From Synergistota bacterium (GTDB taxonomy: Bacteria; Synergistota; GBS-1): 64,000 nucleotides of DNA. Of this stretch, positions 1 to 64,000 are shown in pieces. The notes beneath the pieces are model-generated. The model saw nothing but the letters and a program-made list of their open reading frames with translations. It did no database searches and was not told the origin of the DNA. The stretch covers positions 185,696 to 249,695 of the forward strand of contig JANXBX010000001.1 in assembly GCA_025060595.1 (NCBI GenBank), written 5' to 3'. A program made the translations under genes and the position numbers. Numbering within the stretch: position 1 is the stretch's first letter; each line of letters starts with the position of its first letter.

Positions 1-702
1 CTCCTTGTAACATATCCTCTTAAGGACATCTATTAGCGCAGCATAATTATAGCTATCGCTTAAGCTTGGCATTAATCTCTTGGGAAACTCCGTTAATGGG
101 TTATCTATATGAATATGCTTCACATATTTCTCATATTTAGCTATGTCTTCCACGCTTCTTCCAACAGCTACAAGCCACCTAAGATCACACATGGTCTTTA
201 AGTTATATTTTCCGAACTTTTCTATGAAATCCACAGCTTCAGGAATGGAGTTAATGAAATTAGAAAGACTTGGTGCTAAAGGCTCAAGTAAAACGGTTAT
301 ATTATATTCAGCAGTAACATCACAAAGGATATTCAAGAAATCCATAAGTTTATTATAGGCAGACTGAATATCCCCTTCAGTAGGAAGGCTCCTTGACCTA
401 CCATTACCAAACACATAATAGCGCGCACCAAGCTCCGCTGTTCTATAAGCTCCTATCTTTAGATATTCAGTCCAATACTTTAAATCAAAATCTGGAGAAG
501 CTATACGAACATCAAGAGGAATAGGATTATCAAAAACTTCACAGGTTATGTCAAGGCTTTTAATTTTCTTAAGCGCTGCTTTAAACTCATCCTCACTAAG
601 CTCTACAATTTCTCTTACCTGAAGCTCTGCACAATCATAGCCCGCTTTCTCTATAGCTTCAAGATCTTTTATTTTGCCAAAGCAAGAGAGCTTCATTTTC
701 AT
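1..702 (-). CDS. Sugar phosphate isomerase/epimerase (xylose isomerase-like TIM barrel), partial; N-terminus at 702, C-terminus runs off the window start
   Basis: Minus-strand reading frame is open from ATG (rc of 700-702; RBS GGGGGTGAAAAGG upstream) to position 1 with no stop. Translation MKMKLSCFGKIKDLEAIEKAGYDCAELQV...VLLEPLAPS...VKHIHIDN has the EPL and HIHIxD motifs typical of AP-endonuclease-2/xylose-isomerase-like TIM barrels. Not in the ORF track because it is incomplete. Confidence 0.55.
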   Translation of the reverse strand, partial: MKMKLSCFGKIKDLEAIEKAGYDCAELQVREIVELSEDEFKAALKKIKSLDITCEVFDNPIPLDVRIASPDFDLKYWTEYLKIGAYRTAELGARYYVFGNGRSRSLPTEGDIQSAYNKLMDFLNILCDVTAEYNITVLLEPLAPSLSNFINSIPEAVDFIEKFGKYNLKTMCDLRWLVAVGRSVEDIAKYEKYVKHIHIDNPLTEFPKRLMPSLSDSYNYAALIDVLKRICYKE

Positions 703-716
703 AACCTTTTCACCCC

Positions 717-1760
717 CTAATTTATCTTAACCAATACTTTAATTTCCTCACCATCAGCTGATAGCTTCCTAAAGGCTTCAGGTACTTCTTCCAAAGAACA
801 AACTGAGGTAATCATACTTTTAACATCAAGCTTCCTCTGAGCTATATAGTTCATTACCTCATACATTTCATTAGTGAACATATAGCTACCATAGATGGTC
901 AGCTTTCTTCCAACTATCTCAACAGGGTTTACCTCAACATTCTTCCTTATTATGCCAACTAATACGATATCACCACCATTTCTGACAAGCTTAAACGAGT
1001 CTTTAAGAGCTGATGGTACACCAGCAGCAACTATAACCCTATCAAAACCAACTTTATCAACCAAACCTAATAAACTCTCTACTGGTTCATCTTTAACATT
1101 TAAAACATAATCCGCCCCAAGCTTTTTAGCAACTTCAAGCTTAAAATCAACCACATCAGTTACTACAATCTTACCTGATCCTAAAACTTTTAAAAATTCC
1201 AATATCATTAAACCTATAGGTCCGGCTCCGATAACTGCTACATTCTCGCCCTTTTCGAAATTTCCTTCCTTAGCTGCAGAAAGACATACAGATAATGGTT
1301 CTAACAAGGCACCTTCCTCAAAACTAACTTCCTCGTGCAAAGGGACAAGAGCAAATTCAGGAACACAAACATACTCAGCAAAAGCACCGTCACACCGCTT
1401 CTTCTCAACACCTAACGTTCTTCCAACGCTTCTTCTATAAGGGCATAAGTTTATCCAACCTCTTTGACAGTAATAACACTTACCACAATAAAGCATAGGG
1501 TTAACGCTAACTCTTTGACCAACCCTATCTTTTGAGACACCTGGGCCTACTTCAACAATCTCTCCTGAAAACTCATGCCCAAATATAATAGGTGGTATAG
1601 CTCTATCAGAGCCTATCTTGTACTCTTCTACATCAGAACCACATATTCCAGCAAACTTAACCTTTATACAAACCTCACCCTCCTTAGGAATAGGCTTGGG
1701 AACCATCTCATAACGCATATCGCCAGGTCCATGAAAGACAACCGCTCTCATGTAATCCAT
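717..1760 (-). CDS. Zn-dependent alcohol dehydrogenase (MDR family; sorbitol/threonine dehydrogenase-like)
   Basis: GHEFSGEIVEVG and CGKCYYCQRG zinc-binding motifs; GAGPIGL Rossmann motif. The track start at 1778 is a TTG inside the RBS GGGGAGGGGAG; the likely start is the ATG at 1760 (MDYMRAVVF...). Confidence 0.85.
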   Translation of the reverse strand: MDYMRAVVFHGPGDMRYEMVPKPIPKEGEVCIKVKFAGICGSDVEEYKIGSDRAIPPIIFGHEFSGEIVEVGPGVSKDRVGQRVSVNPMLYCGKCYYCQRGWINLCPYRRSVGRTLGVEKKRCDGAFAEYVCVPEFALVPLHEEVSFEEGALLEPLSVCLSAAKEGNFEKGENVAVIGAGPIGLMILEFLKVLGSGKIVVTDVVDFKLEVAKKLGADYVLNVKDEPVESLLGLVDKVGFDRVIVAAGVPSALKDSFKLVRNGGDIVLVGIIRKNVEVNPVEIVGRKLTIYGSYMFTNEMYEVMNYIAQRKLDVKSMITSVCSLEEVPEAFRKLSADGEEIKVLVKIN

Positions 1761-1791
1761 ACAAGCTCCCCTCCCCAAAGTTTATACTTAA

Positions 1792-1822
1792 GGGCGTGAC
1801 GTTTACTAAAATTGTCACGCCC
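1792..1822 (-). promoter_or_regulatory. Perfect 9-bp inverted repeat GGGCGTGAC-N13-GTCACGCCC between the creatininase-family gene and the ADH RBS; possible partial terminator or operator
   Basis: Read directly from the sequence. Contains a TGACG/CGTCA core palindrome and lies about 12 nt upstream of the ADH Shine-Dalgarno. Confidence 0.35.
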
Positions 1823-1835
1823 TTGAACAAGCACA

Positions 1836-2801
1836 TTATGGTGGCCATGCAATTACATAAATATGCTTACCACCTTTTGTAGGACCTTTAAGCACAGCTT
1901 CTATGAGCTCAGGATCTCTCTGAGTGATCAGTTTAGCATCCGGCAACTTCCCAGGTGGGAATATAGATAAGATATCATTGTGAAGCTTAAGTAGATAATC
2001 GCAAGCTCTTTCTATACAGGCTCTTGCCTTTTCTGCCTTCGCCTTAGTAGCTTTACCAAGTACTCCCTCAGGAGCGGTGATACATTCAATACCTACATTA
2101 CCTACTTGACAGTGTCCAGGTATCGGATAACCGTATATATCTCCACCCCTATCCACATGACCAGGAGGCAGATAACCCTTTATAGTTGTATCCTCCGCAT
2201 GCTCCATATCACAGAACTCCGGGAAAAGAGCTAAAGAAATAGATGTTTCAGCCTCATCCGCATGCTGAAATGGCGTCTCAAATGGACCACCGTGCTCCTT
2301 ATCCATAAGAGTCTGTCCCATAACGCGCGGCAGATCCACGAAGAGTATTAAAGCTGGAACTTGATACTTTTTAGCCCATTCCTGAATAGCTGAAGGAATA
2401 ATATATTCCTGCCCATGCATACTTATGAATATCTGTTTTCTAAATCCGGTATTCCAGTAACCCGTTATTATAGCTCTTATCATAGCAGCGAAAACATCAT
2501 CAGGAAGAGGAACTGTACCCGGTTGACCAATGTGATGGAATGGATGCGAACCATACCATATCGGAGAAGCTATAGTACAGCCAGCCTTAGCCGCAACCAT
2601 TTCAGCTATCCTCGTCACAATAAAGGTATCTTCACCCATTGGACCTGCGCTCCCATGATTCTCTGTTGAACCCACGGGAACTAAAAGAATATCATTAACC
2701 TTTAGCCTCTCTTCAACATCTCTCCTAGTCATCGTGTGATAGTACATCTTATTAGGTTTTTCAATACAACCTTCGTTTGGAAATTTCCACTCTCCCATCA
2801 T
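1836..2801 (-). CDS. Creatininase-family amidohydrolase (creatinine amidohydrolase-like)
   Basis: LVPVGSTENHG...ISMHGQEY motifs match the creatininase-family metal-binding pattern. ATGATG start preceded by AAGGAGGG. Confidence 0.7.
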   Translation of the reverse strand: MMGEWKFPNEGCIEKPNKMYYHTMTRRDVEERLKVNDILLVPVGSTENHGSAGPMGEDTFIVTRIAEMVAAKAGCTIASPIWYGSHPFHHIGQPGTVPLPDDVFAAMIRAIITGYWNTGFRKQIFISMHGQEYIIPSAIQEWAKKYQVPALILFVDLPRVMGQTLMDKEHGGPFETPFQHADEAETSISLALFPEFCDMEHAEDTTIKGYLPPGHVDRGGDIYGYPIPGHCQVGNVGIECITAPEGVLGKATKAKAEKARACIERACDYLLKLHNDILSIFPPGKLPDAKLITQRDPELIEAVLKGPTKGGKHIYVIAWPP

Positions 2802-2828
2802 CTACCCTCCTTACTTTCAAGGATCTTT

Positions 2829-3860
2829 TTAAGGATATAGAATAACCTTTATATCCTTAGACTTTCCTGATGCTAACTCCTCAAAGATCCTCGGACCCTC
2901 ACTTAATGGATACACACCTGTAATAATCTTCTCTACATCCATCTTGCCGCTTTTAAGTATCTCAAGGCCTTCAATCATCTCTGTTATATACATATAGGTC
3001 CCTTTGAAACACAGTTCCCTTGCAACAGCCATCTTGTAATCGATATCTACTGTAGTTGCACCAAGACCTATCCATATGACAGTCCCTCCATTACGAACCA
3101 TCTGAGCGCTATCCTTAACAGTTTCAGCAAAACCAACAGCATCAAAAACCACATCAGCTCCTGCATCATTAGTCATCTTTCTCACAACCTCAGATGCCTT
3201 CTCCCTATTTGGATTTATAATCACATCTGCCCCACACTCTTTAGCCATCTGGAGTCTATTATCTAATACCTCCATCGCAAATACCCTCTTAGCTCCATAG
3301 TACTTCGCAGACATGACTGTCAAAAGACCTATAGGTCCAGCACCATAAACCGCTACCTCCTTACCCTCTAAGCTACCTACATGCTTTACAGCACGAAGAA
3401 CATTAGCTAAAGGCTCTATCAAAGCAGCTGCATTGAAGGAAACGTTATCGGGTAGCTTTATAACCTTATTAGCTGGAGCAACTACATATTCCGCCATAGC
3501 CCCATTGTAAGAACCCGCCTTCATCGTAGTACCTATTATCCTACGGTTTTCACAAATGTTAATAAATCCAGCTTTACAGTTAGGACAATCACCACAATAC
3601 AAATTGGTCTCAACTATTACACGATCCCCAACATTGATTCCCTTTACCCCTTCGCCTAACTTAGCTATCTCACCTGAGAACTCATGTCCCATAATAAGAG
3701 GGGGTACTCTAAAGGGAGATTTCCCTCTATAACCGTTTAAGTCTGAACCACATATGGAAACAGCTTTTACCTTAATTAGAACCTCTCCTTGCTTAGGTTC
3801 AGGGGTTTCCACATCTACATACCTTATATCCCCTGCACCGTAAAAAACTAAAGCTTTCAT
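2829..3860 (-). CDS. Zn-dependent alcohol dehydrogenase (MDR family), second paralog
   Basis: GHEFSGEIAKLG, CGDCPNCKAG and GAGPIGLL motifs; RBS GGGGGGG. Confidence 0.85.
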   Translation of the reverse strand: MKALVFYGAGDIRYVDVETPEPKQGEVLIKVKAVSICGSDLNGYRGKSPFRVPPLIMGHEFSGEIAKLGEGVKGINVGDRVIVETNLYCGDCPNCKAGFINICENRRIIGTTMKAGSYNGAMAEYVVAPANKVIKLPDNVSFNAAALIEPLANVLRAVKHVGSLEGKEVAVYGAGPIGLLTVMSAKYYGAKRVFAMEVLDNRLQMAKECGADVIINPNREKASEVVRKMTNDAGADVVFDAVGFAETVKDSAQMVRNGGTVIWIGLGATTVDIDYKMAVARELCFKGTYMYITEMIEGLEILKSGKMDVEKIITGVYPLSEGPRIFEELASGKSKDIKVILYP

Positions 3861-3886
3861 ATTTCTGCCCCCCTTTATTTATTTTG

Positions 3887-3919
3887 TTGGCTCCCCCACC
3901 AGGTGGTGGGGGGAGCCAA
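3887..3919 (-). promoter_or_regulatory. GC-rich 14-bp stem-loop (TTGGCTCCCCCACC-AGGT-GGTGGGGGAGCCAA) between TRAP SBP gene and ADH gene; intra-operon mRNA hairpin
   Basis: Read directly. No U-tract follows on the minus transcript, so it is more likely a stabiliser or attenuator than a full terminator. Confidence 0.4.
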
Positions 3920-3932
3920 CCTGATCGAACTC

Positions 3933-4952
3933 TTATTTCTTTACCTGAGTTATAGCAAGTAAGAGATCATCGACGATTTCACTACCTACAGCACTTCTTA
4001 CCATATCAGCAACGCCCTTTGCTGCTTCTTTCATTCTCTGCCTCATTTCCGGTGTAACCTCTATAATTTCCATACCTTTCTTCTGAAGCTCAACCAACAT
4101 AGCGCTAGTTTGAGTTTTAGATTCCTTAAACAGATATTCGCTAACCTCGTTAGTTACATCAGTTACTGTCTTCTGATAGTCAGCAGGCATACCATCATAT
4201 AGCTTCTTGTTCATTATGTAGGTAAACACAAAACATATATGATGTGTATTAACCACATATTTCTGAACCTCGTAGAACTTAGCAGACCAAATTATCTCGT
4301 ATGGGTTCTCCTGAGCATCTACTATACCCTGCTGCAAGGCTACGTAAAGTTCAGCAAAGCTAAGAGGCGTAGGATTAGCTCCCAAAGCTCTCCAGAAAGC
4401 TAAATGATATTTGTTTTCCATAGTCCTTATCTTCAAACCCTTAAGATCATCTATACTCTTTACCGGTTTCTTCGTAGTGAGCTCGCGGAAGTAAATAGGT
4501 GTAAACATAAGAAGCTTAAAGCCAGCCTTTTCGTAATCTGGAATAAGCTTACCTTTAAACGGATCTAATGCCTTTTTTGCAACATCCAAATCATCAAAAA
4601 GCATAGCTATATCAAACACAGCAAGCTTAGGAACAAAACCAACCATGGGAGCGGTAGTTAAAGAAACCATAGCTATATTTCCAGCCTGACAACTTTCAAC
4701 GGTTTCTCTATCTCCTCCAAGCTTAGAGTCAAGATATAGCTCAACCTTTATTTTTCCATTAGATTTCTTCTCAAGTAACTCCTTAAAAAGCTTAGCAGCT
4801 AATACCCTTGGAGTATCTTGAGCGCTAGGATAGGCCCCTGCTAACTGCAAAGTGTACTGTTGGGCATACGCTGGAACATCGCCCACTACCAAGCCCATAA
4901 GCCCTATCACTAAACTAACCACCACTACACCCGCTAGAAGCTTTTTCATCAC
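3933..4952 (-). CDS. dctP: TRAP transporter substrate-binding protein, DctP family
   Basis: Signal peptide; DctP-family length and motifs (LKIRTMENKYHLAFWRALGANPTP...). Confidence 0.85.
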   Translation of the reverse strand: MMKKLLAGVVVVSLVIGLMGLVVGDVPAYAQQYTLQLAGAYPSAQDTPRVLAAKLFKELLEKKSNGKIKVELYLDSKLGGDRETVESCQAGNIAMVSLTTAPMVGFVPKLAVFDIAMLFDDLDVAKKALDPFKGKLIPDYEKAGFKLLMFTPIYFRELTTKKPVKSIDDLKGLKIRTMENKYHLAFWRALGANPTPLSFAELYVALQQGIVDAQENPYEIIWSAKFYEVQKYVVNTHHICFVFTYIMNKKLYDGMPADYQKTVTDVTNEVSEYLFKESKTQTSAMLVELQKKGMEIIEVTPEMRQRMKEAAKGVADMVRSAVGSEIVDDLLLAITQVKK

Positions 4953-5019
4953 TGCTCCCCTCCTCTAAGAGAGATTTTTAAATCTCAGAAAAAGACCGCT
5001 AAGTTAAAACCTTATCTCA

Positions 5020-6321
5020 TCACCCCCTTCTAACTAAAATCAAGCTAATATCTGGTATATAAGTCACTAGAAAGAGCGCAACTATAAAAGCCAAGATAAA
5101 TGGTATAGCCTGCTTTCCGACATCCATAACAGGTCTCTCTACAAGCGGACAGGCAACGAAGAGATTAACACCAAAAGGTGGTGTTGCCATACCTACAGCT
5201 AAATTTATAGACATTACTATTCCCAAATGCACGGGATCTATACCTAAAGCTACAGCTGCTGGCAAAAGCATCGGTGCTAATATGGCTATAACTGGTCCTA
5301 TATCCATAAACATACCTATGATAAGGAAAAGAACATTTAAACCCAATAAGAAAAGAGCTGCATTGCCACCGAAGTTAGTCACTATAAAATCCCTAACGAC
5401 CTGTGGAACTTGAAGTAGCGCTAAAACACGTCCAAAAACTATAGCTAAGGATAGAAGCATAACTATTGGAGTGTAAGCCCTAACAGAGTTAATCAGTATT
5501 CTTGGAAGATCCTTAAGGCTTAAAGTCTTGTATATAAAAAGACAAGCTAAAAAGGAGTAAAAGACCGAAATAACAGCCGCTTCCGTAGGAGTAACAACAC
5601 CTGTATATATCCCTCCTAAGACAATCACTGGACTTAAGAGAGCCCAAAAACTCTCTCTAAAAACTCTAAAGAAACCTCTAGATCTTAACTCGTTATATTT
5701 AGTTTGGATTCTTACCCTATCCTCACCTTTAGTCACAGCATATATATAAGCATAGGCCATCAAGCATAAACCTATCGTTATCCCAGGGAAAATACCTGCT
5801 ATAAACAAATCCCCTATAGATGTTCCGGTTACAACACCATATGTCACAAAGGGAATGCTCGGAGGAATTATTACGCCTAAACCACCAGCAGTCGCTATCA
5901 TTCCAGCAACAAAGGTCTTATCATACCCTAGGGAAATTAAAAAAGGTATAGCCATACTCCCCACGGCTGCAGTTGTAGCCACACCTGATCCCGAAATAGC
6001 CCCATAAAACATAGCTGTAGCTATAGTAGCCATAAGCATCCCAGCTCTAACCTTCCCTAAGAAGAACACAAAGAAGTCGAAGAGCTTTTCAGATATCTTA
6101 CCTCTCGTCATTATATCTCCAGCTAGTATGAAAAGCGGGATAGCAAGTATAGGGGTATTATCAAGAGCATTTACCATATTTCTAATCACAAAGTTTATAT
6201 TCCCAGCAACGAAACGAGGATTTAATAAACCAGGAATTATCGTAGCCAAACCGAGCGAAACCAATAAAGGAACGCCCAATAGCAAACAAACAAGCATTAC
6301 GATAAAAGCTATAGTTCCCAT
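5020..6321 (-). CDS. dctM: TRAP transporter large permease, DctM
   Basis: 433-aa polytopic membrane protein with DctM-family motifs. Confidence 0.9.
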   Translation of the reverse strand: MGTIAFIVMLVCLLLGVPLLVSLGLATIIPGLLNPRFVAGNINFVIRNMVNALDNTPILAIPLFILAGDIMTRGKISEKLFDFFVFFLGKVRAGMLMATIATAMFYGAISGSGVATTAAVGSMAIPFLISLGYDKTFVAGMIATAGGLGVIIPPSIPFVTYGVVTGTSIGDLFIAGIFPGITIGLCLMAYAYIYAVTKGEDRVRIQTKYNELRSRGFFRVFRESFWALLSPVIVLGGIYTGVVTPTEAAVISVFYSFLACLFIYKTLSLKDLPRILINSVRAYTPIVMLLSLAIVFGRVLALLQVPQVVRDFIVTNFGGNAALFLLGLNVLFLIIGMFMDIGPVIAILAPMLLPAAVALGIDPVHLGIVMSINLAVGMATPPFGVNLFVACPLVERPVMDVGKQAIPFILAFIVALFLVTYIPDISLILVRRG

Positions 6322-6334
6322 GTTATTTCCTCCT

Positions 6335-6832
6335 TCACTTTTCTGCCTTTAAGGTACTCAAACCTTGCTTCCTAAACATTTCTATTATGCTTTGAATAGA
6401 CCTAACAGTTGCAAGAAAGAATCCCACATTAGCTGAAAAATAAACCAAATACATAGGAATCTCCATAGCAGGGCTTGTTTGCCCACTATCCTTTATCATC
6501 TTAACTACAGGGATGGAGTTCACAAATAGATAAACAAAGAAAATCAAAACGAAAAACTCCACACCTATCTTTAAAAATCTCTTAATATTTAAAGGTAATA
6601 CTTCAACCAAAGAATCAACCCTTAATATCGTTTTTTTCCTTATGCTATAACCTATACTTAAAAGAGAAGACCATACAAATAGATACCGGCAAACCTCTTC
6701 AGCCCAGGAGAGCGACGATCCAACCACATAACGCATAAAAACTTGAAGCATCATCACACAAGCAATCAAAACGAGAAAGATGCTTAAAATTAGCTCCTCT
6801 AAATGCTGATCTATCCATCTTACAACAGCCAC
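6335..6832 (-). CDS. dctQ: TRAP transporter small permease, DctQ
   Basis: 165 aa with 4 TM segments, immediately upstream of dctM. Confidence 0.8.
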   Translation of the reverse strand: MAVVRWIDQHLEELILSIFLVLIACVMMLQVFMRYVVGSSLSWAEEVCRYLFVWSSLLSIGYSIRKKTILRVDSLVEVLPLNIKRFLKIGVEFFVLIFFVYLFVNSIPVVKMIKDSGQTSPAMEIPMYLVYFSANVGFFLATVRSIQSIIEMFRKQGLSTLKAEK

Positions 6833-6854
6833 CCTCTATCCCTCCTTTAAAAAT

Positions 6855-6889
6855 AAAAGGCGGTAGCGAAAACTCTAACTACCGCCTTT
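6855..6889 (-). terminator. Rho-independent terminator (11-bp stem AAAGGCGGTAG/CTACCGCCTTT) after the cupin/AOR operon; T-rich on both sides
   Basis: Stem-loop with flanking T-runs read directly; lies between the cupin stop (6898) and the dctQ start (6832). Confidence 0.6.
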
Positions 6890-6897
6890 AAATGTCT

Positions 6898-7272
6898 TTA
6901 TGTTTTTCCCTCCTCTTTTCTGTGACTCTTAAGCTGAGGAGAATATATCCATATAAACTTGAGGGGCTCGTCTCCCGTGTTAACGATAGAGTGATACTCT
7001 CCTGGAGGATTATAAATACACACTCCCGGTTCTAAAGGTATCTCCTCATCCTTGGTTATAAACTTTCCTCTACCCTGTAAAAAAATCATAACCTCTTCCT
7101 CATTGTCATGCTTATGCTCTGGAACCCTACTTCCCACATAAGTCTCGTTTATACCTACAGCTAAATTTTTAGCCCCTACAGTTTTTTCTGAAACCAATAT
7201 CCACGACTTTCTTGGAGGCTCTCTATATTCTCCCTCTACCTCACTTATGCGAATAACTTTTACTCTCGACAT
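6898..7272 (-). CDS. Cupin domain protein
   Basis: Small beta-barrel protein with a cupin_2-like His/Glu pattern (HKHDNEEEVMIFLQGRG...GEYH). Confidence 0.65.
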   Translation of the reverse strand: MSRVKVIRISEVEGEYREPPRKSWILVSEKTVGAKNLAVGINETYVGSRVPEHKHDNEEEVMIFLQGRGKFITKDEEIPLEPGVCIYNPPGEYHSIVNTGDEPLKFIWIYSPQLKSHRKEEGKT

Positions 7273-7287
7273 ACCCCTACCCCCCTA

Positions 7288-9018
7288 TTAGAAGATATTT
7301 GGATCCATTTCAATATCCCATATACTCTCTAATTCCTCCTGAGGAATATCGAATACCGAGTTATGCGGAGGCAACGGTTCCTCCCTCATAAACTCTGGAA
7401 TTCTCTTAAACCTCTCCGACACTCCAGCAAGCTCATTAAACTTTCTCTCAATATTTAAAACTTCAACCCCTATATGTTTTGCATCCTTAAAACTTAAATC
7501 CCAACCATACCTCGCTCTAAATAGTCCACCTAATAAATCCGGATTTTTAATAAAAGCGGGTCTTATAAACAAACACACTCCCATCGAATCTATCAATGCT
7601 GCCCTTATCTGAAGCTGCCTCGATATGCGAACCTGCCCTTCTTTAGAAAGCGGATCATGATACCTCACGGTTTCAAAGGCATTACCAGCTGTATGATCTG
7701 CACCCATTGTAGACGTAGCATACAATACTCCATTTCCTTTCAACCCTCTTGGATCATAAGCGGGCATAGCCTGCCCTTTGACTACCGGAACCCTTCTTAC
7801 ACCAAAAGCCTGGCCTGTGAAAGCCGCACCATTACCTATAACTCTACCTAAAACCGTTCCTTCTCCTATCTGTCTTATCAAATCTTTTGCTCCCTTCGCA
7901 TCTCCAAACTTTATAACCCCAGCTTCCATAGCTACACCTATAGCCGCGCCAATCTCTATTGTGTCAACACCAACCTCATTGCATAGATGATTCAACTCAG
8001 CTACCGCATCCACATCTCCTATACCACAGTTAGGTCCCAATAAAACAACACTTTCATATTGAAGAGTCGCCACTATCTTTTTACCAGCTTTGTCTGGGAA
8101 AATATGACTACACATTATAGTACAACTTGGTACACACTGAGTCCCGCTTTTACCACAACCTCCTCTACTTCTTATAAGCTCAGCCACCGCCGGACCTGTA
8201 AAGTTATCAGCAAACTCAAACTGCCCCACGCTAAAGTTCCTCGTTGGGAGAAACCCTAATTTATTAACCATCTCTAAGATATCGAGGGTTCCATATTTCC
8301 TCCTATTCTGGCTCTTAGGATCCTCCTTAAGAATCTTTGCAACCTCCTTGACAATATCGCTTAGCAATTTGGGGTCATGATAATCAGGTTCAACCGTTTC
8401 AGAATCATCTACAACTATCGCTTTTATTCCCTTCGATCCCATCACAGCCCCCAAGCCGCCTCTTGCAGCATACCTTACTTGCTCTAACCTATCATCAGTG
8501 AGAGCTATACCAGCACCGTAAAGCTTCATCTCCCCAGCAGGACCTATACATATAAGTCCTTTTCTATCTCCAAACTCCTTCCTTAATAGGTCAAAAGTCT
8601 CACTAACAACTTTTCCCTTAAGATAGGGGGCATCAATAAGCCTCGCTTCACGAGCGCTAACATATAAGACCCTAGTCTGCTCTCTATCTGGAATATCTTC
8701 TAATATTATTGCCTTTACACCTATCCGTGCCAGCTTTTTACCAGCACTACCACCAGAATTGCATTCCTTTACGCCACCAGTAAGCGGACTTTTACCACCA
8801 ATAGAAACTCTTCCACTTGTGCTTAAATTAGTATCAGCAAAATATCCAGAAGAAATTATTAGCTTGTTATATCTACCCAAAGGCTCACAGGTTGGTGGAA
8901 CCTCATCTAATAAAACCTTAGCTATATAATATCTACCAGCATATTTACGTTCCTCCGATGTTGCGATCGACTCCTTAATTTCACCAGTTTTTGTGTTAAC
9001 TCTAATTATCCTTCTCAT
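7288..9018 (-). CDS. aor: Aldehyde:ferredoxin oxidoreductase family protein (tungstopterin-containing AOR)
   Basis: N-terminus MRRIIRVNTKTGEIKE...GGKSPLTGGV is characteristic of the AOR family; 576 aa. Confidence 0.85.
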   Translation of the reverse strand: MRRIIRVNTKTGEIKESIATSEERKYAGRYYIAKVLLDEVPPTCEPLGRYNKLIISSGYFADTNLSTSGRVSIGGKSPLTGGVKECNSGGSAGKKLARIGVKAIILEDIPDREQTRVLYVSAREARLIDAPYLKGKVVSETFDLLRKEFGDRKGLICIGPAGEMKLYGAGIALTDDRLEQVRYAARGGLGAVMGSKGIKAIVVDDSETVEPDYHDPKLLSDIVKEVAKILKEDPKSQNRRKYGTLDILEMVNKLGFLPTRNFSVGQFEFADNFTGPAVAELIRSRGGCGKSGTQCVPSCTIMCSHIFPDKAGKKIVATLQYESVVLLGPNCGIGDVDAVAELNHLCNEVGVDTIEIGAAIGVAMEAGVIKFGDAKGAKDLIRQIGEGTVLGRVIGNGAAFTGQAFGVRRVPVVKGQAMPAYDPRGLKGNGVLYATSTMGADHTAGNAFETVRYHDPLSKEGQVRISRQLQIRAALIDSMGVCLFIRPAFIKNPDLLGGLFRARYGWDLSFKDAKHIGVEVLNIERKFNELAGVSERFKRIPEFMREEPLPPHNSVFDIPQEELESIWDIEMDPNIF

Positions 9019-9034
9019 TAACTTTATACCCCCC

Positions 9035-10072
9035 TTAGTTTAATCTTAAACTTGAACCAAGCTTAATTAGAAGGGAGTTTATAGAAGAAGCTAACTTCTC
9101 ATCTATCTCTACGCCTTCTTTCTTGCTTTTCCCCTCTTTCCTAAACTCTATTTCACCAGGTATAAGAATCTCTTCAACACCACATGCTTTTTTAAGATTT
9201 TTAACCGTTTCAAAGTAATTTTTCATCTTTCTTCTAAACTCAGCTACGTCTATAAAACGAGAAACATCTATAACTATACATGAAGCTCCTACTCTTGTTG
9301 GCCCCTCAAGGATATGAAAAGATTTAAGCTGATTTCCATATCCGGATCCAGCCAATAATCCACAAACGATATCCACGGCCATAGCTAAAGCAGAACCCTT
9401 AGGTCCACCTATCGGCATTAATGTTCCCTCAAGGGCCTTTTCAGGATCAGTAGTCGGTTTGCCCTCACAATCTAAGGCCCATCCCTCCGGTATCTTCACG
9501 CCCTTTCTCTGAGCCTCTCTTATCTTACCTCGCGCTACAACGCTTGTTGCCATGTCCATAGTAAAATTCATACCATCGCCAGGTATGGAAAGAGCTATGG
9601 GATTCGTTCCCAAAAATTTTTCAGCAGCTCCCCACGGAGCCATCGAAGGCGCTGCATTAGAGACCATCAAAGCCATCATTCCCTGTTCAGCTGCCCTTTC
9701 AGTATAACAACCAAGACAACCCACATTATTAGTATTACGTATTAAAGCCATACCTATACCATATTTTTTCGCCTTCTCAATAGCCTTTTCCAAAGCTAGA
9801 TAACCAGCCACCATACCTATACCATCTTTACCATCTATAAGAAGAGTAGCTTCTTCATCATATAAAACTTCTACTTCGGTAGGCAACTTAAGTTGTCCTC
9901 CCTCAACTCGCATAGCTATTACGTTTAAAAGATATATACCGTGCGTCGAAACTCCTCTCATGTCTGCTCTCACCAATATCTCAGCTATTCTCTTAGCATT
10001 TTCATGACTCTCTCCTAATCTTCTTAAAATATCTTCCGTAACAAGCTTTAACTTTTCCACAGCAACCTTCAA
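9035..10072 (-). CDS. Ldh2-family (malate/L-lactate dehydrogenase family 2) oxidoreductase, YiaK/AllD-like
   Basis: N-terminal pattern ...RADMRGVSTHGI... and 345 aa fit Ldh_2. Confidence 0.75.
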   Translation of the reverse strand: MKVAVEKLKLVTEDILRRLGESHENAKRIAEILVRADMRGVSTHGIYLLNVIAMRVEGGQLKLPTEVEVLYDEEATLLIDGKDGIGMVAGYLALEKAIEKAKKYGIGMALIRNTNNVGCLGCYTERAAEQGMMALMVSNAAPSMAPWGAAEKFLGTNPIALSIPGDGMNFTMDMATSVVARGKIREAQRKGVKIPEGWALDCEGKPTTDPEKALEGTLMPIGGPKGSALAMAVDIVCGLLAGSGYGNQLKSFHILEGPTRVGASCIVIDVSRFIDVAEFRRKMKNYFETVKNLKKACGVEEILIPGEIEFRKEGKSKKEGVEIDEKLASSINSLLIKLGSSLRLN

Positions 10073-10097
10073 AGCCCTCTGCCTCCCCTTGACCTAT

Positions 10098-10808
10098 TTA
10101 CTCTTCCCTTAAACCAAGTCTTTCCAAAACCTCGCGAAGATTGTTATACTCTACGCTTGATACCCCTGTCTTAAGAACCTCTCTCTTTTTATTCTCATCA
10201 GCCACTCTTTTTAATGCTTTCTCTAAAATAATCCCAGCCTCTTCTCTTTTTATCACTACAACCCCATCGTTATCTCCCAAAACTAAATCACCCGCATTAA
10301 CTACTACACCACCAATAGAAAGGGGATAATTTATCAACCCCAAGGCTTCCTTAGAAGTACCTCTAATAGAAAAACCTCTGCAAAAAATCGGAAAACCCAT
10401 ACTAACTATCTCTTCAGAGTCCCTAATGCAACCATCTATTACTAAACCTGCAATACCTTTCGCCATAGCCGAAACAGTCATTAGCTCTCCCCAATAACCA
10501 TATTCATAAGCACCACTAGTTACAGCAACAATGACATCTCCTTCCTCTGCAACTTCTAAAGCCTTATGAAGCATAAGATTATCACCAGGAGCGCATTGAA
10601 CAGTTATAGCAGAACCGCATAACTTCATTCCCCAATATATAGGTCTTATAAAATTAGAAACCGCACCTTTACGTCCAGCAGCTTCATACACGGTCGCTGA
10701 GGACAGAGATTTAAATGCACTTATGATCTCCTTCTCTGGTCGCCTAAAGCTTTTAATAACATGAATCAAGCCCACTACCCCCCATCTATCTAAGGTTAAC
10801 CTCCACAC
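10098..10808 (-). CDS. RraA-family protein (4-hydroxy-2-oxo-acid aldolase / oxaloacetate decarboxylase-like)
   Basis: LVIDGCIRD and TVYEAAGRKG motifs. The track start is GTG and overlaps the upstream gene; the TTG at 10769 preceded by GGGGGG is the likelier start. Confidence 0.75.
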   Translation of the reverse strand: MWRLTLDRWGVVGLIHVIKSFRRPEKEIISAFKSLSSATVYEAAGRKGAVSNFIRPIYWGMKLCGSAITVQCAPGDNLMLHKALEVAEEGDVIVAVTSGAYEYGYWGELMTVSAMAKGIAGLVIDGCIRDSEEIVSMGFPIFCRGFSIRGTSKEALGLINYPLSIGGVVVNAGDLVLGDNDGVVVIKREEAGIILEKALKRVADENKKREVLKTGVSSVEYNNLREVLERLGLREE

Positions 10809-11014
10809 ATAGCAACAAACAAATGAATTTCATCCCCATCATAAACCAAATCATTACTACCTATCCTAAAAGACCCTCTAACGAAAACTATATCTGCCAA
10901 CAGATCTTCCTTAATCCCGATTTTCTCGGCTACTTCCCTTAAAGGTAATGAACCATTTACAGACAATTCACAAGTAAATCTACTTAAAATACCATGTCCT
11001 ACTATTTTTACCAT
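10796..11014 (-). CDS. MoaD/ThiS-family ubiquitin-like sulfur-carrier protein (C-terminal Gly-Gly)
   Basis: MVKIVGHG...DGDEIHLFVAMCGG-stop is the beta-grasp pattern with a terminal GG. The track start (11110) is overcalled; the likely start is the ATG at 11014, giving 72 aa. Confidence 0.6.
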   Translation of the reverse strand: MVKIVGHGILSRFTCELSVNGSLPLREVAEKIGIKEDLLADIVFVRGSFRIGSNDLVYDGDEIHLFVAMCGG

Positions 11015-11168
11015 TCCCATCTTTCCATTTATATTGTAATTGCTTATTAGAAGAGATGTCAATTGGGTTTCTATCAATAAATAAAATATGCTTCCATATA
11101 GTGGAAGCACAAGAATAACCCTTATCCTACGAGGATTTTACTTAGAGGGATAATTTAGCAGTCCGATT

Positions 11169-11597
11169 TCATAAATTCGTGGAACTCTCAATAGGTTCTA
11201 CTACTCCCAAAAATATATGCTCTCTATCAAAACTCCCGTAGTAAGCATGAAGCACTGCTTTGTGAACCATTAGCTCCATAAAGTTTCCTTTCAATATTGC
11301 TGGATATGGAACTAGATCTTTAAATATAGGTTTTGTTATTTCAAGAGAAAGGCTCTTGGCCTTATTCACAATTTCTATCTCACTAACTAAGGCTTCGTCA
11401 CAATTTAATCCCATAGCCACTAACCTCTTAAGTAGCCCTTTAGAAAAAGCAATTATCAACTCCTTACCTCCCTTTAGTCCCATGAAAACAACCACTTCCG
11501 GTAAATTACAACTATAATCTTCATGAGTGCTTTCCACCTTTTCCCACAAAATTCCACCGAACTTTCTATCAATCTCTCCCTTAATTATTTCTATCAT
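11169..11597 (-). CDS. Hypothetical protein (142 aa)
   Basis: ORF with 17-nt overlap onto the recN stop; no recognisable motif. Confidence 0.4.
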   Translation of the reverse strand: MIEIIKGEIDRKFGGILWEKVESTHEDYSCNLPEVVVFMGLKGGKELIIAFSKGLLKRLVAMGLNCDEALVSEIEIVNKAKSLSLEITKPIFKDLVPYPAILKGNFMELMVHKAVLHAYYGSFDREHIFLGVVEPIESSTNL

Positions 11598-13233
11598 GGC
11601 TTACCTCCTCCAAAAGTTCTTTAGCATGCCTTAAGGCTACCTCAGATGTTCTTCCTGAAAGCATTCGCGCTATTTCCTTTAGCCTATCTTCCCCTCTAAG
11701 AAGCTTGACTTTACTTTTGACTCTACCTTCCTCCATAATCTTATCCACAAAATAGTGATAGTCTGCCTTTGAAGCTATGGAAGCAAGATGAGTAATACAT
11801 ATGACTTGTTTTTCCTTAGAAAGCTTTTTTATCTCCTCTCCTAGCATATTAGCTACATCCCCTCCAATCCCCACATCTATTTCATCGAATATAAGAGTTG
11901 GAACCCCATAGTTTTTAGAGATAGCACACTTTAATGCAAAGCTCAATCGAGAAATCTCTCCACCAGAAGCAATTTCACTAATCTTTCTAAGCTCATCTTT
12001 AGGGGAAGGGGCCATTAAAAACCTCACCGTGTCTAACCCCTCAGGTCCAAACTCCCCCTTAACCAAGTGGATCCTAAATACTATGTTACCCATGGCAAGC
12101 TTTTCTAGGATTCTCCTAACTTCCCCCTCAAGCAAGCTAGCACATCTCTTTCTTTCCTCAGATATCCTGTCTCCAAGAGAGTAAAGGATCTTGTGAAGCT
12201 CTTCCCTCCTTTTTTTAAGCACCTCTATTTTATCCTCTACGTCCCCTAGATCTTTCAAATTTTCCCTCCATCGAGAAGCAAGCTCGAGCAACTCCTCAAT
12301 CTCTCTAACACCATGCTTTTTCTTCAACCTTCTTATAAGAGAAAGTCTTTCCTCTATGGTCTCAATGTTTTCTTCCTCAAGATCTAAAAGTTCAAGTTTC
12401 CTAGATAGTATAGAGGAAAATTCCTTAAGAGAGAAAATAAACGCGTTAAACTCTTCAATAAATCGCGAAAGCTCCCTTTCGTACCTTGTTATTTTTTCGA
12501 GAAGCCTCTTAAGTTCACTAATCTTATCTAAAATCCCCTCGCTCCAACTTCCGCCTTCCAATAGATTTAAAGCCTCTTTAATTGAAACTTTAAGCTCTTC
12601 GATATTAAGCAGTCTATCCCTTTTTTCTAAAAGCTCCCTCTCCTCATCCACCTTAAGCGATGCCCTTTCTATCTCTTGGAGATAGAAAAATAATTCTTCC
12701 TTCCTTCTCTTAAGTTCATCCTTACTCTTTTCAAGCTCCCTTAAATCATCAACTAACGCAGTATACTCTTTATATAGTCTTTCATACTCCTCCAACAACC
12801 CCTTTATAGATTCCCCTCCATATCTATCAAGAGCTTTAAGCTGATTACTCTCCTTTAAAATCCAGCCATGTTCAAGTTGACTGTGAATTTCGAATAAGGA
12901 TGATCCTATCTCTTTCAAAAACCCAATAGGTACGCCTCTGCCTTGATAGAAGGCTTTACTCCTCCCTTCAGGGTATACTTCCCTTCTTAAAATTATCTCC
13001 TCTCCTTCTTCATCGAAAACAGCTTCAACCTCAGCCTTATCCGCTCCACTTCTTATCACTTCCTCCCCTACTCTTTTACCTAAAAGAAGAGATAAAGCTT
13101 CTACTATTATGGATTTACCAGCCCCTGTTTCTCCCGTTAAAACATTTAGACCAGGATGAAACTCCATCTCGAGTTCTTCAATTATAGCAAAGTTCCTTAT
13201 TCGAATTTCCTTAATCACCTGGTACCACTCCAA
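11581..13233 (-). CDS. recN: DNA repair protein RecN
   Basis: Walker A GETGAGKS, coiled-coil middle region and C-terminal SMC signature. Confidence 0.9.
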   Translation of the reverse strand: MEWYQVIKEIRIRNFAIIEELEMEFHPGLNVLTGETGAGKSIIVEALSLLLGKRVGEEVIRSGADKAEVEAVFDEEGEEIILRREVYPEGRSKAFYQGRGVPIGFLKEIGSSLFEIHSQLEHGWILKESNQLKALDRYGGESIKGLLEEYERLYKEYTALVDDLRELEKSKDELKRRKEELFFYLQEIERASLKVDEERELLEKRDRLLNIEELKVSIKEALNLLEGGSWSEGILDKISELKRLLEKITRYERELSRFIEEFNAFIFSLKEFSSILSRKLELLDLEEENIETIEERLSLIRRLKKKHGVREIEELLELASRWRENLKDLGDVEDKIEVLKKRREELHKILYSLGDRISEERKRCASLLEGEVRRILEKLAMGNIVFRIHLVKGEFGPEGLDTVRFLMAPSPKDELRKISEIASGGEISRLSFALKCAISKNYGVPTLIFDEIDVGIGGDVANMLGEEIKKLSKEKQVICITHLASIASKADYHYFVDKIMEEGRVKSKVKLLRGEDRLKEIARMLSGRTSEVALRHAKELLEEVSHDRNN

Positions 13234-13996
13234 GCTTAAGTTTCTTTCTTAAAAGCTCAAAAAAGCTCCTTCCTTTAAAGGTTATCATTCTAGCAAAAAA
13301 TGGCGCCTTTTTTATAAATACCTCATCCCCTGGAAGAACCCTGAATCCTATTTGTCCATCTTGCGTAAGCATTATATCTTCGTGATCCGCTTCTACAATT
13401 ATTCTAACAGAAGATTGCAAAGGTATTATAATCGGCCTTGCATAAAAAGTATGAGCACATATAGGAGTTAAAACCATACCGGGAAGAGCAGGGTGAAGAA
13501 TTGGACCACCTGCTGAAAGAGAATAGGCTGTAGAACCCGTAGGAGTGGATATGATTAAACCATCAGCAGGATAAGAGGCAAAATACTCTTCATCTATGAA
13601 AACCCTAAGATTAATCAACCTAGCGAATGCCCCCTTCATAATCACAAACTCATTCAAAGCATAGAAAACCTCTCCCTTAAAGCTAGCCTCAAGCATCATT
13701 CTTTCATCTATTTCAAACTTGCCCTCTAAAACTTTAGACAAAGCTATCTCTAGGGTCGAAACGCTTTCTGAAACCAGAAAGCCAAGCCTACCCACATTTA
13801 TACCTAACATTAAAACACCATAAGGAGCAAGAAGCCTTGCAGCCTTAAGAAAGGTTCCATCCCCCCCCACGATAAGCGCCACCTTAACCGCTTTAGCAAA
13901 CTCATAATCATCTAAGGCAAGCTCTTCCCTTTTAAGGAAAACCCCTCCTTCTCTGGTTAAAAAGACCCTAATTCCTTTATCATTAAGCCAAGACAA
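13211..13996 (-). CDS. nadK: NAD kinase
   Basis: GGDGT motif; 261 aa. Confidence 0.85.
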   Translation of the reverse strand: MSWLNDKGIRVFLTREGGVFLKREELALDDYEFAKAVKVALIVGGDGTFLKAARLLAPYGVLMLGINVGRLGFLVSESVSTLEIALSKVLEGKFEIDERMMLEASFKGEVFYALNEFVIMKGAFARLINLRVFIDEEYFASYPADGLIISTPTGSTAYSLSAGGPILHPALPGMVLTPICAHTFYARPIIIPLQSSVRIIVEADHEDIMLTQDGQIGFRVLPGDEVFIKKAPFFARMITFKGRSFFELLRKKLKLGVVPGD

Positions 13997-14046
13997 TATT
14001 CCATAAGCTATCTCTCTTGCAGGCTCTCCCTTTTGAGGATTTACTA

Positions 14047-14895
14047 CTAATCCCCAAGAACAGCGTGAGCAGACTCCACTACTGATAGTACCATCTCCTT
14101 TCTAAAACAATTCTCTTTTTCCTTAAAACCTATATATAAAAGAAATTCTATATTGCCTTCAGGACCTTTTATAGGAGAATAGGTCAAACCCAAAGGGTAA
14201 AAACCTAACTTTTCTTTGACAAAGCTGATTATATCCTCAATGACATTTAAGTGAATCTTTTTATCTTTTACCACGCCACCCTTAACATTCTCACGCCCTG
14301 CCTCAAACTGAGGCTTTACAAGTACAATACCCTCACCACAGCTTTCTTTAAGCACACCCTTAACAGCTGGTAAAACCTTCTTAACAGATATAAAGGAAAG
14401 ATCCATAGCAAAAAAGTCTACATCCTCAGGAACCACTTCCTTATTTAGATACCTCGCATTAAAACGCTCTATTAAAACAACCCTAGGATCATTCCTCAAG
14501 CTCCAGTGAAATTGCCCGTAACCAACATCCACAGCATAGACTTTAAAGGCACCCTCTCTAAGCATACAATCGGTAAAGCCCCCTGTTGAGGCTCCTACGT
14601 CCAAGCAAACTTTTCCTAAAAGAGATATTTTAAATTCGTCTATAGCTTTTTTAAGCTTTAACCCTCCCCTGCTAACATAAGGACAGGCATTTCCTCTTAT
14701 TTCTATGTCTGCATTCTCTGGAACTTTCTCACTTGCCTTGTTCACCCTTTTACCATTAACGAAGACCAAACCCGCCATAATAGCTCTCTGCGCTTTCTCT
14801 CTACTTTCAAAAAATCCTCTTAAGACTAGAAGGTTATCTATTCTTTCCTTTTTGAACCCAGAAAAGTTCTCCAAGGAGCTCCCCTCTCTCCCCAT
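14047..14895 (-). CDS. tlyA: TlyA-family rRNA 2'-O-methyltransferase (S4 + FtsJ domains)
   Basis: KKERIDNLLVLRGFFESREKA S4-like N-terminus and FtsJ methyltransferase core. The start is uncertain (ATG 14895 or TTG 14874) and overlaps the dxs 3' end. Confidence 0.8.
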   Translation of the reverse strand: MGREGSSLENFSGFKKERIDNLLVLRGFFESREKAQRAIMAGLVFVNGKRVNKASEKVPENADIEIRGNACPYVSRGGLKLKKAIDEFKISLLGKVCLDVGASTGGFTDCMLREGAFKVYAVDVGYGQFHWSLRNDPRVVLIERFNARYLNKEVVPEDVDFFAMDLSFISVKKVLPAVKGVLKESCGEGIVLVKPQFEAGRENVKGGVVKDKKIHLNVIEDIISFVKEKLGFYPLGLTYSPIKGPEGNIEFLLYIGFKEKENCFRKEMVLSVVESAHAVLGD

Positions 14896-16624
14896 GTTCT
14901 ATAAACCTATCTGGAATAGCAAATATATTAAACTCCTTAGGGAAAATACCTTGAGAAATAAGGAGAGAACCGATTTCCTCTCCAACCCCACCGATTCTGG
15001 CTCCCTCTTCAAAAACGCAAATCTTATCGAACTTAAGAGCGTTTTCAACTATCGCTTTTGTATCTAGAGGCTTTGCAAAGGCTAAATCTATAACCTTAAA
15101 ACCAGTAAGCCCCAAAGCAAACTCATGTGTAGGTCCTAATGAAAAGGCAACCCCTTCGCTACCATCTCTTATAACTTGGGATTTACCTATTTCCACAGAA
15201 CCAGGGGGTTTTTCCCATTCAGGCAAAACCTTGGTATAGCCCCTTGGATATCTAATTACAACAGGACAATCTAAATTTAAGGCCATGTGAAACATGTCTC
15301 TCAAGGAAACTCCATCCCTAGGACAACCTATGATAAGATTGGGAATGCAACGCAAAAACACTAAATCAAAGACACCATGATGGGTTGGGCCATCATCTCC
15401 AACAATCCCTCCTCTATCTACAGCTATAATTACAGGAAGCTTCTGAAGAGCTATATCATGTATTAACTGGTCGTAAGCTCTTTGCAGAAAAGTAGAATAT
15501 ATAGCCACAATAGGCTTTAATCCCCCACGGGCAAGTCCAGCTGCAAGGCCAAGCATATGCTGTTCAGCTATACCCACATCTATAAAACGAGAGGGATATC
15601 TTTTCGCAAACTCATCAAGACCGGTTCCCTTTTTCATAGCAGCAGTTAGACAAACCACCCTTTCATCCTTAGAAGCAAGCTCTAAAACAACTTTACCGAA
15701 TATAGAACTGTAAGATTCTCCTTCTTCCTTTTTAACTATCTTAAATGCTGGAGCTCCATGAAAAGTCTCCGGATCCTTTTCAGCAGGAGAGTAGCCTTTA
15801 CCCTTTTTAGTCAGAACATGGATAACAACTGGCTTATCAACCTCCTTAGCATTTCTAAAGACACGCTCCATAAGTTCTATATCATGTCCATCAATAGGCC
15901 CCCAGTGGATCAAACCAAGCTCCTCGAAAATCGAACCTTTTATCAAAAACTTTCTAAATCTTCCTTTTAAATCTTCAAGAAACTCCTCGAGCCCCCTACC
16001 TAAAGGTAAATTTCTAACAAAAGAACGAACCCTCTTTTTGAATCCGAGCCAGCCGCGTCTTAATCTTAATCGAGCAAGGTGAGAGGCAATGGCACCAACT
16101 CTTGGACCTATAGCCATTTCATTATCATTTAGGATTATAATTAGCTTTCTTTTAAGCACACCTATGTGATTTAAAGCCTCAAGAGCCATGCCAGACATTA
16201 GAGAACCATCTCCTATAATTGCAACTACATCGCTTTTCCCTGAAAGTACCAACCCTAAAGCCCAAGACAAGGAAGTACCACTATGACCGACTATAAACCT
16301 ATCAGCAAGGCTTTCATTAGGATTAGGAAAACCACTCAGTCCCCCACGTTTTCTTATAGTATTAAAAAGGGCTTTCCTTCCAGTTAAAATCTTAAAAGGA
16401 TAACACTGATGCCCCACATCCCAAATTATGTAATCCTTAAAAGGGTCCCAAACCCTTAAAAGAGCTATAGTTAGCTCTACTACACCCAAATTTGAAGCCA
16501 GGTGCCCCCCGTTATTGCCTACCACATCAACTATCTTTTCCCTAATTTCTGAAGCAAGAAGCTTAAGCTCATTAAGGGAAAGCTTTCTAAGGTCTTCTAT
16601 ATTCTCTATCTTCTCAAGAATCAA
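14834..16624 (-). CDS. dxs: 1-deoxy-D-xylulose-5-phosphate synthase
   Basis: Transketolase-like TPP-binding motifs; 596 aa. Confidence 0.95.
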   Translation of the reverse strand: MILEKIENIEDLRKLSLNELKLLASEIREKIVDVVGNNGGHLASNLGVVELTIALLRVWDPFKDYIIWDVGHQCYPFKILTGRKALFNTIRKRGGLSGFPNPNESLADRFIVGHSGTSLSWALGLVLSGKSDVVAIIGDGSLMSGMALEALNHIGVLKRKLIIILNDNEMAIGPRVGAIASHLARLRLRRGWLGFKKRVRSFVRNLPLGRGLEEFLEDLKGRFRKFLIKGSIFEELGLIHWGPIDGHDIELMERVFRNAKEVDKPVVIHVLTKKGKGYSPAEKDPETFHGAPAFKIVKKEEGESYSSIFGKVVLELASKDERVVCLTAAMKKGTGLDEFAKRYPSRFIDVGIAEQHMLGLAAGLARGGLKPIVAIYSTFLQRAYDQLIHDIALQKLPVIIAVDRGGIVGDDGPTHHGVFDLVFLRCIPNLIIGCPRDGVSLRDMFHMALNLDCPVVIRYPRGYTKVLPEWEKPPGSVEIGKSQVIRDGSEGVAFSLGPTHEFALGLTGFKVIDLAFAKPLDTKAIVENALKFDKICVFEEGARIGGVGEEIGSLLISQGIFPKEFNIFAIPDRFIEHGERGELLGELFWVQKGKNR

Positions 16625-17433
16625 GCTTCTTCAAGCCTCCTCAAAACCATTAAAGCCAACTCCTTTAAATCCTCTCCCTTCTCACCAAACATGGAAGCTA
16701 AAAGCAGAGCTTCTTCAATAAGACGCTTAGCCTCTTCCCTTGACTTCTCCAAGCCATAAACACCAGGGTAGGTTAGTCTCTCCTCTTTACCAAAATCCAA
16801 AATATCATCTACTATTTGAAAGGCAATTCCCAATCTCTCCCCGTATTCGGTTAGGACATGAAGCTCATTATAAGAAGCCCCGCCTACTATTCCACCACAT
16901 CTAACGGAAGCTCTTATAAGGGCCATGGTCTTCTTGGAATGAATCTCCTCTATTTTGCCATCAGTTATATCAAGGAGCTGCCCCCCAACCATTCCTGATG
17001 GACCAGCCGCATAGGCTATCTCAAAAAGCACTCTTTTGAGAACTTCCCCATTTAGCTCCTTCCCAAGCACCTCAAAAGCATAAGTTAAGAGGGCATCTCC
17101 CGCAAGTAAAGCTACAGCACATCCAAACTTTTTGTGTGAAGACAGTTTGCCTCGACGAAAGTCATCATTATCCATACAGGGAAGATCATCATGAATCAAA
17201 GAATAATTGTGAATAAGCTCTATAGCACAAGCTATAGGGAGAGCTTGAGTTAGATTCCCGCCTACAGCCTCACAAGAGGATAAAACCAAAAGCGGTCTAA
17301 ATCTTTTACCCCCAGGGAAAAGAGAATACTCTATTGCCTCTTTAAGAAGAAGCGGAGCCTCCCTAAGTTCCATACACTTTTTTAAAGCGTCTTCTATAAG
17401 CTTGACTTTGTTATTCAGGGACAAATTCTTCAC
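16621..17433 (-). CDS. ispA: Polyprenyl (farnesyl/geranylgeranyl) diphosphate synthase
   Basis: LIHDDLPCMDNDDFRRGK and second DD motif region. Confidence 0.9.
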   Translation of the reverse strand: MKNLSLNNKVKLIEDALKKCMELREAPLLLKEAIEYSLFPGGKRFRPLLVLSSCEAVGGNLTQALPIACAIELIHNYSLIHDDLPCMDNDDFRRGKLSSHKKFGCAVALLAGDALLTYAFEVLGKELNGEVLKRVLFEIAYAAGPSGMVGGQLLDITDGKIEEIHSKKTMALIRASVRCGGIVGGASYNELHVLTEYGERLGIAFQIVDDILDFGKEERLTYPGVYGLEKSREEAKRLIEEALLLASMFGEKGEDLKELALMVLRRLEEA

Positions 17434-17509
17434 TCCTCTCTTTTCATCTATTATGATTATATCAGCTTATGCTATACTTCTAAAAGAAGAAGGAAAGGAG
17501 GAAGAAACC

Positions 17510-18298
17510 ATGAGAGTTAAAAGTATAGTATTTATAATTATTTTACTACTAATAGCAGGCCTAGTAAAAGCAGAGGAAAACCCATTTCTTAGAGATGCAA
17601 AAATTAAGCTTGCTAACGCTAAGAGGATAGTTATCATACCCTTTTCCACCACTTCCCAAGACCCTATGGGAATAGAAAATAGAAGGCTCCTCTTTGCCAT
17701 CAGACAAGGATTTGAATGTATGGGAAAACTTGTAATACCTGAAGAAGACGTTTGGGCTCTCCTTAAGGAAAAAAAGCTAATAGAAAGGGAAAACGAACAA
17801 GCCAAAAAACTTAAAGAGCAATTAAGAATCTATGGGTTTAGTAAGGAAATCCAGGATTACCTGAAAGAAATTGACCCTCAATTTTTAAGCGAGCCCTTTA
17901 TGCTTTCTCTAACAGAAGAACAGGTCAAAGAGATAGCTAAAAGGTTCAACGCCGACATAATAGTAAGAGGTTGCATCGTTGATTACGGGGTCATGGATGT
18001 TTCTAGCGGTAGTCCTCTAAGCAATCTTATAGGAGGAGTAGCCCCATTCATAACAGCTCAAAGAATAGGTATAGCTATAGCTGCCGGTAGCTACATTCCT
18101 TCCGTAGACAAACAGGGAGTAATACAGATGACTATATACCTTCACGATGGAATAAATGGAAGACTCCTTTATGGAAAATCCCTCTTTTCAACATACAAAC
18201 CTCTCTTCTCTAACCTTGAGACAAAATTTGTTCTTCTTAGAGGAGCATTAAAGAGGGCCTTGGATACCTTTTTTAACGAGCTTTCTATAAATAACTAA
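17510..18298 (+). CDS. Exported hypothetical protein with CsgG/LpoB-like fold signature
   Basis: Signal peptide MRVKSIVFIIILLLIAGLVKA after RBS AGGAAAGGAGGAAG. Has an RIVIIPF...ADIIVRGCIVDYG...GxxG-rich segment like the CsgG-like domains at 38.6-42.4 kb. The track start (17402) is overcalled. Confidence 0.5.
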   Translation: MRVKSIVFIIILLLIAGLVKAEENPFLRDAKIKLANAKRIVIIPFSTTSQDPMGIENRRLLFAIRQGFECMGKLVIPEEDVWALLKEKKLIERENEQAKKLKEQLRIYGFSKEIQDYLKEIDPQFLSEPFMLSLTEEQVKEIAKRFNADIIVRGCIVDYGVMDVSSGSPLSNLIGGVAPFITAQRIGIAIAAGSYIPSVDKQGVIQMTIYLHDGINGRLLYGKSLFSTYKPLFSNLETKFVLLRGALKRALDTFFNELSINN

Positions 18299-19089
18299 GG
18301 CTTATTAACCTCCTTCCAAGCTTTATAAAGTTTTTTATCATAAAAATTAGGAAAAAGCGCTCTTAAGAACAAAAAAATCCTGTAGCGTCGAGGCCAAATA
18401 AGTACTCTTTTTCTCTTTAAATAAGCCTTATAAACAGCTTCAGCAAAAAGAGAGGGATCCTCTCTTTTACCTATAGGTGGATGCTTTAGACTCCCTAAAG
18501 TTTTTTCAGTAAAGTCGGTTTTAATCCTTCCTGCTTCCACATTAAGAACATTTATATCCCTTTCTACTAGCTCAGCTCTCAAACTCTCCATGATAGAGCT
18601 TAAGGCAGCTTTACTTGCACCATAACCTCCCATAAAAGGAACAGGAAGACGAGCTGTTATAGAGGAGATATTTATTATAGTACCTCCCCTTACCATGTAC
18701 TTTAAGGCTTCCTTAGTTAATCTAAAAGGAGAAAAGAAGTTAACTTCAAAAACTTGTCGCAAATCTTTCTCCTCCATAGAGCTAAAACTCTCGTAAATTC
18801 CAAGACCTGCTGCATTTATAAGTAAATCTATCTTACCAAAAATATCCAAGGCTCTTTCAACTATTTCCTTTTCATTACCTATTAAAGCATCATAAAAACA
18901 ACACTCTACCTTAACTTCAGAAAGCTCCTCTTTAAGGGAAAGAAGCTTCTCTTCAGATCTTCCACATAGAAGAAGAGAAAATCCTCCTTTTCCAAATTTT
19001 AAACTTAATGCTTTTCCTATTCCACCAGTAGCACCCGTTATGATACAAACCCTTAGATCTCTTGTACTCATCAATATAAAGTATACCAC
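18295..19089 (-). CDS. SDR-family NAD(P)-dependent oxidoreductase
   Basis: TGATGGIG and YGASK motifs. The start may be the ATG at 19071. Confidence 0.85.
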   Translation of the reverse strand: MVYFILMSTRDLRVCIITGATGGIGKALSLKFGKGGFSLLLCGRSEEKLLSLKEELSEVKVECCFYDALIGNEKEIVERALDIFGKIDLLINAAGLGIYESFSSMEEKDLRQVFEVNFFSPFRLTKEALKYMVRGGTIINISSITARLPVPFMGGYGASKAALSSIMESLRAELVERDINVLNVEAGRIKTDFTEKTLGSLKHPPIGKREDPSLFAEAVYKAYLKRKRVLIWPRRYRIFLFLRALFPNFYDKKLYKAWKEVNKP

Positions 19090-19145
19090 TTAATCAAGAA
19101 CCTAAACATAGTTTAAAAACGATAAATAAGTGTTATAATAACCTT

Positions 19146-20270
19146 ATGAGGATTGCGATAAAAAGGTTATCTACCATAACTTACGATGAGATTAGGGACA
19201 AAGTAAGAGAAATATTTGATCTTCTTGGAGGAATTGAAAAATTTTTATCTCCCAAAGATAAGGTCTTAATAAAGCCTAACTTGCTTTCACCGTCAAAAGT
19301 AGAAGAAGCTAGAATAACTGATCCCAGAGTTATAGAAGCAGTGGTTGAAATAATTCATCCTATAGTATCAGAAGTCTGGATAGGAGATAGTTCTGGAGTG
19401 TCTACGAAGAGCGGAACCCAAAAAACTATGGAAAGTATAAATTTACATAAAATACCTGAAAAGTTTCCAAAAGTTAAATTAAGAAACTTCGATGAAGAAA
19501 GCAGAAAACCTTATGAGATAAGCTTAGGGAAAAAGGGTAAAATGCAGATTACAATAGCAGAAGCAGTTTTTCAAGCTGATAAGATAATAAATCTACCTAA
19601 ACTTAAGACACATAATCTCACTGTAATAACATGTGCCGTTAAAAATACCTTTGGATGCCTTCCAGGAAGCCAGAAAGCGAGAGTTCATGCTGAAGCTAAA
19701 GATCCGGAAAGCTTTGCTCATGCCTTAATAGATATTCATCTTGCGGTTAAACCAATCCTTACAATTGTAGATGCAACTATTTCTATGGAAGGAGAAGGCC
19801 CGGCCTGGGGAAAACCTAAAGAAACAAAACTTCTCTTTGGAGGAGAAAACCCTTTTGCAGTAGATATAGTGGCATCAAGAATAATAGGCTTTATACCTAC
19901 TAAAATACCTACAATAAAAGTAGCAGAAGAAAGAGGATTAAACCCAGAAAGGATAGATATACTAGGAGAAAGATTAGAAGAAATAAGCTATAGCTTTGAA
20001 GCCCCTAAAAGCACCTTATTTGCCAGAGCTCTACCTTCCTTCATATGGAGAGGATTGACACCGAAAGTAAAGATGGATGAAAATAAATGTGTTAAGTGCG
20101 GAATATGCATTAAGCACTGTCCAGTAGGAGCGATAACATTTAACCCATTTCCAAAAGTTGACCATGGAAGATGTATTTTGTGCTTTTGCTGCCATGAACT
20201 TTGCCCAGTGGGAGCAGTACAAATCCAAGAAAGGATATTGTCTAGGATATTCTTACGTGGGGTGGTATAA
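19146..20270 (+). CDS. DUF362 domain protein with C-terminal 2x[4Fe-4S] ferredoxin domain
   Basis: DUF362-type N-terminus (VLIKPN...); CVKCGICIKHCP and CILCFCCHELCP cluster motifs. Confidence 0.7.
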   Translation: MRIAIKRLSTITYDEIRDKVREIFDLLGGIEKFLSPKDKVLIKPNLLSPSKVEEARITDPRVIEAVVEIIHPIVSEVWIGDSSGVSTKSGTQKTMESINLHKIPEKFPKVKLRNFDEESRKPYEISLGKKGKMQITIAEAVFQADKIINLPKLKTHNLTVITCAVKNTFGCLPGSQKARVHAEAKDPESFAHALIDIHLAVKPILTIVDATISMEGEGPAWGKPKETKLLFGGENPFAVDIVASRIIGFIPTKIPTIKVAEERGLNPERIDILGERLEEISYSFEAPKSTLFARALPSFIWRGLTPKVKMDENKCVKCGICIKHCPVGAITFNPFPKVDHGRCILCFCCHELCPVGAVQIQERILSRIFLRGVV

Positions 20271-20273
20271 GTC

Positions 20274-20801
20274 GTGAACGTAGCAATTAAGCTGACTCTT
20301 CTAAGAATGATTTTAACTATACCGTTTATAGTATCTTGCCTATTAGAGGAAGGAAGCTTAAAGTTTATATCCCTTATCCTGTTTTCAATCGCTTCCTTAA
20401 CCGATTATCTTGATGGTAGAATCGCTAGAGCAAAAAATATAATTACAGATGCCGGTAAAATACTTGATCCAATAGCAGATAAAATCCTGATAACAGGAGC
20501 CTTCGTTAGCTTCGTCCAACTAGGCAAGGTTCCCGCTTGGATAGCAATTGTCATAATATCAAGAGAGTTTTTGGTAACAGGATTAAGAACCTTAGCGGCC
20601 AACAAAAACGTTATAATAGCAGCAAGCTCTTTTGGAAAAGCTAAGATGTTTCTTCAAACTATAGCAGTGTTTCTCATACTACTGGGATTTAATGAAATTA
20701 TAAATCTTTTAGTGCTATGGGCAACAGCCATAATAACTATATTATCAGGCTTAGACTACTTTATTAAAAACAGAAATATAATAAAGGAGGCCCTAAAGTA
20801 A
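20274..20801 (+). CDS. pgsA: CDP-diacylglycerol--glycerol-3-phosphate 3-phosphatidyltransferase
   Basis: CDP-alcohol phosphatidyltransferase motif DYLDGRIAR...; GTG start with GGGGTGG RBS. Confidence 0.85.
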   Translation: MNVAIKLTLLRMILTIPFIVSCLLEEGSLKFISLILFSIASLTDYLDGRIARAKNIITDAGKILDPIADKILITGAFVSFVQLGKVPAWIAIVIISREFLVTGLRTLAANKNVIIAASSFGKAKMFLQTIAVFLILLGFNEIINLLVLWATAIITILSGLDYFIKNRNIIKEALK

Positions 20802-21409
20802 TGGATTTCCTTCCCTTTATCATAATAGGGTTCCTGTTTGGTTCCTTTCCAACAGGATATGTTTACGGAAAGCTAGCCTCCGGAATAGACATAAGAAAAT
20901 ACGGAAGCGGAAACATAGGTATGGCAAATGTTAGAAGAACCTTAGGGAAAAAAGCCGGGGTTATCACCCTTATTGGAGACCTTATTAAAGGAGCTATTCC
21001 CTATTTTATAGCACTTAAATTCACTGGTTCCCATGAAATAGCCTTATTCTCTGGCTTCGCCTCTATATGCGGACATATATGGACTCCTTTCCTAAAATTT
21101 AAGGGGGGAAAGGGAATAGCTACAACTTATGGAGTACTTGCGGCAGCCTCCCTACCAGTAGCAATCCTCTCAGCCCTAGTCTGGTACACAATGGTTAAAA
21201 TAACAAGATACTCATCTTTGGGTTCACTATGTGGAGTTGGTTCAAGCATAGCTTGGGCTTATATTTTGCCCTTCTCTCCAAAATCACTCCCTCTCTTCTC
21301 AATAATAACTTTTATCCTGGTTCTTTACACTCATAGAGAGAATATAAAAAGGCTAATCAGGGGGGAAGAGCTAACGATAGATGGAAAACCCAAGGATAGA
21401 AGAGCTTGA
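20801..21409 (+). CDS. plsY: Glycerol-3-phosphate acyltransferase PlsY
   Basis: GSGNIGMANV motif; AAGGAGG RBS. Confidence 0.9.
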   Translation: MDFLPFIIIGFLFGSFPTGYVYGKLASGIDIRKYGSGNIGMANVRRTLGKKAGVITLIGDLIKGAIPYFIALKFTGSHEIALFSGFASICGHIWTPFLKFKGGKGIATTYGVLAAASLPVAILSALVWYTMVKITRYSSLGSLCGVGSSIAWAYILPFSPKSLPLFSIITFILVLYTHRENIKRLIRGEELTIDGKPKDRRA

Positions 21410-22244
21410 AGCTATTGCTTCACCATGTAGGCTTTGCCCTCACAAATGTGAAGCAAATAGAAAAGAAGGAAAAGCGGGCTTTTGTAGAGTCCCTACGCTA
21501 GATCCGATAGTTAGTAGCTATGGTCCTCATTTCGGAGAAGAAAGCTTTCTTGTCGGGAGAGGAGGCTCTGGAACTATATTCTTCACATACTGCAATATGA
21601 AATGCGTTTTCTGTCAAAACTATGATATAAGTCAGCTAGGATCTGGTAGAGTTATTAAAGTAGAGGATTTAGCTAAGATAATGCTCATCCTTCAAAGAGC
21701 AGGATGCCATAACATAAATCTCGTAACACCAACCCCTCATATATACTCAATCGCTAAAGCTATAGAACTTGCCAAGTCTAAAGGCTTAGAGCTTCCCATA
21801 GTCTATAACTGTGGAGGATATGAATCTGTTGAAACACTTAAACTTTTAAGAGGATTAATCGATATTTATATGCCAGATTTCAAATATGGAGATTCTGAAG
21901 TAGGAGAGGAGTTATCCAAAGTTAAAAATTACACAGAAATTGCTCTTCAAGCCATAGAAGAAATGCTCTCTCAGGTAGGCCACTTAGAGATAGGCCCTGA
22001 TGGAATAGCGAAAAAAGGGGTTTTCATAAGACATCTTATAATGCCCAATGATGCAGCCTCATCATTTAAGGCTCTTGAGCTTCTTGCTAAGAACTTTCCA
22101 GGCATAGCTATTAACATCATGGACCAATATTATCCAACACACCTTGCAAACAACTATCCTAAAATCTCAAGAAGAATAAATACAAGGGAATGGGGCGAAA
22201 CTCTAAAGTTTGCACGGGCTCTTAATATAAGAGTAGTAAGCTAG
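21381..22244 (+). CDS. Radical SAM protein, PflX/PflA-like (COG1313-type)
   Basis: N-terminal CRLCPHKC motif followed by CNMKCVFC (Cx3Cx2C) radical-SAM motif. Confidence 0.7.
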   Translation: MENPRIEELEAIASPCRLCPHKCEANRKEGKAGFCRVPTLDPIVSSYGPHFGEESFLVGRGGSGTIFFTYCNMKCVFCQNYDISQLGSGRVIKVEDLAKIMLILQRAGCHNINLVTPTPHIYSIAKAIELAKSKGLELPIVYNCGGYESVETLKLLRGLIDIYMPDFKYGDSEVGEELSKVKNYTEIALQAIEEMLSQVGHLEIGPDGIAKKGVFIRHLIMPNDAASSFKALELLAKNFPGIAINIMDQYYPTHLANNYPKISRRINTREWGETLKFARALNIRVVS

Positions 22245-24216
22245 CTCCTCTTACGATGATTGCTAAAGAGAAAGCAACTACAAAAGTTAAAAGAAGAACA
22301 AAAAACGATCTTTTAAGACCTATTTCCCTTATTAACGCCCCCAAGGTAGAAACGCAAGGAAAGTAAAAGACAACAAAGACAGTAAAAATAAACATTTGAG
22401 AGGGAAGAAGAGAAAGCTCTCCACCTAAAGCCTGCCTAAGCATCAGCAGAGAAAGCTCCTTCCTTAATATACCAAAAATAAGCGTAATACCCACCTCTGT
22501 CGGAAGGCCAAGAGGGTAAGTTACGAAGCTTAAGTAAGAGTTTATCCTATTCTCAAAGCCATAGTAAGTAATCAAGGATAAGAAAATACTTCCTCCTATA
22601 AGAAGCGGCCAGGCTATAATAATAAACTCCCTTAACCTTAACCATGTTTTAGCTAAAAGACCCCTTAAAGTGGGTAAGCGATACGGAGGTACCTCCATTA
22701 TCAATCCTTCACAATACCCAGGCAAAAGCTTTGAAATTCCCCAACCTAAAAATCCTATCACTATAAGATTTAGAACATAAAGGAGAAAAACTAATTCCCC
22801 ACCAAGATAAAAACCAACAAGACCCATTATTATGGTCATTCGGGCAGCACAGGGAACCAGAACCGTTAAAATGGATGCTATAAATCGATCACGGGAACTC
22901 TCAAGTATTCTCACAGCCATAACAGCTGGAACGTTACACCCATAACCAAGAATTAAAGGGAGTATGGCTTTGCCATGAAGCCCTACCTTATGCATCAGAG
23001 CATCCATTAAAAAGGCAATCCTAGGGAGATAACCTAAATCCTCAAGAAAAGATAAGCCAAATAGAAAGGGAACAAGATATGGTAAAACGATAGCAAGTCC
23101 ACCTGTAAAGCCATCATATAGTCCCTTTAAAACATATGAAAATAGACTTTGAGAGCTAAATAAGAAAGATAGCCTCTCGTGAAGCTCTTCAAAGAACCTT
23201 AGCAAGGGGGCTTCAATCAGTGAGCCAAACTTAAAAACAAAAGTAAAAAAGAGGTAAAGAGTAAAAAACAGCAAGAAATAACCCACATACGGATTAAGAA
23301 CGAGGGAATCCAGTCTATCTTTTAAGGTTTCCTTGCCTCGTTTAACCTTTGCAACTTGCTCAAATATACTAAAAGCAAGTGAATGCCTTTGCGAAGCTAT
23401 CACTTCTTCCGGTTCCCTATTATACTCCCTTATAATACTCTCCCTAATTTTTTCGACCAAAACCTTAATATCAGGAGCATATCTATAGACTATGGAAGAT
23501 ATCTCCTCATCTCCCTCTATAAGCTTTAAAGCGATAAACCTTACCGGAAACTTTCCTATTATATCTACTCCTTTTAGCCTGCCCTCTAACTCCAGTACTT
23601 CCCTTTCTATAGCCCCACAGAACCTAGGGGGAAAAGCCCTGACTCTCTCCTCAGTTGCCCTGAGAGCAGCTTCAAAAAGCTCCTTTATCCCTCTACCTCT
23701 ATTAGCAACAGTAGTAACAACGGGAACACCTAAAACTTTTGAAAGTTTATCCACATCAATGATCATTCCTTTCTCTACAGCCTCATCCATCATGTTAAGA
23801 CAAAGAATCATGGGAAGCTCAAGCTCCATCAGCTCAATGGTAAATTCGAGACTCCTTGAAAGAAGAGAAGCATCCACAACGTTTATATAAAGATCAGCAC
23901 CCGTCTTAAGTATGAACTTGCGAGCTTCTTTTTCAGCCTCATCAACAGGAGAGAGGGAATATATACCAGGGAGATCTATAAGCTCAAAAATTCTATTACC
24001 GAAGCGAATATCGCTCATCGTATAAGAAACAGTTGTTCCTGGAAAGTTAGAAGCTATAGATTTATACCCTGCTACTTGATTGAATATAGTGCTTTTACCA
24101 CAATTAGGCTGTCCTACCAATGCGATTCTTACTCTATCTTTTCCACCCAAATTCTCGAAGCAACCCCTTTCCCAAGAGCAATCCTCGTATTGTTGACCTC
24201 TACCATTAAGGGGCAA
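22222..24216 (-). CDS. feoB: Ferrous iron transporter FeoB
   Basis: G-protein domain GQPNCGKSTIFN plus polytopic C-terminal permease. The track start is TTG and overlaps feoA by 88 nt; the true start is probably near 24150 (TTG) or another non-ATG codon. Confidence 0.9.
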   Translation of the reverse strand: MPLNGRGQQYEDCSWERGCFENLGGKDRVRIALVGQPNCGKSTIFNQVAGYKSIASNFPGTTVSYTMSDIRFGNRIFELIDLPGIYSLSPVDEAEKEARKFILKTGADLYINVVDASLLSRSLEFTIELMELELPMILCLNMMDEAVEKGMIIDVDKLSKVLGVPVVTTVANRGRGIKELFEAALRATEERVRAFPPRFCGAIEREVLELEGRLKGVDIIGKFPVRFIALKLIEGDEEISSIVYRYAPDIKVLVEKIRESIIREYNREPEEVIASQRHSLAFSIFEQVAKVKRGKETLKDRLDSLVLNPYVGYFLLFFTLYLFFTFVFKFGSLIEAPLLRFFEELHERLSFLFSSQSLFSYVLKGLYDGFTGGLAIVLPYLVPFLFGLSFLEDLGYLPRIAFLMDALMHKVGLHGKAILPLILGYGCNVPAVMAVRILESSRDRFIASILTVLVPCAARMTIIMGLVGFYLGGELVFLLYVLNLIVIGFLGWGISKLLPGYCEGLIMEVPPYRLPTLRGLLAKTWLRLREFIIIAWPLLIGGSIFLSLITYYGFENRINSYLSFVTYPLGLPTEVGITLIFGILRKELSLLMLRQALGGELSLLPSQMFIFTVFVVFYFPCVSTLGALIREIGLKRSFFVLLLTFVVAFSLAIIVRGASLLLLY

Positions 24217-24368
24217 CCTAAGACAGCGCTCTTTGCAACTTTAACTTCAACACCAGGAAATATCCCCAACTGAATTAATCTTACTCTAAAAACCCTTCCC
24301 CCTACTATGTCTACAACTTTACCTCTTTCCCCTTCACTTAATCTATCTAAAGGGAGGGTTTCCCTCAT
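24129..24368 (-). CDS. feoA: FeoA family protein
   Basis: 79-aa SH3-like protein directly upstream of feoB; consensus -10 TATAAT in the upstream region. Confidence 0.8.
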   Translation of the reverse strand: MRETLPLDRLSEGERGKVVDIVGGRVFRVRLIQLGIFPGVEVKVAKSAVLGCPLMVEVNNTRIALGKGVASRIWVEKIE

Positions 24369-24446
24369 TTACATCCCACCTTTAACTATTATAAGGGGGG
24401 TCATTTCAGCTTAAAGTATTATACTCTATTTTAAACCATAAAAAAA

Positions 24447-24475
24447 GCGCCTCCTTAGTCAAGGAGGCGCTTTTT
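24447..24475. terminator. Bidirectional rho-independent terminator GCGCCTCCTT-AGTC-AAGGAGGCGC flanked by A7 and T5 runs
   Basis: Perfect 10-bp GC-rich stem with U-tracts on both transcripts; terminates the uxuA-containing minus-strand operon. Confidence 0.75.
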
Positions 24476-24494
24476 AATAAAAAATATATTAAGA

Positions 24495-25577
24495 TTAACA
24501 ATACCTTTCCTTCATCTTACAAACGGCTTCCCAAAGCCCTAAAAGATAAGTTATACCCAAAGCCCTATCATAAAGACCATATCCAGGACGACCTTTCTCA
24601 CCCCATATCATCCTACCATGATCTGGTCTCACATAGCCTTTGTAATCCACATCACAAAGGGCTTTTACAATCTCAAACATATCATGAGAACCACAGAAAG
24701 AAGGATGAGCCGTCTCATAAAACTTTCCACGCTCTACTATTTTGAGGTTTCTAAGATGAGCAAAATGTATTCTTCCCATTTTCCCGAAGTAGCGAATCAT
24801 CTCCGGTATGTTGTTATCAGGGTTAGCTCCAAGCGATCCCATACAAAAAGTCAAACCATTATAAGGACTATCAACAGCCTTTAAGAAACGCTCTATGTTC
24901 TCCTTATTAGTAACTATCCTAGGAAGACCAAATATACTCCATGGTGGATCGTCGGGGTGAATGGCAAGCTTAACATCACACTCCTCACATGTAGGAATAA
25001 CAGCTTTAAGGAAGTAAACAAGATTTTCGAGAAGTTTATTTTCATCTATACTCTTATAAAGTTTGAAGGTCTCCTCAAGCTTAGCAAGTCTATCCCACTC
25101 CCATCCAGGGAGAATAACCCCATGAGAACCCTCTTTAACTCTCCTTATTAACTCCTGCGGCGTTATATTCTCTATCAAGCTATGATCATATTCCATAACC
25201 TCCGAGCCATCGGGCAACTTTTTGTGAAGATCCGTTCTCATCCAATCAAATACAGGCATGAAGTTATAGCATATAACCTTTACCCCAACCTTAGATAAAT
25301 TCTTTATCGTTTCTATATAGTTCTCTATATATCTATCTCTCGTAGGAAGACCAAGCTTGATATCCTCATGTACGTTTACACTCTCTATAACCTCCAGAGT
25401 AAGACCCGCCCTTTCAACCACTTCCTTTAGCCGCTTAATCTTCTCAAGAGGCCAAACCTCACCCACAGGAACATCAAACAAAGCTCCCACAACTCCAACA
25501 ACACCAGGAATCTGTCTTATCTGCTCTAAGGTTATATGATCATTTCCTTCCCCATACCACCTAAAGACCATCTTCAT
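24495..25577 (-). CDS. uxuA: Mannonate dehydratase
   Basis: MKMVFRWYGEGNDHITLEQIRQIPG N-terminus typical of UxuA; 360 aa. Confidence 0.9.
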   Translation of the reverse strand: MKMVFRWYGEGNDHITLEQIRQIPGVVGVVGALFDVPVGEVWPLEKIKRLKEVVERAGLTLEVIESVNVHEDIKLGLPTRDRYIENYIETIKNLSKVGVKVICYNFMPVFDWMRTDLHKKLPDGSEVMEYDHSLIENITPQELIRRVKEGSHGVILPGWEWDRLAKLEETFKLYKSIDENKLLENLVYFLKAVIPTCEECDVKLAIHPDDPPWSIFGLPRIVTNKENIERFLKAVDSPYNGLTFCMGSLGANPDNNIPEMIRYFGKMGRIHFAHLRNLKIVERGKFYETAHPSFCGSHDMFEIVKALCDVDYKGYVRPDHGRMIWGEKGRPGYGLYDRALGITYLLGLWEAVCKMKERYC

Positions 25578-25581
25578 CCCC

Positions 25582-27243
25582 TTATCCCTCCCTTAAAACC
25601 TCTTCTAGGGTCTTCTTAACAGCACCTGGACCAGATATCATCTTCTTGAAATAACCTTCTATCTTTTTGCCTAAACCAACCTCATACAGATTAACCCTAA
25701 ATAGCTGAGGACTAGAAAGTATAGGCTTTAGAGCATCTTTAACAGAATCAGGATCACCGAACTTAACTGAAGAAACATATCCCCTTAAAGCTTCTAACAA
25801 TGGATCAGGGCTTAACTCCATTCTCTTACCTTCGTCGTCTATACCCATCAGATACCTACACCAGCCAGCTATAACCAAGGGTATATATTTTAACTCTTTA
25901 ACATCCAAGTCTGGCCTCTCATGATAAGATCTTATGGTCTCTCCAAACCTTATAGGAACCTTTTGAGAAGTATCAGTTGCAATTCTCTGTGGAGTATCAG
26001 GCATATAAGGATTAGGAAGTCTCTCCTTTATAACTTCCTCTAAAAAGCTCTTAGGGCTTATTATCTTTGGATCAACAACAACTTTCATACCTTCCTCCCC
26101 AACGCCTTCTACAAGCTTCGCCAAAAGAGGATCTTTCATTTCATCAGCTATAGTTTTATAGCCTAAAAGGCAACCAAAAACAGCTAAAGAAGTATGAAGT
26201 GGGTTAAGACAAGCGGTAACTTTCATCCTCTCAGATTTCTCCACTGTTTCCCTATCAGTTAAAAATACATTTCTATCGCTTCCCTCCAGGGCTGGTCTTC
26301 CATTGGGGAAACTATCTTCTATAACCAGATATTGCGCTCTTTCCATATTCACAAAAGGAGCTATAAAGGTCTTCTTATCAGTTACACATATGTCCATATC
26401 AACCAACCCAAGCCCTTCAAGATGTTTTTTGATAACTTCTGATGGCCTCGGGACTATCTTATCTATCATGCTCCAGGGGAATGCAACTTCCTTATTTATA
26501 TAATTCAAAAATGCTTCCTCAACCATCTTCCCTTTAACCCATTCTTCCGCTATCTTATACACAGAGGAGTAAAGCTTTTCCCCGTTCTTAGAGAAATTAT
26601 CTAGGCTAAGCATTGCTACCGGCAACCTACCTGCTTTAAACCTTTCATAAAGCAGGGATGTAACCTTACCCATAGAGCTTTTAGGCATAACAGGACCATT
26701 CTTCATATCCTCTAATACTATAGGATAGAGCTTTCCTTCCTGATCCTCAAGATTGTACCCCTTTTCAGTGATAGTCAATGATACTATTTGAAGAGAAGGG
26801 GATCTGAACATCTCTTTCAAGCTATTCCAATCTTCATATAAAGGATCACCTTTAAAACCACAAACTATGCTACCTACAACTTTCTTTTCCAATGTACCGT
26901 CACTATTTATAGTTATAGCTATACAGAGGTTGTCATAAGGGTAATATATTTTGTCTATTATCTCATAATCGAAAAGCTCCACTCCTATTACACCGGTATC
27001 TTCCTTTCCACTTTCAATCATATTCTGTACTATACCAGCTATAAATCCTCTGAATATGTTACCTGCTCCAAAGTGAATCAATTTCGGAGCTTTAAGAGTT
27101 CTCTCTCTCACCCTCTCTATGTCGAACTTAGGAAGACTAAAACCTTTATCAAGCCATGATTTTTTATCTTTTATGCCATCCAAACTAAGCCTAAGCAAGA
27201 TCCTATCACCTCTCAACCCTTCCCGAAGTAGCTCCACCAGCAA
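25582..27243 (-). CDS. uxuB: Mannitol dehydrogenase-family oxidoreductase, probable D-mannonate oxidoreductase (fructuronate reductase)
   Basis: HFGAGNIFRGF Rossmann motif of the long-chain mannitol dehydrogenase family. Context uxaC/uxuA/kdgK. N-terminal extension, so the start is uncertain. Confidence 0.75.
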   Translation of the reverse strand: MLVELLREGLRGDRILLRLSLDGIKDKKSWLDKGFSLPKFDIERVRERTLKAPKLIHFGAGNIFRGFIAGIVQNMIESGKEDTGVIGVELFDYEIIDKIYYPYDNLCIAITINSDGTLEKKVVGSIVCGFKGDPLYEDWNSLKEMFRSPSLQIVSLTITEKGYNLEDQEGKLYPIVLEDMKNGPVMPKSSMGKVTSLLYERFKAGRLPVAMLSLDNFSKNGEKLYSSVYKIAEEWVKGKMVEEAFLNYINKEVAFPWSMIDKIVPRPSEVIKKHLEGLGLVDMDICVTDKKTFIAPFVNMERAQYLVIEDSFPNGRPALEGSDRNVFLTDRETVEKSERMKVTACLNPLHTSLAVFGCLLGYKTIADEMKDPLLAKLVEGVGEEGMKVVVDPKIISPKSFLEEVIKERLPNPYMPDTPQRIATDTSQKVPIRFGETIRSYHERPDLDVKELKYIPLVIAGWCRYLMGIDDEGKRMELSPDPLLEALRGYVSSVKFGDPDSVKDALKPILSSPQLFRVNLYEVGLGKKIEGYFKKMISGPGAVKKTLEEVLREG

Positions 27244-28228
27244 GTTTTTCCACTTCGTCCTCGCTTAAACAAGAGAAATCACCAGGAATAGTATGCTTAA
27301 GACAGGAAGCTGCTCCGGCAAACTCTGCTTTCTTCTGAGAATCATATCCCTTAAGAGTAGCATATATTAATCCGCCAGCGAAACAATCTCCAGCTCCAAC
27401 TCTGTCCACTATATAGTGAATTTCATACCTATTCGAGAAGTAAGGCTTACCATTTTCAAATATCATAACAGACCAGAAGTTGACCGTAGCAGAAAGGCTC
27501 TCTCTTAAAGTTATTCCCACCGTTTCAAGCTTATACTTACTAGCAATCTCTTCCGCAACCTTAACATAAGCCTCTCTTATAATCTTTCCTGTCTTAAGGT
27601 CCAAACCTTCTATATGCATGCCCAAAACCTTTTCCATGTCTTCCTCGTTAGCTATAAGAACGTCCACGTATTCCATAAAAGGTATCATAACCCTTTGAGC
27701 TTCCTCTTTACTCCAGAGCTTAGCCCTATAGTTTAAGTCGCAGCTCACCTTTACTCCTTTCCCTTTTGCAACCTCAAGAGCATCCTTAACTATCAGAGGA
27801 AGCTCCTTACCCAAAGGTGGAGTTATACCAGAAAAGTGAAACCATTTAGCTCCATCAAGTATCCTCTCCCAGTTGAAATCCTCTCTCTTTGCTGCTGATA
27901 TTGCAGAACCAGCTCTATCATACACAACCTTACTTGCCCTCTGAGAAGCACCTATCTCCAAGAAGTATATTCCTATTCTCTCCCCCCCTCTTGCAATATA
28001 GTCAGTTCTAACTCCATACTTTCTCAAATGCCCAATGGCAGCATCTCCCAAGGGATTTTTAGGTAGCTTAGAAACGAAATAAGCCTCAAATCCCATTTGA
28101 GCTAAGAAAGCAGCCACATTAGCCTCGGCTCCGCCATAGGTAACATCGAAACTCTCTGCCTGAAATAACCTCTTATAGTTGGGAGGACTTAACCTAAGCA
28201 TAATCTCACCAAAAGTTACCACCTTCAT
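27206..28228 (-). CDS. kdgK: 2-dehydro-3-deoxygluconokinase (PfkB family)
   Basis: MKVVTFGEIMLRLSP N-terminus and GAGD anion-hole motif near the C-terminus. Confidence 0.85.
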   Translation of the reverse strand: MKVVTFGEIMLRLSPPNYKRLFQAESFDVTYGGAEANVAAFLAQMGFEAYFVSKLPKNPLGDAAIGHLRKYGVRTDYIARGGERIGIYFLEIGASQRASKVVYDRAGSAISAAKREDFNWERILDGAKWFHFSGITPPLGKELPLIVKDALEVAKGKGVKVSCDLNYRAKLWSKEEAQRVMIPFMEYVDVLIANEEDMEKVLGMHIEGLDLKTGKIIREAYVKVAEEIASKYKLETVGITLRESLSATVNFWSVMIFENGKPYFSNRYEIHYIVDRVGAGDCFAGGLIYATLKGYDSQKKAEFAGAASCLKHTIPGDFSCLSEDEVEKLAGGATSGRVER

Positions 28229-28246
28229 TTTAGTACACCTCCTATA

Positions 28247-30127
28247 CTATCCAGAAATTTTCATAAAAGCTCCCCCGAGAAACATGGTAAACCAGGGGAT
28301 ATAGGTTACTAAGAGAAGAACAGCTATCATAGCTATATAGAAAGGCCATAAGGCCCCTAAAACCTCCTCTATTTTCGCCTTACCTATGGCGCACCCTAAA
28401 AACAAGGTATTACCGACAGGAGGCGTACAAAGACCGATTGAAAGGTTTATAAGAAGTATTATTCCAAACTGGATCGGGGACCAACCTATTTTAGTTACTA
28501 TTGGAAGCAATATAGGAGTCATTATAAGAATTAAGGGGGCCATATCCATTACCATTCCCAAAAGAAGCAATAACCCATTTATAAGAAGCATTAATAAATA
28601 CTTATTATCTGTAATACTAACTAAGCTCTCAGCAACTACCTTAGGAATATTTAAGTAAGCCATAAGATAACCAAAAGCAGAAGCATTAGCTATTAAGAAA
28701 AGAACCATTGCTGATGTAGCAACAGAAACCTTCGAAATCTTTAGTACATCTATTAATTTCATGCCTCTATAAATGAATATAGCGACAAACAACGCATATG
28801 TAGCAGCTATAACCGAAGCCTCTGTAGCAGTGAAAATTCCAAGTGCTATACCAAAGATTATAACTAAAGCCACAAGAAGCCCTAAAAAGGAATCCCTAAA
28901 GCTTATTAAAGCATCTCTCAGAGAGAATCTCTCGGTTATTATCGGATAGTTTCTCTTGCGAGAGATTATATAAGCAGCTATCATCTGCGCCACACCCACC
29001 ATAATGCCAGGAATATAGCCAGCCATAAAAAGAGCCCCTATGGAAACACCGCCTGCAGCAAGAGAATAAATTATCATATTATGGCTCGGAGGTATTATAA
29101 TTCCCAAGGTGGCAGATGTAACCGTAACCCCTATGGAGAAATCCTTATCATAGCCCTCTTTAACCATAGCAGGTATCAATATAGAACCAATTGAAGAAAC
29201 ATCCGCCGCTGACGACCCAGAAACACCTCCAAAGAACATACTAGCTAGGATATTTACTATAGCTAATCCGCCCCTAATTCTCCCAACCAATATTTTGGAA
29301 AAAGCTATTATCTTTTCCGTAATCCCTCCCTCCGTCATTATCTGACCAGCAAGTATAAAGAAAGGTATGGCAAGAAGCATGACAGAGCTCGCCCCCGATG
29401 AGAACCTTTGAAGTATCACGGTCAAAGGAATATTTAAGTAAATAGCTGTTAGAATAGCAGAAAAACCAAGACCCAAGGATATAGGCATACCAATTACCAT
29501 GGTTAAAAAGAAAGTCGAAAAGAGTATAAGAGCACCTTTTACATTTCTCGCAATGTTTGCAAATAAAGGAAATTCAAAAAGTACCCCTAAACCTAAAAAT
29601 AGCAACAGCAGAAAAAGAGATAAAACAAAAACACGCCAACTTGCGCTAGGCAACTTTATGGCTAAGCTTTCTTTAGGCCTTTCCTCCAAAAGTCCACGTA
29701 AAATACCTAAAGTAGTTAAAACCCCGCATAGGGCTACCGGTATATAAATCCAAGCTATGGAAATCCCCAAAACAGGAAGAATGTTAGGAAGCTTACGTGC
29801 AAGCTCAAAGCCATACTTCATAAGAATGACCCCATAGATTAAATTCAAAATCAAAACCATTCTGCTAAGGAGTTTCTGCTCCCATTCTTTAAAGGCACTA
29901 AGAAAGATCTCTATCCTCATATGCAGTCCCTGTTGAACGCCTAAGCCAGATCTCAAGAAGGCAAGCCAAACCAAAAGAAGGCTACCAAGTTCCTCAGCAA
30001 AGGTTACAGGCGCAGCAAAAAGATAACGTCCAAGAACGTGAATAAAAAATATTACCCATATGGATAGCAAGGTCACTATTTCAAAAAGCTCAACACTTAG
30101 CTCTGTAAGAGAAAGTATCTTCTTCAT
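28247..30127 (-). CDS. TRAP transporter fused permease (DctQ-DctM fusion)
   Basis: 626 aa; N-terminal 4-TM DctQ-like module fused to a DctM core. Confidence 0.85.
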   Translation of the reverse strand: MKKILSLTELSVELFEIVTLLSIWVIFFIHVLGRYLFAAPVTFAEELGSLLLVWLAFLRSGLGVQQGLHMRIEIFLSAFKEWEQKLLSRMVLILNLIYGVILMKYGFELARKLPNILPVLGISIAWIYIPVALCGVLTTLGILRGLLEERPKESLAIKLPSASWRVFVLSLFLLLLFLGLGVLFEFPLFANIARNVKGALILFSTFFLTMVIGMPISLGLGFSAILTAIYLNIPLTVILQRFSSGASSVMLLAIPFFILAGQIMTEGGITEKIIAFSKILVGRIRGGLAIVNILASMFFGGVSGSSAADVSSIGSILIPAMVKEGYDKDFSIGVTVTSATLGIIIPPSHNMIIYSLAAGGVSIGALFMAGYIPGIMVGVAQMIAAYIISRKRNYPIITERFSLRDALISFRDSFLGLLVALVIIFGIALGIFTATEASVIAATYALFVAIFIYRGMKLIDVLKISKVSVATSAMVLFLIANASAFGYLMAYLNIPKVVAESLVSITDNKYLLMLLINGLLLLLGMVMDMAPLILIMTPILLPIVTKIGWSPIQFGIILLINLSIGLCTPPVGNTLFLGCAIGKAKIEEVLGALWPFYIAMIAVLLLVTYIPWFTMFLGGAFMKISG

Positions 30128-30154
30128 TTCGCTTTACCCCCTGAGTCAAGGTCA

Positions 30155-30187
30155 GGGTGAGCTCCCTCTTTAAAAGGGAACTCACCC
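30155..30187 (-). promoter_or_regulatory. Intercistronic 12-bp stem-loop between TRAP SBP gene and fused permease gene
   Basis: GGGTGAGCTCCC-TCTTTAAAA-GGGAACTCACCC with one mismatch; classic SBP-downstream hairpin for differential expression. Confidence 0.5.
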
Positions 30188-30213
30188 TCCAAACCACTTG
30201 AGCTTCCTAAAAA

Positions 30214-31179
30214 CTATTTAACTGCCAATATCTTGTCTATTAACTCCTTATACTTAGAATACTGATCATAGAAGGGCTTTATAGCCTGCTGGAAAGGCCC
30301 CTTATCAGGATTGTATATCTTTGCTCCTCCCTCTTGAACCGCTTTCAAGCTTCTCTCCTCAAACTGTTTCCATAAGATCCTCTGGTAAACTGAAGCAGCC
30401 TGTCCAGCCATCTTAAATATCATTTTCTCCTCAGGAGATAACTTCTCCCATACGCTCTTAGACATTATGACTAACTCCGGAATTCTCGTATGCTCATCCA
30501 AACTATAGTGCTTAGCCACCTCAAAGTGCTTCATAGCATAATAGCTTGGAGGATTATTCTCAGCACCATCTACGACTCCAGTCTGAAGAGCACTGTAAAC
30601 TTCACCAAAGGGAAGATGCACTGGTGCTCCTCCAAGGAACTTAACCATGTTAGTCAGGACAGGAGATTCAGGAACCCTTATTTTCAACCCCTTTACATCC
30701 TCAGGTTTCATTATAGGCGCTTTAATGGTATAAAAACTCCTTGCTCCTGCCTCAAACCAAGCTAAAGCTACAAGATTCAAATTCTTTGACATACTATCAA
30801 TAAGCTCTTGACCAGGGGCACCAAGAACAGCTTGCCACTGATGATCATAATTTCTAAAAAGGTAAGGTAATGATAAAATTCCCATGGGCTCATAAAAGCC
30901 AGATAAGGTCAATGTTGAACATCTGACCATCTCTATAGCTCCAAGAAGGGCTTGCTCTATAGTTTCTTTCTCTGAACCCAATTGAGCACCTGGATAAACT
31001 TGAATCTTATACTTCCCCTTAGTCGCTTCCTCAACAACCTTACCTAGGAACTTAACCGCTTCAACTGTCGGATATCCATCAGGCTGATTATCAGCAGATT
31101 TGAAAACAACCGGCGCCTGCGCCCACGATACCGAGACCAGCAAAACCACAACTAGCATAGCTAAACACCACTTCCTCAT
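30214..31179 (-). CDS. dctP: TRAP transporter substrate-binding protein, DctP family (likely hexuronate/sugar-acid binding)
   Basis: Signal peptide plus DctP-family motifs; sits in the hexuronate cluster. Confidence 0.85.
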   Translation of the reverse strand: MRKWCLAMLVVVLLVSVSWAQAPVVFKSADNQPDGYPTVEAVKFLGKVVEEATKGKYKIQVYPGAQLGSEKETIEQALLGAIEMVRCSTLTLSGFYEPMGILSLPYLFRNYDHQWQAVLGAPGQELIDSMSKNLNLVALAWFEAGARSFYTIKAPIMKPEDVKGLKIRVPESPVLTNMVKFLGGAPVHLPFGEVYSALQTGVVDGAENNPPSYYAMKHFEVAKHYSLDEHTRIPELVIMSKSVWEKLSPEEKMIFKMAGQAASVYQRILWKQFEERSLKAVQEGGAKIYNPDKGPFQQAIKPFYDQYSKYKELIDKILAVK

Positions 31180-31230
31180 ACTTATCCCCCCTCCTTCTGT
31201 ATACTAGTATTCATATACAGATTATCTTAT

Positions 31231-31242
31231 AAAGAGCTCTTT
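31231..31242. promoter_or_regulatory. Perfect palindrome AAAGAGCTCTTT in the iclR-dctP intergenic promoter region; candidate operator
   Basis: Read directly. A second hexamer-related palindrome, CTCTTTAAAAGAG, lies at 31318-31330. Confidence 0.35.
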
Positions 31243-31317
31243 AATCAATCTTAAAAAATCAATAATATGCTGCACGAGGTTTTGAATTCTTCCATTTTTT
31301 TTCAAATATCTTTAAAT

Positions 31318-31330
31318 CTCTTTAAAAGAG
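31318..31330. promoter_or_regulatory. Palindrome CTCTTTAAAAGAG abutting the iclR stop codon; candidate operator half-site pair
   Basis: Read directly; built from the same AAAGAG/CTCTTT hexamer as the 31231 palindrome. Confidence 0.3.
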
Positions 31331-32071
31331 TCAATAACCAAGTTTTTTTGAGATTTCTTCCGCTGCTTTTTTCAAGGCTGAAGCACAAATCTCTATGACT
31401 TCACCGGTTAGCTTCTGAGAAGCTCCCGATATGCTCATACCAGCTATTGGATAACCATTATGATCAAAAATTGGTACCCCCACACACTTTATACCTATTT
31501 CATTCTCTTCATTATCAATAGAAAAACCTCTTTCTCTAATCCTCTTAAGCTCTTCCTTAAGCCTAAGAGGATCAGTAATAGTGTTGGGAGTTTTACGCTC
31601 CAGGTTAACTTTTGAAAGATACTCTTCAAGTTCTTTTTCGGGTAAATAAGCCAAAATCGCCTTACCAGAAGCTGAGGAGTAAAGCTGGATTTTCATCCCC
31701 ACCCTAGAAACCATAGGAATACTATTCACACCTTCAACCTTATCAATGTAAACCCCGTCAAAACCATCTTTAAGAACGAGATGAACAGTTTGAGCCGTTT
31801 TTGACATCACATCTACAAGGTAAGGATGAGCTATTTCCCTTAAGTCTATCTTTCTTAAGACCATCGAACCATATTCAGCTAACTTATATCCTGGAACATA
31901 TCTCTTATCCCTTTTTCTCGTTACAAAACCATATTCCTCAAAAACCTTCAAATACTTATATGCATTAGAAACGCTCATCTTGAATTTCCTGGCTACATCA
32001 CTTACACTAACATCACCAGGAGATGAAATCAAATAATCTAAAATCTCAATAGCCCTTCTTAGAGTGTTCAC
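31331..32071 (-). CDS. IclR-family transcriptional regulator (KdgR-like)
   Basis: N-terminal wHTH (ILDYLISSPGDVSVSDVARKFKMSVSNAYKYLKVFEEYGFV) and C-terminal effector domain; located inside the hexuronate cluster. Confidence 0.85.
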   Translation of the reverse strand: MNTLRRAIEILDYLISSPGDVSVSDVARKFKMSVSNAYKYLKVFEEYGFVTRKRDKRYVPGYKLAEYGSMVLRKIDLREIAHPYLVDVMSKTAQTVHLVLKDGFDGVYIDKVEGVNSIPMVSRVGMKIQLYSSASGKAILAYLPEKELEEYLSKVNLERKTPNTITDPLRLKEELKRIRERGFSIDNEENEIGIKCVGVPIFDHNGYPIAGMSISGASQKLTGEVIEICASALKKAAEEISKKLGY

Positions 32072-32163
32072 CTCTCTTCCCCTCCTTACCCATTTTAAAC
32101 ATTTATGATATTATAATACCATTAGGAAAATAACTTTCACAATCTTAAATAGGGGGTGGAAAA

Positions 32164-33528
32164 ATGTTTTTAGGAGAAAAATACCTCCTTACGAACGAAA
32201 CTGCCAAAAAAATTTACGAAAACATTCAAAATCTCCCAATTTTAGATCCTCACAACCACCTTGAGGCAAAAGAGATACTTGAAAACAAAAATTGGAACGA
32301 CATATGGGAAGCAGAAGGAGCAACAGATCATTATGTATGGAGCTTAATGAGAAGATGCGGAATAAAAGAGGAATACATAACTGGGAAAAGGACAAATAAG
32401 GAAAAATGGCTTGCCTTGGCTAAGGTCTTTCCAAACTTTGCAGGGAACCCAACTTATGAATGGATTCACCTTGACCTATGGAGGACCCTAAGAATAGAAA
32501 AGATCGTCTCTGAGGAAACAGCAGAGGAAATATGGGAAGAAAGCAAAAAAATCCTGGAAAGCGAAAATTTCAAACCTCAAGAAATTTTAAAGAATATAAA
32601 GGCTGAAATCTTGTGTACCACAGATGATCCATCTTCAGACTTAAGCTACCACTATAAGGCATCCCAAGAGATAAAGGAATTCAAAATACTTCCTACATGG
32701 AGACCTGACAATGCAATAAACATAGAAAAGGAGGAGTGGAAGAGCTATGTAGTAACTCTTGGAGAAATTTACAATGAGGATATTTCTAATCTAGATGGCT
32801 TCCTAAGGACCTTGTGGAAATCACATGAGAAGTTTAAAAAACACGGATGTGTAGGAAGCGACCATGCTATTCTTTACCCATACATAAAATTCGTTGAAAA
32901 AAAGAGTGCAGAAAAAATATATAGCAGAGCAATTTCAGGACAAAAACTTGAAGAAAATGAGATAAAAGACTTTAAATCCTTTATGATGATAGAGTTCGGC
33001 AAAATGAACCAAGAAACAGATTGGGTTACACAGCTTCACATTGGTGCCTTAAGAGACTATAGGGATAGCCTTTTTAAAACTTTAGGACCAAATTCGGGAG
33101 GGGACATCTCTACAAACTTCATAGAAATAGCCGAAGGATTAAGGTTCTTTTTAAATGAATTTGATAGCAAGTTAAAGATAGTCCTATATGTATTAGATCC
33201 CACCCATCTCCCCACAATAGCAACTATAGCAAGAGCCTTTCCTAACATATTCCTAGGAGCTCCATGGTGGTTTAATGATAGCCCATACGGTATGGAAACA
33301 TATCTTAAGTATACAGCAACTGTTGACATTCTCTATAACCTTGCAGGAATGGTCACCGACTCTAGAAAGCTCTTATCCTTTGGTTCCAGAATAGAAGTTT
33401 TCAGAAGGGTATTATCAAACGTTCTTGGAGAAATGGTAGAAAAAGGGCAAATACCTTATAAAGAGGCTTTAAGGCTTGCTGAACGCATATCCTACAGCGG
33501 ACCTAAAGAGATCTTCTTCAAACTTTGA
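32164..33528 (+). CDS. uxaC: Glucuronate isomerase
   Basis: 454 aa; N-terminus ...ILDPHNHL typical of UxaC. Confidence 0.9.
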   Translation: MFLGEKYLLTNETAKKIYENIQNLPILDPHNHLEAKEILENKNWNDIWEAEGATDHYVWSLMRRCGIKEEYITGKRTNKEKWLALAKVFPNFAGNPTYEWIHLDLWRTLRIEKIVSEETAEEIWEESKKILESENFKPQEILKNIKAEILCTTDDPSSDLSYHYKASQEIKEFKILPTWRPDNAINIEKEEWKSYVVTLGEIYNEDISNLDGFLRTLWKSHEKFKKHGCVGSDHAILYPYIKFVEKKSAEKIYSRAISGQKLEENEIKDFKSFMMIEFGKMNQETDWVTQLHIGALRDYRDSLFKTLGPNSGGDISTNFIEIAEGLRFFLNEFDSKLKIVLYVLDPTHLPTIATIARAFPNIFLGAPWWFNDSPYGMETYLKYTATVDILYNLAGMVTDSRKLLSFGSRIEVFRRVLSNVLGEMVEKGQIPYKEALRLAERISYSGPKEIFFKL

Positions 33529-33541
33529 TATAATATGATAC

Positions 33542-34159
33542 ATGAGCTTTGAGCTTCTCTTAAGAAATATACCCTTAGAAATAAAGATAGAAGAGGTCAG
33601 AAGATACCTAGGAGAATATAAGGGGATAACAGAGATACCTAAGGAAATAAACTCTTTAATAGAAAGGTTAACTTTGTTTTCCAGAACCCTGATTACACCA
33701 TCAGCAACCTCGAAAAGCTTCAATATACTATCCTTTTCAGATAATATTATTGAAACTGAGGTAGTGAAACTTCCTGGTAGAGACATAGCTAAACTGCTTA
33801 GAAACTCTAAACAAGTTATATTCTGCGCAACTACTATAGGAAACACACTAGAAGAGGAGATAAATAGGCTCATAGATGAGAAAAGAATCCTTGAAGCAAC
33901 AATATTAGACGCTATAGGATCGACAGCTGCAGATACTGCAATGGACTATTTAAATAATTTGCTTAAAGCTGAGGCGATCCGTAAAGGCCTAAGCTTAACA
34001 AGAAGATATAGCCCAGGATATGGAGATTTTCCTCTTTCAATCCAGGAAAGCCTAGTTAAGTTTTCTGGGGGAGACTCTATAGGAATAAGAGTCTCCCCCT
34101 CATATATGCTTATACCAAGAAAATCAGTCACAGCTATAATAGGGGTGATGAAAAATTGA
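33542..34159 (+). CDS. Methionine synthase reactivation (AdoMet-binding) domain protein, stand-alone
   Basis: 205 aa with an RRYSPGYGDFP motif resembling the MetH activation-domain RPxPGYPACP signature. Immediately precedes and overlaps a MetH that lacks this domain, as in the Thermotoga TM0268/TM0269 arrangement. Confidence 0.65.
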   Translation: MSFELLLRNIPLEIKIEEVRRYLGEYKGITEIPKEINSLIERLTLFSRTLITPSATSKSFNILSFSDNIIETEVVKLPGRDIAKLLRNSKQVIFCATTIGNTLEEEINRLIDEKRILEATILDAIGSTAADTAMDYLNNLLKAEAIRKGLSLTRRYSPGYGDFPLSIQESLVKFSGGDSIGIRVSPSYMLIPRKSVTAIIGVMKN

Positions 34160-36495
34160 AGCTTGACTTTGAAAAGATAATGATACTAGATGGAGCAATG
34201 GGCACAGAGCTATACAAGAGAGGACTTCCCTCCACAGCCATACCTGAGGAGCTCAACCTCTCAAACCCAGAAATAGTAAAAGAGGTTCACAAGGCCTACG
34301 TAGAAGCAGGAGCTGACATAATAACTACAAACTCCTTTGGAGGAAACAGAATAAAGCTCCAAAGCAAAGGGCTTTCTCACAAACTCTACGAGATAAATAA
34401 AAAGGCTGCTGAGATAGCTAAAGAGGCCTCAGCAGGGAAATCTTTAGTAGCAGGTTCCTTAGGTCCTTTAGGTAGAATGATTGAACCCTTGGGGGATCTA
34501 TCCTTTGAGGAAGCAGTAAGCATCTTTAAGGAACAAGGATTAGCGCTTGCCGATGGAGGGGTTGACCTTTTTCTTATTGAAACAGCCATAGACATAATGG
34601 AGGTAAAAGCAGCAATACTAGGGTTAAGGGAACTTCCCATTAAGAAGCCTATAATATGCTCTTTAACCTTTACAGAGGGAACCCTTACAGTAACTGGAAC
34701 ATCGCCTTCCGTAGGAGCGGTAAGCTTAACCTCCTGGAGGGTTAACGGATTAGGAGCAAACTGTGGAACTAATCCCTTTATATTTCCAGAGATAATAAAA
34801 GAAATGGCAAGCTATACGGAAATCCCAATAATAGCATATCCCAATGCTGGTCCTCCTGAAAAGTGGGATGAGGTTCCTCCAGAAAAGTTCTTGGAACTTG
34901 GACTCGAAATTTATAATTCTGGAGCCAACATCATAGGAGGTTGTTGCGGAACCACACCCTTCCACATAAGTTTGCTTGCAAAGGAAATTAAAGGTAAAAG
35001 AGTAGTAAAAAGATCCTTAAGAAAAGGGATTTTCCTTACAAGTAGATCCAAAATAGTTGTTTGTGATGACAGTAAAACTATAGTGATAGGGGAAAGAATA
35101 AATCCCTCTGGAAGAAAAGCTCTTGCAGAAGAGCTAAAACAAGGTAAGTTTGAAACTTTAAAAAGAGACGCTATAGAACAAGAGCTTGCAGGAGCTGACC
35201 TTATAGATTTAAATGTAGGCGTTCCTGAAACAGATAGAAAGGCTTTGATGAGAAAAGCAACCATTGAGCTTCTTAAGATAATAAGCTCGCCTCTATCCTT
35301 TGATAGCGATGATCCGGAAGTCATAGAAGCTGGTTTAAAGATATATCCAGGAAAGCCTATTTTAAACTCAACAACAGCGAAAAAAGAGGCATTAGAGAAA
35401 ACACTACCTTTGGCCCAAAAGTATGGAGCCGTAATAATAGGACTTACCATAACTGAAAAGGGCATACCTGAAAGCGTAGAAGAGAGAGTTAAAGCAGCCT
35501 ACAAAATAATCGAAGCAGCCCAGTTTTATGGAATTCCCCCACAAGAGGTTATTATCGACCCATTAACTTTACCAGCTGGAGCTCAGGATCCAACTATAAC
35601 CTTAGAAACCATAAGAAGGCTTAACAAAGATGGAATTAAAACTATCTTAGGAATATCAAACGTCTCTCATGGCTTACCAGGGAGAGAAATCCTAAACTCA
35701 GCATTCCTAGCTATGGCCATTTCGGCTGGACTATCTTTCGCTATAATAAATCCCCTTAAAAAAGAGCTTATGGAAACTGTACTCGCTTCAGACGCATTAA
35801 CCGGCAAAGATAAAAAGGGAGAGAGATTTATAAGACTGATAGGTCCTAAAAGAGAAGAAAAAGAGTTAAGGGTTTCCGACCTAACCTTAAAGGAACTAAT
35901 AATAAGGGGTGAATCTGAAAGTGCTTCTAAAGAAGCGGAAAGGCTTATAAAATCTGGAGAGGAGCCTTTTTCAATAATAGAAAAATACGTCATACCAGGT
36001 CTCGAAGATGTTGGAGAAAAGTATGAAAAAAAGATCTACTTTTTACCACAACTTATAGCCTCTGCAGAAGCTGCAAGTTCGGTATTCGAGACAGTTAAGG
36101 CATTTTCTCTAAGGACTAACTCTCGAAAAGGAAGGATAGTTATGGCAACCGTTGAAGGAGACCTTCACGACCTCGGGAAAAAGATAGTAGGACTTGTTCT
36201 TGAAAGCTTCGGATACGAGATAATAGATCTCGGAAAGGATGTTCCAGCAACAGAGGTTTTAAGGAAGTCACAAGAATTAAAACCCGACGTCGTTGGATTA
36301 AGCTGTCTAATGACAACAACGCTTGATAATATGAAAAAAACTGTAAGGCTAATTAAAGAAAACCTACCAGAGATAAAGATCATGGTAGGAGGAGCGGCGG
36401 TAAATGAAGGCTTTGCAAAAGCCTGTGGTGCCGATGGATATGGTAAAGATCCTTTTCAAGCTGTTGAGCTAGTCAGAAGGTGGATTAAAAGATGA
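34156..36495 (+). CDS. metH: Cobalamin-dependent methionine synthase core (Hcy-binding, pterin-binding, B12-cap and B12-binding domains; no activation domain)
   Basis: ILDGAMGTELY Hcy-domain N-terminus; pterin-binding GERINPSG; DLHDLGKKIVG (DxHxxG) cobalamin motif; 779 aa. Confidence 0.9.
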   Translation: MKLDFEKIMILDGAMGTELYKRGLPSTAIPEELNLSNPEIVKEVHKAYVEAGADIITTNSFGGNRIKLQSKGLSHKLYEINKKAAEIAKEASAGKSLVAGSLGPLGRMIEPLGDLSFEEAVSIFKEQGLALADGGVDLFLIETAIDIMEVKAAILGLRELPIKKPIICSLTFTEGTLTVTGTSPSVGAVSLTSWRVNGLGANCGTNPFIFPEIIKEMASYTEIPIIAYPNAGPPEKWDEVPPEKFLELGLEIYNSGANIIGGCCGTTPFHISLLAKEIKGKRVVKRSLRKGIFLTSRSKIVVCDDSKTIVIGERINPSGRKALAEELKQGKFETLKRDAIEQELAGADLIDLNVGVPETDRKALMRKATIELLKIISSPLSFDSDDPEVIEAGLKIYPGKPILNSTTAKKEALEKTLPLAQKYGAVIIGLTITEKGIPESVEERVKAAYKIIEAAQFYGIPPQEVIIDPLTLPAGAQDPTITLETIRRLNKDGIKTILGISNVSHGLPGREILNSAFLAMAISAGLSFAIINPLKKELMETVLASDALTGKDKKGERFIRLIGPKREEKELRVSDLTLKELIIRGESESASKEAERLIKSGEEPFSIIEKYVIPGLEDVGEKYEKKIYFLPQLIASAEAASSVFETVKAFSLRTNSRKGRIVMATVEGDLHDLGKKIVGLVLESFGYEIIDLGKDVPATEVLRKSQELKPDVVGLSCLMTTTLDNMKKTVRLIKENLPEIKIMVGGAAVNEGFAKACGADGYGKDPFQAVELVRRWIKR

Positions 36496-37658
36496 CAGTT
36501 GAAGAAGAGTTTACTATATATGAGGGCACCCCTTATCACGTTGGTTTTCCAGATGTGGAAAAAGCTCCCAATGGAGACATAATAGTTGTATTTAGATTGG
36601 GAAGTGCACACGTTTGGGGAAGAGACGGAAAGATATACTTATCAAGAAGCAAGGACAAGGGCAAAACCTGGGAAACAAAAGAAGCTCTCCATATACCAGG
36701 AAGATTTATCAAATATGAAGGAGAATACAGGCTTCTTTCCGATGATAGGGATCCCTCTATTAAAGCCCTCTCAAATGGGAAAATGATATTAAGCTGGTTT
36801 CACTGGGGAGAAGGAGACAGAGATAATCCAACCAGCTCGATTTATATATCTATAAGCAATGATAATGGAGAAACATGGGAAGATCCACGCTTAGTCTTTT
36901 TTAACGGAGCAACATCAGACAAGATACTGGAAGCAGAAAAGGGTCTTCTTTTTCTTCCAGCTTATGGAACATTAAGTGAAAGTTACTCATCAGCATTTCT
37001 TATAATAAGCGAAAACTATGGGGAAACTTGGGAGGAAAAACCGATAGTTATAGTTAATGGAAACAAATTTAGAATAAACTTCTACGAACCAGCAATAGCT
37101 AAGGTAAATGAAAAAGAGCTTATTTGTGTCTTAAGAACAGACATAGGACCCTTATACTTGTCTCGATCCAAAGATAACGGAGAGACATGGAGCGAACCTG
37201 AGCCATTACCTTTCTACGGGCATGCACCTCATTTACTTAAGCTAATTAACGGAGACTTAATCTTGAGTTTCAGAGATGTGGAACTATATTTCACAGAAAA
37301 ATGGTTCTGGGAAAAGCTCCTTTACAACTTAGGACTAAGAGAAGAAAATCCCTCCTCTCCATTTCCTAAGGGTGAGCTTCTTCCTGAAACTACAGTAATA
37401 GTCAAAGCTTCTCCCCCAGAATACAACTTTAAAAATAGCGAAAAGAAAATAATATATAAACCAAAGGGATATATAATGGAAAATGGGGATATCCTCTTTG
37501 GAGATTCGGGATATCCTTCAGCGATTGAGCTTGAGGATAATAAGATTCTCTTTGTTTTATACGAAGCCCCTTACGGATATAGAGGGAAATACAGCCCTTG
37601 GAGCAGAATAATAGGAATAAAGATAGAAATAGGAGAACCCGGGAGAGGTGATAAATAA
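36492..37658 (+). CDS. BNR/Asp-box repeat protein (sialidase-like beta-propeller), cytoplasmic
   Basis: Four Asp-boxes ([32 protein letters not shown]); no signal peptide; ATGA overlap with the metH stop. Confidence 0.7.
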
Positions 37659-38526
37659 AATGTATAAAGGTGTAATTTTTGTCGGAGGAGGAAAGGGCGC
37701 CTTAAGTTTGCTCAAGCAATTTAAAAAACTAAACCTAAATATATCTGGAGTAATGGATGTAAGACCAGATGCTCCAGCGGTACTCGAAGCTAAAAAATAT
37801 GGCATATTCACAACTACTAAGCTAGATGAGCTTTTGTCCCGTCCTCATGACCTAATAATAGAAGTAACTGGAAAAGAAGAGGTAGTAGAAGAAGTGGAAA
37901 GAAAAAGAGCGCCTCACGTAAGCTTGATTAAATCAAAAGATGCAAGATTCATATGGGATATAATAGAGCGCGAAGAGAAAGAAAAGGAGCTATTAATAGA
38001 GCAAATAAAACTTCTAAGCGAAACAAAAGGAAGTATAGAATACTCTCTACCAGCTGTTTTAAAACTTTCGGAAACGTTACCTAAAGAAACAGAGGAAGTT
38101 AAAAACGTATCTACATTTCTAACAAGCAGAATAGAAAATCTTATAAACGAAGCTGAAAAGCTCAACGGTATAATTAAATCTATACAAGGAATAGCAAAAC
38201 AGACTAAAATGATAGGTCTTAATGCATCCATTGAGGCAGCAAGAGCAGGAGAATTGGGTAGAGGCTTCGCCGTTGTCGCAAGCGAAGTAAGCAAACTTGC
38301 AGACCAAAGCTCAAGTTCAGCCGGTGAGATATCAAACACCTTAAACTATTTGAAACAAAATATATTATCTCTCAAAGATCCTGTAGAAAACATAAAAGAA
38401 ACCATTGAAAGATGCAATATCCTAGCAGAGGAACTTAAATCTACCGCAACTACACTAAAGAATGCCATAACAGCGCTTCTTCAAATAGAGGAAAAGCTTT
38501 TAACCTTGACCAGAAACGGAGCTTAA
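37648..38526 (+). CDS. Soluble protein with N-terminal Rossmann-like (GxGxxA) domain fused to a minimal methyl-accepting chemotaxis protein signalling domain
   Basis: Highly conserved MCP core [33 protein letters not shown]; N-terminus [10 protein letters not shown]...HDLIIEVTG resembles NAD(P)-binding folds; no TM segments; 292 aa. Confidence 0.65.
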
Positions 38527-38544
38527 GGTAAAATAAGCGCAGGT

Positions 38545-38622
38545 CGGGGTGTAGCGCAGACTGGTTAGCGCGCCTGCTTCGGGAGCAGGAGGTCACCGGT
38601 TCGAGTCCGGTCACCCCGACCA
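38545..38622 (+). tRNA. tRNA-Pro (anticodon CGG)
   Basis: Cloverleaf folded by hand: acceptor CGGGGTG/CACCCCG, D-stem GCGC, anticodon stem CCTGC/GCAGG with loop TTCGGGA (anticodon CGG, G37), T-arm ACCGG-TTCGAGT-CCGGT, discriminator A, encoded CCA. Confidence 0.85.
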
Positions 38623-38627
38623 TGCTT

Positions 38628-39383
38628 TTAATAACAATCTACATAAATAGTGCTACCTTGAACAGAAACTACATTAATTGGTAGACCAGCTACCTTCAAG
38701 CTCTGGGCAACACTATTTACATCCCCAGAGTAGAGGAACTCTATGACCGCCTGTCCTCCACCATATGAGGTTATTCTGACGTTTCGAGCACCAGGAAATC
38801 CTCTAATCTTCTCATAAACGCTATTAACCAAGCCATAGTCAGAAGCACCCCTTAAAACAACACGAGCTATTCCAGAAAAATCCCCTGGTTGTTGAGCTCC
38901 TATTAAAAAGGAAGCAGCTTTTGACGCCGCATCTATAAGAGCCTTACGTTGTGCTTCTTCACCAGTATAACCAACCGCTTTAGCAGAAAAGGCTTGACTC
39001 AACAAAAAACGAGCATCCTTTGCCCTATAAGCTTGGATGGAAAGAGAAGCTGTAGCTGTGTATAAGTTAAACTCGTTTAAACGCGGCTCCTCAAGCTGAG
39101 CTCTACCTCTAACAAAATATGCGATATTATAGGTACTTCCTAACTTCATTATTGCTTCAGCATTACCTTGAAGAGCAAGTATAGCCGCTTGACTTTTCTT
39201 TATACTCTCAAGCTGATCCCTTTCAACCACATTATAACCCGCATTTATAAGGGCTTCCATAACTTTCGACTCAGCAAGAGAGTTATTAAATATAACCGCA
39301 ACTCTTCCATCCCTAGGAAGAGAAGCAAAGGCCTCCCCTACAAAAGCAAAAAGAAAAACTAAGAGGATTATTAGTCTTCTCAT
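38628..39383 (-). CDS. Exported protein with diverged CsgG-like N-terminal domain (operon gene 5 of 5)
   Basis: Sec signal peptide; RVAVIFNNS...NVVERDQLESI...GSTYNIAYFVRG pattern resembles the CsgG/LpoB-like fold; 1-nt overlap with the upstream gene. Confidence 0.5.
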   Translation of the reverse strand: MRRLIILLVFLFAFVGEAFASLPRDGRVAVIFNNSLAESKVMEALINAGYNVVERDQLESIKKSQAAILALQGNAEAIMKLGSTYNIAYFVRGRAQLEEPRLNEFNLYTATASLSIQAYRAKDARFLLSQAFSAKAVGYTGEEAQRKALIDAASKAASFLIGAQQPGDFSGIARVVLRGASDYGLVNSVYEKIRGFPGARNVRITSYGGGQAVIEFLYSGDVNSVAQSLKVAGLPINVVSVQGSTIYVDCY

Positions 39384-40786
39384 TACATAGCACCTACTTC
39401 CTTAAGCTTACTCTTTACAGGCTCATAGTTAGGATTAATAGTAAGCGCCTTTTTCCACCACTTTATTCCCTCGTCTTTCCTTCCCATTTCGTAATATACT
39501 CTGCCTAACCAATAGCAAGCTACATAGTTACCATTATAAGCATCAAAAGCAAGCTTATAGTTCTGAATTGCAAGAGAATAATTTCCCTTAGAATAATTGT
39601 AGTAACCAGCTTTGTGCAACCTTATAAGATTAGTTTTTAAACCTTGATCTATAGGCCATAGCTCTATTACCTCTATAGTTGTCCCCGTATTAAGTATGGA
39701 GCTACTCTGAGATGGTGGTGGAGGCGGTGGCGGCGGTGGTGGCTGAGTACCTCCTCCTTGCTGTGATGGCGGTTGTGAAGATGGCGGAGGTGGCGGAAGT
39801 ACACTTCCAGCAGAGCTTGGAGTAGTTTCAGGGCCAACTGTTAACCTTGGCCTTAGCTTTATATTCTCTATAGCAGAAGCATCAAATATTGGCTCGACTT
39901 TATCTCCTCTCATGACTCCCTTACCCTTGATTACACTTGCTATGGAATATTGGGGGAAAACCTCCTCAACTTGAAGAATAGCTATATAATACTTTTCAAC
40001 ACCAAGAAGCTCTCCTCTAATGCCACGTATAGGCTCACCCTCGATATAAACTGCAAAATAACTTCCAACCGTTACACCCGCATTAGCTTCTCCTGCATCT
40101 ATATAAACTCTGTTCCCCTCATCCCTTATCACATGATATATCATTTTCCCACCACGTGCTCTCATGGCCCCGATTTTTTTAACTATCTTTTCTATACATT
40201 GACGTGTAGCAGCAGCAAGTATTCCTTCCTCCTCGCTTTGGCCATACAGTAATCCCCCAAAGGCTATCCCACCAGCACTACGAGTAGCCTGACCTGTTTC
40301 TTTAGCCACAAGTAATATTTCACCAGTCTCCACACTTATCATTCTGATGTCTAAAGTAACATTAGCTTCTGACTCCCCTACAGCTATCCCGCCAAGCTGA
40401 GGAATAGGAATAATTCCTCCCTTTTTCTTCAAAGTAAATTGAGTTATGCTACCAGTTATAATAGCTTCGACTCCCAAAAGCTTCCCCAATTGAGCAGCAG
40501 TAGAAGCATCAACTAATCCCGCTTGAGCAAGCTTATGTTCCCTCGCGATCGCCTCTAAACGGCTTCTTTCTACTATAGAGAACATCTGCGTTTTCCAAAG
40601 CTCGGTTATAAACATATCAGTTATCGCTCTTCTCACAGCTTCAACCTGGGAACTTTCAGGTCCTGTTACATTATTACTAAAATCTACAACAGCGATTCTC
40701 ATTTTATCAGAAGCTCCAAAAGCAACGGAAACCAAACAACACAGTACGCTAAAAATAATAATCACCCATAAACCAAATTTCTTCAT
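39383..40786 (-). CDS. CsgG-family exported protein with poly-proline linker and C-terminal TPR repeats (operon gene 4 of 5)
   Basis: Signal peptide. RIAVVDFSNN...SIVERSRLEAIAREHKLAQAGLVD...GKLLGVEAIITGSI...DIRMISVETGEIL matches the CsgG Pfam pattern. PPPPPSSQPPSQQGGGTQPPPPPPPPPP tract, then TPR-like YYEMGRKDEGIKWWKKALTINPNY. Confidence 0.7.
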   Translation of the reverse strand: MKKFGLWVIIIFSVLCCLVSVAFGASDKMRIAVVDFSNNVTGPESSQVEAVRRAITDMFITELWKTQMFSIVERSRLEAIAREHKLAQAGLVDASTAAQLGKLLGVEAIITGSITQFTLKKKGGIIPIPQLGGIAVGESEANVTLDIRMISVETGEILLVAKETGQATRSAGGIAFGGLLYGQSEEEGILAAATRQCIEKIVKKIGAMRARGGKMIYHVIRDEGNRVYIDAGEANAGVTVGSYFAVYIEGEPIRGIRGELLGVEKYYIAILQVEEVFPQYSIASVIKGKGVMRGDKVEPIFDASAIENIKLRPRLTVGPETTPSSAGSVLPPPPPSSQPPSQQGGGTQPPPPPPPPPPSQSSSILNTGTTIEVIELWPIDQGLKTNLIRLHKAGYYNYSKGNYSLAIQNYKLAFDAYNGNYVACYWLGRVYYEMGRKDEGIKWWKKALTINPNYEPVKSKLKEVGAM

Positions 40787-40804
40787 AACCGTTACCCTCC
40801 CCTC

Positions 40805-41251
40805 CTACTGAACCTCTACACTATACTCTAACAGTTCCTTTAAAGGTATCTTCAAAACTATTCTATAAAACTTTCCATCAAAAATTTCCTCAGTCACATA
40901 ACCTCCTCCAACTACACCCTTTATCTTCACACTTTTATACCCCTTAGGAAGAGGATAATTAAGCTGATATAAAAGAAAGAGAGCATTTCTTTGGGCTATT
41001 AACACTGCCGCTCTTCGGGCAAGAAGCTTAGCTTGTGCCTCCGTTTCATACTTTTCTGGAACCATTCCTATACCTTTTACAATAACCATCTTCTCTTCCC
41101 AGTCTATGCTACCCCATGGAAAACCTTCCAAGGCAAGATTACCCTCATTAAATCTTCTTAAAAGCTCAATGTCTACATTGTAAGGAACAGCATAGACTGG
41201 GAAAGAAAAAAATAAAAATAAAGGGAGAAGGGTAATAACTACCTTCTTCAA
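40805..41251 (-). CDS. LPP20/FlgP-like exported protein (operon gene 3 of 5)
   Basis: Signal peptide; AQAKLLARRAAVLIAQRNALFLL motif typical of the LPP20/FlgP family; 148 aa. Confidence 0.55.
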   Translation of the reverse strand: MKKVVITLLPLFLFFSFPVYAVPYNVDIELLRRFNEGNLALEGFPWGSIDWEEKMVIVKGIGMVPEKYETEAQAKLLARRAAVLIAQRNALFLLYQLNYPLPKGYKSVKIKGVVGGGYVTEEIFDGKFYRIVLKIPLKELLEYSVEVQ

Positions 41252-42396
41252 ATACCTCCCCCTCCTGGTTTTAACTTACAAATTATATTATTTGCTGTAA
41301 AGTTTACAATCTCCAAACCTAGCTCCTCAAGACGAACCGCTAAGTCTTCAGAATTACCTTCAAAATTAACATCCATTACAAGGTTACCATCGGTAAAGCT
41401 TCTCTGATATACCCCAACAACCCCCTTAAACTTCTCTATCTCACCTTTGATCTTACGAGCCTGAGTAAAGTTTATTCCTTCTACCCTAACCTGTATTGTC
41501 CTTCCAGCGATTCCCTTACCCGTCTGGCCAAGCATAGCATAGGCAACTTCATAAATGAGCTTCTTCGCTGCCTCAGTAGCAGCCTCCCTTAAGGCCTTCA
41601 TGGCAGCATCATCAACGCTTAAACCAATACTTCTAACAGAAGGTATAGCAACCCCTAATATCTTCCCGGTCTGGGTTATTATGGCCTCTATGCTAAGTTG
41701 AGCCTGAACTCCATAAAGTTTTTGACCTGAAACTACTTGAGATGTATAAGGAACCGCCATAGCCTTACCGGATATAACCACATCGGCATCATGTCTTTTA
41801 GCAAGCTCTATCAATCTAGATTTGTCTCCGGTCAAGGCTGCTTCTGTTGCTTCTCTACGCCTGTTAACGTCCACCTGACCAGGATCAACTATATGATATC
41901 CAGCATTTTGAAAGATACTTAATATAGTAGACTCACTAACTGAGAGAAAAGGGGTTTTCCCATCTATGTTTTCAGCTATACAAACCATTAAAACTGGATT
42001 ACCCAAGGTATCAATGACCACAGGTCCTAAAACATCGTTTAACTTAGTTAAGGCAACTGTCGCTTTCATTTTAACTTTTATCATCCCGTCTTCTTCCCAT
42101 CTACTAAGGACCTTATAGTCAGTGACGAGCCCCTTAGACTGAGCCATAACTTTATCTCTTATAACCTGAAAGTTTTCCATTTCCGTTATTCCTTGAATTA
42201 AAACCCCCAACCCTTGCTCTATAGCATTTCTAAAAGCATCCCTTTTCGCCTCTTCAAAGGCCCTGTTTTTATCTCCCCCTATAATAGCCCCTACTCCCTC
42301 TACATCAAGCGTAACACTACCTTTTTCTTGCCCAACTACCACAAACGGACAAGCTAACAGAAGTGATAATAAAAGAAAAGGTAGTAAGAGCCTCAT
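41248..42396 (-). CDS. Multidomain lipoprotein: LPP20/FlgP-like N-domain + CsgG-like middle domain + C-terminal domain (operon gene 2 of 5)
   Basis: Lipobox LLLAC; GGDKNRAFEEAKRDAFRNAIEQGLGVLIQGITEMENFQV (LPP20-like), then VLMVCIAENIDGK...GYHIVDPGQVD...HDADVVISG (CsgG-like). Confidence 0.55.
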   Translation of the reverse strand: MRLLLPFLLLSLLLACPFVVVGQEKGSVTLDVEGVGAIIGGDKNRAFEEAKRDAFRNAIEQGLGVLIQGITEMENFQVIRDKVMAQSKGLVTDYKVLSRWEEDGMIKVKMKATVALTKLNDVLGPVVIDTLGNPVLMVCIAENIDGKTPFLSVSESTILSIFQNAGYHIVDPGQVDVNRRREATEAALTGDKSRLIELAKRHDADVVISGKAMAVPYTSQVVSGQKLYGVQAQLSIEAIITQTGKILGVAIPSVRSIGLSVDDAAMKALREAATEAAKKLIYEVAYAMLGQTGKGIAGRTIQVRVEGINFTQARKIKGEIEKFKGVVGVYQRSFTDGNLVMDVNFEGNSEDLAVRLEELGLEIVNFTANNIICKLKPGGGGI

Positions 42397-42402
42397 TCAG
42401 GC

Positions 42403-43245
42403 TCACCTTTTCACCACTATAACATTGCAAGCGGCTCTAAAGTCATAGTTATTATTTCTTATAGCATCTGCATCCTTCTGAGAAATAACCACATCTACAT
42501 TATTAGGAGAAACGGTTTGAACAGCCTTAGCCACAAGAGGCCTAGGACCCACCCTTGGATCGCCCGTTGCCCAGTTTATGTTAGTTTGATAGGCGGCCAT
42601 ACCGCTTGCCATGAACCTTTCCCTATCAACATGCTGAAGAGAGTAAACTTCCTTTCCATTGGGATCCAAAATTCTAAAGGTAGTAGCAGGAATCAAAGGC
42701 ACTTCACGCGCATCAAGAACAAGCCCAGTGTAGTTCGCCTTAGGTGGGGGTGGTGATACCGGTTTGGATTGGATACCCATGGTATCAGCAACAATCTTCC
42801 TCACTTTCTTAAGATATATTCTTCCCCAAACGGTGTAAATCTCCCCATCCCACTTTTCCCTAACTATCTCAACACCTTTAATCCATCCTTCCACTTCGCT
42901 TCTCACAACATCGCTTTTAACCATAAAGTTTTCCATAAGAGTCTGACTATCTATTCTAACTCCTTTTATAGTCTCGAGTAAGTTTCTCTGAAGGTCTAAA
43001 ATAGCTCCCCTCTTAGCTAGGAGTTTCCCTTGAGCTTTATTAACAGCAGTAGTCGGGGGAACAGCAGAACCCGAAGCCTCAACATAGTCCTCCGTCCAGT
43101 TAATGGTTCCGTGAGCCGTCTCTTCTATAACCTTTTCCATTTCAGCTCCCGCTTGAGCCTGAATTCCGGAAGATTGAGCGAAAGCCCCAAGTGCCATAAT
43201 CCCTAATCCTAAACATACCATTAGCCATCCTATGGGCTTCCTCAT
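42403..43245 (-). CDS. LPP20/FlgP-like exported protein with extra C-terminal domain (operon gene 1 of 5)
   Basis: Signal peptide; AVNKAQGKLLAKRGAILDLQRNLLETIKGVRIDSQTLMENFMV...DGEIYTVWGRI matches the LPP20/FlgP pattern. Confidence 0.55.
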   Translation of the reverse strand: MRKPIGWLMVCLGLGIMALGAFAQSSGIQAQAGAEMEKVIEETAHGTINWTEDYVEASGSAVPPTTAVNKAQGKLLAKRGAILDLQRNLLETIKGVRIDSQTLMENFMVKSDVVRSEVEGWIKGVEIVREKWDGEIYTVWGRIYLKKVRKIVADTMGIQSKPVSPPPPKANYTGLVLDAREVPLIPATTFRILDPNGKEVYSLQHVDRERFMASGMAAYQTNINWATGDPRVGPRPLVAKAVQTVSPNNVDVVISQKDADAIRNNNYDFRAACNVIVVKR

Positions 43246-43291
43246 ACTAGTCTCCTCCTCTCCAAATTTTTATAAATTTATTTTACCACAT

Positions 43292-44062
43292 TTACTTAAT
43301 TCTGAAAAACTTGTTAGCGTTTTCATAAGTCAGAAAAGCAAGCCTCTCCTTATTTTCACCCCTTGCTCTAGCTACCTCTTCAAGCACATACAAAAGATAG
43401 GAGGGCTCATTCCTTTCCCCTCTGTGAGGCCTAGGAGCTAAATAAGGGGAATCCGTTTCTATAAGAACTCTTTCAAGTGGAACTAACGATGCAGCTTTCC
43501 TTAAGTCATCTGCATTAGGAAAAGTTATTATGCCAGAGAAGGAAACGTAAAGTCCGAGAGATAACCCCTTTTCAAGATACTTCGTACCACCCGTATAACA
43601 GTGCAACACTCCTCCACCTTCAGGTAGACCTACATTTTCAATTATCGAAAAGGCATCCTCATGGGCATCCCTTACATGAATTATCACAGGCTTATTAACT
43701 TCCTTAGCTAAAGAAAGCTGGGCTTCGAAAACTTTCCTCTGAATCTCCCGAGGAGAGTTATCATAGTAATAATCAAGGCCCGTTTCCCCTAAGGCCACAA
43801 CCTTTGGATGAGAAAGAAGCCTCTTAAGGTTTAATATATCTTCCTCACGGAAAAGTTTCGCATCATGAGGATGAAAACCACAAGCAGCATAAGCACCATC
43901 CATACCTTCCACCATCTTCACTGCTCTCTCACTTGATGACAAGTCCCATCCTACTACAACCATTCTGTAGATTCCAGCCTTTTTAGCCTTTTCGTAAACT
44001 TCTCTCCAATCATCTTTAAAATGCTTCATATTAAGATGGCAATGGCTATCAAAGAGCCTCAT
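43292..44062 (-). CDS. tatD: TatD-family metal-dependent hydrolase (DNase)
   Basis: MRLFDSHCHLN N-terminus and conserved His/Asp/Glu pattern. Confidence 0.85.
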   Translation of the reverse strand: MRLFDSHCHLNMKHFKDDWREVYEKAKKAGIYRMVVVGWDLSSSERAVKMVEGMDGAYAACGFHPHDAKLFREEDILNLKRLLSHPKVVALGETGLDYYYDNSPREIQRKVFEAQLSLAKEVNKPVIIHVRDAHEDAFSIIENVGLPEGGGVLHCYTGGTKYLEKGLSLGLYVSFSGIITFPNADDLRKAASLVPLERVLIETDSPYLAPRPHRGERNEPSYLLYVLEEVARARGENKERLAFLTYENANKFFRIK

Positions 44063-44067
44063 TTTCT

Positions 44068-45954
44068 TTAAGTCACCTTACTTCCAGGCCCTACCTCTTT
44101 CTCTGGCCTAAGTATTACTGGCCTACCCTCCTTATCTATAGCAGCAAGAAGCATCCCATGAGAGATTATCCCTTTTATCTTCGCAGGCTCAAGATTAGCT
44201 ATAACAACTACTTCCTTGCCAACAAGATCCTCAGGGGAGTAAACTTCCGCTATCCCAGCAACTATAGTTCTTACCTCATCACCCACATCTATTTCAAGTT
44301 TAAGAAGCTTATCGGTTCTCGGCACTCTTTCCGCAGATATAACCCTAGCTATCCTCAAATCCATCCTCCTAAATTCCTCGATGCTTATAAACTCGGTCAT
44401 TTTTCTCTCCTCCTTTTTAGGTTCAACCACTGCCTCTTTTCTGGGGAAAAGTATCTCCCCAGGTTTAACTTTGATACCAACTGGAAACCTACCCCAAACT
44501 AAGGAGGAAAAACCGTGATCCTCTGGTTTTCCCTCCAAACCAAGCATTTTCCAAGCTTTAACACCGCTTTCGGGCATAAAGGGGGTCAGCATAACAACCA
44601 GAAACCTCAGTCCTTCAAGAACAGTATAGAGAATCCTTGATAGCCTCTTTTTATTACCCTCTTTAGCTAAAGACCAGGGAGATGTTTCGTCTATATACTT
44701 ATTAAGGCGAGATGAAAACGCGAAAATATCCCTTAAAGTTTTGTCGAAACCAAACTCATCCATATATTCCTTAGCCCTTCTTAAGGTTTCCTCAGCCAAG
44801 GAAGCCACTTCCCTATCAACTGGCTCTTCTTCCCCAGGTTCAGGAACGATGCCATCAAAAAATCTTTCAACCATGACTAAAGTTCTATTAAGAAGGTTAC
44901 CAAAGTTGTCAGCAAGGTCACCGTTAATCCTGTTTATGAAAGCATCATGTGAAAAATCCCCATCAAGGCCAAAGGGGACTTCCCTAAGTAAGAAGTACCT
45001 GAAGGAATCAACCCCATACTTATCCACTACCTCATTAGGATCTACTACATTACCCTTGGACTTCGACATCTTCTCCCCTTCAACCGTCCACCAACCATGC
45101 GCAAATACCATCTTTGGAGGATTAAGTCCAAGAGCCATGAGCATAGCAGGCCATATAACCGCATGGAATCTCAAGATATCTTTTCCAACAAGATGGTGAA
45201 CTACAGGCCAATATTTTTTAAGCTTCTCATCATCCTGAGTAAACCCCGCAACCGTAAGATAGTTTATAAGAGCATCGAACCAAACATATATCACATGAGA
45301 GGGATCTCCTGGGAAAGGTATACCCCACTTCACAGTTGTTCTTGTAACACTTATATCCTTTAACCCCATTTTTATAAAGCTATAAACCTCATTATATCGA
45401 GACTCCGGTTTGACACAATCAGGATTTTTCTCCATATGCTCAAGAAGCTTATTCTGATATTTAGAAAGCCTAAAAAAGTATGTTTCCTCGCTTACCCTTT
45501 CAACTTCTCTACCACAATCAGGGCATCTCCTTTCAGCCAGAAGCTGCGATTCACTCCAAAACGTTTCACAAAAAACACAGTACCACCCTTCATATACTCC
45601 CTTATATATATCTCCCGACTCTATCATACGTCTAAAAGCCTCTTGAACCACATTTTTATGTCTTTCTTCCGTGGTTCTTATAAAATCATCATAGCTTATG
45701 TTAAGCTTGACCCATAAGCTCTTAAAGTTTTCAACAACCTTATCGGCAAGCTCCTTTGGATGAAGAGCCTGCTTCTCAGCAGCCCTATGTATCTTCTGAC
45801 CATGTTCATCAGTCCCCGTACAAAATAAAACATCATAGCCATCCATCCTTTTCCAACGAGCCATGACATCCGCTGCTATAGTCGTATAGGCATGCCCTAT
45901 ATGAGGAACATCATTAACATAATAAATCGGAGTAGTTATATAAAATCTCTTCAA
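44068..45954 (-). CDS. metG: Methionine--tRNA ligase with C-terminal tRNA-binding (EMAP/Trbp111-like) domain
   Basis: HIGH (HIGHAYT) and KMSKS motifs, Zn-knuckle cysteines; 628 aa. Confidence 0.95.
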   Translation of the reverse strand: MKRFYITTPIYYVNDVPHIGHAYTTIAADVMARWKRMDGYDVLFCTGTDEHGQKIHRAAEKQALHPKELADKVVENFKSLWVKLNISYDDFIRTTEERHKNVVQEAFRRMIESGDIYKGVYEGWYCVFCETFWSESQLLAERRCPDCGREVERVSEETYFFRLSKYQNKLLEHMEKNPDCVKPESRYNEVYSFIKMGLKDISVTRTTVKWGIPFPGDPSHVIYVWFDALINYLTVAGFTQDDEKLKKYWPVVHHLVGKDILRFHAVIWPAMLMALGLNPPKMVFAHGWWTVEGEKMSKSKGNVVDPNEVVDKYGVDSFRYFLLREVPFGLDGDFSHDAFINRINGDLADNFGNLLNRTLVMVERFFDGIVPEPGEEEPVDREVASLAEETLRRAKEYMDEFGFDKTLRDIFAFSSRLNKYIDETSPWSLAKEGNKKRLSRILYTVLEGLRFLVVMLTPFMPESGVKAWKMLGLEGKPEDHGFSSLVWGRFPVGIKVKPGEILFPRKEAVVEPKKEERKMTEFISIEEFRRMDLRIARVISAERVPRTDKLLKLEIDVGDEVRTIVAGIAEVYSPEDLVGKEVVVIANLEPAKIKGIISHGMLLAAIDKEGRPVILRPEKEVGPGSKVT

Positions 45955-46784
45955 TCCTTATCCCCCCTTTTCAACTTCAAAACCATCTTATATATTTCCC
46001 TTTTAGGGAGCTTGATCTCCTCAGAAAGCTTCTTTACCACTTCCTTAGAAGTAAGTCCCTTTTTCAGGAGAGAAGTTATCCTTTCCTCAATGTTCTCCTT
46101 AACATCTCCCTTGCTAAGATTCTCATTACCTTCTACCACTAAAACGATCTCTCCCTTCAGATCCTTCGCCTTAGCTAAAAGCTCCGAAAGGTAGCCTCTT
46201 AAAGCTTCCTCATGAAGCTTGGTTATCTCTCTAACTAAACAAGCCTTTCTATCTCCTAACATTTCAAGTATATCACACAAGCTTTCATATATTCTATGAG
46301 GCGATTCATAAAACACCAAAGTAAAGGGAAGATCCCTAAGACCCTTTAGAGTCTTCAACCTCTTCCCCTTCTGAGAGGGAAGGAAACCATAGAATATAAA
46401 TGGATGAGGAGTTATCCCTGAAAGAAGGAGAGCAGGAACAAAAGCAGTTGGTCCAGGGAGAACTTCTATCTTAAAACCCTCCTCTATACAAAACTTTATC
46501 GCTTCAGCTCCTACATCAGATATTCCAGGAGTACCTGCATCGCTCACCAACGAAATACTTTTCCCTTCTGAAAGAAGCTCTTTAAGAAGAGGAATCCTTT
46601 TCTTCCAGTTATTCTTGTTATAACTATAAAGCTTTTTCCTTTCTATTCCATATTTATTAAGAAGTATTCGAGTTCTTCTTGTATCCTCAGCAAATATAAC
46701 GTCACATTCTTTTAAAATCCTTAAAACCCTTAAAGTTACGTCTTCAAGGTTACCTATTGGTGTCGGACATATAAATAGGGGCAT
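45951..46784 (-). CDS. rsmI: 16S rRNA (cytidine1402-2'-O)-methyltransferase RsmI
   Basis: Tetrapyrrole-methylase fold N-terminus MPLFICPTPIGNLEDVTLR. Confidence 0.85.
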   Translation of the reverse strand: MPLFICPTPIGNLEDVTLRVLRILKECDVIFAEDTRRTRILLNKYGIERKKLYSYNKNNWKKRIPLLKELLSEGKSISLVSDAGTPGISDVGAEAIKFCIEEGFKIEVLPGPTAFVPALLLSGITPHPFIFYGFLPSQKGKRLKTLKGLRDLPFTLVFYESPHRIYESLCDILEMLGDRKACLVREITKLHEEALRGYLSELLAKAKDLKGEIVLVVEGNENLSKGDVKENIEERITSLLKKGLTSKEVVKKLSEEIKLPKREIYKMVLKLKRGDKD

Positions 46785-47513
46785 TTATATCTCACCCATA
46801 TATATCTTCTTTAGCTCCTCCGTATAACTTCCGTCCTCGTTATAAAGAATAAGAGGGCAAGAAACCTTTATCGATGGGGAACCATCTCTAACTCCCTTAA
46901 CCAAGATGAACTCAGCATCCTCATTAATTTTGGAATGGACAAATCTCATCTCCTTAGGCTCTATCTTAAGTCTTCTCATATGAAATAAAAGCTCAGCTAA
47001 CCTAAAGGGCCTATAGATGAGGTATAGTCTTCCACCCGTAGAAAGAAGATACCTTGAAGCTTTCAAGAACTCTTCAAGAGTACAACCTTCCTCGGTATAA
47101 GCTATGGATCTCATCTTATCGGAAGGTAACCTTCCGCTCTCCAACGATATGTAGGGAGGATTACCCAAAACCACGCTAAACGCCCCTTGCGGGAAATATT
47201 CTTCTATTTTTCTTAAGTCTCCCTGAATTATTTCTATTCTTTCAGAAAACCCGTTGATCTCAACGTTCTTTCTAGCTAGCTCTACAAGCTCAGGTTGTAA
47301 TTCTATCCCCGAAAGCCTTATCCCAGGAACCTTCAAGGCTAAAAGAAGAAGTACTATTCCCGTTCCTACCCCAAGCTCTATAACTTTATCTTTCGGCCTT
47401 AAAGTCAAAAAATCAGAAAGCAAAAGAGCCTCAATCCCAAAACGCGGTCCTTCCGAAGGTTGATAAAGCTTAAGCTTCCCCCTTAATATAGAATCAAACG
47501 TATATGTGCTCAT
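46785..47513 (-). CDS. N6-adenine-specific methyltransferase, small domain (tRNA m6A37 TrmN6/YfiC-like)
   Basis: NPPY motif (VLGNPPYI) and SAM-binding ELGVGTG. Confidence 0.7.
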   Translation of the reverse strand: MSTYTFDSILRGKLKLYQPSEGPRFGIEALLLSDFLTLRPKDKVIELGVGTGIVLLLLALKVPGIRLSGIELQPELVELARKNVEINGFSERIEIIQGDLRKIEEYFPQGAFSVVLGNPPYISLESGRLPSDKMRSIAYTEEGCTLEEFLKASRYLLSTGGRLYLIYRPFRLAELLFHMRRLKIEPKEMRFVHSKINEDAEFILVKGVRDGSPSIKVSCPLILYNEDGSYTEELKKIYMGEI

Positions 47514-48082
47514 TTCCTTTTAGCCTTAGATTTCGCCTCCTCTACCTCTCCTCTAAGTAGCTCTAAAACCTCCCTAATAAGCTCTCCCTTGCTTTTGTTT
47601 AAAAGCATAGAGAGCTTTTCTCTTAAACGACTCTCTATCCTCGAAGGATCAGAACCATATTTATTAATAGCTACATCCAAAAGCTTAAGCATTCTATCAA
47701 GTACAGAAGCCCCTATCTCCCTAACTATAAGCCTTTTAGTCACCTCAGCAGCCCCTTCAACAGAAAAACCAAAAAGAAGGAGATCACCAAAACCATCAAT
47801 AAAAGCCTTTACCTCCCCCTCAGAAAGCCTCCATAATAGAGAAGATTTAACCAAATCCTTTAAAGAAATTATTAAAAGAGATTCTTCAAGGCTTTTATCC
47901 CCAACCTTGTTAAGCAGGCTTTTTATCCCTCTTTCCACACCACCATAAAAGTCCTTTTTAGCTTTTTCTGAAAAAGTCGAGGCTTCAAGAATTTCCTTGG
48001 TATAGGTTAAGATCTCATCATGAACTTTGCCCTTGTCAAGAGAATAGGCGTTTGAAGAAAGAAGCAAAAGCCAAAGGATCAA
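47510..48082 (-). CDS. Hypothetical exported protein (190 aa)
   Basis: N-terminal hydrophobic signal-like segment; helical; no confident family assignment. Confidence 0.4.
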   Translation of the reverse strand: MILWLLLLSSNAYSLDKGKVHDEILTYTKEILEASTFSEKAKKDFYGGVERGIKSLLNKVGDKSLEESLLIISLKDLVKSSLLWRLSEGEVKAFIDGFGDLLLFGFSVEGAAEVTKRLIVREIGASVLDRMLKLLDVAINKYGSDPSRIESRLREKLSMLLNKSKGELIREVLELLRGEVEEAKSKAKRK

Positions 48083-48755
48083 AAGGCAACCAACTCTCCT
48101 CAGATCCCTTCACCTCCCTTAAATAACCTAAGGTCAAAGCATAACCCAGAGCAAAGGAAAAGGCTACATCAGAGAAAAAGTGATTATTGGTCTCCAATCT
48201 ATTATAAGCCACAATAACTATAAGAAACAAAAAGGCTAATCTTATCCATCCCTTAAACCTCATTCCTATCCAGCTAAAAGTTGAAGTGGCAACAAGTACA
48301 TGTCCTGACGGGAAACTTTGAAAATCGTTTTTAAACAGAGATTCAGGAAAATTAAAGAATGATAATTCTCCTAGACCCATATAAGGACGAGCTCTACCTA
48401 ATAATACCTTTAATAGATTCCCCAACAATGCAGTTAAAACTATAAGGCATAGGAGCTCGAGGATAGGATTTTCCCATTTTTCCAACCTTAGGATATAAAA
48501 AAGACATAAAAAAGAAAGCAAGAGAGGCAAAATGAAATCTGCATCTCCTATAATATTACCAAACTTAGAAAGACAGGACACTCTTCCTAAATCTGATGGA
48601 AAGACAAAATCCATAGGGATGAGGAAAATGAAAAGTAAAAGGATAACTTCTACTTCTAATTTCCTCAGGGAATTCAAAAAAGACAGGATTATCCCTTTTT
48701 TCCAGCTTCTATAAAGAAAACATAAGAGAAGAACAGCAAAGAGTAATTTATACAT
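48036..48755 (-). CDS. PAP2-family membrane phosphatase
   Basis: PSGH and SRx5Hx3D-like (NRLETNNHFFSD) acid-phosphatase motifs; multiple TM segments. Confidence 0.75.
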   Translation of the reverse strand: MYKLLFAVLLLCFLYRSWKKGIILSFLNSLRKLEVEVILLLFIFLIPMDFVFPSDLGRVSCLSKFGNIIGDADFILPLLLSFLCLFYILRLEKWENPILELLCLIVLTALLGNLLKVLLGRARPYMGLGELSFFNFPESLFKNDFQSFPSGHVLVATSTFSWIGMRFKGWIRLAFLFLIVIVAYNRLETNNHFFSDVAFSFALGYALTLGYLREVKGSEESWLPFDPLAFASFFKRLFS

Positions 48756-48770
48756 ATAATAATACTAAAT

Positions 48771-48794
48771 AAGGGGAGCTGGATTGCTCCCCTT
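48771..48794 (-). terminator. Rho-independent terminator AAGGGGAGC-TGGATT-GCTCCCCTT downstream of the HU gene
   Basis: 9-bp GC stem followed on the minus transcript by a U-rich tract (rc of ATATAATAATACTAAAT). Confidence 0.6.
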
Positions 48795-48812
48795 AAATGT
48801 TATAAAAGCCAC

Positions 48813-49100
48813 TTACTTACCCGTAACTTTCGTTTTAAGCTCTTTACCTACTCTGAAAACAGGAACCTTCCGAGGCGGTATCTTAATTTCCTCACCAGTA
48901 CGAGGGTTCCTGCCAACTCTTTCAGCCCTTTCCTTAACCTCAAATATACCAAAACCAGCTATCTGAACTTTCTCTCCTTTAGATAGGGCATCCATTACCG
49001 CTTCAAATAGAGCATTAACAACCAAAGCAGTGTCTTTCTTAGTCATGCCCGTTTTCTCCGCAACTTCCCGAACCAACTCTGCCTTCGTCAAATTTCTCAC
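48813..49100 (-). CDS. hup: HU-family DNA-binding protein
   Basis: 95 aa; GFGIFEV...RNPRTGEEIKIP arm motif. Confidence 0.9.
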   Translation of the reverse strand: MRNLTKAELVREVAEKTGMTKKDTALVVNALFEAVMDALSKGEKVQIAGFGIFEVKERAERVGRNPRTGEEIKIPPRKVPVFRVGKELKTKVTGK

Positions 49101-49275
49101 CTCCCAAGTTTTTTACCTATTATAAGCAAAATTCCTCTTCATATCAATAGGTTTTTCAAAAAGCCATTAAAAATTTTGATAGAAGCGTTTTTTTCATATC
49201 GAAGATAATAAGGTAGTGTGGTAAAATTGGTAAAGAAACGGCTCAGAATTAACTTTACAAAAGGGAGGTGCGATT

Positions 49276-49629
49276 ATGGCAGAGCAATATCATGAACCAA
49301 CAAATGAACTAACAGCAAAAGACAGGGATTTCACAAGAGCGCTCGTAAGCTTAAAGGAAGAGATCGAAGCAATAATGTGGTACCAGCAGAGAGCTTCCGC
49401 CACCAAAGATGAAACCATTAGGGAAGTGTTAGAACACAACAGGGACGAAGAGATGGAGCATGCGGCTATGCTCCTTGAGTGGCTCAGAAGAAACATGCCT
49501 GGCTGGGATAAAGCTTTAAAAACTTATCTCTTTACAACTGAACCATTAACACAGATAGAAGCGGAAGTAAGTAATGAAGAGGAATCTCCAGGTGGAGATC
49601 TTAAACTAAGAAAGATTAAAAGGGGGTGA
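49276..49629 (+). CDS. Encapsulated ferritin-like protein (EncFtn/Flp cargo) with C-terminal encapsulin targeting peptide
   Basis: Two ExxH di-iron motifs (EEIEAIMWYQQR, EEMEHAAML) and C-terminal GGDLKLRKIKRG resembling the T. maritima Flp cargo-loading peptide; directly precedes the encapsulin gene. Confidence 0.8.
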   Translation: MAEQYHEPTNELTAKDRDFTRALVSLKEEIEAIMWYQQRASATKDETIREVLEHNRDEEMEHAAMLLEWLRRNMPGWDKALKTYLFTTEPLTQIEAEVSNEEESPGGDLKLRKIKRG

Positions 49630-49635
49630 ATTCTA

Positions 49636-50433
49636 GTGGACTTCTTAAGGAGAAAGCTATCTCCACTTACACCTAAAGAATGGGAAGAGGTAGATAAGAG
49701 AGCTAAAGAAGTGTTCTCAACCCAACTTTATGGAAGAGCAATAGTAGACGTTCTTGGTCCTTTTGGATGGGAATACGCTGCACATCCTATGGGTGAAGTA
49801 GAAAAGCTCTCTAAAGAAGGAGATACTATAGAGTTTGGTTTAAGAAAAGCGCTTCCTTTAATAGAGCTAAAGAGGTACTTCTACCTCGATCTTAATGAAC
49901 TTGATAAATTAGAAAGGGGACATCCTGCGGTAGACCTATCCTCCCTAGAAGAAGCGGTTAGAGACGTTGCATCTTTCGAAGACGGAGCTATCTTCGAAGG
50001 ATGTGAAAAGTCTGGAATAAAAGGAATTTTAGCTTATAAAAATGAAAGAAACATACAATCTTCCTTGAAAGAGGAGGAGTTTATAGAAAGCTTATACAAG
50101 GCCTTATCTAAATTCAAGTCTGATGGAATTGAAGGACCCTACGCCTTAGTTATAAACATAGATAAGTGGGTAGAACTCGTTAAGGGAAGCAAGTATTATC
50201 CTATAGAGGAAAAGATTGAAGATATATTAAAAGATGGTAAGATTCTCACCACACCACGTATAAGCGATGCTCTTGTGGTTTCTGAAAGAGGCGGTGATTT
50301 TGAGCTTATTTTAGGACAAGACCTATCAATAGGTTATGAAAAAACAGAAAACTCGAAGGTAAAACTATTTATCCTTGAAAGCTTCACCTTTAGAGTGGTC
50401 AACCCTGAAGCTTTAGTATATCTTAAGTTTTAA
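49636..50433 (+). CDS. Family-1 encapsulin nanocompartment shell protein (HK97 fold; linocin M18/maritimacin-like)
   Basis: 265 aa; strong similarity along the full length to T. maritima encapsulin as recalled from memory ([45 protein letters not shown]). Confidence 0.9.
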
Positions 50434-50452
50434 GGCTTTAAAAATATACTTT

Positions 50453-50482
50453 AAGGGGTAGGCTTCTTGAAGCTTACCCCTT
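50453..50482 (+). terminator. Stem-loop (about 14 bp with one G-U) after the encapsulin gene; probable partial terminator before the M32 gene
   Basis: AAGGGGTAGGCTTC..GAAGCTTACCCCTT followed by AAAATTTT. Confidence 0.45.
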
Positions 50483-50501
50483 AAAATTTTAAAGATAAAA
50501 G

Positions 50502-51983
50502 ATGGGTATCAATGAGCTTAAAAAAGAGCTATTAAAAATAGCCAAAATTAAAAGTGCCATATCATTACTTCAATGGGATTTATCAACCTATATACCGCCT
50601 AAAGGGATCGAATGGAGAGCAGAAGTATTAGGAGAGCTATCAGAATACGTATTTTCCTTACTCACAAGCGAAAAGCTAGGAGAGCTTATAAACAAAGCCT
50701 TAGAAGAGGCAGAAACTGAAGAAGATACAGCTCTAGTAAAACTGACCCAAAAGGAGTATTCTAGATATAGAAAGATTCCTAAAGAGCTATTTATAGAGTT
50801 TCAAAAGGAGCGTGCAAGATCAGAAAAACTCTGGGAAGAGGCAAGAAAGGAAAACAACTTCCTTATATTACAGGAAAGCCTAAGCAAAATAGTTAAAATG
50901 TTGATAGATATAACAGAATGTATAGGTTATAAAGAAAATAGATATGATGCTTTATTGGATGAGCATGAACCTGGCTTTGAAACAAACAAGTTAAAGCAGA
51001 TATTCTCTAACGCAAAAAAAGAGCTTCTAAGCTTACTAGAAAAAATCGAACCTAAACATACCAATATCAAACGAGTAAACGAAATATGTGAAGGACCGTT
51101 TCCCTTAGACAAACAAAAAGAGCTATGCCTCAATATAATAACAAACATCGGATTTGACCTATCCTCCGGCAGGCTTGACACTTCGGCCCATCCCTTTACA
51201 GAAATTGTTGGACTAAAGGATGTGAGAATAACTACAAGATATGATGAAAGGGATTTTTCTCAAGCCCTGTTTGCAACGCTGCACGAGTGCGGACATGCCC
51301 TTTACGACCTAAACATTCCGGAAAGGTTTTTCGGACTACCCATAGGAGATGGAGCTTCTTCAGGATTCCATGAAAGCCAGGCGAGGTTTTGGGAAAACTT
51401 CATAGGAAGAAGCTTTTACTTCATGGTTTTCATAAAGCCAGTTTTAGATGAATATTTCCAACCCTTAAAATCGATTAAATTAGAAGATCTGTGGAGAGCA
51501 TTTAATATCGTTAAAAGATCTTTAATAAGGGTCAGTTCCGATGAAATAACCTATAATCTTCATATAATACTAAGATTTGAACTTGAAGAAGCATTAATAA
51601 ATGAAAAATTGTTGGTTTCTGATCTTCCTTACATCTGGAATGAGAAAATGGAAGAATATTTCGGTATAAGGCCAGATAGCCTAAAAAGCGGAGTTTTACA
51701 AGATATCCACTGGGCAGCCGGATTGTTTGGCTATTTTCCATCCTATATGCTAGGAAACATATATGCAGGACAGATCTACTTTAAGCTTAAGAAAGATATT
51801 CAAAACTTAGAAGAAGCTGTATCAAAAGGTAACTTTAAAATAATTCTTGAATGGCTTAAAGAAAACATATTTTCTTATGGAAAACTTTATGAGCCCTTAG
51901 AACTTATAAGGAAAATCTCTGGAGAGGAGCTCTCGTCTAGATACTTAGTAGAATACCTAAAAGACAAATTTTTAGAGAGGTGA
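50502..51983 (+). CDS. M32-family carboxypeptidase (thermostable carboxypeptidase Taq-like)
   Basis: HEXXH (LHECGHALY) and M32 N-terminal LLQWDLSTYIPPKG pattern; 493 aa. Confidence 0.85.
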   Translation: MGINELKKELLKIAKIKSAISLLQWDLSTYIPPKGIEWRAEVLGELSEYVFSLLTSEKLGELINKALEEAETEEDTALVKLTQKEYSRYRKIPKELFIEFQKERARSEKLWEEARKENNFLILQESLSKIVKMLIDITECIGYKENRYDALLDEHEPGFETNKLKQIFSNAKKELLSLLEKIEPKHTNIKRVNEICEGPFPLDKQKELCLNIITNIGFDLSSGRLDTSAHPFTEIVGLKDVRITTRYDERDFSQALFATLHECGHALYDLNIPERFFGLPIGDGASSGFHESQARFWENFIGRSFYFMVFIKPVLDEYFQPLKSIKLEDLWRAFNIVKRSLIRVSSDEITYNLHIILRFELEEALINEKLLVSDLPYIWNEKMEEYFGIRPDSLKSGVLQDIHWAAGLFGYFPSYMLGNIYAGQIYFKLKKDIQNLEEAVSKGNFKIILEWLKENIFSYGKLYEPLELIRKISGEELSSRYLVEYLKDKFLER

Positions 51984-51991
51984 ACTAGATA

Positions 51992-52384
51992 TTGAAATTT
52001 GTCTTTCTCACTTTAATAATTTTTCTAATAATATTAAAGATGTTTGAGGGGACCGCTTCAGCTTTAGAGATTCCAGAAATTACACCTGAAGAAGCTTGGA
52101 ACTACCTAGGAAAAGAAGGATATGTATTTCTCGATGTTAGAGAGCCTCATGAGTACAATGAGGAGCGTATTAAAGGGGCAATAAACCTACCTAAGGGAAT
52201 GGTTGGCTCAAAAATAGGAGAACTCTTCCCTAAAAAAGAAGCCCAAGTATTCATAGTTTACTGTCGATCAGGAAGAAGATCTCTTGATGCTACTAAGACA
52301 CTAATAGAAATGGGCTATAAAGCCTTTAACATGAAGGGTGGAATATTAGCCTGGAAAAAAGCAAATCTTCCAACGGAAAAATAA
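51992..52384 (+). CDS. Rhodanese-domain protein with N-terminal signal/anchor
   Basis: Active-site CRSGRRS loop; hydrophobic N-terminus; TTG start per the track (alternative ATG at 52040). Confidence 0.75.
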   Translation: MKFVFLTLIIFLIILKMFEGTASALEIPEITPEEAWNYLGKEGYVFLDVREPHEYNEERIKGAINLPKGMVGSKIGELFPKKEAQVFIVYCRSGRRSLDATKTLIEMGYKAFNMKGGILAWKKANLPTEK

Positions 52385-52443
52385 GCTCAAAAACCGTATA
52401 TCAAACTAATCCTAATTTACAAAATTAGCTATATATTATTTGG

Positions 52444-53298
52444 CTAAATTATGCCTTTCCTCCTCCACCTATATCTTAGATATATACCTAAACCGCTTAT
52501 AGATAAAGTTAAGATTAGTAATACAAGAGCCGATCCGAATGCCATTGGAATTTGCTTCTCTGGTTTAGTTCCTTCAGTCATTAGGCCATAAATAAGATAC
52601 GGAAGAGCCATAACTTCATCAAATATAGAGCTAGGAAGCTTACGAGTATAAAAGGTCACTGCAGTAAACATTATAGGAGCAGTCTCGCCCGCCGCCCTAC
52701 CCAAACTTAATATAGCACCAGTGAGAATACTTGGAAAGGCGATAGGCAAAAGAACAATCCTAATCATTTTCCACTTACCTGCTCCTAAAGCGTAAGCCGC
52801 CTCTCTCAAATCCATAGGTATCGCCTTAATAGCCTCTTCAGTAACCTTTATCATGATAGGTAAAACAAGAACGCCAAGAGTTAACACTCCTGAAAGAATT
52901 GAAACTCCAAAACCAAAAGCATTAACAAAAAGAGATAAACCAAACAAACCGAATACTACCGATGGTATGCCAGCTAAGGCATTTACACAACTTCTCACAA
53001 GAGAAGTAAACCAATTATCCTTAGCAAACTCACTTAGATATATACCTGAAAAAACTCCAAGAGGCAGGGCGACGATTATAGAACCTACTGAAAGATAAAG
53101 GCTACCTAAAAGAGCAGGATATATACCTCCTTCAGTCATACTTTTTCTTGGTTCTTCAAGAAGGAAAGACAGGGTTAGCTTTTCACCGCCCTTGATTACT
53201 AAAACTAAAAGTAACGAAAATAAGAAAAGAAGCACAAATAAAACCAACAATCTAAGAACCATTACGGCTATTTTTTCCTCAAAGATCAACCACTTCAT
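52444..53298 (-). CDS. pstA: Phosphate ABC transporter permease PstA
   Basis: Polytopic permease with EAA-type loop (EAAYALGAGKW). Confidence 0.85.
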   Translation of the reverse strand: MKWLIFEEKIAVMVLRLLVLFVLLFLFSLLLVLVIKGGEKLTLSFLLEEPRKSMTEGGIYPALLGSLYLSVGSIIVALPLGVFSGIYLSEFAKDNWFTSLVRSCVNALAGIPSVVFGLFGLSLFVNAFGFGVSILSGVLTLGVLVLPIMIKVTEEAIKAIPMDLREAAYALGAGKWKMIRIVLLPIAFPSILTGAILSLGRAAGETAPIMFTAVTFYTRKLPSSIFDEVMALPYLIYGLMTEGTKPEKQIPMAFGSALVLLILTLSISGLGIYLRYRWRRKGII

Positions 53299-54155
53299 AG
53301 ATAAATCCTCCTCTTACCGAACTTATCAGCAATAAAATTTAAAAGGACCGTTATAATAAAAAGTATCATTCCTATAGCAAACAGAGCATGGTAATGAAGG
53401 CTACCAAAAGGAGCCTCGCCCATTTCAGCCGCTATCGTCGCAGTCATAGTTCTAACAGGATCGAATATAGACTTGGGTATTTTAGCGGCTCCACCAGCTA
53501 CCATTAAAACAGTCATGGTTTCTCCTATAGCTCTTCCCATTCCCAAAAATATACTCGAAAGAATTCCAGACCACGCCGTCGGTATAACCACATGGGTAAC
53601 CGTTCTCCATTTTGTCGCTCCAAGAGCATAAGAAGCTTCCAAAAGCTCATGAGGAACCATAGACATAGAATCCTCAGCAACGCTTGCTACTAAAGGTATT
53701 ATCATTATTCCGAGAACTATAGAAGCGGTAAAAGCGTTAAGCCCTAAAGGCAAATCAAACAGGTTCTTAATAAATGGGCCTAACACCACCATGCCAAAGA
53801 AGCCGTATATAACAGATGGTATGCATGCCAAAACCTCAAGAATAGGCTTTAAGGTTTCTCTCACCTTAGGGCGAGCGAAAAAGGCCATATATATAGCTGC
53901 CCCAAGTCCTAAAGGTATCCCAACAATCAGCGCTCCCAATGTAATAACGATGGTCCCAACAATTATAGGAAGGATCCCAAAGGCGGGCGGGATATATGTT
54001 GGATACCATTGCTTACCAAGGAAAAATTTCAAAGGGGATACCTCTCTAAACAGAGGCATCCCCTCCTCAAAGAGCATTACAACTATTCCTAAGGTAGCGA
54101 TAATCGTCAACAAAGCTGAAACGAAAACTATCCCCTTAGCTACCTTCTCCTCCAT
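53295..54155 (-). CDS. pstC: Phosphate ABC transporter permease PstC
   Basis: Polytopic permease, EASYALGATKW loop; translationally coupled to pstA. Confidence 0.85.
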   Translation of the reverse strand: MEEKVAKGIVFVSALLTIIATLGIVVMLFEEGMPLFREVSPLKFFLGKQWYPTYIPPAFGILPIIVGTIVITLGALIVGIPLGLGAAIYMAFFARPKVRETLKPILEVLACIPSVIYGFFGMVVLGPFIKNLFDLPLGLNAFTASIVLGIMIIPLVASVAEDSMSMVPHELLEASYALGATKWRTVTHVVIPTAWSGILSSIFLGMGRAIGETMTVLMVAGGAAKIPKSIFDPVRTMTATIAAEMGEAPFGSLHYHALFAIGMILFIITVLLNFIADKFGKRRIYL

Positions 54156-54158
54156 GGC

Positions 54159-54986
54159 CTACTTAACTGGAACAAAACCCTCATCCTTAACTATCTTCTG
54201 CCCTTGCGGAGACAAGATGAAATCTATGAAGTCCTTAACTGCACCTTTAGGTTCTCCATTAGTGTACAGGAAAAGCGGCCTCGAGAGCTTATAAGTACCA
54301 TTTACTACCGTCTCCATCGTGGGCTTAACTCCCTCAATCTCCAAAGCCTTAACCTTATCGGTAACGTATCCTAATCCTATATAACCAATAGCACCCTCTG
54401 TCTGAGCAACAGCCTCTGCAACAGCTTTGTTAGAGGCTAAAAGAAGAGCGTCTCCCCTAAGCTTCTCATCCTTTAAGACAAGCTCATGGAAAGATCCGTA
54501 AGTTCCAGAAGCGGTATCTCTTGAAACGACCACGATCTTAACGTCCTTCCCACCAACTTCCTTCCAATTATTTATCTTTCCACTGTATATATCTCTAACT
54601 TGAGCAACTGTCAAAGCCTTCACAGGATTAGATGGATGAACAACTATAGCCAAACCATCCCTCGCAATCATATGCTCAACAGGATTAACGCCTCTGGCCT
54701 TAGCCTTCTCTATCTCCTCTTTCTTCATAGCTCTTGAAGACATCGCTATATCACAAGTCCCATCGATAAGAGCCGCTATTCCTACGCCAGAACCCCCTCC
54801 CTTGACAGAAACATTAACATCCTTTTTAACATCCATAAACTTTTCAGCACAAGCTTGAGCGATTGGAAATACAGTGGTTGAACCAACTACGTTAACGCTC
54901 TTAGACTGTGCCCATACCCCAAAAGCAAAAGCTAAAACTAAAGTAGCTACTACAACTATCCTCCTAAGCCTCATAAAACAAACCAC
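54159..54986 (-). CDS. pstS: Phosphate-binding protein PstS
   Basis: Signal peptide; PBP-superfamily SGTYGSF phosphate-binding pattern; likely start at 54974 (MRLRR). Confidence 0.85.
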   Translation of the reverse strand: MVCFMRLRRIVVVATLVLAFAFGVWAQSKSVNVVGSTTVFPIAQACAEKFMDVKKDVNVSVKGGGSGVGIAALIDGTCDIAMSSRAMKKEEIEKAKARGVNPVEHMIARDGLAIVVHPSNPVKALTVAQVRDIYSGKINNWKEVGGKDVKIVVVSRDTASGTYGSFHELVLKDEKLRGDALLLASNKAVAEAVAQTEGAIGYIGLGYVTDKVKALEIEGVKPTMETVVNGTYKLSRPLFLYTNGEPKGAVKDFIDFILSPQGQKIVKDEGFVPVK

Positions 54987-55109
54987 CTCCTAAGAATTTT
55001 TCTATAAGGAATTTTAGTAGGATATATTAAAGCAAGTACAAAGGAATCTTAAAGAAATCTTTACAAAGACGCTTATCAAAAAAAAGGAACTTAAAGAATA
55101 AAATAAAAA

Positions 55110-55140
55110 GGGGAACCCCAATAGGAATATGGGGTTCCCC
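55110..55140 (-). terminator. Rho-independent terminator GGGGAACCCCA-N9-TGGGGTTCCCC after the TRAP SBP gene
   Basis: Perfect 11-bp stem; U-rich tract on the minus transcript (rc of AAGAATAAAATAAAAA). Confidence 0.7.
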
Positions 55141-55169
55141 CTTCCCTTAAAAACTAGGTGCTTTTTCAC

Positions 55170-56207
55170 CTATTGACGAGGTATACCTGACTCCTTATAG
55201 ATGAGATCCATAAGGTTCTTCCCACAGAGCTCTTCCATCTTGGGCCATACAACCTTTCTCACATGCTTGGCTATCTTATCAAGCTGTTCAGCAGTTAACA
55301 TAACGATCGTCCACCCATATTCCTTCTGGAGTTTCTGACGATACTCCTCATCAACCTGCTTTGCCCTATCCCACTGAATCTTAGATTCTTCGTTTGCGGC
55401 CTCCATTAACACCTTCTGATCCTCAGGAGACAGCTTATCCCAAATTCCCTTGTTTATAACAAACCACCAAGTCTCGCAGAAGTCGTTGTACTGTATCCAA
55501 ACCTTCTGAACATCACGGAACTGCCAACCTTGGTAAGGCGGACCGCCCATCTGCCCATCAGCTACACCCATCTGAAGGGCAGTGTAAACCTCAGCATAAG
55601 GTATAGGGGTAGCGATGTAACCTAAAGCCTCATAAGTCCACTCACAGGGCTTTATAGGCATAACGCGAACCTTCATACCCTTCTTAACTGTAGGATCTTC
55701 AGGATTTGGAGGCATAGCCTTCAATGATACACCGCTCATACCAATCGGTACAACATCCAAAGCCTTTATGTTATGCTTTTCCCAGAGCTTCTGAACGACC
55801 TTGTAAGCCCAACCTCCGGGACTGTAGACTTTAACCGCATCTTCGAAGGTCGTGAATATGTATGGGAAGTAATAAGCCAAATTGAGTTCAGGGTCAAAGT
55901 TAGCATTGGCTTGTTGTAAAGCTACTTCGATAGTCCCACGCATTACCATTTCAAAGATCTGCGTCCAGTCCCCCAATACTCCACCAGAATAAACATCAAT
56001 CTTGATCTTACCCTTGGTTCTCTCAAAAACCTTCTTAGCAAATTCCTTAGCACGGATGTCATAATCGCTATCTACAGGGTGAATCTGAGACATCCTCCAC
56101 TGATACTGGGGTTGCTGTTGCTGAGCTAAGCCTGATCCAACCATTAGACCTAAACTTAAAACCGCTAAGAAAACCACAACCAACACACTTAAAAGTTTCT
56201 TACCCAA
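55170..56207 (-). CDS. dctP: TRAP transporter substrate-binding protein, DctP family, separated from its dctQM partners
   Basis: Signal peptide, Gln-rich linker, DctP-family core. Cognate dctQ/dctM lie at 59627-61491 on the same strand. Confidence 0.8.
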   Translation of the reverse strand: MGKKLLSVLVVVFLAVLSLGLMVGSGLAQQQQPQYQWRMSQIHPVDSDYDIRAKEFAKKVFERTKGKIKIDVYSGGVLGDWTQIFEMVMRGTIEVALQQANANFDPELNLAYYFPYIFTTFEDAVKVYSPGGWAYKVVQKLWEKHNIKALDVVPIGMSGVSLKAMPPNPEDPTVKKGMKVRVMPIKPCEWTYEALGYIATPIPYAEVYTALQMGVADGQMGGPPYQGWQFRDVQKVWIQYNDFCETWWFVINKGIWDKLSPEDQKVLMEAANEESKIQWDRAKQVDEEYRQKLQKEYGWTIVMLTAEQLDKIAKHVRKVVWPKMEELCGKNLMDLIYKESGIPRQ

Positions 56208-56369
56208 TATACCTCACCTCCATAGAGTGCTTTACTTTCAAGCTAATTTTAACACATAAAACTGAAAACATGCAAGTAAACGAAGCTAATCTTAGTAAAC
56301 CCACCTTTATATTTTTCGTTCTTGAAAAATAAAAAAATATCCTTTAGAGTTTTAGAAGGGGGTGATCTG

Positions 56370-56669
56370 ATGATAGCTAAAAGAGGTGATTTTGTCCAAA
56401 TCCAAGTTAAAATACTTGAACCTGGGGAAAGGGCTCCAAACCTACCAGAAGACACTAAAAGGGTTCCTTTCGAAATGAGGGTTAAGGGGTTTCTAATCGA
56501 AGAGGAAGCAAAATTAGGATCCAGCGTTAAAATAAGGACCTTTTCTGGCAGAGAGATAAGTGGAACCTTAGTAGCCATAAATCCAGTATACGAACATAAC
56601 TTTGGCGAGCCGGTTCCTGAGCTCTTAAACATCGGTGAAGAGCTAAGAAAGATATTAGGAGGTGAATAG
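56370..56669 (+). CDS. ortA: 2-amino-4-ketopentanoate thiolase alpha subunit
   Basis: 99 aa from the ATG at 56370 (RBS AGAAGGGGGTGA). Motifs PEDTKRVP, VKGFL, VAINPVYEHNFGEPVPELL closely resemble C. sticklandii OrtA as recalled. The track start (56322) is overcalled. Confidence 0.75.
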   Translation: MIAKRGDFVQIQVKILEPGERAPNLPEDTKRVPFEMRVKGFLIEEEAKLGSSVKIRTFSGREISGTLVAINPVYEHNFGEPVPELLNIGEELRKILGGE

Positions 56670-56670
56670 C

Positions 56671-58104
56671 TTGAAGGAAAGATACTCTTACCAAGCAGTT
56701 ATGGAAAGAAGAGCTGAGATAATGAGAAAGGCAGTCGGTATAGATTACGATAGGTTCGTAATTAAAGGAATAGCTTTCGACTATGAGAGAATGATGAAAG
56801 AGGTAGGATATCCCATAGAAGAGATAAGAAAGATCCAAAGCGAAACATCTGTCGGGAATACTCCTCTTGTAGAGCTTAAAAACATAAATAAGCTGATTAA
56901 GAAACTAGCTCCAAAAGGTAAGGGAGCCAGGATATTCCTGAAGGATGAAGCAACGAACCCCTCTGGAAGCTTTAAGGATCGAAGAGCGTCAATAAGCATA
57001 TATCGAGCATCACAACTGGGATATAAGGGCGTCATCGCCGCCACAAGCGGCAATTACGGAGCAGCGGTTGCATCTCAAGCAGCAAAGAGAAACCTAAGAT
57101 GCATAATAGTTCAGGAGTGCTTCGATAATAATTGGATAGGACAGCCAGAAATATTGGAAAAGGGAAGGGCTTGTGAAGCATATGGTGCAGAAGTAGTTCA
57201 GCTTACTGTTGGACCGGAGCTATTTTATTACACGCTTGTCCTTCTAGAAGAGACCGGTTATTTTAATGCCTCACTTTATACCCCTTATGCTATAGCTGGA
57301 ATAGAAACTCTAGGATATGAGATAGCTGAACAAACCCAAAAACTTACAGGAAGATTCCCTGATGCAGTCGTAGTTACACATGCTGGAGGAGGACTCATAA
57401 CTGGAACCGCACGTGGACTTAAGAAAGCGGGAGCACAAGAGACTAAAGTAATAGGTGCAAGTGTAGATCTAAGAGGTCTACATATGGCCAGCACAAATGA
57501 CTTTAACAAGAAATACTTTACTACAGGACATACGGGATTTGGTATACCTTTTGCAGCCTATCCTGACAGGGCAGATGTCCCTAAAAACGCAGCAAGACCC
57601 CTAAGATACATGGATAGATATGTTCTTGTAACTCAGGGAGATGTTTTCTATATAACTGAGATGCTTGCGCAGCTCGAAGGCCTACAGAGAGGACCCGCTG
57701 GAAACACATCCTTAGCTGCAGCCTTTTCTCTTGCAATGGAAATGGAAGAGGATAAAATAATAGTCGTCAATGAAACGGAATATACCGGAGCTGGAAAGCT
57801 ACCTTCTGCTCAGCTAACCTTCGCTAAAAAAATGGGAATGATAGTTAAACGAGGAGATCCCTTGAAGGAAGATAAACCAGGACAGGTTATAGTTATACCA
57901 GAACATCCATCTCAGATAAGGCACATAGAATATCCCTTAGAAGAACTTAAAAAGAGCTATATTAAGGAACTAATACGTCGAGAAAATAAGAAAGACTTCG
58001 ATGAAAAGGAGTTAAGCTTCTTAGAGGAAGATTTAAGAATCTCAAGAAAAGAATTGATCAAGCTTATAGATGAGGTAAAAATAGCCCTTCAGGGGTTACC
58101 TTAA
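56671..58104 (+). CDS. ortB: 2-amino-4-ketopentanoate thiolase beta subunit (PLP-dependent, Trp-synthase-beta fold)
   Basis: TTG start 5 nt after RBS AGGAGGTGA; SFKDRRAS PLP-lysine motif; about 477 aa; immediately follows ortA. Confidence 0.75.
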   Translation: MKERYSYQAVMERRAEIMRKAVGIDYDRFVIKGIAFDYERMMKEVGYPIEEIRKIQSETSVGNTPLVELKNINKLIKKLAPKGKGARIFLKDEATNPSGSFKDRRASISIYRASQLGYKGVIAATSGNYGAAVASQAAKRNLRCIIVQECFDNNWIGQPEILEKGRACEAYGAEVVQLTVGPELFYYTLVLLEETGYFNASLYTPYAIAGIETLGYEIAEQTQKLTGRFPDAVVVTHAGGGLITGTARGLKKAGAQETKVIGASVDLRGLHMASTNDFNKKYFTTGHTGFGIPFAAYPDRADVPKNAARPLRYMDRYVLVTQGDVFYITEMLAQLEGLQRGPAGNTSLAAAFSLAMEMEEDKIIVVNETEYTGAGKLPSAQLTFAKKMGMIVKRGDPLKEDKPGQVIVIPEHPSQIRHIEYPLEELKKSYIKELIRRENKKDFDEKELSFLEEDLRISRKELIKLIDEVKIALQGLP

Positions 58105-58295
58105 AAAGCCATTTTAATTTAGACTAGAAAGATCCTATTTATTGTCTTTTACTATAAAAAATACCACTTCTGATAAAAAATCGAGGGTTGAATAAAACTA
58201 GAATGTAGGCTATGATAGAAATGAGATTAAATAGCATGAAGTAAAAAGAACCAAAAAGGAAACTTGCTATTTTTGAGGGGGGGGAGGATACCAAA

Positions 58296-59579
58296 ATGAG
58301 ATTAAGCACGATGGGGAATCTTAAGCCCTTTGGGCCACTTTATGAGAATGCTCAGAAACAGTTCTTAAAGGCAGCTGACCTCATAGACTTAGACCCAAAC
58401 CTTGGAAACTTTCTCTTATGGCCGCAGAGAACCTTGGAAGTTCACTTTCCAGTAGTAATGGATGATGGAAGAGTAGAAATATTTAAGGGGTATAGGGTAC
58501 AACATAACACAGCAAGAGGGCCTGCCAAGGGAGGCATAAGATATCATCCAGACACCCACCTTGATGAGGTTGCAGCCTTAGCATTTTGGATGACCTGGAA
58601 ATGCGCAGTTATGAACCTTCCTTTTGGCGGGGGTAAGGGCGGAGTTAGAGTTGATCCATCGAAGCTATCAGAAAAGGAGCTCGAGAGACTAAGCAGAAGA
58701 TACTTCTCAGAAATTCAAGTCATAATAGGGCCTCACAAGGATATACCGGCACCTGACATAAATACAAACCCAAAGATAATGGCCTGGTACATGGACACCT
58801 ATAGCATGAATGTAGGTTATACAAGCCTTGGCGTGGTTACAGGAAAGCCTCTTGACCTTGGCGGATCCGAAGGCAGACCGGAAGCAACAGGTAGAGGGGT
58901 TTCAATACTAGCAAACGAAGCCTGTAAGATCTTAGGAAAGGATATTTCGAAGGCAAGAGTTGCAATTCAAGGATTTGGAAACGTTGGCTCTTACTCAGCG
59001 AAGATATTAAGTGAGGAATATGGAGCAAAGATAGTAGCAGTAAGCGATATAAGCGGTGGCATATACGATGAAAGGGGATTAAACATTAGCGACCTAATAC
59101 ACTATAGGGACATGAATAAAGGTATAATTAAAGGCTATCCTAAAGGAGAAGCGATATCAAACAAGGAACTTTTGGAGCTTGATGTAGACATCTTAGTTCC
59201 AGCAGCTCTTGAAAATGCGATTACAGAAAAAAACGCAAATGATGTTAAGGCAAAGATTATAATCGAGGGGGCAAACGGTCCTATTACTCCAGAAGCAGAA
59301 GAGATTCTTTTAAAGAAAGGCATTTTTATTGTACCTGACATTGTGGCAAACGCAGGAGGAGTCGTAGTATCTTACTTTGAGTGGGTCCAAGATCTCCAAA
59401 CCTTCTTCTGGGATATTGATGAAATAAGAAAGAGGTTAATGAAAATGATGATTCATGCCTTCATAGAGGTCGGTAAAACCAAAGAAAAGTATAATACCGA
59501 TATGAGAACAGCCGCATATATAGTTGCAATTAACAGGGTCGCAAGCGCTCTAAAACAAAGAGGCTACTATCCAATGTAA
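58296..59579 (+). CDS. gdhA: Glutamate dehydrogenase (Glu/Leu/Phe/Val dehydrogenase family)
   Basis: GGGKGG catalytic-lysine motif region, GFGNVG Rossmann motif; RBS GAGGGGGGGGAGGA. Confidence 0.9.
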   Translation: MRLSTMGNLKPFGPLYENAQKQFLKAADLIDLDPNLGNFLLWPQRTLEVHFPVVMDDGRVEIFKGYRVQHNTARGPAKGGIRYHPDTHLDEVAALAFWMTWKCAVMNLPFGGGKGGVRVDPSKLSEKELERLSRRYFSEIQVIIGPHKDIPAPDINTNPKIMAWYMDTYSMNVGYTSLGVVTGKPLDLGGSEGRPEATGRGVSILANEACKILGKDISKARVAIQGFGNVGSYSAKILSEEYGAKIVAVSDISGGIYDERGLNISDLIHYRDMNKGIIKGYPKGEAISNKELLELDVDILVPAALENAITEKNANDVKAKIIIEGANGPITPEAEEILLKKGIFIVPDIVANAGGVVVSYFEWVQDLQTFFWDIDEIRKRLMKMMIHAFIEVGKTKEKYNTDMRTAAYIVAINRVASALKQRGYYPM

Positions 59580-59589
59580 TTAGAGAGAC

Positions 59590-59621
59590 AAGGCCCGTGA
59601 GGTTTTAACCTCACGGGCCTT
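59590..59621. terminator. Bidirectional terminator AAGGCCCGTGAGG-TTTTAA-CCTCACGGGCCTT shared by convergent gdh (+) and dctM (-)
   Basis: Perfect 13-bp stem; T-run follows on the plus strand and overlaps the dctM stop codon. Confidence 0.7.
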
Positions 59622-59626
59622 CATTT

Positions 59627-60931
59627 TTATCTAATACCGAGAACCAATTTAGGAAGCCACATGGAAAGCCAAGGGATATAGGTAGTAAGAGCTATAACGG
59701 GAAGATTTCCAAATATCATAAATATAAGAGCAGGCTTTATATATTGATCAAAGGAAACCCTACCCACTCGCCCTCCGAGATAAAGAATGGGAGCTGTAGG
59801 AGGGGTCACATTTCCAAGACCAAGATTTGTTCCTAAAATAGCGGCAAAATGCACCGGGTGAACCCCTATACGAACAGCCAGAGGTAAAAGAAGAGGAGCT
59901 ACAAGCAGGGTCCCGCTTAAATCATCCATAAGCATACCTATTATTATCAAGAAAACATTTATCATAAATAGAATCACATATTTGTTATCAGAGATAGAAA
60001 TAAGGAAATCAGCGATCTTCATAGGGACTTTCTCCATGGTATATATCCTGCCCAATATGGTTACGAAAAAGAGCATTAGAACAACAACACTGCTTGTAGT
60101 AGCGGCAGTATAGAGAGACTTAAAGAAGGTCTTAAAAGTAAGCTCTTTGTGAACAAAAAAACCAACTATTATCGCATAGGTAACCGCAACAGCAGCAGCT
60201 TCAGTAGGAGTTGTAACACCACCATATATTCCACCAAGAATTATCACGGGCATAAGAAGGCTCCAGATGCTCTGTCTTGTAGCTCGAGCCACTATTTTGA
60301 ATTTCTCGAAACCAGGAGCAGGTGGCTCAACCTTAACGAACGGGAAGTTCTTCTTAACCATTATGTAGTTAATTATAGAATATAAGGTCGCAGTTAAGAT
60401 GCCTGGAATAACTGTAGAAAGAAAGCAGGCGGTTATCGAAGTCTGCGTAACCCAACCATATAGAATCATAGGAACACTTGGGGGTATAAGCTGTCCTAAA
60501 ATTGCAGCACAACTGACCATTGCAGTAGTATAATACCTTGGATATCCTCTTTCTTCCAGCTTTGGAATCATTATGGTTCCTATAGCAGCCACAGCAGAGG
60601 AAGCGGTTCCAGAAATGGCACCAAATATAGCACAAGCCCAAATTGTAGCAGCACCTAATCCGCCTCTCATCCTTCCAAGAAGCGCCTCAGCAAATATAAC
60701 AAGCCTCTCAGCTATACCACTTGAGCCCATAAGCATTCCCGCCATAATAAAGAACGGTATTGACAACAGGGTTATAGAATTAAGAGCCTTAAATCCAACA
60801 CTAGCCAAAAAAGAAATATCAGGGAAAGCTATCAAAGCCATGTACAGAGCCGCCGCCATAAAAGCAAATGGGACTGGAACCCCTATAGACAAGCCAACTA
60901 TAAGTATAAGAATATCAATTACTATATGCAT
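59627..60931 (-). CDS. dctM: TRAP transporter large permease DctM
   Basis: 434-aa polytopic membrane protein with DctM motifs. Confidence 0.9.
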   Translation of the reverse strand: MHIVIDILILIVGLSIGVPVPFAFMAAALYMALIAFPDISFLASVGFKALNSITLLSIPFFIMAGMLMGSSGIAERLVIFAEALLGRMRGGLGAATIWACAIFGAISGTASSAVAAIGTIMIPKLEERGYPRYYTTAMVSCAAILGQLIPPSVPMILYGWVTQTSITACFLSTVIPGILTATLYSIINYIMVKKNFPFVKVEPPAPGFEKFKIVARATRQSIWSLLMPVIILGGIYGGVTTPTEAAAVAVTYAIIVGFFVHKELTFKTFFKSLYTAATTSSVVVLMLFFVTILGRIYTMEKVPMKIADFLISISDNKYVILFMINVFLIIIGMLMDDLSGTLLVAPLLLPLAVRIGVHPVHFAAILGTNLGLGNVTPPTAPILYLGGRVGRVSFDQYIKPALIFMIFGNLPVIALTTYIPWLSMWLPKLVLGIR

Positions 60932-60951
60932 AAAATTACCTCCTCCCCAGT

Positions 60952-61491
60952 CTAACTTTTTTCAATTTCTGGTGACAGCTCTTCTTCCTTCTTAAACCTT
61001 ATCTCCCTCTTGCCCAAAAGCTGCAAGGTATAGTCCACAATCTCTACAAATGTGTAAAAAACCATGAGAATCGCAGATATAAGCATAGCAACTTGAGCAT
61101 ATACGAGAGGAATCCTAAGAGAAGGAGTATATTCAGGGACTTTCAAAGCCCATTTTATATAATTCCAAGACCATTGGAGAAAGATGATAGTCATAATAAA
61201 AGTAAATATAGTTATCACAAATTTAATCTTCAAGAAATTCCTTGGGGTTTTTACGATAACATTTAAAACATCTGCCATAATATGGCTTCTTTCTCTAGAA
61301 GCATGTGCAGAACCTATAAAGTAAAGCCAACAACCAACCAAGGTGGCGAGCTCCTCAATCCCCATTAGAGGGCGAGCAAAAACATACCTTAGAATTACCT
61401 CCGCCATTACTAAAAAGGTAACTACTAACGAAACTATAACTAAAATCGTCTGTTCTGCCTTCTCAAGAAACTTCCAAATAAAAAGACCCAT
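60952..61491 (-). CDS. dctQ: TRAP transporter small permease DctQ
   Basis: 179 aa with 4 TM segments upstream of dctM. Confidence 0.8.
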   Translation of the reverse strand: MGLFIWKFLEKAEQTILVIVSLVVTFLVMAEVILRYVFARPLMGIEELATLVGCWLYFIGSAHASRERSHIMADVLNVIVKTPRNFLKIKFVITIFTFIMTIIFLQWSWNYIKWALKVPEYTPSLRIPLVYAQVAMLISAILMVFYTFVEIVDYTLQLLGKREIRFKKEEELSPEIEKS

Positions 61492-61596
61492 CCCTCCTAC
61501 CTCCCATCATTTTGTGTCATCTTTAAAATAAAGATACACATAAGTCTAGTTGACATTATACCAAAACCTTCCTAAAGGTAACAAGGATCAGATCCT

Positions 61597-62880
61597 TTAA
61601 GCTGGAAATGTTAATGTAAATCTACTTCCTTTGCCAAACTCGCTTTCAACCTCTACTCTTCCACCATGAAGAGATACTACTTCCTTAACTATACTTAATC
61701 CTAGACCCGCCCCACCTAATCTCTTTGATCTAGATCTATCAACTACATAAAACTTTTCAAAAATATAGGGTATGTGCTCTTTAGGTATGCCTATACCGGT
61801 ATCCTCAACAACTACTTTAATAGCTCCTTTAGAGCCTTCGACAATAACTTTTACACTTCCTCCCTCGACATTATACTTTATGGCATTTTCAATCAAATTT
61901 AAAAAGGCGCTTTCAAAGAGAATTCTGTCCCCCTCAATAAAAACTTTTTCTTCAGGCGATTCCAAAATCAAGGAAATCCCTTTTCTTTTTGCTTCTCCCT
62001 CTAAAAGAGATAACACATCCTTAATAAGCTCTATTAAATTCAAGGATTCCTTTCTCACTATTTCCCTTTCTACCTCCTGAAGAGTAAGAAGATCTGAAAC
62101 TATCTTGGTAAGCCTTTCAACGTTCCTCTTCACAATAGATAATAATCTGTTTTCCCCTATTTCCTCCTCCAGAGTCTCAGCTGCTCCCTTTATTGCCGCA
62201 AGGGGAGTTTTTATTTCATGAGCGATACTTGATATAAGGTTTGACTCTCTCTCCCGCAAGCGTACCTCCTCTGTAATCTCCTTAAGACAAATTAAAAGGC
62301 CGCTCTTTAAGAGCGACCCATTGCTAAGAAAAACCCTATCCTTCAAACTAAGCCTAAAGTTTCTAACGCTTCCCTTCTCCTTAATTAAGCTAAAAAGCTC
62401 AAAGAAATTCCCATCCCTAAAAAGCTCCCAATACCATCTACCTTTGAATTCTTTACCACTATCCTTTTCAAGAAGAAAATAAAAAGATCTATTAGCTTCA
62501 ACTATCCTACCAACCTCATCTATCAAAACCACTGGATCATCTAAAAGATCAAAAAGAGCTTTAAGTTTTTCCTCCTTTTTGAGGCCTTCTTTAAACGAAA
62601 GCTCCATATAACGAGCAAGCTCATTAATCTCGCTGAAAACCTTACTTATTTCATCATCGCTATCTACGAATATTCTAACCCTATAGTCTCCAAGCTTAAG
62701 ATAACTAAGAAGATGCCTTAAATGTTTAAGCTTCTTTTCAATCCTATAAAATAAAAAATTAAAAACAAGCAAAGCTATACTTACCACTAAAAGTCTAAGC
62801 TTCAAGGAAGCTAAACTAACCACAAGAATAATGGACAAAAGAAACGTGAGAAAAAGGAAAAACTTATCTCTCCATCTCAA
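61597..62880 (-). CDS. Sensor histidine kinase (PhoR-like)
   Basis: N-terminal TM anchor, HAMP/PAS-like region, H-box HEIKTPLAAIKG, HATPase G-boxes. Confidence 0.8.
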   Translation of the reverse strand: MRWRDKFFLFLTFLLSIILVVSLASLKLRLLVVSIALLVFNFLFYRIEKKLKHLRHLLSYLKLGDYRVRIFVDSDDEISKVFSEINELARYMELSFKEGLKKEEKLKALFDLLDDPVVLIDEVGRIVEANRSFYFLLEKDSGKEFKGRWYWELFRDGNFFELFSLIKEKGSVRNFRLSLKDRVFLSNGSLLKSGLLICLKEITEEVRLRERESNLISSIAHEIKTPLAAIKGAAETLEEEIGENRLLSIVKRNVERLTKIVSDLLTLQEVEREIVRKESLNLIELIKDVLSLLEGEAKRKGISLILESPEEKVFIEGDRILFESAFLNLIENAIKYNVEGGSVKVIVEGSKGAIKVVVEDTGIGIPKEHIPYIFEKFYVVDRSRSKRLGGAGLGLSIVKEVVSLHGGRVEVESEFGKGSRFTLTFPA

Positions 62881-63550
62881 ACTTGTATCCTACTCCTCTA
62901 ACAGACCTAATGGAGCTCCCAAAACCTTTAAGCTTTTTCCTCAAACTGCTTACATGAACATCTATAGTTCTATCAACCACAAATTTCCCTCCCCAGAACT
63001 TCTCAAGAAGCTCATCCCTCGAAAAAACCCTCCCAGGATTCTGAAGAAATATAGAAAGAAGCCTGAACTCAACAGGAGTTAAGTCGAGTTTCTCCTCTTC
63101 TAAATAGGCTTCCATTTTCTCAAAGTCTAAAAGAATTGGACCCGCCTTAAGCAGGCCTCTCCTTTCTGATTTTGCACTTGCTCTTCTTAAAAGAGCTTTA
63201 ACTCTTGCAACTAGCTCTCGAGGACTGAAGGGTTTTGTAAGATAATCATCAGCGCCAAGCTCAAGACCCACTACCTTATCAACTTCCGAATCCTTAACAC
63301 TTAAGATAATTATAGGAATACTAGAAAACCTATAGTTACTTTTAAGATATCTACATATTTCGAAACCATCAACACCAGGAAGAAGAATATCCAAAATAAT
63401 TATATCTGGATAGAACTTATCCAAAGCAGATAGAAAGCTCTCTCCATCACTAAAGGCCTTCACCTCAAAGCCCTCTTTCACCAAATTATAAGATATTAGT
63501 TCTGCTATATCTTCCTCATCATCTACTACAGCAACTACCCTTTTCGTCAT
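62864..63550 (-). CDS. OmpR/PhoB-family response regulator
   Basis: Receiver domain with DD...D...K pattern and winged-helix C-terminus. Confidence 0.85.
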   Translation of the reverse strand: MTKRVVAVVDDEEDIAELISYNLVKEGFEVKAFSDGESFLSALDKFYPDIIILDILLPGVDGFEICRYLKSNYRFSSIPIIILSVKDSEVDKVVGLELGADDYLTKPFSPRELVARVKALLRRASAKSERRGLLKAGPILLDFEKMEAYLEEEKLDLTPVEFRLLSIFLQNPGRVFSRDELLEKFWGGKFVVDRTIDVHVSSLRKKLKGFGSSIRSVRGVGYKFEMER

Positions 63551-63551
63551 C

Positions 63552-64000
63552 TTAATGCTCCTTCACCTTAAACCTTATAGGAGTTCCTACAAAATCAAAA
63601 GCCTCTCTTAACCTATTTTCAAGATAGGCAAGATAACTCTTCTTAACTAGCTCAGTAGAGTTAACCGAAAGTTCAAATAAAGGTGGAGCTTCCCCTTTCT
63701 GAGAGGCGAAATAAATTTTCAATCTTCTACCCCTTTTATCCGAGGGAGGAGGAGAAAAGTATAAAGCTTCCATAACAACCTTATTAAGTTGAGAGGTAGG
63801 TATTCTCGTTCTCCAGTTAGCATAGACCTTATCTATGACTGGGAAAATACTCTCAACATTATATCCTGTCTTAGCAGAGATAAATAAAACAGGAGCATAA
63901 CTTACAAAATAAAATTCCTTCAATAAAAAATCCTTGAAAGCGTTAGCATCATACTTAGGTAAAAGATCTATTTTGTTAACAATGATAATTATACCTTTGC
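63552..64000 (-). CDS. der: GTPase Der (EngA), C-terminal part; N-terminus lies beyond the window end
   Basis: Frame open to position 64000 (...GIIIIVNKIDLLPKYDANAFKDFLLKEFYFVSYAPVLFISAKTG...); C-terminal KH-like domain. The track M at 63923 is an internal TTG. Confidence 0.75.
   Translation of the reverse strand, partial: KGIIIIVNKIDLLPKYDANAFKDFLLKEFYFVSYAPVLFISAKTGYNVESIFPVIDKVYANWRTRIPTSQLNKVVMEALYFSPPPSDKRGRRLKIYFASQKGEAPPLFELSVNSTELVKKSYLAYLENRLREAFDFVGTPIRFKVKEH

Follow-up and report, generated by a model that had tools for sequence, protein, structure and literature searches.

The window analysed here, the whole 64,000-nucleotide stretch of a Synergistota contig, raises the question of which compound is degraded by the enzymes of a gene cluster at its left end, and in which order these enzymes would act. 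All 11 open reading frames originally listed at 717-11110 are present on the minus strand, and their family assignments were matched by Pfam and NCBIfam (Table 1). The original prediction took them for a coherent, undescribed catabolic pathway; the conserved gene set described below supports that idea but not the proposed order of steps. We propose that the cluster probably encodes a pathway that degrades a carbocyclic hydroxy-acid, most likely quinate and/or shikimate, without oxygen and without aromatising the ring at any stage.

Table 1. Genes and candidate signals of the cluster, in window coordinates
Feature	Position	Strand	Basis or comment
TIM-barrel gene, xylose-isomerase-like (AP_endonuc_2)	1-702	-	5' part, 234 of 267 codons; Pfam PF01261, E 4e-21
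Zn-dependent medium-chain dehydrogenase B	717-1778; database gene call starts 1760	-	candidate second ring hydroxyl dehydrogenase
IolN-type hydrolase, creatininase fold	1836-2801 (about)	-	NCBIfam NF041098
Zn-dependent medium-chain dehydrogenase A	2829-3860	-	Pfam ADH_N and ADH_zinc_N; candidate ring hydroxyl dehydrogenase
DctP, TRAP solute-binding protein	3933-4952 (about)	-	Pfam DctP
DctM, TRAP large membrane subunit	5020-6321	-	Pfam DctM; NCBIfam TIGR00786 above cutoff
DctQ, TRAP small membrane subunit	6335-6832	-	Pfam DctQ
GC-rich hairpin and U-run	6855-6889	-	between cupin gene and dctQ; candidate intrinsic terminator or attenuator
Single-domain metal cupin, 124 aa	6898-7272	-	Pfam Cupin_2; HxH...E and PxGxxHxxxN motifs
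AOR-family pterin/[4Fe-4S] oxidoreductase, 576 aa	7288-9018	-	Pfam AFOR_N and AFOR_C
Ldh2-family 2-hydroxyacid/2-oxoacid dehydrogenase	9035-10072	-	Pfam Ldh_2, E 3e-115
RraA-like class II pyruvate aldolase	10098-10808; database gene call starts 10769	-	Pfam RraA-like, E 2e-46
MoaD/ThiS-like small protein, 72-74 aa	10796-11020 (ORF 10796-11110)	-	ends Gly-Gly
Sigma-70-like promoter (candidate)	11033-11062	-	TTGACA, 18-nt spacer, TACAAT; 11/12 matches
Terminator-like hairpin	11087-11111	-	10-bp stem then UUUUAUUUAU; closes upstream unit of recN and an unknown 142-aa protein

The limits originally set for the cluster are too narrow, as at least 10 further genes lie beyond the left edge of the window. 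The TIM-barrel gene, which starts at 702, continues past this edge; beyond it, on the same strand of the source contig, come two GFO/IDH/MocA genes, Asp_Glu_race, an unknown gene and a second cupin and, further along, KduI, a second TRAP system and, about 9 kb on, a shikimate-dehydrogenase-family gene. Within the window, the hairpin reported between dctQ and the cupin gene was confirmed as strong (GGCGGUAG...CUACCGCC, then UUUUAUUUUU; -19 kcal/mol, z = -3.4, with 0 of 200 shuffled sequences folding as well). This candidate intrinsic terminator or attenuator would part two sub-operons by full or partial termination. Only the length of its loop, which exceeds 8 nt, kept it out of the results of the automatic terminator scan. 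Hairpins of differing sequence occupy the same spot after the cupin gene in loci L003 and L004. The first transcription unit may start at the candidate promoter, which is a consensus match only, of a kind not enriched in the region as a whole.

The conservation of the gene set was assessed in 80 genome loci retrieved with AOR, which comprise group A (AOR at least 55 % identical; 22 loci), group B (44-52 %; 25 loci) and group C (43-49 %; 33 loci). The most conserved core consists of AOR, the cupin and the "creatininase", an IolN-like hydrolase; the three occur together in about 45 of the 80 loci, spread over more than eight phyla. In group A, whose 22 loci are the closest to the window, Ldh2 and the RraA-type aldolase accompany this core, as do two dehydrogenases and a transporter for carboxylates. 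The counts in group A are 21 for the cupin and for IolN, 18 each for Ldh2, RraA and Zn-ADH, and 15 for TRAP; most of the shortfalls are short or cut contigs. Synteny of AOR, Ldh2 and RraA, as originally expected, is conserved in 18 of these loci. Group B retains the cupin and IolN in 23 loci each, with Ldh2 syntenic with AOR in 15 and RraA present in a single locus, which ties AOR to the hydrolase and the cupin instead of to an aldehyde set free by the aldolase, as had been suggested. No cupin, IolN or RraA genes were detected in group C, and Ldh2 is present in one locus. The gene set lies on one strand in Bacillota, Desulfobacterota, Spirochaetes, NC10, Bipolaricaulota, Chloroflexi and Acidobacteria, and in most of these phyla no transporter intervenes and the IolN gene directly adjoins those for the cupin and AOR. 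Isolates with the cluster include Thermovenabulum gondwanense, Thermovorax subterraneus and Desulfacinum infernum DSM 9756. Given this recurrence in many phyla of anaerobic bacteria, the adjacency of the genes is far beyond chance; the functional linkage of the two sub-operons, as one coherent catabolic island, is supported.

The key enzyme of the cluster is the creatininase-family protein, to which no role had been assigned. It scores 537 bits (cutoff, 245) against NCBIfam NF041098 (3-dehydro-scyllo-inosose hydrolase), and we propose that this C-C hydrolase of the IolN type would open the ring of a cyclic beta-diketone (1,3-diketone). Homologs with 51-97 % identity are present in 44 of the 47 loci of groups A and B, on the strand of AOR in 42 of the 44, and all 120 homologs listed are at least 63 % identical; for many of these, the longest contig has the length recorded for one of the listed AOR homologs. 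The NCBI names of these homologs follow the inositol enzyme. The adjacent dehydrogenases A and B score 220 and 215 bits, respectively, against the model of IolM (scyllo-inosose 3-dehydrogenase), both well short of the 450 bits required. The 347-aa gene call for dehydrogenase B agrees with an exact look-up in the source contig.

The best match of AOR among solved structures is 1aor (256 bits), with which the four Cys cluster ligands, Glu313, His448 and the pterin-binding motifs align. Its relatives comprise more than 120 protein clusters at 60 % identity or more, with lengths of 573-584 aa, mostly 576-578, and the protein belongs to a distinct subfamily. We propose that it would act on the aldehyde that arises once the ring is open, passing the electrons of this oxidation to ferredoxin; no gene for an electron-transfer partner subunit adjoins the AOR gene. 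Of the 47 loci with IolN, the cupin or both, 44 have the cupin together with AOR. In the PDB the cupin has weak matches only, namely TM1287 and cupin-type isomerases that act on glucose-6-phosphate and mannose-6-phosphate. This weak similarity, together with precedent, suggests a ketol or hydroxyaldehyde isomerase feeding AOR. The small MoaD-like protein, most likely translated from an ATG at 11020 or 11014, is presumed to be a sulfur carrier for the synthesis of the AOR pterin cofactor. Its match to Pfam ThiS has an E-value of only 0.19, and its AlphaFold model is poor (pLDDT 47); compared by hhalign with ThiS-like proteins that adjoin AOR genes elsewhere, two of which pass the Pfam ThiS cutoff, it reaches a probability of 97.3 % (E 2.4e-11). 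Its homologs head the operon in three loci (L003, L004 and L023).

The original assignment of the RraA homolog as an aldolase holds. The protein passes NCBIfam PRK09262 (225.8 bits; cutoff, 179), scores 207.5 bits against TIGR02798, under the stricter cutoff of 304.5, and aligns over its full length with PDB 3noj (173 bits), with R123, D124, E36, N71 and E199 kept and D102 replaced by E. The PRK09262 match and the retention of the catalytic Arg and Asp of 3noj support its prediction as an enzyme of the aldolase type (4-carboxy-4-hydroxy-2-oxoadipate aldolase/oxaloacetate decarboxylase). Such enzymes accept other 4-hydroxy-2-oxoacids too. The Ldh2 protein falls under the cutoffs of all NCBIfam equivalog models, the best being sulfolactate dehydrogenase (308 bits against 500). 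Its most likely role is not the reduction of a keto acid, as first suggested, but the oxidation of the proposed AOR product, a 2-hydroxyacid, to a 2-oxoacid. The analogy drawn with yiaK/yiaMNO of E. coli fails, given that scores against the YiaK, YiaM and YiaN models lie far below the cutoffs.

Two independent lines of evidence point to quinate or shikimate. Of the 22 group A loci, 6 contain genes for type II dehydroquinase (above the aroQ cutoff) and/or shikimate-dehydrogenase-family proteins, compared with none of the remaining 58 loci (Fisher p = 2.5e-4). The dehydroquinase gene lies upstream of AOR in L016 and L019, with its end within about 160-950 nt of the AOR gene. No dehydroquinase gene was found within the window, and 16 of the 22 group A loci have no dehydroquinate or shikimate genes within 10 kb. 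The other line comes from the transporter. Orthologs of the TRAP system were found in four sampled contexts lacking the AOR cluster (Acetomicrobium, Dethiosulfovibrio peptidovorans DSM 11002 and two long metagenome contigs; DctP 47-62 % and DctM 62-71 % identical, the latter in L087, L088, L090 and L091), and in all four they adjoin shikimate-dehydrogenase and/or dehydroquinase genes; DctQ is 48-51 % identical to its counterparts beside such genes. The nearest solved structures of DctP (4p47, 7bbr and 4p9k) belong to TRAP binding proteins whose annotation goes no further than DctP subunit; as the ligand of the DctP of the window we propose quinate, shikimate or another ring acid close to them. 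The likely substrate is a carbocyclic acid of this type and not an open-chain keto or sugar acid. The TIM-barrel protein, putatively an accessory isomerase, epimerase or dehydratase, is encoded in 8 of the 22 group A loci, and in L013 and L017 its gene adjoins two dehydroquinase II genes.

From the chemistry and the gene context, we infer the following substrate, order of steps and intermediates. The acid would be imported by DctPQM, and its C3 and C5 ring hydroxyls would be oxidised by two NAD(P)-dependent dehydrogenases (two Zn-ADHs in the window, one Zn-ADH and one SDR in other lineages) to 3,5-didehydroquinate, a cyclic 1,3-diketone. The IolN-type hydrolase would then cut the C-C bond beside a carbonyl to give HOOC-CH2-C(OH)(COOH)-CH2-CO-CH2OH, the ketol end of which would be turned into a 2-hydroxy-aldehyde by the cupin. 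The tungsten/molybdenum-pterin AOR, its cofactor synthesis served by the MoaD-like protein, would convert the aldehyde to an acid and reduce ferredoxin. Oxidation of the resulting 2-hydroxyacid by Ldh2 would yield a 2-oxoacid that is exactly 4-carboxy-4-hydroxy-2-oxoadipate (CHA), and the RraA-type CHA aldolase would split it into pyruvate and oxaloacetate, with no aldehyde released. The mass balance closes: C7H12O6 - 8 H + 2 H2O = C7H8O8 = pyruvate + oxaloacetate. A pyruvate-releasing aldolase requires a CH2 next to the 2-oxo group; the C2 and C6 methylenes of quinate would supply it, so that the dehydratase of inositol and sugar-acid routes would not be needed, hence its absence. We know of no description of 3,5-didehydroquinate as a metabolite; ready loss of water with aromatisation to gallate is to be expected, and the compound may not be stable enough, above all in a thermophile. 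No description of such a cluster or route was found in the literature searched. If correct, this would be an undescribed anaerobic breakdown of plant ring acids, with a fixed place for a tungsten-type AOR.

In its family composition (Zn-ADH, IolN, Zn-ADH, TIM barrel and two GFO), the cluster's left half matches the inositol operon TM0411-TM0416 of Thermotoga maritima, the pathway of which is summarised in PMC5931981. In a variant of this myo-/scyllo-inositol pathway, the GFO and Zn-ADH enzymes would make diketo-inositol, IolN would open this ring to 5-keto-L-gluconate, isomerisation by either the cupin or the TIM-barrel protein would lead to a uronate, and AOR would oxidise the uronate to an aldarate, to be processed by Ldh2 and the RraA aldolase. 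The IolN match and the names of its homologs agree with this scheme, IolM is third-ranked among the stronger matches of the Zn-ADHs, the GFO proteins weakly resemble IolG, and IolO is the best match of the full-length TIM-barrel protein (from L001); a mannonate dehydratase/mannitol-dehydrogenase-family/PfkB-kinase cluster elsewhere in the window could process a keto-uronate. We nevertheless consider it unlikely. Only IolN is above its cutoff, with IolG at 132 bits against 355 and IolO at 48 against 300, in addition to the low IolM scores. Transporters vary by locus, but in RraA-type loci nearly all are of carboxylate types (TRAP or TctABC), a poor fit to neutral inositol; a pyruvate aldolase acting on an aldarate requires a dehydratase, and none is conserved; and dehydroquinase and shikimate-dehydrogenase genes are enriched in the loci and beside the TRAP orthologs. 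The same enzymes might act on another substrate, either gallate or a polyphenolic acid taken as a hydrated keto tautomer (3,5-didehydroshikimate is a tautomer of gallate) or an open-chain sugar acid, oxidation of which would give a linear beta-diketone for the IolN-like hydrolase to cut. The carboxylate transporters, dehydrogenases and beta-diketone hydrolase would fit here too, the paired dehydroquinase II genes of L013, L017 and L020 could hydrate didehydroshikimate, two feruloyl-esterase-type (BD-FAE) esterases beside the TRAP ortholog in L091 suggest plant phenolic esters as a source, and the SDR resembles gluconate 5-dehydrogenases (about 180 bits). This reading is also doubtful: to our knowledge, hydration of gallate has no precedent, nor has the cleavage of a linear diketone by an enzyme of the IolN type, the shikimate-dehydrogenase-family genes indicate non-aromatic acids, and an open-chain route leaves the dehydroquinase genes unexplained.

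The originally predicted order, namely TRAP import, reduction by Ldh2, cleavage by RraA to pyruvate and an aldehyde, and oxidation of the latter by AOR, with the ADH/creatininase unit as side chemistry, agrees with the adjacency of AOR, Ldh2 and RraA in group A and with the ability of RraA-family aldolases to release aldehydes from 4-hydroxy-2-oxoacids. It appears quite improbable, given the near-absence of RraA from group B, the release of pyruvate and oxaloacetate, not an aldehyde, by the closest characterised aldolase (3noj, PRK09262 model), the YiaK, YiaM and YiaN scores, and the lack of any role for IolN and the cupin, the most conserved proteins. Chance juxtaposition of a tungsten-enzyme operon and an unrelated sugar-acid operon could account for the hairpin between the two units and for the absence of a visible regulator gene within the window cluster, but is contradicted by the synteny, with the same gene set recurring on one strand across many phyla, and is extremely unlikely.

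The quinate/shikimate route is also consistent with the minimal complete cluster, found in L005 and L008, in which a GntR regulator and DctPQM accompany RraA, Ldh2, AOR, SDR, the cupin, IolN and Zn-ADH, that is, seven enzymes for the seven proposed steps, with no dehydratase. In L005, unrelated genes (Maf-like and PLP-enzyme folds) come after this cluster. In L013, the cluster is directly followed by a gene for GTP-dependent PEP carboxykinase, an enzyme that consumes oxaloacetate.

All genes of the cluster lie on the minus strand and are transcribed from position 11110 towards 717, and every ORF and protein family listed in the original prediction was recovered there with Pfam and NCBIfam (see the coordinate table). 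A terminator-like hairpin closing the recN unit is followed by a near-consensus promoter ahead of the small ORF. The hairpin between the cupin and DctQ genes, previously proposed to separate two transcription units, is genuine (-19 kcal/mol, z = -3.4, followed by a U-run); its strong folding, together with hairpins of other sequence found at this place in two related genomes, makes a division into two sub-units plausible. The gene coordinates originally assigned to the island hold, but its extent does not. A xylose-isomerase-like TIM-barrel gene is truncated by the window edge, and the source contig continues on the same strand with this gene, two GFO/IDH/MocA dehydrogenases (GFO), an Asp/Glu-racemase-family (Asp_Glu_race) gene, an unannotated 213-aa gene, a second cupin, KduI, a second TRAP system and, about 9 kb further along, a shikimate-dehydrogenase-family gene. 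This brings the full length of the island to more than 20 kb. Scanning the entire window with Rfam for a riboswitch ahead of the cluster, for the molybdenum/tungsten cofactor or of another kind, turned up only a tRNA.

Coordinates of the cluster, its flanks and the comparison loci (L-numbers, fetched genome loci; L083, source contig of the window)
Feature	Sequence	Coordinates	Strand	Remarks
Terminator-like hairpin	window	11111-11087	-	closes recN unit, upstream of small ORF
Near-consensus promoter	window	11062-11033	-	
Small ORF	window	10796-11020	-	first in transcription order; best read as 72-74 aa with a Gly-Gly end
RraA-like	window	10098-10769	-	Pfam/NCBIfam
Ldh2	window	9035-10072	-	Pfam/NCBIfam
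AOR	window	7288-9018	-	Pfam/NCBIfam
Cupin	window	6898-7272	-	Pfam/NCBIfam
Hairpin with U-run	window	6855-6889		
DctQ	window	6335-6832	-	Pfam/NCBIfam
DctM	window	5020-6321	-	Pfam/NCBIfam
DctP	window	3933-4949	-	Pfam/NCBIfam
Zn-ADH A	window	2829-3860	-	Pfam/NCBIfam
Creatininase-family (IolN-like)	window	1836-2798	-	Pfam/NCBIfam
Zn-ADH B	window	717-1760	-	Pfam/NCBIfam; last complete gene in transcription order
TIM-barrel gene	window	begins at 702	-	truncated by window edge
142-aa ORF	window	11169-11597	-	overlaps recN end
Second sugar-acid cluster	window	24495-31179	-	
Continuation of the island	L083	11059-21044		same strand as cluster
Racemase-family and ~210-aa gene pair	L083	14257-15592		
Acetomicrobium TRAP context	L087	281-13561		IclR, type I dehydroquinase, ThDP enzyme, HMGL-like lyase, aldehyde dehydrogenase, shikimate dehydrogenase, TIM barrel, DctQMP, MFS transporter, GFO
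Dethiosulfovibrio peptidovorans DSM 11002 TRAP context	L088	1-11023		Acetomicrobium-like set with shikimate dehydrogenase; no dehydroquinase or ThDP-enzyme gene
Metagenome TRAP context				shikimate-dehydrogenase fragment immediately 5' of DctQMP
Metagenome TRAP context	L091	8185-16803		TRAP orthologue (DctP 48 %), type II dehydroquinase, MFS transporter, M24 (creatinase-like) protein
Variant core	L038	7587-15284		
GTP-dependent PEP carboxykinase	L013	11956-13881		AOR-cluster strand

Conservation of the cluster was assessed in 80 loci, one genome per species, obtained by scanning with an alignment of AORs of the window subfamily and they form three groups, listed below with their AOR identity. 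Gene counts rest on tblastn with the window proteins, and spurious antisense ORFs called in GC-rich loci were disregarded.

Gene content of the 80 loci by group (number of loci with each gene)
Group	AOR identity	Loci	Cupin	IolN-like	Ldh2	RraA	Zn-ADH	TRAP
A	at least 55 %	22	21	21	18	18	18	15
B	44-52 %	25	23	23	15	1	5	0-1
C	43-49 %	33	0	0	1	0	1	3

Group A spans Bacillota, Desulfobacterota, Spirochaetes and NC10, and most of the genes missing from it fall where contigs are short or cut; group B comprises mainly Chloroflexi, together with Acidobacteria, Bipolaricaulota and some Bacillota. The IolN-like and AOR genes share a strand in 42 of 44 loci, typically lying within about 1.2 kb of each other, and the same arrangement surrounds two more IolN homologues on long contigs. 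Because AOR, the cupin and the IolN-like hydrolase recur together, these three proteins constitute the conserved core, and the two units originally combined into one coherent island indeed belong together. The minimal complete cluster (L005, L008) consists of GntR, RraA, Ldh2, AOR, SDR, cupin, IolN, Zn-ADH and DctPQM. Seven enzymes are thus encoded, none of them a dehydratase, and the genes that come next in L005 are unrelated.

A variant core is found in L038, L044, L045 and about 20 other loci of Chloroflexi and Acidobacteria. It includes IclR, the cupin, a 304-aa protein, the IolN-like hydrolase, AOR, a 74-aa MoaD-like protein and a Liv-type ABC transporter, often accompanied by Ldh2, a two-subunit CoA transferase and a nitroreductase-family protein, whereas RraA is absent. 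The 304-aa protein, conserved and present in 20 of the 25 group B loci, has no match in Pfam or NCBIfam. The variant core probably serves another substrate or feeds another lower pathway.

The creatininase-family protein matches the NCBIfam model NF041098 (IolN, 3-dehydro-scyllo-inosose hydrolase) over its full length with 537.1 bits (cutoff, 245); there is no close match among solved structures, the best being creatinine amidohydrolase at 48 bits. Listed without a role in the original prediction, this hydrolase is, by family assignment, the key enzyme of the cluster, and its substrate would be a cyclic 1,3-diketone. Ring opening of such a diketone is the task of IolN in the inositol pathway of Thermotoga maritima (IolG, IolM, IolN, IolO; TM0411-TM0416; Rodionova et al. 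2013, summarised in PMC5931981). The pathway outlined in that summary resembles the one proposed here in that two dehydrogenations yield a cyclic 1,3-diketone, which the creatininase-fold hydrolase cleaves at a C-C bond to give a ketol-ended product, and Zn-ADH, GFO and TIM-barrel genes lie alongside in both systems. Unlike in the Thermotoga system, IolN alone among the markers passes its family cutoff in the cluster: both Zn-ADHs score 215-220 bits against the model of IolM (scyllo-inosose 3-dehydrogenase; cutoff, 450), the best GFO protein scores 131.7 bits against IolG (cutoff, 355), and the TIM-barrel protein 48.5 bits against IolO (cutoff, 300). The Thermotoga pathway employs a sugar ABC transporter, and its ring-opened product continues through an epimerase into the tagaturonate route, as opposed to a carboxylate TRAP system and, prospectively, the cupin, AOR, Ldh2 and an aldolase of the type that cleaves 4-carboxy-4-hydroxy-2-oxoadipate (CHA).

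Inositol catabolism would account for the IolN label and for the family composition of the left half of the cluster. Transporters vary among the loci, but those of RraA-type loci are nearly all carboxylate systems, TRAP or TctABC, which do not suit neutral inositol and so disfavour it; the genes associated with the cluster likewise suggest quinate or shikimate, as opposed to the inositol of the Thermotoga system. Because three of the four marker enzymes and the transporter fail, the cluster falls outside the Thermotoga inositol operon; at the level of protein families, it is not an operon of that type, and we regard inositol as an unlikely substrate. A related substrate, such as an open-chain sugar acid or gallate that enters in its keto-tautomeric form, also appears rather improbable. 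Neither a dehydroquinase nor a quinate/shikimate dehydrogenase gene is present inside the window, and 3,5-didehydroquinate, the ring-opening substrate in the quinate scheme, should readily aromatise to gallate. The evidence pointing to quinate or shikimate comes from the genes found in AOR loci and, independently, from those beside orthologues of the TRAP system.

Within group A, genes for dehydroquinase II and/or shikimate-dehydrogenase-family proteins occur in 6 of 22 loci, some of them duplicated, compared to none of the 58 loci outside this group (Fisher p = 2.5e-4). The type II 3-dehydroquinate dehydratase genes in AOR loci pass the aroQ cutoffs and, in L016 and L019, end about 160-950 nt upstream of the AOR gene. 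The TRAP system itself is complete, with adjacent DctP, DctQ and DctM genes (three Pfam families), and DctP contains the motifs KGLKIR and QENP, which in SiaP carry the carboxylate-binding Arg and an Asn. Its orthologues (DctP, 47-62 % identity; DctM, 62-71 %) were sampled in four contexts without the AOR cluster, all four of which include shikimate-dehydrogenase and/or dehydroquinase genes. The GFO protein encoded just past the left edge of the window is 69 % identical to that of the Acetomicrobium cluster. In one of the four contexts (L091), two feruloyl-esterase-type esterases (BD-FAE/Abhydrolase_3) adjoin the TRAP orthologue, which would fit the release of quinate from chlorogenic-acid-type esters.

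The related loci share with classical qui/qsu/qut clusters genes for type II dehydroquinase, shikimate-dehydrogenase-family proteins and xylose-isomerase-like TIM-barrel proteins, the TIM barrel being the fold of dehydroshikimate dehydratase. Classical clusters, however, which serve aerobic utilisation with a quinate/shikimate dehydrogenase, type II dehydroquinase and dehydroshikimate dehydratase, aromatise the ring to protocatechuate, which is then degraded by oxygenases, whereas here a ring hydrolase, AOR and an aldolase are encoded instead; this is probably not a classical qui/qsu cluster. The lineages carrying it are described as strict anaerobes. A role of the TIM-barrel protein as a dehydroshikimate dehydratase leading to protocatechuate was considered and rejected: none of the known anaerobic protocatechuate enzymes is present, and the gene is missing from the minimal clusters.

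The AOR subfamily is tight: in the homologue search, over 120 protein clusters were at least 60 % identical, with lengths between 573 and 584 aa, in most cases 576-578 aa. The window protein contains the AFOR_N and AFOR_C domains (Pfam) and, aligned to 1aor, matches C288, C291, C295, C494, E313 and H448 along with the pterin-binding motifs; it is thus a predicted tungsten-type, aldehyde-oxidising member of the AOR family. It shares with Pyrococcus furiosus AOR (1aor) and Aromatoleum AorB (8c0z) an architecture of two domains, the cysteines of the cluster, the catalytic Glu and His, and the motifs for pterin binding; a candidate MoaD-like gene is nearby, as at many AOR loci. In contrast to the known tungsten AORs, the protein represents a distinct subfamily (only 256 bits to 1aor), has no partner subunit genes and is set in a specific catabolic operon, classical AORs being broad-range enzymes without a defined pathway. 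A function as a BamB-like aromatic-ring reductase was rejected, given 256 bits to 1aor versus 70 bits to BamB.

The small ORF that heads the operon also does so, as homologues, in three further Bacillota-type loci. Its size and C-terminal Gly-Gly fit the MoaD/ThiS sulfur carriers (about 70-90 aa, beta-grasp fold). Profile comparison matched it to ThiS/MoaD-like proteins flanking AOR genes elsewhere with a probability of 97.3 %; the match to Pfam ThiS directly is weak (E 0.19), a MoaD-like protein from Chloroflexi could not be aligned with it by direct BLASTP, profile comparison being the one method that detected the relationship, and the single-sequence AlphaFold model is of low confidence (pLDDT 47). 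A 72-100-aa protein with a Gly-Gly end is encoded directly downstream of AOR in many loci, including those without IolN or cupin (for example, L028, L032, L055, L062, L071 and L076, at about 11700-11990). Given this recurrence, a dedicated MoaD/ThiS-like partner seems to be a general trait of bacterial AOR genes.

The RraA homologue passes the NCBIfam model PRK09262 (225.8; cutoff, 179) and misses the stricter LigK model TIGR02798 (207.5; cutoff, 304.5). Its alignment with the HMG/CHA aldolase of Pseudomonas putida (3noj) is full-length and shows Arg123 and Asp124 (catalytic and metal-binding, respectively), E36, N71 and E199 to be conserved, with D102 replaced by E. As in the lower pathways of protocatechuate 4,5-cleavage and gallate (LigK/GalC/ProA), an RraA-fold, metal-dependent class II pyruvate aldolase would act last, with the same final intermediate, CHA, and the same products, pyruvate and oxaloacetate, as in the aerobic pathways. 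Unlike in those, CHA would be reached here without a dioxygenase or an aromatic intermediate, via hydrolytic ring opening and two dehydrogenations. To our knowledge, all known members of the Ldh2 family interconvert 2-hydroxy- and 2-oxo-acids. An Ldh2-family gene near TRAP genes recalls Escherichia coli yiaK-yiaMNO, which encode 2,3-diketo-L-gulonate reductase with its TRAP transporter and were originally invoked as an analogy. That analogy fails, as the models of YiaK (162; cutoff, 316), YiaN (213; 800) and YiaM (44.5; 260) are all missed by far, and the Ldh2/TRAP pairing is not, by these models, orthologous to yiaK-yiaMNO.

We infer the following route from quinate to pyruvate and oxaloacetate. 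Two dehydrogenases would oxidise quinate at C3 and C5 to 3,5-didehydroquinate, a carboxy-deoxy analogue of the IolN substrate, and its hydrolysis would yield HOOC-CH2-C(OH)(COOH)-CH2-CO-CH2OH. The cupin would convert this ketol to a 2-hydroxy-aldehyde, which AOR would oxidise to the acid; Ldh2 would then produce CHA from the 2-hydroxyacid, and the RraA homologue would cleave CHA to pyruvate and oxaloacetate. Shikimate would enter via 3-dehydroshikimate through dehydroquinase. No dehydratase is needed ahead of the pyruvate aldolase because quinate supplies its own CH2 groups. The mass balance closes, and the scheme is favoured by giving each conserved enzyme one job. The role of the cupin is weakly grounded. 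The protein has a canonical metal site, and sugar-phosphate isomerases of the cupin type are among its weak matches in the PDB. KduI and IolB, both cupin-fold isomerases, provide a precedent for such isomerisation of related acids. The main correction to the original prediction concerns AOR, which had been assigned the aldehyde released by the aldolase. The link between AOR, hydrolase and cupin persists in group B without RraA, which argues that AOR acts on the product of ring opening.

A GTP-dependent PEP carboxykinase gene comes directly after the dehydroquinase II pair and the TIM-barrel gene in L013; this single case fits oxaloacetate as a product.

A second, parallel route seems to exist in Synergistota, where a ThDP enzyme, an aldehyde dehydrogenase and an HMGL-like lyase are encoded beside the same TRAP system. 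Clusters of this type (L087, L088) recall the inositol logic of Bacillus subtilis (IolE, IolD), as if transferred to quinate, and may represent a further anaerobic route that does not depend on tungsten.

Quinate and shikimate are major, abundant plant metabolites, and it has long been recognised that some strict anaerobes ferment them by way of non-aromatic intermediates. No identification of the enzymes involved was found in the literature searched, and we know of none. Ilyobacter insuetus is cited as an anaerobic specialist of this kind (PMC10512730). Full-text literature searches found no earlier account of the gene set or the route described here. In our estimate, the chances are about even that the cluster encodes an undescribed, widespread, oxygen-independent degradation of quinate/shikimate without aromatics, combining the ring-hydrolysis logic of Thermotoga, a pathway-specific AOR subfamily and convergence on CHA, with a parallel route in Synergistota. 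The cluster would be a hybrid of sorts, its upper part resembling the Thermotoga inositol pathway and its last step the aerobic protocatechuate/gallate pathways, with AOR and Ldh2 in between; it is the catabolic route that would be new, the enzyme families being already known. If this reading is correct, a complete candidate gene set for the anaerobic pathway becomes available for testing in cultured isolates that carry the cluster, among them Thermovenabulum gondwanense, Thermovorax subterraneus and Desulfacinum infernum DSM 9756 (L064), and a large, phylogenetically broad AOR clade acquires a physiological role, rarely known for enzymes of this family. It would also follow that a single ring-opening strategy was carried over from inositols to carbocyclic acids, that the anaerobic route meets the oxygenase pathways at the same end-intermediate, and that the automatic label "3-dehydro-scyllo-inosose hydrolase" is probably wrong for hundreds of database entries.

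Several recurrent genes have no place in the proposed scheme. These include the pair of an Asp/Glu-racemase-family gene and an unannotated gene of about 210 aa near clusters in distant lineages (L083, L015, L085, L089 and L091), and an M24 creatinase/prolidase-like gene (L013, L015, L019, L085 and L091). The 142-aa ORF next to the cluster, which has no Pfam or NCBIfam match, has a counterpart at the same site in L003 (46 % identity), and an ORF of similar size (138 aa) occupies that site in L089; the window ORF probably goes with recN, not with the catabolic cluster. The second sugar-acid cluster in the window encodes UxuA mannonate dehydratase, a mannitol-dehydrogenase-family reductase (553 aa), a PfkB-family kinase, a fused DctQ-DctM TRAP permease and DctP. 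It resembles a hexuronate route and could process keto-uronates further.

Follow-up and report, generated by a model that had tools for sequence, protein, structure and literature searches.

A soluble minimal chemoreceptor with a proposed Rossmann-type sensor domain, encoded in the metH unit of a Synergistota bacterium

Introduction

The last gene of a small metH unit in a Synergistota bacterium raises the question of what a chemoreceptor (MCP) may sense when it has no membrane anchor and its amino-terminal part resembles the cofactor-binding fold of a dehydrogenase. The gene lies on the forward strand of a 64,000-nucleotide stretch of contig JANXBX010000001.1 (the window). An earlier note, written from the letters of this DNA, had described its product as a fusion of a Rossmann-like domain to a minimal MCP core. 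Having analysed the gene, its relatives and a predicted structure, we favour, at a probability of roughly 55%, a soluble minimal chemoreceptor in which a catalytically dead Rossmann sensor most likely binds a dinucleotide and is coupled to CheA via CheW.

Results and discussion

Gene model and the metH unit

The maximal open reading frame extends from 37648 to 38526 (+) and, read from a GTG, gives 292 amino acids; the three protein strings quoted in the earlier note all recur verbatim in its translation. The NCBI-annotated product (P0001, gene call in GCA_026414785.1) is 100% identical, comprises 288 aa and begins at the ATG at 37660, and the amino termini of the orthologues, all MYKGV, MYRGV or MENGV, correspond to the same codon. 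From these comparisons, ATG 37660 and not GTG 37648 is likely the true start. A putative Shine-Dalgarno-like sequence, GGGAGAGGTGA (37641-37651, +), is located 8 nt upstream of this ATG and may act as such. The coding sequence would then run from 37660 to 38526 (+), stop codon included. An 11-nt overlap with the preceding BNR gene, which had been read from the longest frame, is an artefact of that frame and is seen only with the GTG start. Since the BNR stop codon occupies 37656-37658, a single nucleotide lies between the two genes.

Three tightly packed genes lie upstream on the same strand. They code for a TM0269-like MetH reactivation protein of 205 aa (33542-34159), a MetH without activation domain (34156-36495) and a BNR_2 protein (36492-37658). 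The spacing is -4 nt between the 205-aa gene and metH, -4 nt between metH and the BNR gene, and +1 nt between the latter and the Rossmann-MCP gene, and this tight spacing supports the placement of the gene at the end of the metH unit. No terminator-like sites were seen between the genes of the unit, and the gene order is identical in two other Synergistota contigs. At the 3' end of the gene, a promoter-like TTGACC-17-TAAAAT (38506-38534, +) overlaps the coding region, and a gene for tRNA-Pro(CGG) follows 18 nt downstream (38545-38622, +). The GC content of the gene is 36.7% as compared with 39.5% for the window, a difference that gives no signal of horizontal acquisition.

Linkage to metH and the BNR gene is kept only within Synergistota. 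The contexts in other lineages are unrelated, and among those inspected no gene neighbourhood pointing to a signal was conserved outside Synergistota.

A minimal chemoreceptor signalling module

The carboxy-terminal half is a minimal soluble MCP core, as had been proposed. Pfam MCPsignal (PF00015) matches residues 158-284 (numbering of the 292-aa frame), and its score of 97.5 bits (E 1.1e-27) exceeds the cut-off of 34.6. The hairpin-tip motif comprises residues 185-217 (38212-38310, +), within which the columns from G186 to A207 are invariant in the family, and the tip region scores 57 bits to TM1143 of T. maritima and Tsr of E. coli. In MCPs, this tip is the part that touches CheA and CheW and assembles trimers of dimers. 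In the Pfam search of the frame, neither HAMP nor PAS matched even at E<=1. A transmembrane segment is likewise missing, because the highest 19-residue Kyte-Doolittle mean is only 0.79. The methylation consensus [ASTG][ASTG]xx[EQ][EQ]xx[ASTG][ASTG] was found neither in this protein nor in 24 of 29 relatives. Methylation sites are not universal among MCPs, however; Aer, for instance, also does without methylation-based adaptation (PMC13401364, PMC13232288), and the missing consensus therefore does not exclude MCP membership.

In the AF2 model the module is an antiparallel helical hairpin with a pLDDT of about 90. The N-arm helix (residues 92-195; 37933-38244, +) is predicted to run without interruption from the end of β5 to the tip, and its first approximately two heptads overhang the C-arm, which consists of helices 197-236 and 239-286 (residues 197-286; 38248-38517, +). 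Counted from the β5 end, the N-arm measures 105 residues, and the C-arm has 91 residues, that is 13.0 heptads. With Foldseek, the hairpin of the full model matches the MCP structures 9a72, 3g67, 1qu7, 2ch7 and 8c5v. The best of these, 9a72_A (an integrative model of YfmS with CheW) and 3g67, cover the helical hairpin only (174-197 columns). Both represent short cytoplasmic MCPs that equally have no transmembrane or HAMP segment, namely YfmS of B. subtilis (286 aa), a soluble chemoreceptor (PMC7542364), and Tm14 of T. maritima (PDB 3g67). We also considered whether YfmS has the same sensor. As 9a72 is matched by the full model and is absent from the top 50 Foldseek matches of the N-terminal domain, YfmS does not appear to share it.

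The shortest recognised class of MCP signalling domains is 24H, exemplified by McpA-like receptors and V. cholerae VC1406 and VCA0864; it includes soluble PAS-containing members, and its pathway assignment is unclear (PMC7534058). Class-specific HMMs assign 12 heptads per arm to 24H; by arm length, the C-arm described here has 13.0. Many family members, whose C-arms measure 73-76 residues (about 10.5 heptads), are shorter than 24H implies, as is one sub-branch with about 8 heptads. Counting in favour of the proposed receptor, the commonest N-arm lengths, measured from A95 to the tip, are 102 and 95 residues and thus differ by exactly one heptad. One heptad register is common to 32 of 51 sequences, a count confounded by sequence relatedness.

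To which pathway might such a module report? Neither cheA, cheW and cheY nor flagellar genes occur in the 64-kb window or in 20 kb of extra flank. A weak FlgT_N match (E 0.006) in a neighbouring lipoprotein cluster was considered as a flagellar sign and set aside, since NCBIfam resolves the cluster to LipL46-, LpoB- and CsgG-like lipoproteins, which gives no evidence for flagella. In a related metagenome-assembled genome, the PocR-MCP neighbour ends, truncated, just past the tip.

An MCP-like module could also work outside flagellar chemotaxis, either in a Che-like pathway that leads to a different output or as an orphan that sequesters or scaffolds partners. Such a role would be in keeping with the lack of che and flagellar genes in the 64-kb window and of a methylation consensus in the protein, and with the fact that very short (24H-type) receptors lack a settled pathway even in Vibrio cholerae (PMC7534058). 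It would also suit the truncated PocR-MCP neighbour and a sub-branch of 216-225 aa proteins, in which the tip is degenerate. Nevertheless, the canonical tip including the GRGF motif is complete in the protein studied here and 100% conserved among its orthologues, which would be difficult to account for if partners of the CheA/CheW type were missing. Moreover, receptor genes are often unlinked to che operons, and one Firmicute family member is encoded near motAB and a transmembrane MCP. We regard a role outside flagellar chemotaxis as quite improbable, and consider CheA, reached through CheW, the presumable partner of the minimal chemoreceptor.

The N-terminal domain has a Rossmann fold

According to the AF2 model, residues 1-91 (37660-37932, +) form a real five-stranded Rossmann fold (pLDDT 92.5 for the domain, pTM 0.85) with the topology β1(5-8)-αA-β2(28-32)-αB-β3-α-β4(65-68)-α-β5(88-90), modelled at a pLDDT of 90-92. 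Foldseek aligns the domain with its NAD(P)H-binding counterparts in PYCR1 (P5C reductase) and in the acylating acetaldehyde dehydrogenases 1nvm, 4lrt and 4jn6, at a TMq of 0.67-0.72 and an rmsd of about 2.3 Å, and the family profile matches acetaldehyde dehydrogenase with an E value of 2e-7. Taken alone, the N-terminal domain of this protein stays below the Pfam and NCBIfam thresholds and has no match at E<=0.01; NAD_binding_3 comes nearest, with 15.4 bits (cut-off 24) and E 0.032. The assignment is accordingly based on the family profile together with the predicted structure. Both bear out the NAD(P)-binding-like fold that had been suggested for the first 100 or so residues. The opposite outcome, a mere coiled-coil extension of an MCP, which the earlier note had named as its own refutation, disagrees with the AF2 model and the Foldseek matches.

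Among 23 family N-domains, the Pfam profiles GFO_IDH_MocA (14/23, best E 1e-9), NAD_binding_3 (10/23) and DapB_N (8/23) and the NCBIfam profile TIGR03215 (14/23) are found. The nearest relatives in sequence are the N-domains of acylating acetaldehyde dehydrogenases (DmpF, MhpF, BphJ; PDB 1nvm, 4lrs, 4jn6), which are also among the best structural matches (TMq 0.70-0.72) and have GxGxxG and E-x-T-[GS] in common with the sensor. These enzymes, however, comprise about 300 aa and have a domain with the catalytic Cys and the dimerisation surface as well as an aldolase partner, all of which are missing here. As β5 ends at residue 90 and the MCP helix begins at 92, there is no place for the half that serves catalysis and dimerisation in related dehydrogenases, and no match extends beyond residue ~100. 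For want of the C-terminal domain for catalysis and oligomerisation, with its catalytic Cys or EKP-type motif, it cannot be classed as an oxidoreductase.

The use of an inactive Rossmann domain as sensor has a precedent in the dimeric Rex, where it reads the NADH/NAD+ ratio and governs an output domain. Rex acts through a winged-helix DNA-binding domain and has its Rossmann domain, one of the CoA_binding type, at the C-terminus, whereas the Rossmann-MCP protein has no HTH. Membership in the Rex family was rejected on this ground, along with the marginal score for PDB Rex 5zz5 (E 0.58). A weak similarity to Rex does exist at the profile level, as 3 of 23 members match NCBIfam Rex at 4e-4.

The putative nucleotide site and its possible ligands

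The residues expected to hold a cofactor are well preserved. A glycine-rich loop between β1 and αA, G9-G-G11-K-G13-A14 (37684-37701, +), reads GxGxxA in this protein and GxGxGG in most relatives. Asp33 (37756-37758, +) marks the C-terminal end of β2, and E68-V-T70-G71 (37861-37872, +) follows β4 and aligns with E-A-T-S of acetaldehyde dehydrogenase. Across 151 instances of the domain, G9 and G11 are conserved at 100%, G13 at 91%, D33 at 96%, T70 at 98%, G71 at 99% and E68 at 67%; position 14 is G in 88% and A in 7%. D33 is, moreover, invariant in two alignments (A1 and A2). The cofactor-binding positions (88-100%) are the most conserved of the domain over all instances and architectures. Between the Synergistota orthologues, the N-domain is more conserved than the whole protein, with values of 91/86/78/79/71% versus 85/79/72/70/61%.

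A Rossmann domain that has lost ligand binding and only dimerises or caps the receptor, which would then be a constitutive, signal-blind component of the array, could be proposed from its reduction to five strands, without β6 or a partner domain on the nicotinamide side, and from the alanine in place of the third glycine. We hold this to be very unlikely, because the strongest conservation falls on the canonical cofactor-contacting residues, which mere dimerisation does not need, and because its attachment to at least five kinds of output speaks for a role as input.

The dead Rossmann sensor of the favoured chemoreceptor thus most likely binds a dinucleotide, for which NAD(H) is our best guess. 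Asp33 provides the acidic residue at the end of β2 that goes with a preference for NAD over NADP; we equate it with the residue that, in Rossmann folds of the NAD and FAD types, binds the hydroxyls of the adenine ribose. Counting against NAD(H), an acidic β2 end together with GxGxxG also fits binders of FAD, SAM, CoA and ADP-ribose.

The same architecture and in-line mechanism could accordingly serve a non-redox adenine metabolite (CoA/acetyl-CoA, SAM/SAH, ADP-ribose or ATP/ADP), in which case the carbon or methyl-group status would be reported and not the NADH/NAD+ ratio. The nearest sequence relatives are CoA-dependent enzymes, and the Rossmann site of the acylating acetaldehyde dehydrogenases is reported to take both NAD+ and CoA. 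Some of the 23 family N-domains give weak matches to CoA_binding (1/23) and to the SAM-dependent HcgC (3/23), and the Synergistota gene shares its unit with a methionine synthase, an enzyme reactivated with SAM. Yet the families of NAD(P)-dependent dehydrogenases are by far the commonest profile matches, Foldseek places the domain beside NAD(P)H domains, and the metH linkage is limited to one lineage. Hence, we think a non-redox ligand unlikely.

A possible widespread input domain

The N-domain is not confined to chemoreceptors. A profile search yielded about 1000 cluster representatives at E<=1e-10, and about half of the best 150 matches are MCP fusions of 260-290 aa. The other architectures comprise histidine kinases, GAF-GGDEF cyclases, sigma-54 activators, tandem arrays and stand-alone proteins of 126-130 aa. 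Within these, the domain heads HisKA-HATPase kinases, PAS kinases, hybrid kinases, GAF-GGDEF cyclases and PAS-sigma54 activators. Such a position ahead of many signalling outputs is the hallmark of a signal-input domain, and the N-domain looks like an undescribed metabolic-state sensor. The fusion to an MCP core had been called unusual; it is indeed uncommon, but it is not unique, as the Rossmann-MCP family is spread over several phyla. Among the carriers of the N-domain are Firmicute relatives and, with sigma-54 activators, Bacillaceae.

No Pfam or NCBIfam model for the N-domain was found, and the NCBI label of one relative (P0020) reads 'Gfo/Idh/MocA family oxidoreductase'. In the literature covered, nothing relevant was found on chemoreceptors or sensor domains of the Rossmann or NAD-binding kind; reviews of cytoplasmic chemoreceptors or sensory repertoires may mention one. 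In a search of genome contigs, the full-length alignment was seeded on the MCP tip; all matches were generic MCPs covering residues 100-286 and say nothing about the family.

It is possible, though we would put it at somewhat less than even odds, that the approximately 95-residue N-domain represents an unnamed, widespread bacterial input domain that reads the cytoplasmic NADH/NAD+ or another dinucleotide pool. An in-line helix would then pass the signal on to four or more classes of output, namely chemoreceptors, histidine kinases, diguanylate cyclases and sigma-54 activators. In the thermophilic, fermentative Synergistota lineage, this would amount to a direct kind of energy taxis independent of respiration.

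Proposed mechanism and implications

For the minimal chemoreceptor, we propose a homodimer of approximately 24-26 heptads that would manage without transmembrane segments, HAMP or methylation sites, and whose sensor would be the catalytically dead, five-stranded Rossmann domain with a dinucleotide cofactor. In the AF2 monomer model, β5 of this domain runs unbroken into the N-arm helix. By virtue of this continuity, a change in nucleotide occupancy or redox state would alter the packing of the two sensor domains. The altered packing may shift the register of the helices or rotate them, and the movement would be carried to the conserved tip, which could modulate CheA through CheW. The output would be taxis or another Che-type response tied to the internal metabolic or redox state. 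Ligand, dimer mechanism and CheA/CheW partner are inferred parts of this scheme, whereas the domain identities, the predicted fold, the conserved nucleotide-binding positions, the in-line helix of the model and the occurrence of the sensor on other outputs come directly from the analysis.

In function, the receptor would resemble Aer, AerC and Aer2, in which a cytoplasmic sensor on an MCP module reports on the internal metabolic or redox state. These proteins, however, employ a PAS domain with FAD or haem, connected via HAMP to signalling domains of the 36H-44H type, whereas here a Rossmann fold is joined directly to a receptor of ~24-26 heptads, with neither PAS nor HAMP. The energy-taxis receptors in the literature that we found sense redox by an indirect route, by way of PAS domains with FAD or haem, globin domains or zinc (CZB) domains, and a review of aerotaxis receptors from July 2026 nowhere mentions NADH. 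If the proposal is true, a chemoreceptor that directly binds the pyridine-nucleotide pool would add a new principle to the sensing that governs behaviour, relevant especially to strict anaerobes, whose redox balance is NADH-based rather than dependent on a respiratory chain.

Since kinases, c-di-GMP cyclases and sigma-54 activators are headed by this compact domain too, the identity of its ligand would annotate about 1000 protein clusters at once and correct mislabels such as 'oxidoreductase' and 'homoserine dehydrogenase'. The N-domain could also serve as a small, modular and genetically encodable part for metabolite sensing. With 288 aa, the protein is a very small complete soluble receptor and attractive for structural work on the coupling of sensor and tip without HAMP.

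Two further gene contexts were recorded. One stand-alone homologue is divergently oriented to an adjoining rnf (ferredoxin:NAD+ oxidoreductase) operon, which counts in favour of the proposed sensor, and a single sigma-54 activator (n=1, anecdotal) is encoded alongside genes for a TRAP transporter and a flavoprotein/Fe-S dehydrogenase.

A Rossmann domain fused to a small soluble chemoreceptor

The product of the gene at 37648-38526 (+) is a bona fide MCP-domain protein. MCPsignal (Pfam) matches it with 97.5 bits (E 1e-27), and its conserved hairpin-tip motif (residues 185-217) aligns to the tips of T. maritima TM1143 and E. coli Tsr with 57 bits. In the full-length AlphaFold2 model (29-sequence alignment, mean pLDDT 90.4), the predicted hairpin consists of a single helix (residues 92-195), a turn at residue 196 and return helices (197-286). 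Foldseek groups it with receptors of solved structure, and its highest-ranking match is an integrative model of the soluble 286-aa B. subtilis YfmS with CheW. The protein has no hydrophobic segment (Kyte-Doolittle maximum 0.79), neither HAMP nor PAS matches it at E<=1, and the methylation-site consensus is absent. The MCPsignal score, the hydropathy maximum and the missing HAMP bear out the proposal of the earlier note that the protein has an MCP signalling core devoid of transmembrane helices and HAMP. Membership in the Aer-type receptors is rejected, as there is no PAS or HAMP match.

The hairpin's C-arm is 91 residues long (13 heptads); its N-arm, counted from the final strand of the N-domain (residues 1-91), has 105 residues. 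Judged by arm lengths rather than by class assignment, the receptor would thus have roughly 24-26 heptads, at or near 24H, the shortest recognised class. According to the literature, the pathway assignment of 24H receptors is unresolved (PMC7534058). In a sub-branch of the Rossmann-MCP family outside the window (P0205, P0215, P0234, P0244 and P0247; 216-225 aa), each arm is down to about 7-9 heptads and the tip is changed, e.g. to [KR]AFSVVV where others have GRGFAVVA. These receptors are much shorter than 24H, and they may have ceased to form arrays. The MCP modules nearest to that of the window protein are found in further small soluble receptors (P0045, P0055, P0060, P0072, P0074, P0078, P0086 and P0097) that carry other cytoplasmic sensors at the N-terminus, namely PocR, Diacid_rec, PrpR_N, globin, CZB and an RnfB-type FeS domain; this suggests that short receptor scaffolds form a pool on which cytoplasmic sensors can be exchanged.

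On the window sequence alone, NAD_binding_3 matches the N-domain only below threshold (E 0.032), and the Rossmann assignment therefore rests on homologues. Orthologues in other Synergistota share 61-85% identity, and a wider family of 260-310 aa proteins from Bacillota and other MAGs shares 29-39%; several family members have a precomputed GFO_IDH_MocA, NAD_binding_3 or DapB_N match alongside MCPsignal. When 23 isolated N-domains were searched against Pfam, 14 matched GFO_IDH_MocA (best E 1e-9), 10 NAD_binding_3 and 8 DapB_N; against NCBIfam, acetylating acetaldehyde dehydrogenase was found in 14/23 and Rex in 3/23. An N-domain profile retrieved acylating acetaldehyde dehydrogenases from the PDB (E 2e-7 to 3e-5), aligning GxGxxG with GxGxxG and the E-V-T-G of the N-domain with E-A-T-S of the dehydrogenases. 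The model of the isolated domain (pLDDT 92.5, pTM 0.85) has the order b1-aA-b2-aB-b3-a-b4-a-b5, and Foldseek matches it best to the NAD(P)H-binding domains of human PYCR1 and DmpF-type dehydrogenases (TMq 0.67-0.72, rmsd about 2.3 A across some 97 residues). Homologue profiles, predicted structure and Foldseek thus agree with the NAD(P)-binding-type fold that had been suggested for the N-terminus. The reading of this region as a mere coiled-coil extension is ruled out by the Rossmann profile matches and the predicted five-stranded fold.

In the AlphaFold2 model, strand b5 (residues 88-90) runs directly into the receptor helix, and for this reason we judge the catalytic and dimerisation half of the related dehydrogenases to be absent. 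With this half missing, an oxidoreductase identity of the N-domain is ruled out, as is membership in the Gfo/Idh/MocA or acetaldehyde dehydrogenase enzymes. Membership tests also rejected Rex. The likeness to Rex, a dead Rossmann domain that serves as an NADH sensor, is functional: by analogy, the window protein most resembles a Rex-like sensor grafted on a small soluble receptor of the YfmS/Tm14 type.

An N-domain reused across signalling systems

Searching 1.84 billion cluster representatives with the N-domain profile yielded 1648 proteins at E<=1e-3, of which 1001 reach E<=1e-10. Architectures were counted approximately among the best 150 matches using local HMMER probes, and ten of these matches were checked against Pfam. 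About 79 are MCP fusions, about 20 (PAS/GAF)-HisKA-HATPase kinases, several of them hybrid, about 7 GAF-GGDEF cyclases and 5 (PAS)-sigma54 activators; 5 carry two or three tandem copies of the domain, and the remainder are short fragments. The architecture described as unusual in the earlier note is genuine as a Rossmann-MCP fusion, but it is no isolated oddity: the protein belongs to a sizeable family whose common element is this domain.

Three proteins outside the window, P0121 (811 aa), P0122 (345 aa) and P0131 (456 aa), carry the N-domain in tandem, in forms with three copies before a PAS histidine kinase or two to three copies alone; in another form, a unit of Rossmann domain and short MCP-like module is duplicated inside one protein.

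Conservation was scored over 151 N-domains of all architectures. In the glycine loop, G9 and G11 are invariant (100%), followed by G13 (91%) and G14 (88%; A14 in the window protein). D33, which closes b2, is found in 96%, and T70 and G71 after b4 in 98% and 99%, respectively. A family-specific A38-P-G40…A44 motif is also conserved, as is A95 where the output helix begins. The strongest conservation thus falls on the positions of the dinucleotide contacts in Rossmann folds, and in the Synergistota comparison the N-domain is more conserved than the whole protein. Since the putative binding site is conserved, catalysis is lost and fusion to signalling outputs is promiscuous, the sequences carry the signature of a sensor domain.

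A word-indexed search found the N-domain as a complete stand-alone protein (126-130 aa) in Marinomonas, Beggiatoa, Aneurinibacillus and Desulfobacteria, named 'oxidoreductase', 'putative homoserine dehydrogenase' or 'acetaldehyde dehydrogenase' in the databases. Such enzyme names on family members are probably a systematic misannotation. The names given to P0020, P0270, P0290 and P0305 include 'Gfo/Idh/MocA family oxidoreductase'; none of the four has a catalytic domain. No dedicated model for the N-domain exists in Pfam (2025 copy) or NCBIfam (June 2026). A full-text literature search found no description of a chemoreceptor or sensor domain of the Rossmann or NAD-binding type, although earlier census-type mentions are possible, and NADH goes unmentioned in a 2026 aerotaxis review. 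The N-domain is apparently an unnamed sensor domain reused across signalling systems.

Proposed signal transfer and ligand

In relatives such as P0155, a coiled coil formed by the helix after b5 leads directly into the DHp histidine box; in MCP fusions, the helix after b5 is the N-arm of the hairpin, and residues 92-105 (the first approximately two heptads) extend past the C-arm. The commonest sensor-to-tip lengths, 102 and 95 residues, are exactly one heptad apart, and a single register is common to 32 of 51 proteins, a count inflated by sequence relatedness. This pattern is consistent with rigid in-line coupling of the N-domain to the tip. Cofactor binding would change the packing of the dimer's two Rossmann domains; the altered packing could then shift the register of the parallel helices or rotate them, and thereby change the control of CheA at the tip.

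The most likely ligand is NAD(H), which D33 and the nature of the closest families favour; CoA, SAM, FAD or ADP-ribose are conceivable alternatives. As to gene neighbourhoods, the gene for a stand-alone N-domain of Beggiatoa alba B18LD (locus L093, 6001-6393) adjoins an rnfABCDGE-type operon in divergent orientation, and one sigma54 fusion adjoins a flavoprotein/Fe-S dehydrogenase cluster. As a clue to a redox ligand, these neighbours are suggestive only. In Marinomonas fungiae (locus L092, 6001-6381), a stand-alone N-domain lies beside a Usp gene, with a PAS-GGDEF-EAL gene nearby.

Gene start and genomic context

The window matches the reverse complement of about 13.6-77.6 kb of the 263-kb contig JAOAII010000002.1 in GCA_026414785.1, a metagenome-assembled 'Synergistetes bacterium'. 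The open reading frame at 37648-38526 is confirmed in the sequence. Its start is probably the ATG at 37660, which we favour because the deposited 288-aa product P0001 and every orthologue start at the matching position, a Shine-Dalgarno-like GGGAGAGGTGA lies 8 nt upstream on the same strand, and a 28-nt gap separates the orthologue from the BNR gene in a Great Boiling Spring contig. With this start, the previously claimed 11-nt overlap with the BNR gene (36492-37658, +) vanishes, and the gene begins 1 nt past the BNR stop. Apart from the corrected start codon, the earlier observation is confirmed and its interpretation supported. The spacings along the upstream genes up to the Rossmann-MCP gene are -4, -4 and +1 nt, and no terminator-like site was found between them; it is therefore reasonable to regard it as the last gene of the metH unit. 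A tRNA-Pro(CGG) gene (38545-38622, +) with its own promoter-like site follows 18 nt downstream. This site, TTGACC-17-TAAAAT at 38506-38534 (+), is the region's best sigma-70-like match (10/12) and lies within the last codons of the receptor gene, just upstream of the tRNA.

In three Synergistota contigs, including that of the window, the gene order is conserved: TM0269-like protein, MetH, BNR_2, Rossmann-MCP gene and a convergent lipoprotein cluster. The first two genes form a split methionine synthase (33542-36495, +), in which the 205-aa TM0269-like ORF overlaps the downstream metH by 4 nt. This ORF has no Pfam match on record and matches T. maritima TM0269 (PDB 1J6R) with E 9e-14. MetH (779 aa) has S-methyl_trans, Pterin_bind and B12-binding domains and lacks the activation domain; in T. 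maritima, MetH is presumably reactivated by TM0269 as a separate protein. The linkage to metH is lineage-specific, because in Bacillota and other lineages the Rossmann-MCP gene stands alone in unrelated contexts, and it probably has no mechanistic role.

The five-gene envelope lipoprotein cluster (38628-43245, -), CsgG/LpoB/LipL46-like and syntenic in the three contigs, converges on the Rossmann-MCP gene. Its members are a 251-aa protein with a weak CsgG match, a 467-aa CsgG/LpoB-like protein that has TPR repeats and a proline-rich linker, a LipL46-like protein of 382 aa that FlgT_N and SIMPL match below threshold, and proteins of 148 and 280 aa. The flagellar hint from FlgT_N in the 382-aa protein was not confirmed, and no che or flagellar genes were found in the window or 20 kb beyond. 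The related Synergistota MAG GCA_053987915.1 has an extra 247-aa PocR-MCP-like gene (locus L003, 7238-7981) between the BNR gene and the Rossmann-MCP orthologue, which is absent from the window. Its product ends about 35 residues beyond the MCP-like tip, which is degenerate, and as predicted from its sequence it amounts to half of a receptor hairpin. Elsewhere in the window, an encapsulin pair (about 49278-50433, +) consists of a gene for an EncFtn-like cargo and, after it, one for a Linocin_M18 shell, with an M32 carboxypeptidase and a rhodanese downstream.

Follow-up and report, generated by a model that had tools for sequence, protein, structure and literature searches.

Five adjacent genes of a Synergistota bacterium, located in a 64-kb stretch of DNA that we analysed as a whole (hereafter the window), encode proteins with signal peptides that combine CsgG-, TolB_N-, FlgT- and FlgP-related modules. 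With moderate confidence, we interpret them as specifying an outer-membrane-associated, multi-ring periplasmic complex that would be neither curli nor flagellar, and we regard the operon as a candidate for an H-ring relative outside the flagellum.

Gene order and domain content

The five open reading frames, designated A to E, occupy positions 38628–43245 on the minus strand (Table 1). Their junctions, calculated from the coordinates, are +6 (A/B), −4 (B/C), +18 (C/D) and −1 nt (D/E), in agreement with the initial annotation, which had described a coupled minus-strand set with gaps of −4 to +18 nt. In all five products, the N terminus is hydrophobic and leads to an A/G-x-A/G site of the signal-peptidase-I type, as read from the sequence, so that the signal peptide postulated for each protein is borne out. 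Orthologues of the five genes, sharing 30–87% identity, are found in the same order in at least ten Synergistota loci, from which we conclude that the genes are real. The two recurring domain types proposed earlier, CsgG-like in D, E and B and LPP20/FlgP-like in C, A and B, proved to be correctly allocated according to Pfam, family profiles and hhalign, and both the P10 run and the TPR repeats ascribed to D are present.

Table 1. Genes and protein features of the operon (nucleotide positions refer to the window).
Feature	Position (nt)	Residues	Strand	Remarks
Gene A	42403–43245		−	280 aa; FlgP/LPP20-type + conserved C-terminal domain
A signal peptide		1–23
A FlgP/LPP20-type SHS2 domain	42796–43128	~40–150	−	followed by a short Pro-rich linker
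A conserved C-terminal domain	42406–42732	~172–280	−
Gene B	41248–42396		−	382 aa; FlgT-like, different third domain
B FlgT_N/FlgP-like N-domain		~28–123		preceded by a signal peptide
B middle domain, TolB_N/PelC/CsgG fold		~133–290
B C-domain, ferredoxin-like		~299–375
Gene C	40805–41251		−	148 aa; TTG start; single FlgP-like domain
C FlgP-like domain		~42–140		preceded by a signal peptide; insert 9 residues shorter
Gene D	39383–40786		−	467 aa; CsgG-family + FlgT_C-like barrel + Pro linker + TPR
D signal peptide		1–24
D CsgG-family domain		26–210		two long β-hairpin segments, ~117–141 and ~165–185
D FlgT_C/TsaP-like β-barrel		217–300
D disordered Pro-rich linker		318–376		includes P10
D TPR module		381–463		Pfam TPR_2, E = 9e-9
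Gene E	38628–39383		−	251 aa; TolB_N/CsgG-like + ferredoxin-like
E signal peptide		1–20
E TolB_N/CsgG-like domain		~22–165
E ferredoxin-like C-domain		~172–249

D matches Pfam CsgG (PF03783; NCBIfam entry PRK15184) over profile positions 7–199 of 210, reaching 126 bits where the cut-off is 20.8 (E = 1.7e-36), and its relatives are labelled 'CsgG/HfaB family' at NCBI; with the NCBIfam CsgG equivalog model (NF011731), its 20.7 bits fall far below the cut-off of 505, and it hence does not qualify as an orthologue of curli CsgG. The D family aligns with E. coli CsgG without gaps through the TM1 hairpin, which has the same length in both, and the AF2 model of D predicts strands at residues 108–126 and 133–151 that would form long hairpins. 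The equivalent of the CsgG constriction loop, read from the alignment, is about four residues shorter and lacks the Tyr/Asn/Phe motif, so that a gated pore of the CsgG type is not assured.

The relationship of A to FlgP emerges from family profiles: the A profile matches Campylobacter jejuni FlgP (9hmf_C, E = 7.8e-15) and the FlgP chains 9yfg, 9yec, 9yds and 8z5n_2. In the stretch that separates the SHS2 helix from the following strand, the A–FlgP alignment contains a single one-residue gap, indicating that the insert forming the FlgP hairpin is present in A at equal length; this insert, as defined in PMC12222027, is the ring-building hairpin linked there to ring formation. The C profile also matches 9hmf_C (E = 4.3e-5); this alignment has a gap of 9 residues at the insert. 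A and C are related to each other (98.4% and E = 4e-15 by hhalign; 28% identity and E = 1e-7 by tblastn), and A is related to B (95.5% by hhalign). Pfam LPP20 (PF02169) itself stays below threshold, with E = 0.17 and 12.8 bits against a cut-off of 25.9 for A alone and no match for C alone; the Calditrichota homologue of A lies barely above it, at 26.0 bits. The C-terminal domain of A, which had no match in Pfam and PDB sequence searches, is highly conserved in the orthologue alignment and recurs in Calditrichota (locus L029) and in loci L080 and L081.

The profile of the B N-domain family matches FlgP as well (E = 3e-4), and B aligns across the insert region with a gap of at most one residue, a match in length and sequence, the model having a pLDDT of 52–66 there (B residues 61–90). 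Residues 133–374 of B match E (hhalign, 99.3%, E = 3e-20); judging from this comparison, E is a paralogue of B that lacks its N-domain counterpart. The N-terminal half of E matches the CsgG domain of D (hhalign, 86.5%, E = 4.6e-6) and Pfam CsgG with E = 0.009, and a PDB sequence search with E returned no match. The B family is large: at E ≤ 1e-30 it comprises 870 clusters (50% identity), and every named member retrieved carries the label "hypothetical".

A complex of several lipoproteins, as initially suggested, does not hold for Synergistota. The sole lipobox-like motif (LLAC, in B) is not conserved in orthologues; no lipobox Cys at the end of the signal sequence is conserved in 15 D orthologues, a lipobox-like motif being found in 5 of 45 D-family sequences; and the signal regions of A and C show no conserved Cys among Synergistota orthologues. 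Since a lipobox Cys is conserved in none of the families' Synergistota orthologues, we conclude that these proteins are not lipoproteins. Their relatives in Elusimicrobiota are lipoproteins, including a FlgP-like homologue with a lipobox in Elusimicrobia. Likewise, a sixth CsgG-like paralogue reported at 17.5 kb could not be confirmed: it shows no CsgG match, only FlgT_M with E = 0.023 and a profile match spanning 20 residues.

Related loci

The A-B-C-D-E order is kept in Synergistota loci (L002–L014), and a core made of a FlgP-like gene, B and a gene of the CsgG type is found again in Calditrichota, in Elusimicrobiota and on metagenome contigs (also in L081, L082 and L083), which bears out the idea of a conserved envelope gene set. 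The Calditrichota locus L029 encodes A, a TPR+SLH lipoprotein, B and a short D; the SLH domains of this TPR partner suggest a cell-wall connection. In Elusimicrobia (L087 and L088), the order is LPP20-like, B, GNA1162-like (PF05643) and CsgG, with a lipobox Cys in all four proteins of L087. These two loci are an intermediate form between the Synergistota operon, where Pfam detects no PF05643 match, and the CsgG/GNA1162-like cluster discussed below.

Proposed assembly and competing explanations

In solved structures, CsgG, PelC, FlgT and FlgP are all ring oligomers, and the ring or channel in the outer envelope that the initial annotation envisaged therefore fits the folds. This part of the proposal is consistent with the hairpin of CsgG TM1 length kept by D, and the role of D as a pore would be an extrapolation from these resemblances. 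In CsgG, each subunit contributes two transmembrane β-hairpins to a 36-stranded barrel. Against a ring or channel count the low confidence of the second D hairpin (pLDDT 56–63 in the AF2 model), the absence from D of a lipid anchor, which E. coli CsgG requires to reach the outer membrane, the non-significant LPP20 scores of A or C alone, and the lack of a conserved candidate substrate gene next to the cluster.

In the assembly that we propose, D would oligomerise via its CsgG-family domain and would dock on, or insert into, the outer membrane via two glycine-rich β-hairpins, as in CsgG. Its FlgT_C-like barrel would sit below the CsgG-family domain, and the proline-rich tether of about 60 residues might give the TPR module access to further partners or to the cell wall. 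SHS2 domains of the FlgP/FlgT_N type would come from A, B and C; in A and B, the insert has the length seen in FlgP, where it is the ring-building element of flagellar disks. B and E would contribute TolB_N/PelC-type domains, so that stacked or concentric rings might form around or under the D ring through contacts among the five proteins. The most likely job of such an assembly would be that of a conduit or anchor for a surface polymer or protein, with a putative transport activity, or that of an outer-membrane scaffold.

The five genes could instead encode an accessory of the Synergistota flagellar motor, similar to an H-ring or basal disk, in which A and C would correspond to FlgP, B to FlgT, and D and E to FlgO-like rings encircling the L/P rings, with all five encoded outside the flagellar loci. 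This explanation, which we find quite improbable, would account for the counterparts that each non-TPR module has in FlgP, in FlgT_N/M/C or in the FlgO-related TolB_N-fold group; it also draws on an MCP-signal gene that adjoins the operon, on the motility of many Synergistota and on the situation in Vibrio, where the H-ring is likewise made from the products of accessory genes, namely flgT and flgOP. However, the 64-kb window is devoid of flagellar genes, and tblastn with 20 E. coli flagellar proteins retrieved no homologue from the window and 83 related loci (1.1 Mb in total), while in Elusimicrobiota and Calditrichota the core lies among housekeeping or outer-membrane-protein genes. Moreover, a related CsgG/GNA1162-like cluster exists in Acinetobacter and Neisseria, which are non-flagellated, and CsgG-type hairpins like those of D are unreported for FlgO or FlgT.

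Secretion of the curli or holdfast type, with D as a CsgG/HfaB pore for an amyloid or anchor protein whose gene lies elsewhere and the other four proteins as periplasmic adaptors resembling CsgE and CsgF, seems unlikely. The strong, nearly full-length PF03783 match, the preserved TM1 hairpin length and the NCBI label of the D relatives speak in its favour, as does the export of fibre or anchor proteins by HfaB as well as CsgG; yet tblastn with E. coli CsgA, CsgB, CsgC, CsgE and CsgF detected no homologue in the window or the related loci, and the Pfam tables of the window show none. The equivalog score, the absence from D of the constriction-loop motif and of a lipid anchor, and the lack of any conserved repeat-rich or amyloid-like gene nearby in the Pfam tables of the window and related loci also argue against it. 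Together with the flagellar searches, these results agree with the initial remark that neither curli nor flagellar genes lie close by. Finally, the proteins might act as periplasmic scaffolds rather than channels, in the manner of LpoB, TolB, Pal or YbgF, linking the outer membrane to peptidoglycan or regulating wall synthesis in lineages with atypical tethering. We give this little credence: the LpoB match overlaps a far stronger CsgG match, PBP, Tol and Pal genes are not adjacent, and D retains the CsgG-typical hairpin inserts.

The non-flagellar multi-ring complex that we favour could itself belong to an ancient and widespread outer-membrane machine, a CsgG-type pore caged by FlgP-like and FlgT-like rings, from which FlgT, FlgP and FlgO would have been co-opted and which, in Synergistota, would have been rebuilt without lipid anchors and with pore subunit and TPR partner joined in one protein. 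We consider this broader scenario doubtful. If true, it would imply a distinct assembly route for an outer-membrane complex in a diderm devoid of Lol, as Synergistota are to our knowledge.

Comparison with known systems

Residues 224–313 of D match the FlgT-like part of TsaP (PDB code: 3jc8; E = 7e-4), which forms a ring around the secretin of type IV pili. In TsaP, the FlgT-like module thus encircles an outer-membrane conduit. D has no LysM domain, and secretin or pilus genes are absent nearby. With E. coli CsgG (PDB codes: 4uv3 and 6lqh), D shares PF03783 membership, the α/β core and the equal-length TM1 hairpin, but it lacks the Cys anchor, its constriction loop is shortened and devoid of the Y/N/F motif, it carries about 260 extra C-terminal residues and it has no CsgA/B/E/F partners. 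Residues 29–333 of B align with the model of Leptospira LipL46 (NCBIfam NF033164, E = 3e-11), although the score of 42.4 bits against a cut-off of 400 makes B a distant relative only; LipL46, which published work presents mainly as a surface-exposed protein and adhesin, is an outer-membrane lipoprotein, whereas B of the Synergistota operon is not a lipoprotein.

The flagellar counterparts are the Vibrio H-ring (FlgT, FlgP and FlgO; PDB codes: 8z5n, 9yds and 9yef) and the Campylobacter basal disk (FlgP and FlgQ; PDB code: 9hmf); FlgT, FlgP and FlgO assemble into outer-membrane rings of 26- and 58-fold symmetry. Structural similarity to solved FlgT was found, and all FlgT and LPP20 scores of the operon are sub-threshold (e.g. 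17.6 bits against 28.8 for FlgT_N and 13.6 against 27 for FlgT_C). Compared to these systems, the operon lacks a flagellar gene context and lipidation, and D has CsgG hairpins and TPR repeats. The FlgT N-M-C modules, rather than residing in one protein, are split over two: B combines N-like and M-like domains with a ferredoxin-like third domain instead of FlgT_C, and the FlgT_C-like barrel lies in D.

The closest known parallel is the three-gene CsgG/HfaB cluster of Acinetobacter baumannii, Neisseria meningitidis and others, which encodes a CsgG homologue together with DUF4810-like and GNA1162-like (DUF799) lipoproteins. Both are non-curli sets centred on a CsgG-family protein, include accessory proteins of the TolB_N fold and are widely distributed, with E holding the GNA1162-like position in the Synergistota operon. 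The latter differs by the addition of the FlgP-like A and C and of the FlgT-like B family, by the barrel, Pro linker and TPR repeats appended to D, and by the fact that none of its five proteins is a conserved lipoprotein. The initial description of an undescribed complex holds only in part: the gene set is an elaborated form related to this widely distributed cluster, which in A. baumannii affects PNAG and pilus display.

Layout and surroundings of the operon

The five minus-strand ORFs that the initial annotation had placed at 38628–43245 were found exactly there and are referred to here, in transcription order, as A to E. From the ORF coordinates, the A/B, B/C, C/D and D/E junctions measure +6, −4, +18 and −1 nt, and each product starts with a hydrophobic stretch followed by a signal-peptidase-I-like motif (AFA, VVG, VYA, AFG and AFA, respectively). 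The operon is preceded on the same strand by rsmI-like, metG and tatD genes; on the other side, across a tRNA-Pro gene, it adjoins a gene for an MCP-signal-domain protein that has no transmembrane or HAMP region and carries an N-terminal Rossmann-like GGGKG motif. No terminator-like hairpin is present between the tRNA gene and gene E. Promoter and terminator scanning gave counts equal to those expected from shuffled sequence, with only a hint of a −35/−10-like site upstream of A.

Elsewhere in the window, the Pfam tables reveal no genes other than those for housekeeping, TRAP transporters, sugar-acid metabolism, an encapsulin and regulators. In the encapsulin system, the gene for an EncFtn-like cargo precedes that for a Linocin_M18 shell. 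The many sets of TRAP transporter genes (at least four DctP, three DctM and two DctQ) lie amid sugar-acid catabolism genes. The window is 99.95% identical to contig JAOAII010000002.1 of GCA_026414785.1, a MAG named "Synergistetes bacterium" at NCBI, whose nearest relatives are hot-spring "bacterium GBS-1"-type MAGs. There are 8 mismatches in 16 kb (33001–49000), with the A, B, D and E products (the four compared) unchanged, and a G8 run, which is G6 in the other contig, immediately before the glutamate dehydrogenase gene.

Features of the window and of related loci
Sequence	Feature	Position	Strand	Remarks
Window	Gene A	42403–43245	minus	ORF, 280 aa
Window	Gene B	41248–42396	minus	ORF, 382 aa
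Window	Gene C	40805–41251	minus	ORF, 148 aa, TTG start
Window	Gene D	39383–40786	minus	ORF, 467 aa
Window	Gene E	38628–39383	minus	ORF, 251 aa
Window	−35/−10-like site	43308–43280		Upstream of A
Window	tRNA-Pro(CGG)	38545–38622	plus	Downstream of operon, convergent with E; end 5 nt from E stop codon
Window	MCP-signal-domain protein	37648–38526	plus	288–292 aa
Window	Secreted protein	17510–18298	plus	262 aa; no significant family match
Window	Encapsulin system	~49280–50433	plus	
Window	TRAP transporter sets	1–64000		
Window	G8 run	~58276		
L002	Second-D region	1155–2816		minus	
L002	Second-D region	10001–11974	plus	
L004	D orthologue	7001–8391		Two overlapping tblastn pieces (7001–7189, 7153–8391)
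L029 (Calditrichota)	Cluster			A, TPR+SLH lipoprotein, B, short D, FecR-domain protein
L029	TPR lipoprotein, two SLH domains	3189–4424	plus	Between A and B homologues
L080 (metagenome contig)	Cluster and upstream genes	1–9077		Ser/Thr kinase with D-like TPR region, then A, B
L081	Cluster			A-B-C-E'-D'-D
L082	Cluster			FlgP-like, B, CsgG-like, WG/TPR protein, CsgG-like
L083 (Elusimicrobiales)	Cluster			Outer-membrane beta-barrel protein, FlgP-like, B, 217-aa protein
L087	Cluster	2665–11682 (region)		LPP20-like, B, GNA1162-like (PF05643), CsgG
L088	Cluster			B, GNA1162-like (PF05643), CsgG

Domain content, paralogy and lipidation

Profile comparisons bear out the allocation of CsgG-like and FlgP/LPP20-like domains to the operon proteins made in the initial annotation. 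The FlgP kinship of A and C is visible with family profiles, whereas Pfam LPP20 alone misses it: A matches this model with E=0.17 only, but a profile of ten A orthologues matches Campylobacter jejuni FlgP (9hmf_C) with E=7.8e-15 and Vibrio FlgP chains with E-values of 1e-5 to 1e-3, and the profile of the C family finds FlgP with E=4.3e-5, 9 residues being deleted in the alignment. The SHS2 domains of the operon are paralogous (hhalign, 98.4% for A and C, 95.5% for A and B). E is a paralogue of residues 133–374 of B (hhalign 99.3%, E=3e-20), and its N-terminal half is similar to the CsgG domain of D (86.5%). E is not a GNA1162-like protein, as no PF05643 match was obtained among 13 orthologues. 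Orthologues of A show strong conservation of its last 110 residues, a domain for which searches of Pfam, NCBIfam and PDB sequences found no match.

Two points of the initial annotation did not hold. The lipobox and the multi-lipoprotein complex are at odds with alignments A1–A6, in which no lipobox cysteine is conserved in any of the five families; a lipoprotein complex is thus ruled out for Synergistota, and the LLAC motif of B is a local accident. Likewise, the protein at 17.5 kb, proposed as a sixth CsgG-like paralogue, has no CsgG match: its only similarities are a weak FlgT_M match (E=0.023) and 20 residues that match the 'ADV-I-G-A' motif of B. This protein may have a TolB_N-like fold; CsgG paralogy is not demonstrable.

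Conservation and genomic context of the cluster

The A-B-C-D-E order is common to the Synergistota MAGs (L002–L014), with 30–87% identity. Full-length D (CsgG domain, barrel, proline-rich linker and TPR) was found in Synergistota only; a shorter D of about 300 aa, limited to the CsgG domain and the barrel, occurs commonly in Elusimicrobiota, Acidobacteriota, Calditrichota and other groups. Searched exhaustively with HMMER, the B profile yielded 870 clusters (at 50% sequence identity) at a threshold of E≤1e-30 and 5306 at E≤1e-10; most of the best 150 are full length. The B family, whose sequence clusters number in the hundreds to thousands, has no dedicated full-length Pfam model; its named members, from Synergistota and Elusimicrobiota, are all called "hypothetical protein".

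A FlgP-like gene lies close upstream of B in every retrieved context that shows DNA upstream of B (L088 begins at B, the upstream gene being outside the sequence), and directly adjoins it in all of these except the Calditrichota locus, where a TPR+SLH gene intervenes. A CsgG-family gene is usually found downstream of B. The TPR module, either fused in D or encoded by a separate gene, travels with the set; in one phylum, Calditrichota, it bears SLH wall-binding domains, and the L080 kinase has a C-terminal TPR region that matches the one of the D family (E=3e-6). In that contig, three HSP70-like genes and a GrpE-domain gene also precede the A-B pair. In L087, all four cluster proteins have lipoboxes.

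Several local variations were noted. Aminiphilus-like genomes (L002, L011 and L013) contain a second D paralogue, about 657 aa long, in which the linker+TPR module is duplicated, and, on the opposite strand, a 553-aa protein whose C-terminal FlgP-like domain is 49% identical to A, with a GT10 glycosyltransferase between the two. The split D orthologue of L004 points to a frameshift in this MAG or to an error in its assembly. The L087 cluster, which comes from an Elusimicrobia MAG, has metG-tatD a few genes upstream, like the operon of the window, a recurring proximity that is probably coincidental.

The gene context was further probed with tblastn. Twenty E. coli flagellar proteins and three chemotaxis proteins, searched against the window and 83 related loci (1.1 Mb), gave only two CheY-like receiver matches; the Pfam tables of the window contain no flagellar gene, and a flagellar locus is not supported. 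E. coli CsgA, CsgB, CsgC, CsgE and CsgF have no homologues in the window or the related loci, and the NCBIfam equivalog score is far under the cut-off, which rules out a curli locus. Since no flagellar or curli genes were found there and profiles recover both CsgG and FlgP domains (family profiles being required for the latter), the initial annotation withstands the two refutations that it had named, absent domains and a location within a flagellar or curli locus.

A possible ring assembly and its relation to known systems

TPR repeats aside, the folds of the operon all form rings on the inner side of the outer membrane. CsgG assembles as a nonamer. PelC is a dodecamer according to its PDB entry title, Vibrio cholerae assembles 26 FlgT, 58 FlgP and 58 FlgO copies, and C. 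jejuni builds concentric FlgP rings through a hairpin insert (PMC12222027), an insert that has the same length in A and B and is shortened in C. From these ring-forming folds, we infer that D would form a CsgG-like oligomer, with hairpins touching or crossing the outer membrane, and that the other four proteins would make up accessory rings. The proline tether of D (about 60 residues, at most roughly 18 nm fully extended by our estimate) would allow the TPR module to reach a partner or the wall. The most economical function would be to transport or anchor a surface component. This parallels the loss of PNAG and Cup pili in an Acinetobacter baumannii csgG-cluster mutant, the one case in which a related cluster has been studied by experiment. 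A pore-less scaffold fits the fold data equally well.

If the proposed ring complex exists, flagellar-ring and curli-pore modules cooperate in a separate, phylogenetically broad envelope system, which would be a concrete candidate for the non-flagellar stock that gave rise to H-ring and basal-disk proteins. It would also offer a handle on the CsgG/GNA1162-like clusters affecting surface polysaccharide and pili in Acinetobacter, and a natural comparison of one outer-membrane complex in its lipidated (Elusimicrobiota) and non-lipidated (Synergistota) forms, with a bearing on outer-membrane protein targeting in diderm Terrabacteria.

Compared to known systems, the cluster does not belong to the curli system, from which it differs in equivalog score, lipid anchor and partners, nor is it a flagellar H-ring or basal disk, from which context, lipidation and the FlgT architecture set it apart. 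Because the operon has no PF05643 gene, it is not strictly of the CsgG/GNA1162/DUF4810 type either, but the Elusimicrobia loci bridge the two. Literature searches turned up no description of a gene cluster in which a CsgG-family member has FlgP-like and FlgT-like partners. Its domain families are well known and its function is putative; the interest lies in the large unannotated B family, the conserved pairing of B with FlgP-like genes outside flagellar loci and the contrast between lipidated and non-lipidated versions. Taken together, these features connect curli-type channels with flagellar outer-membrane rings in a way that can be tested.
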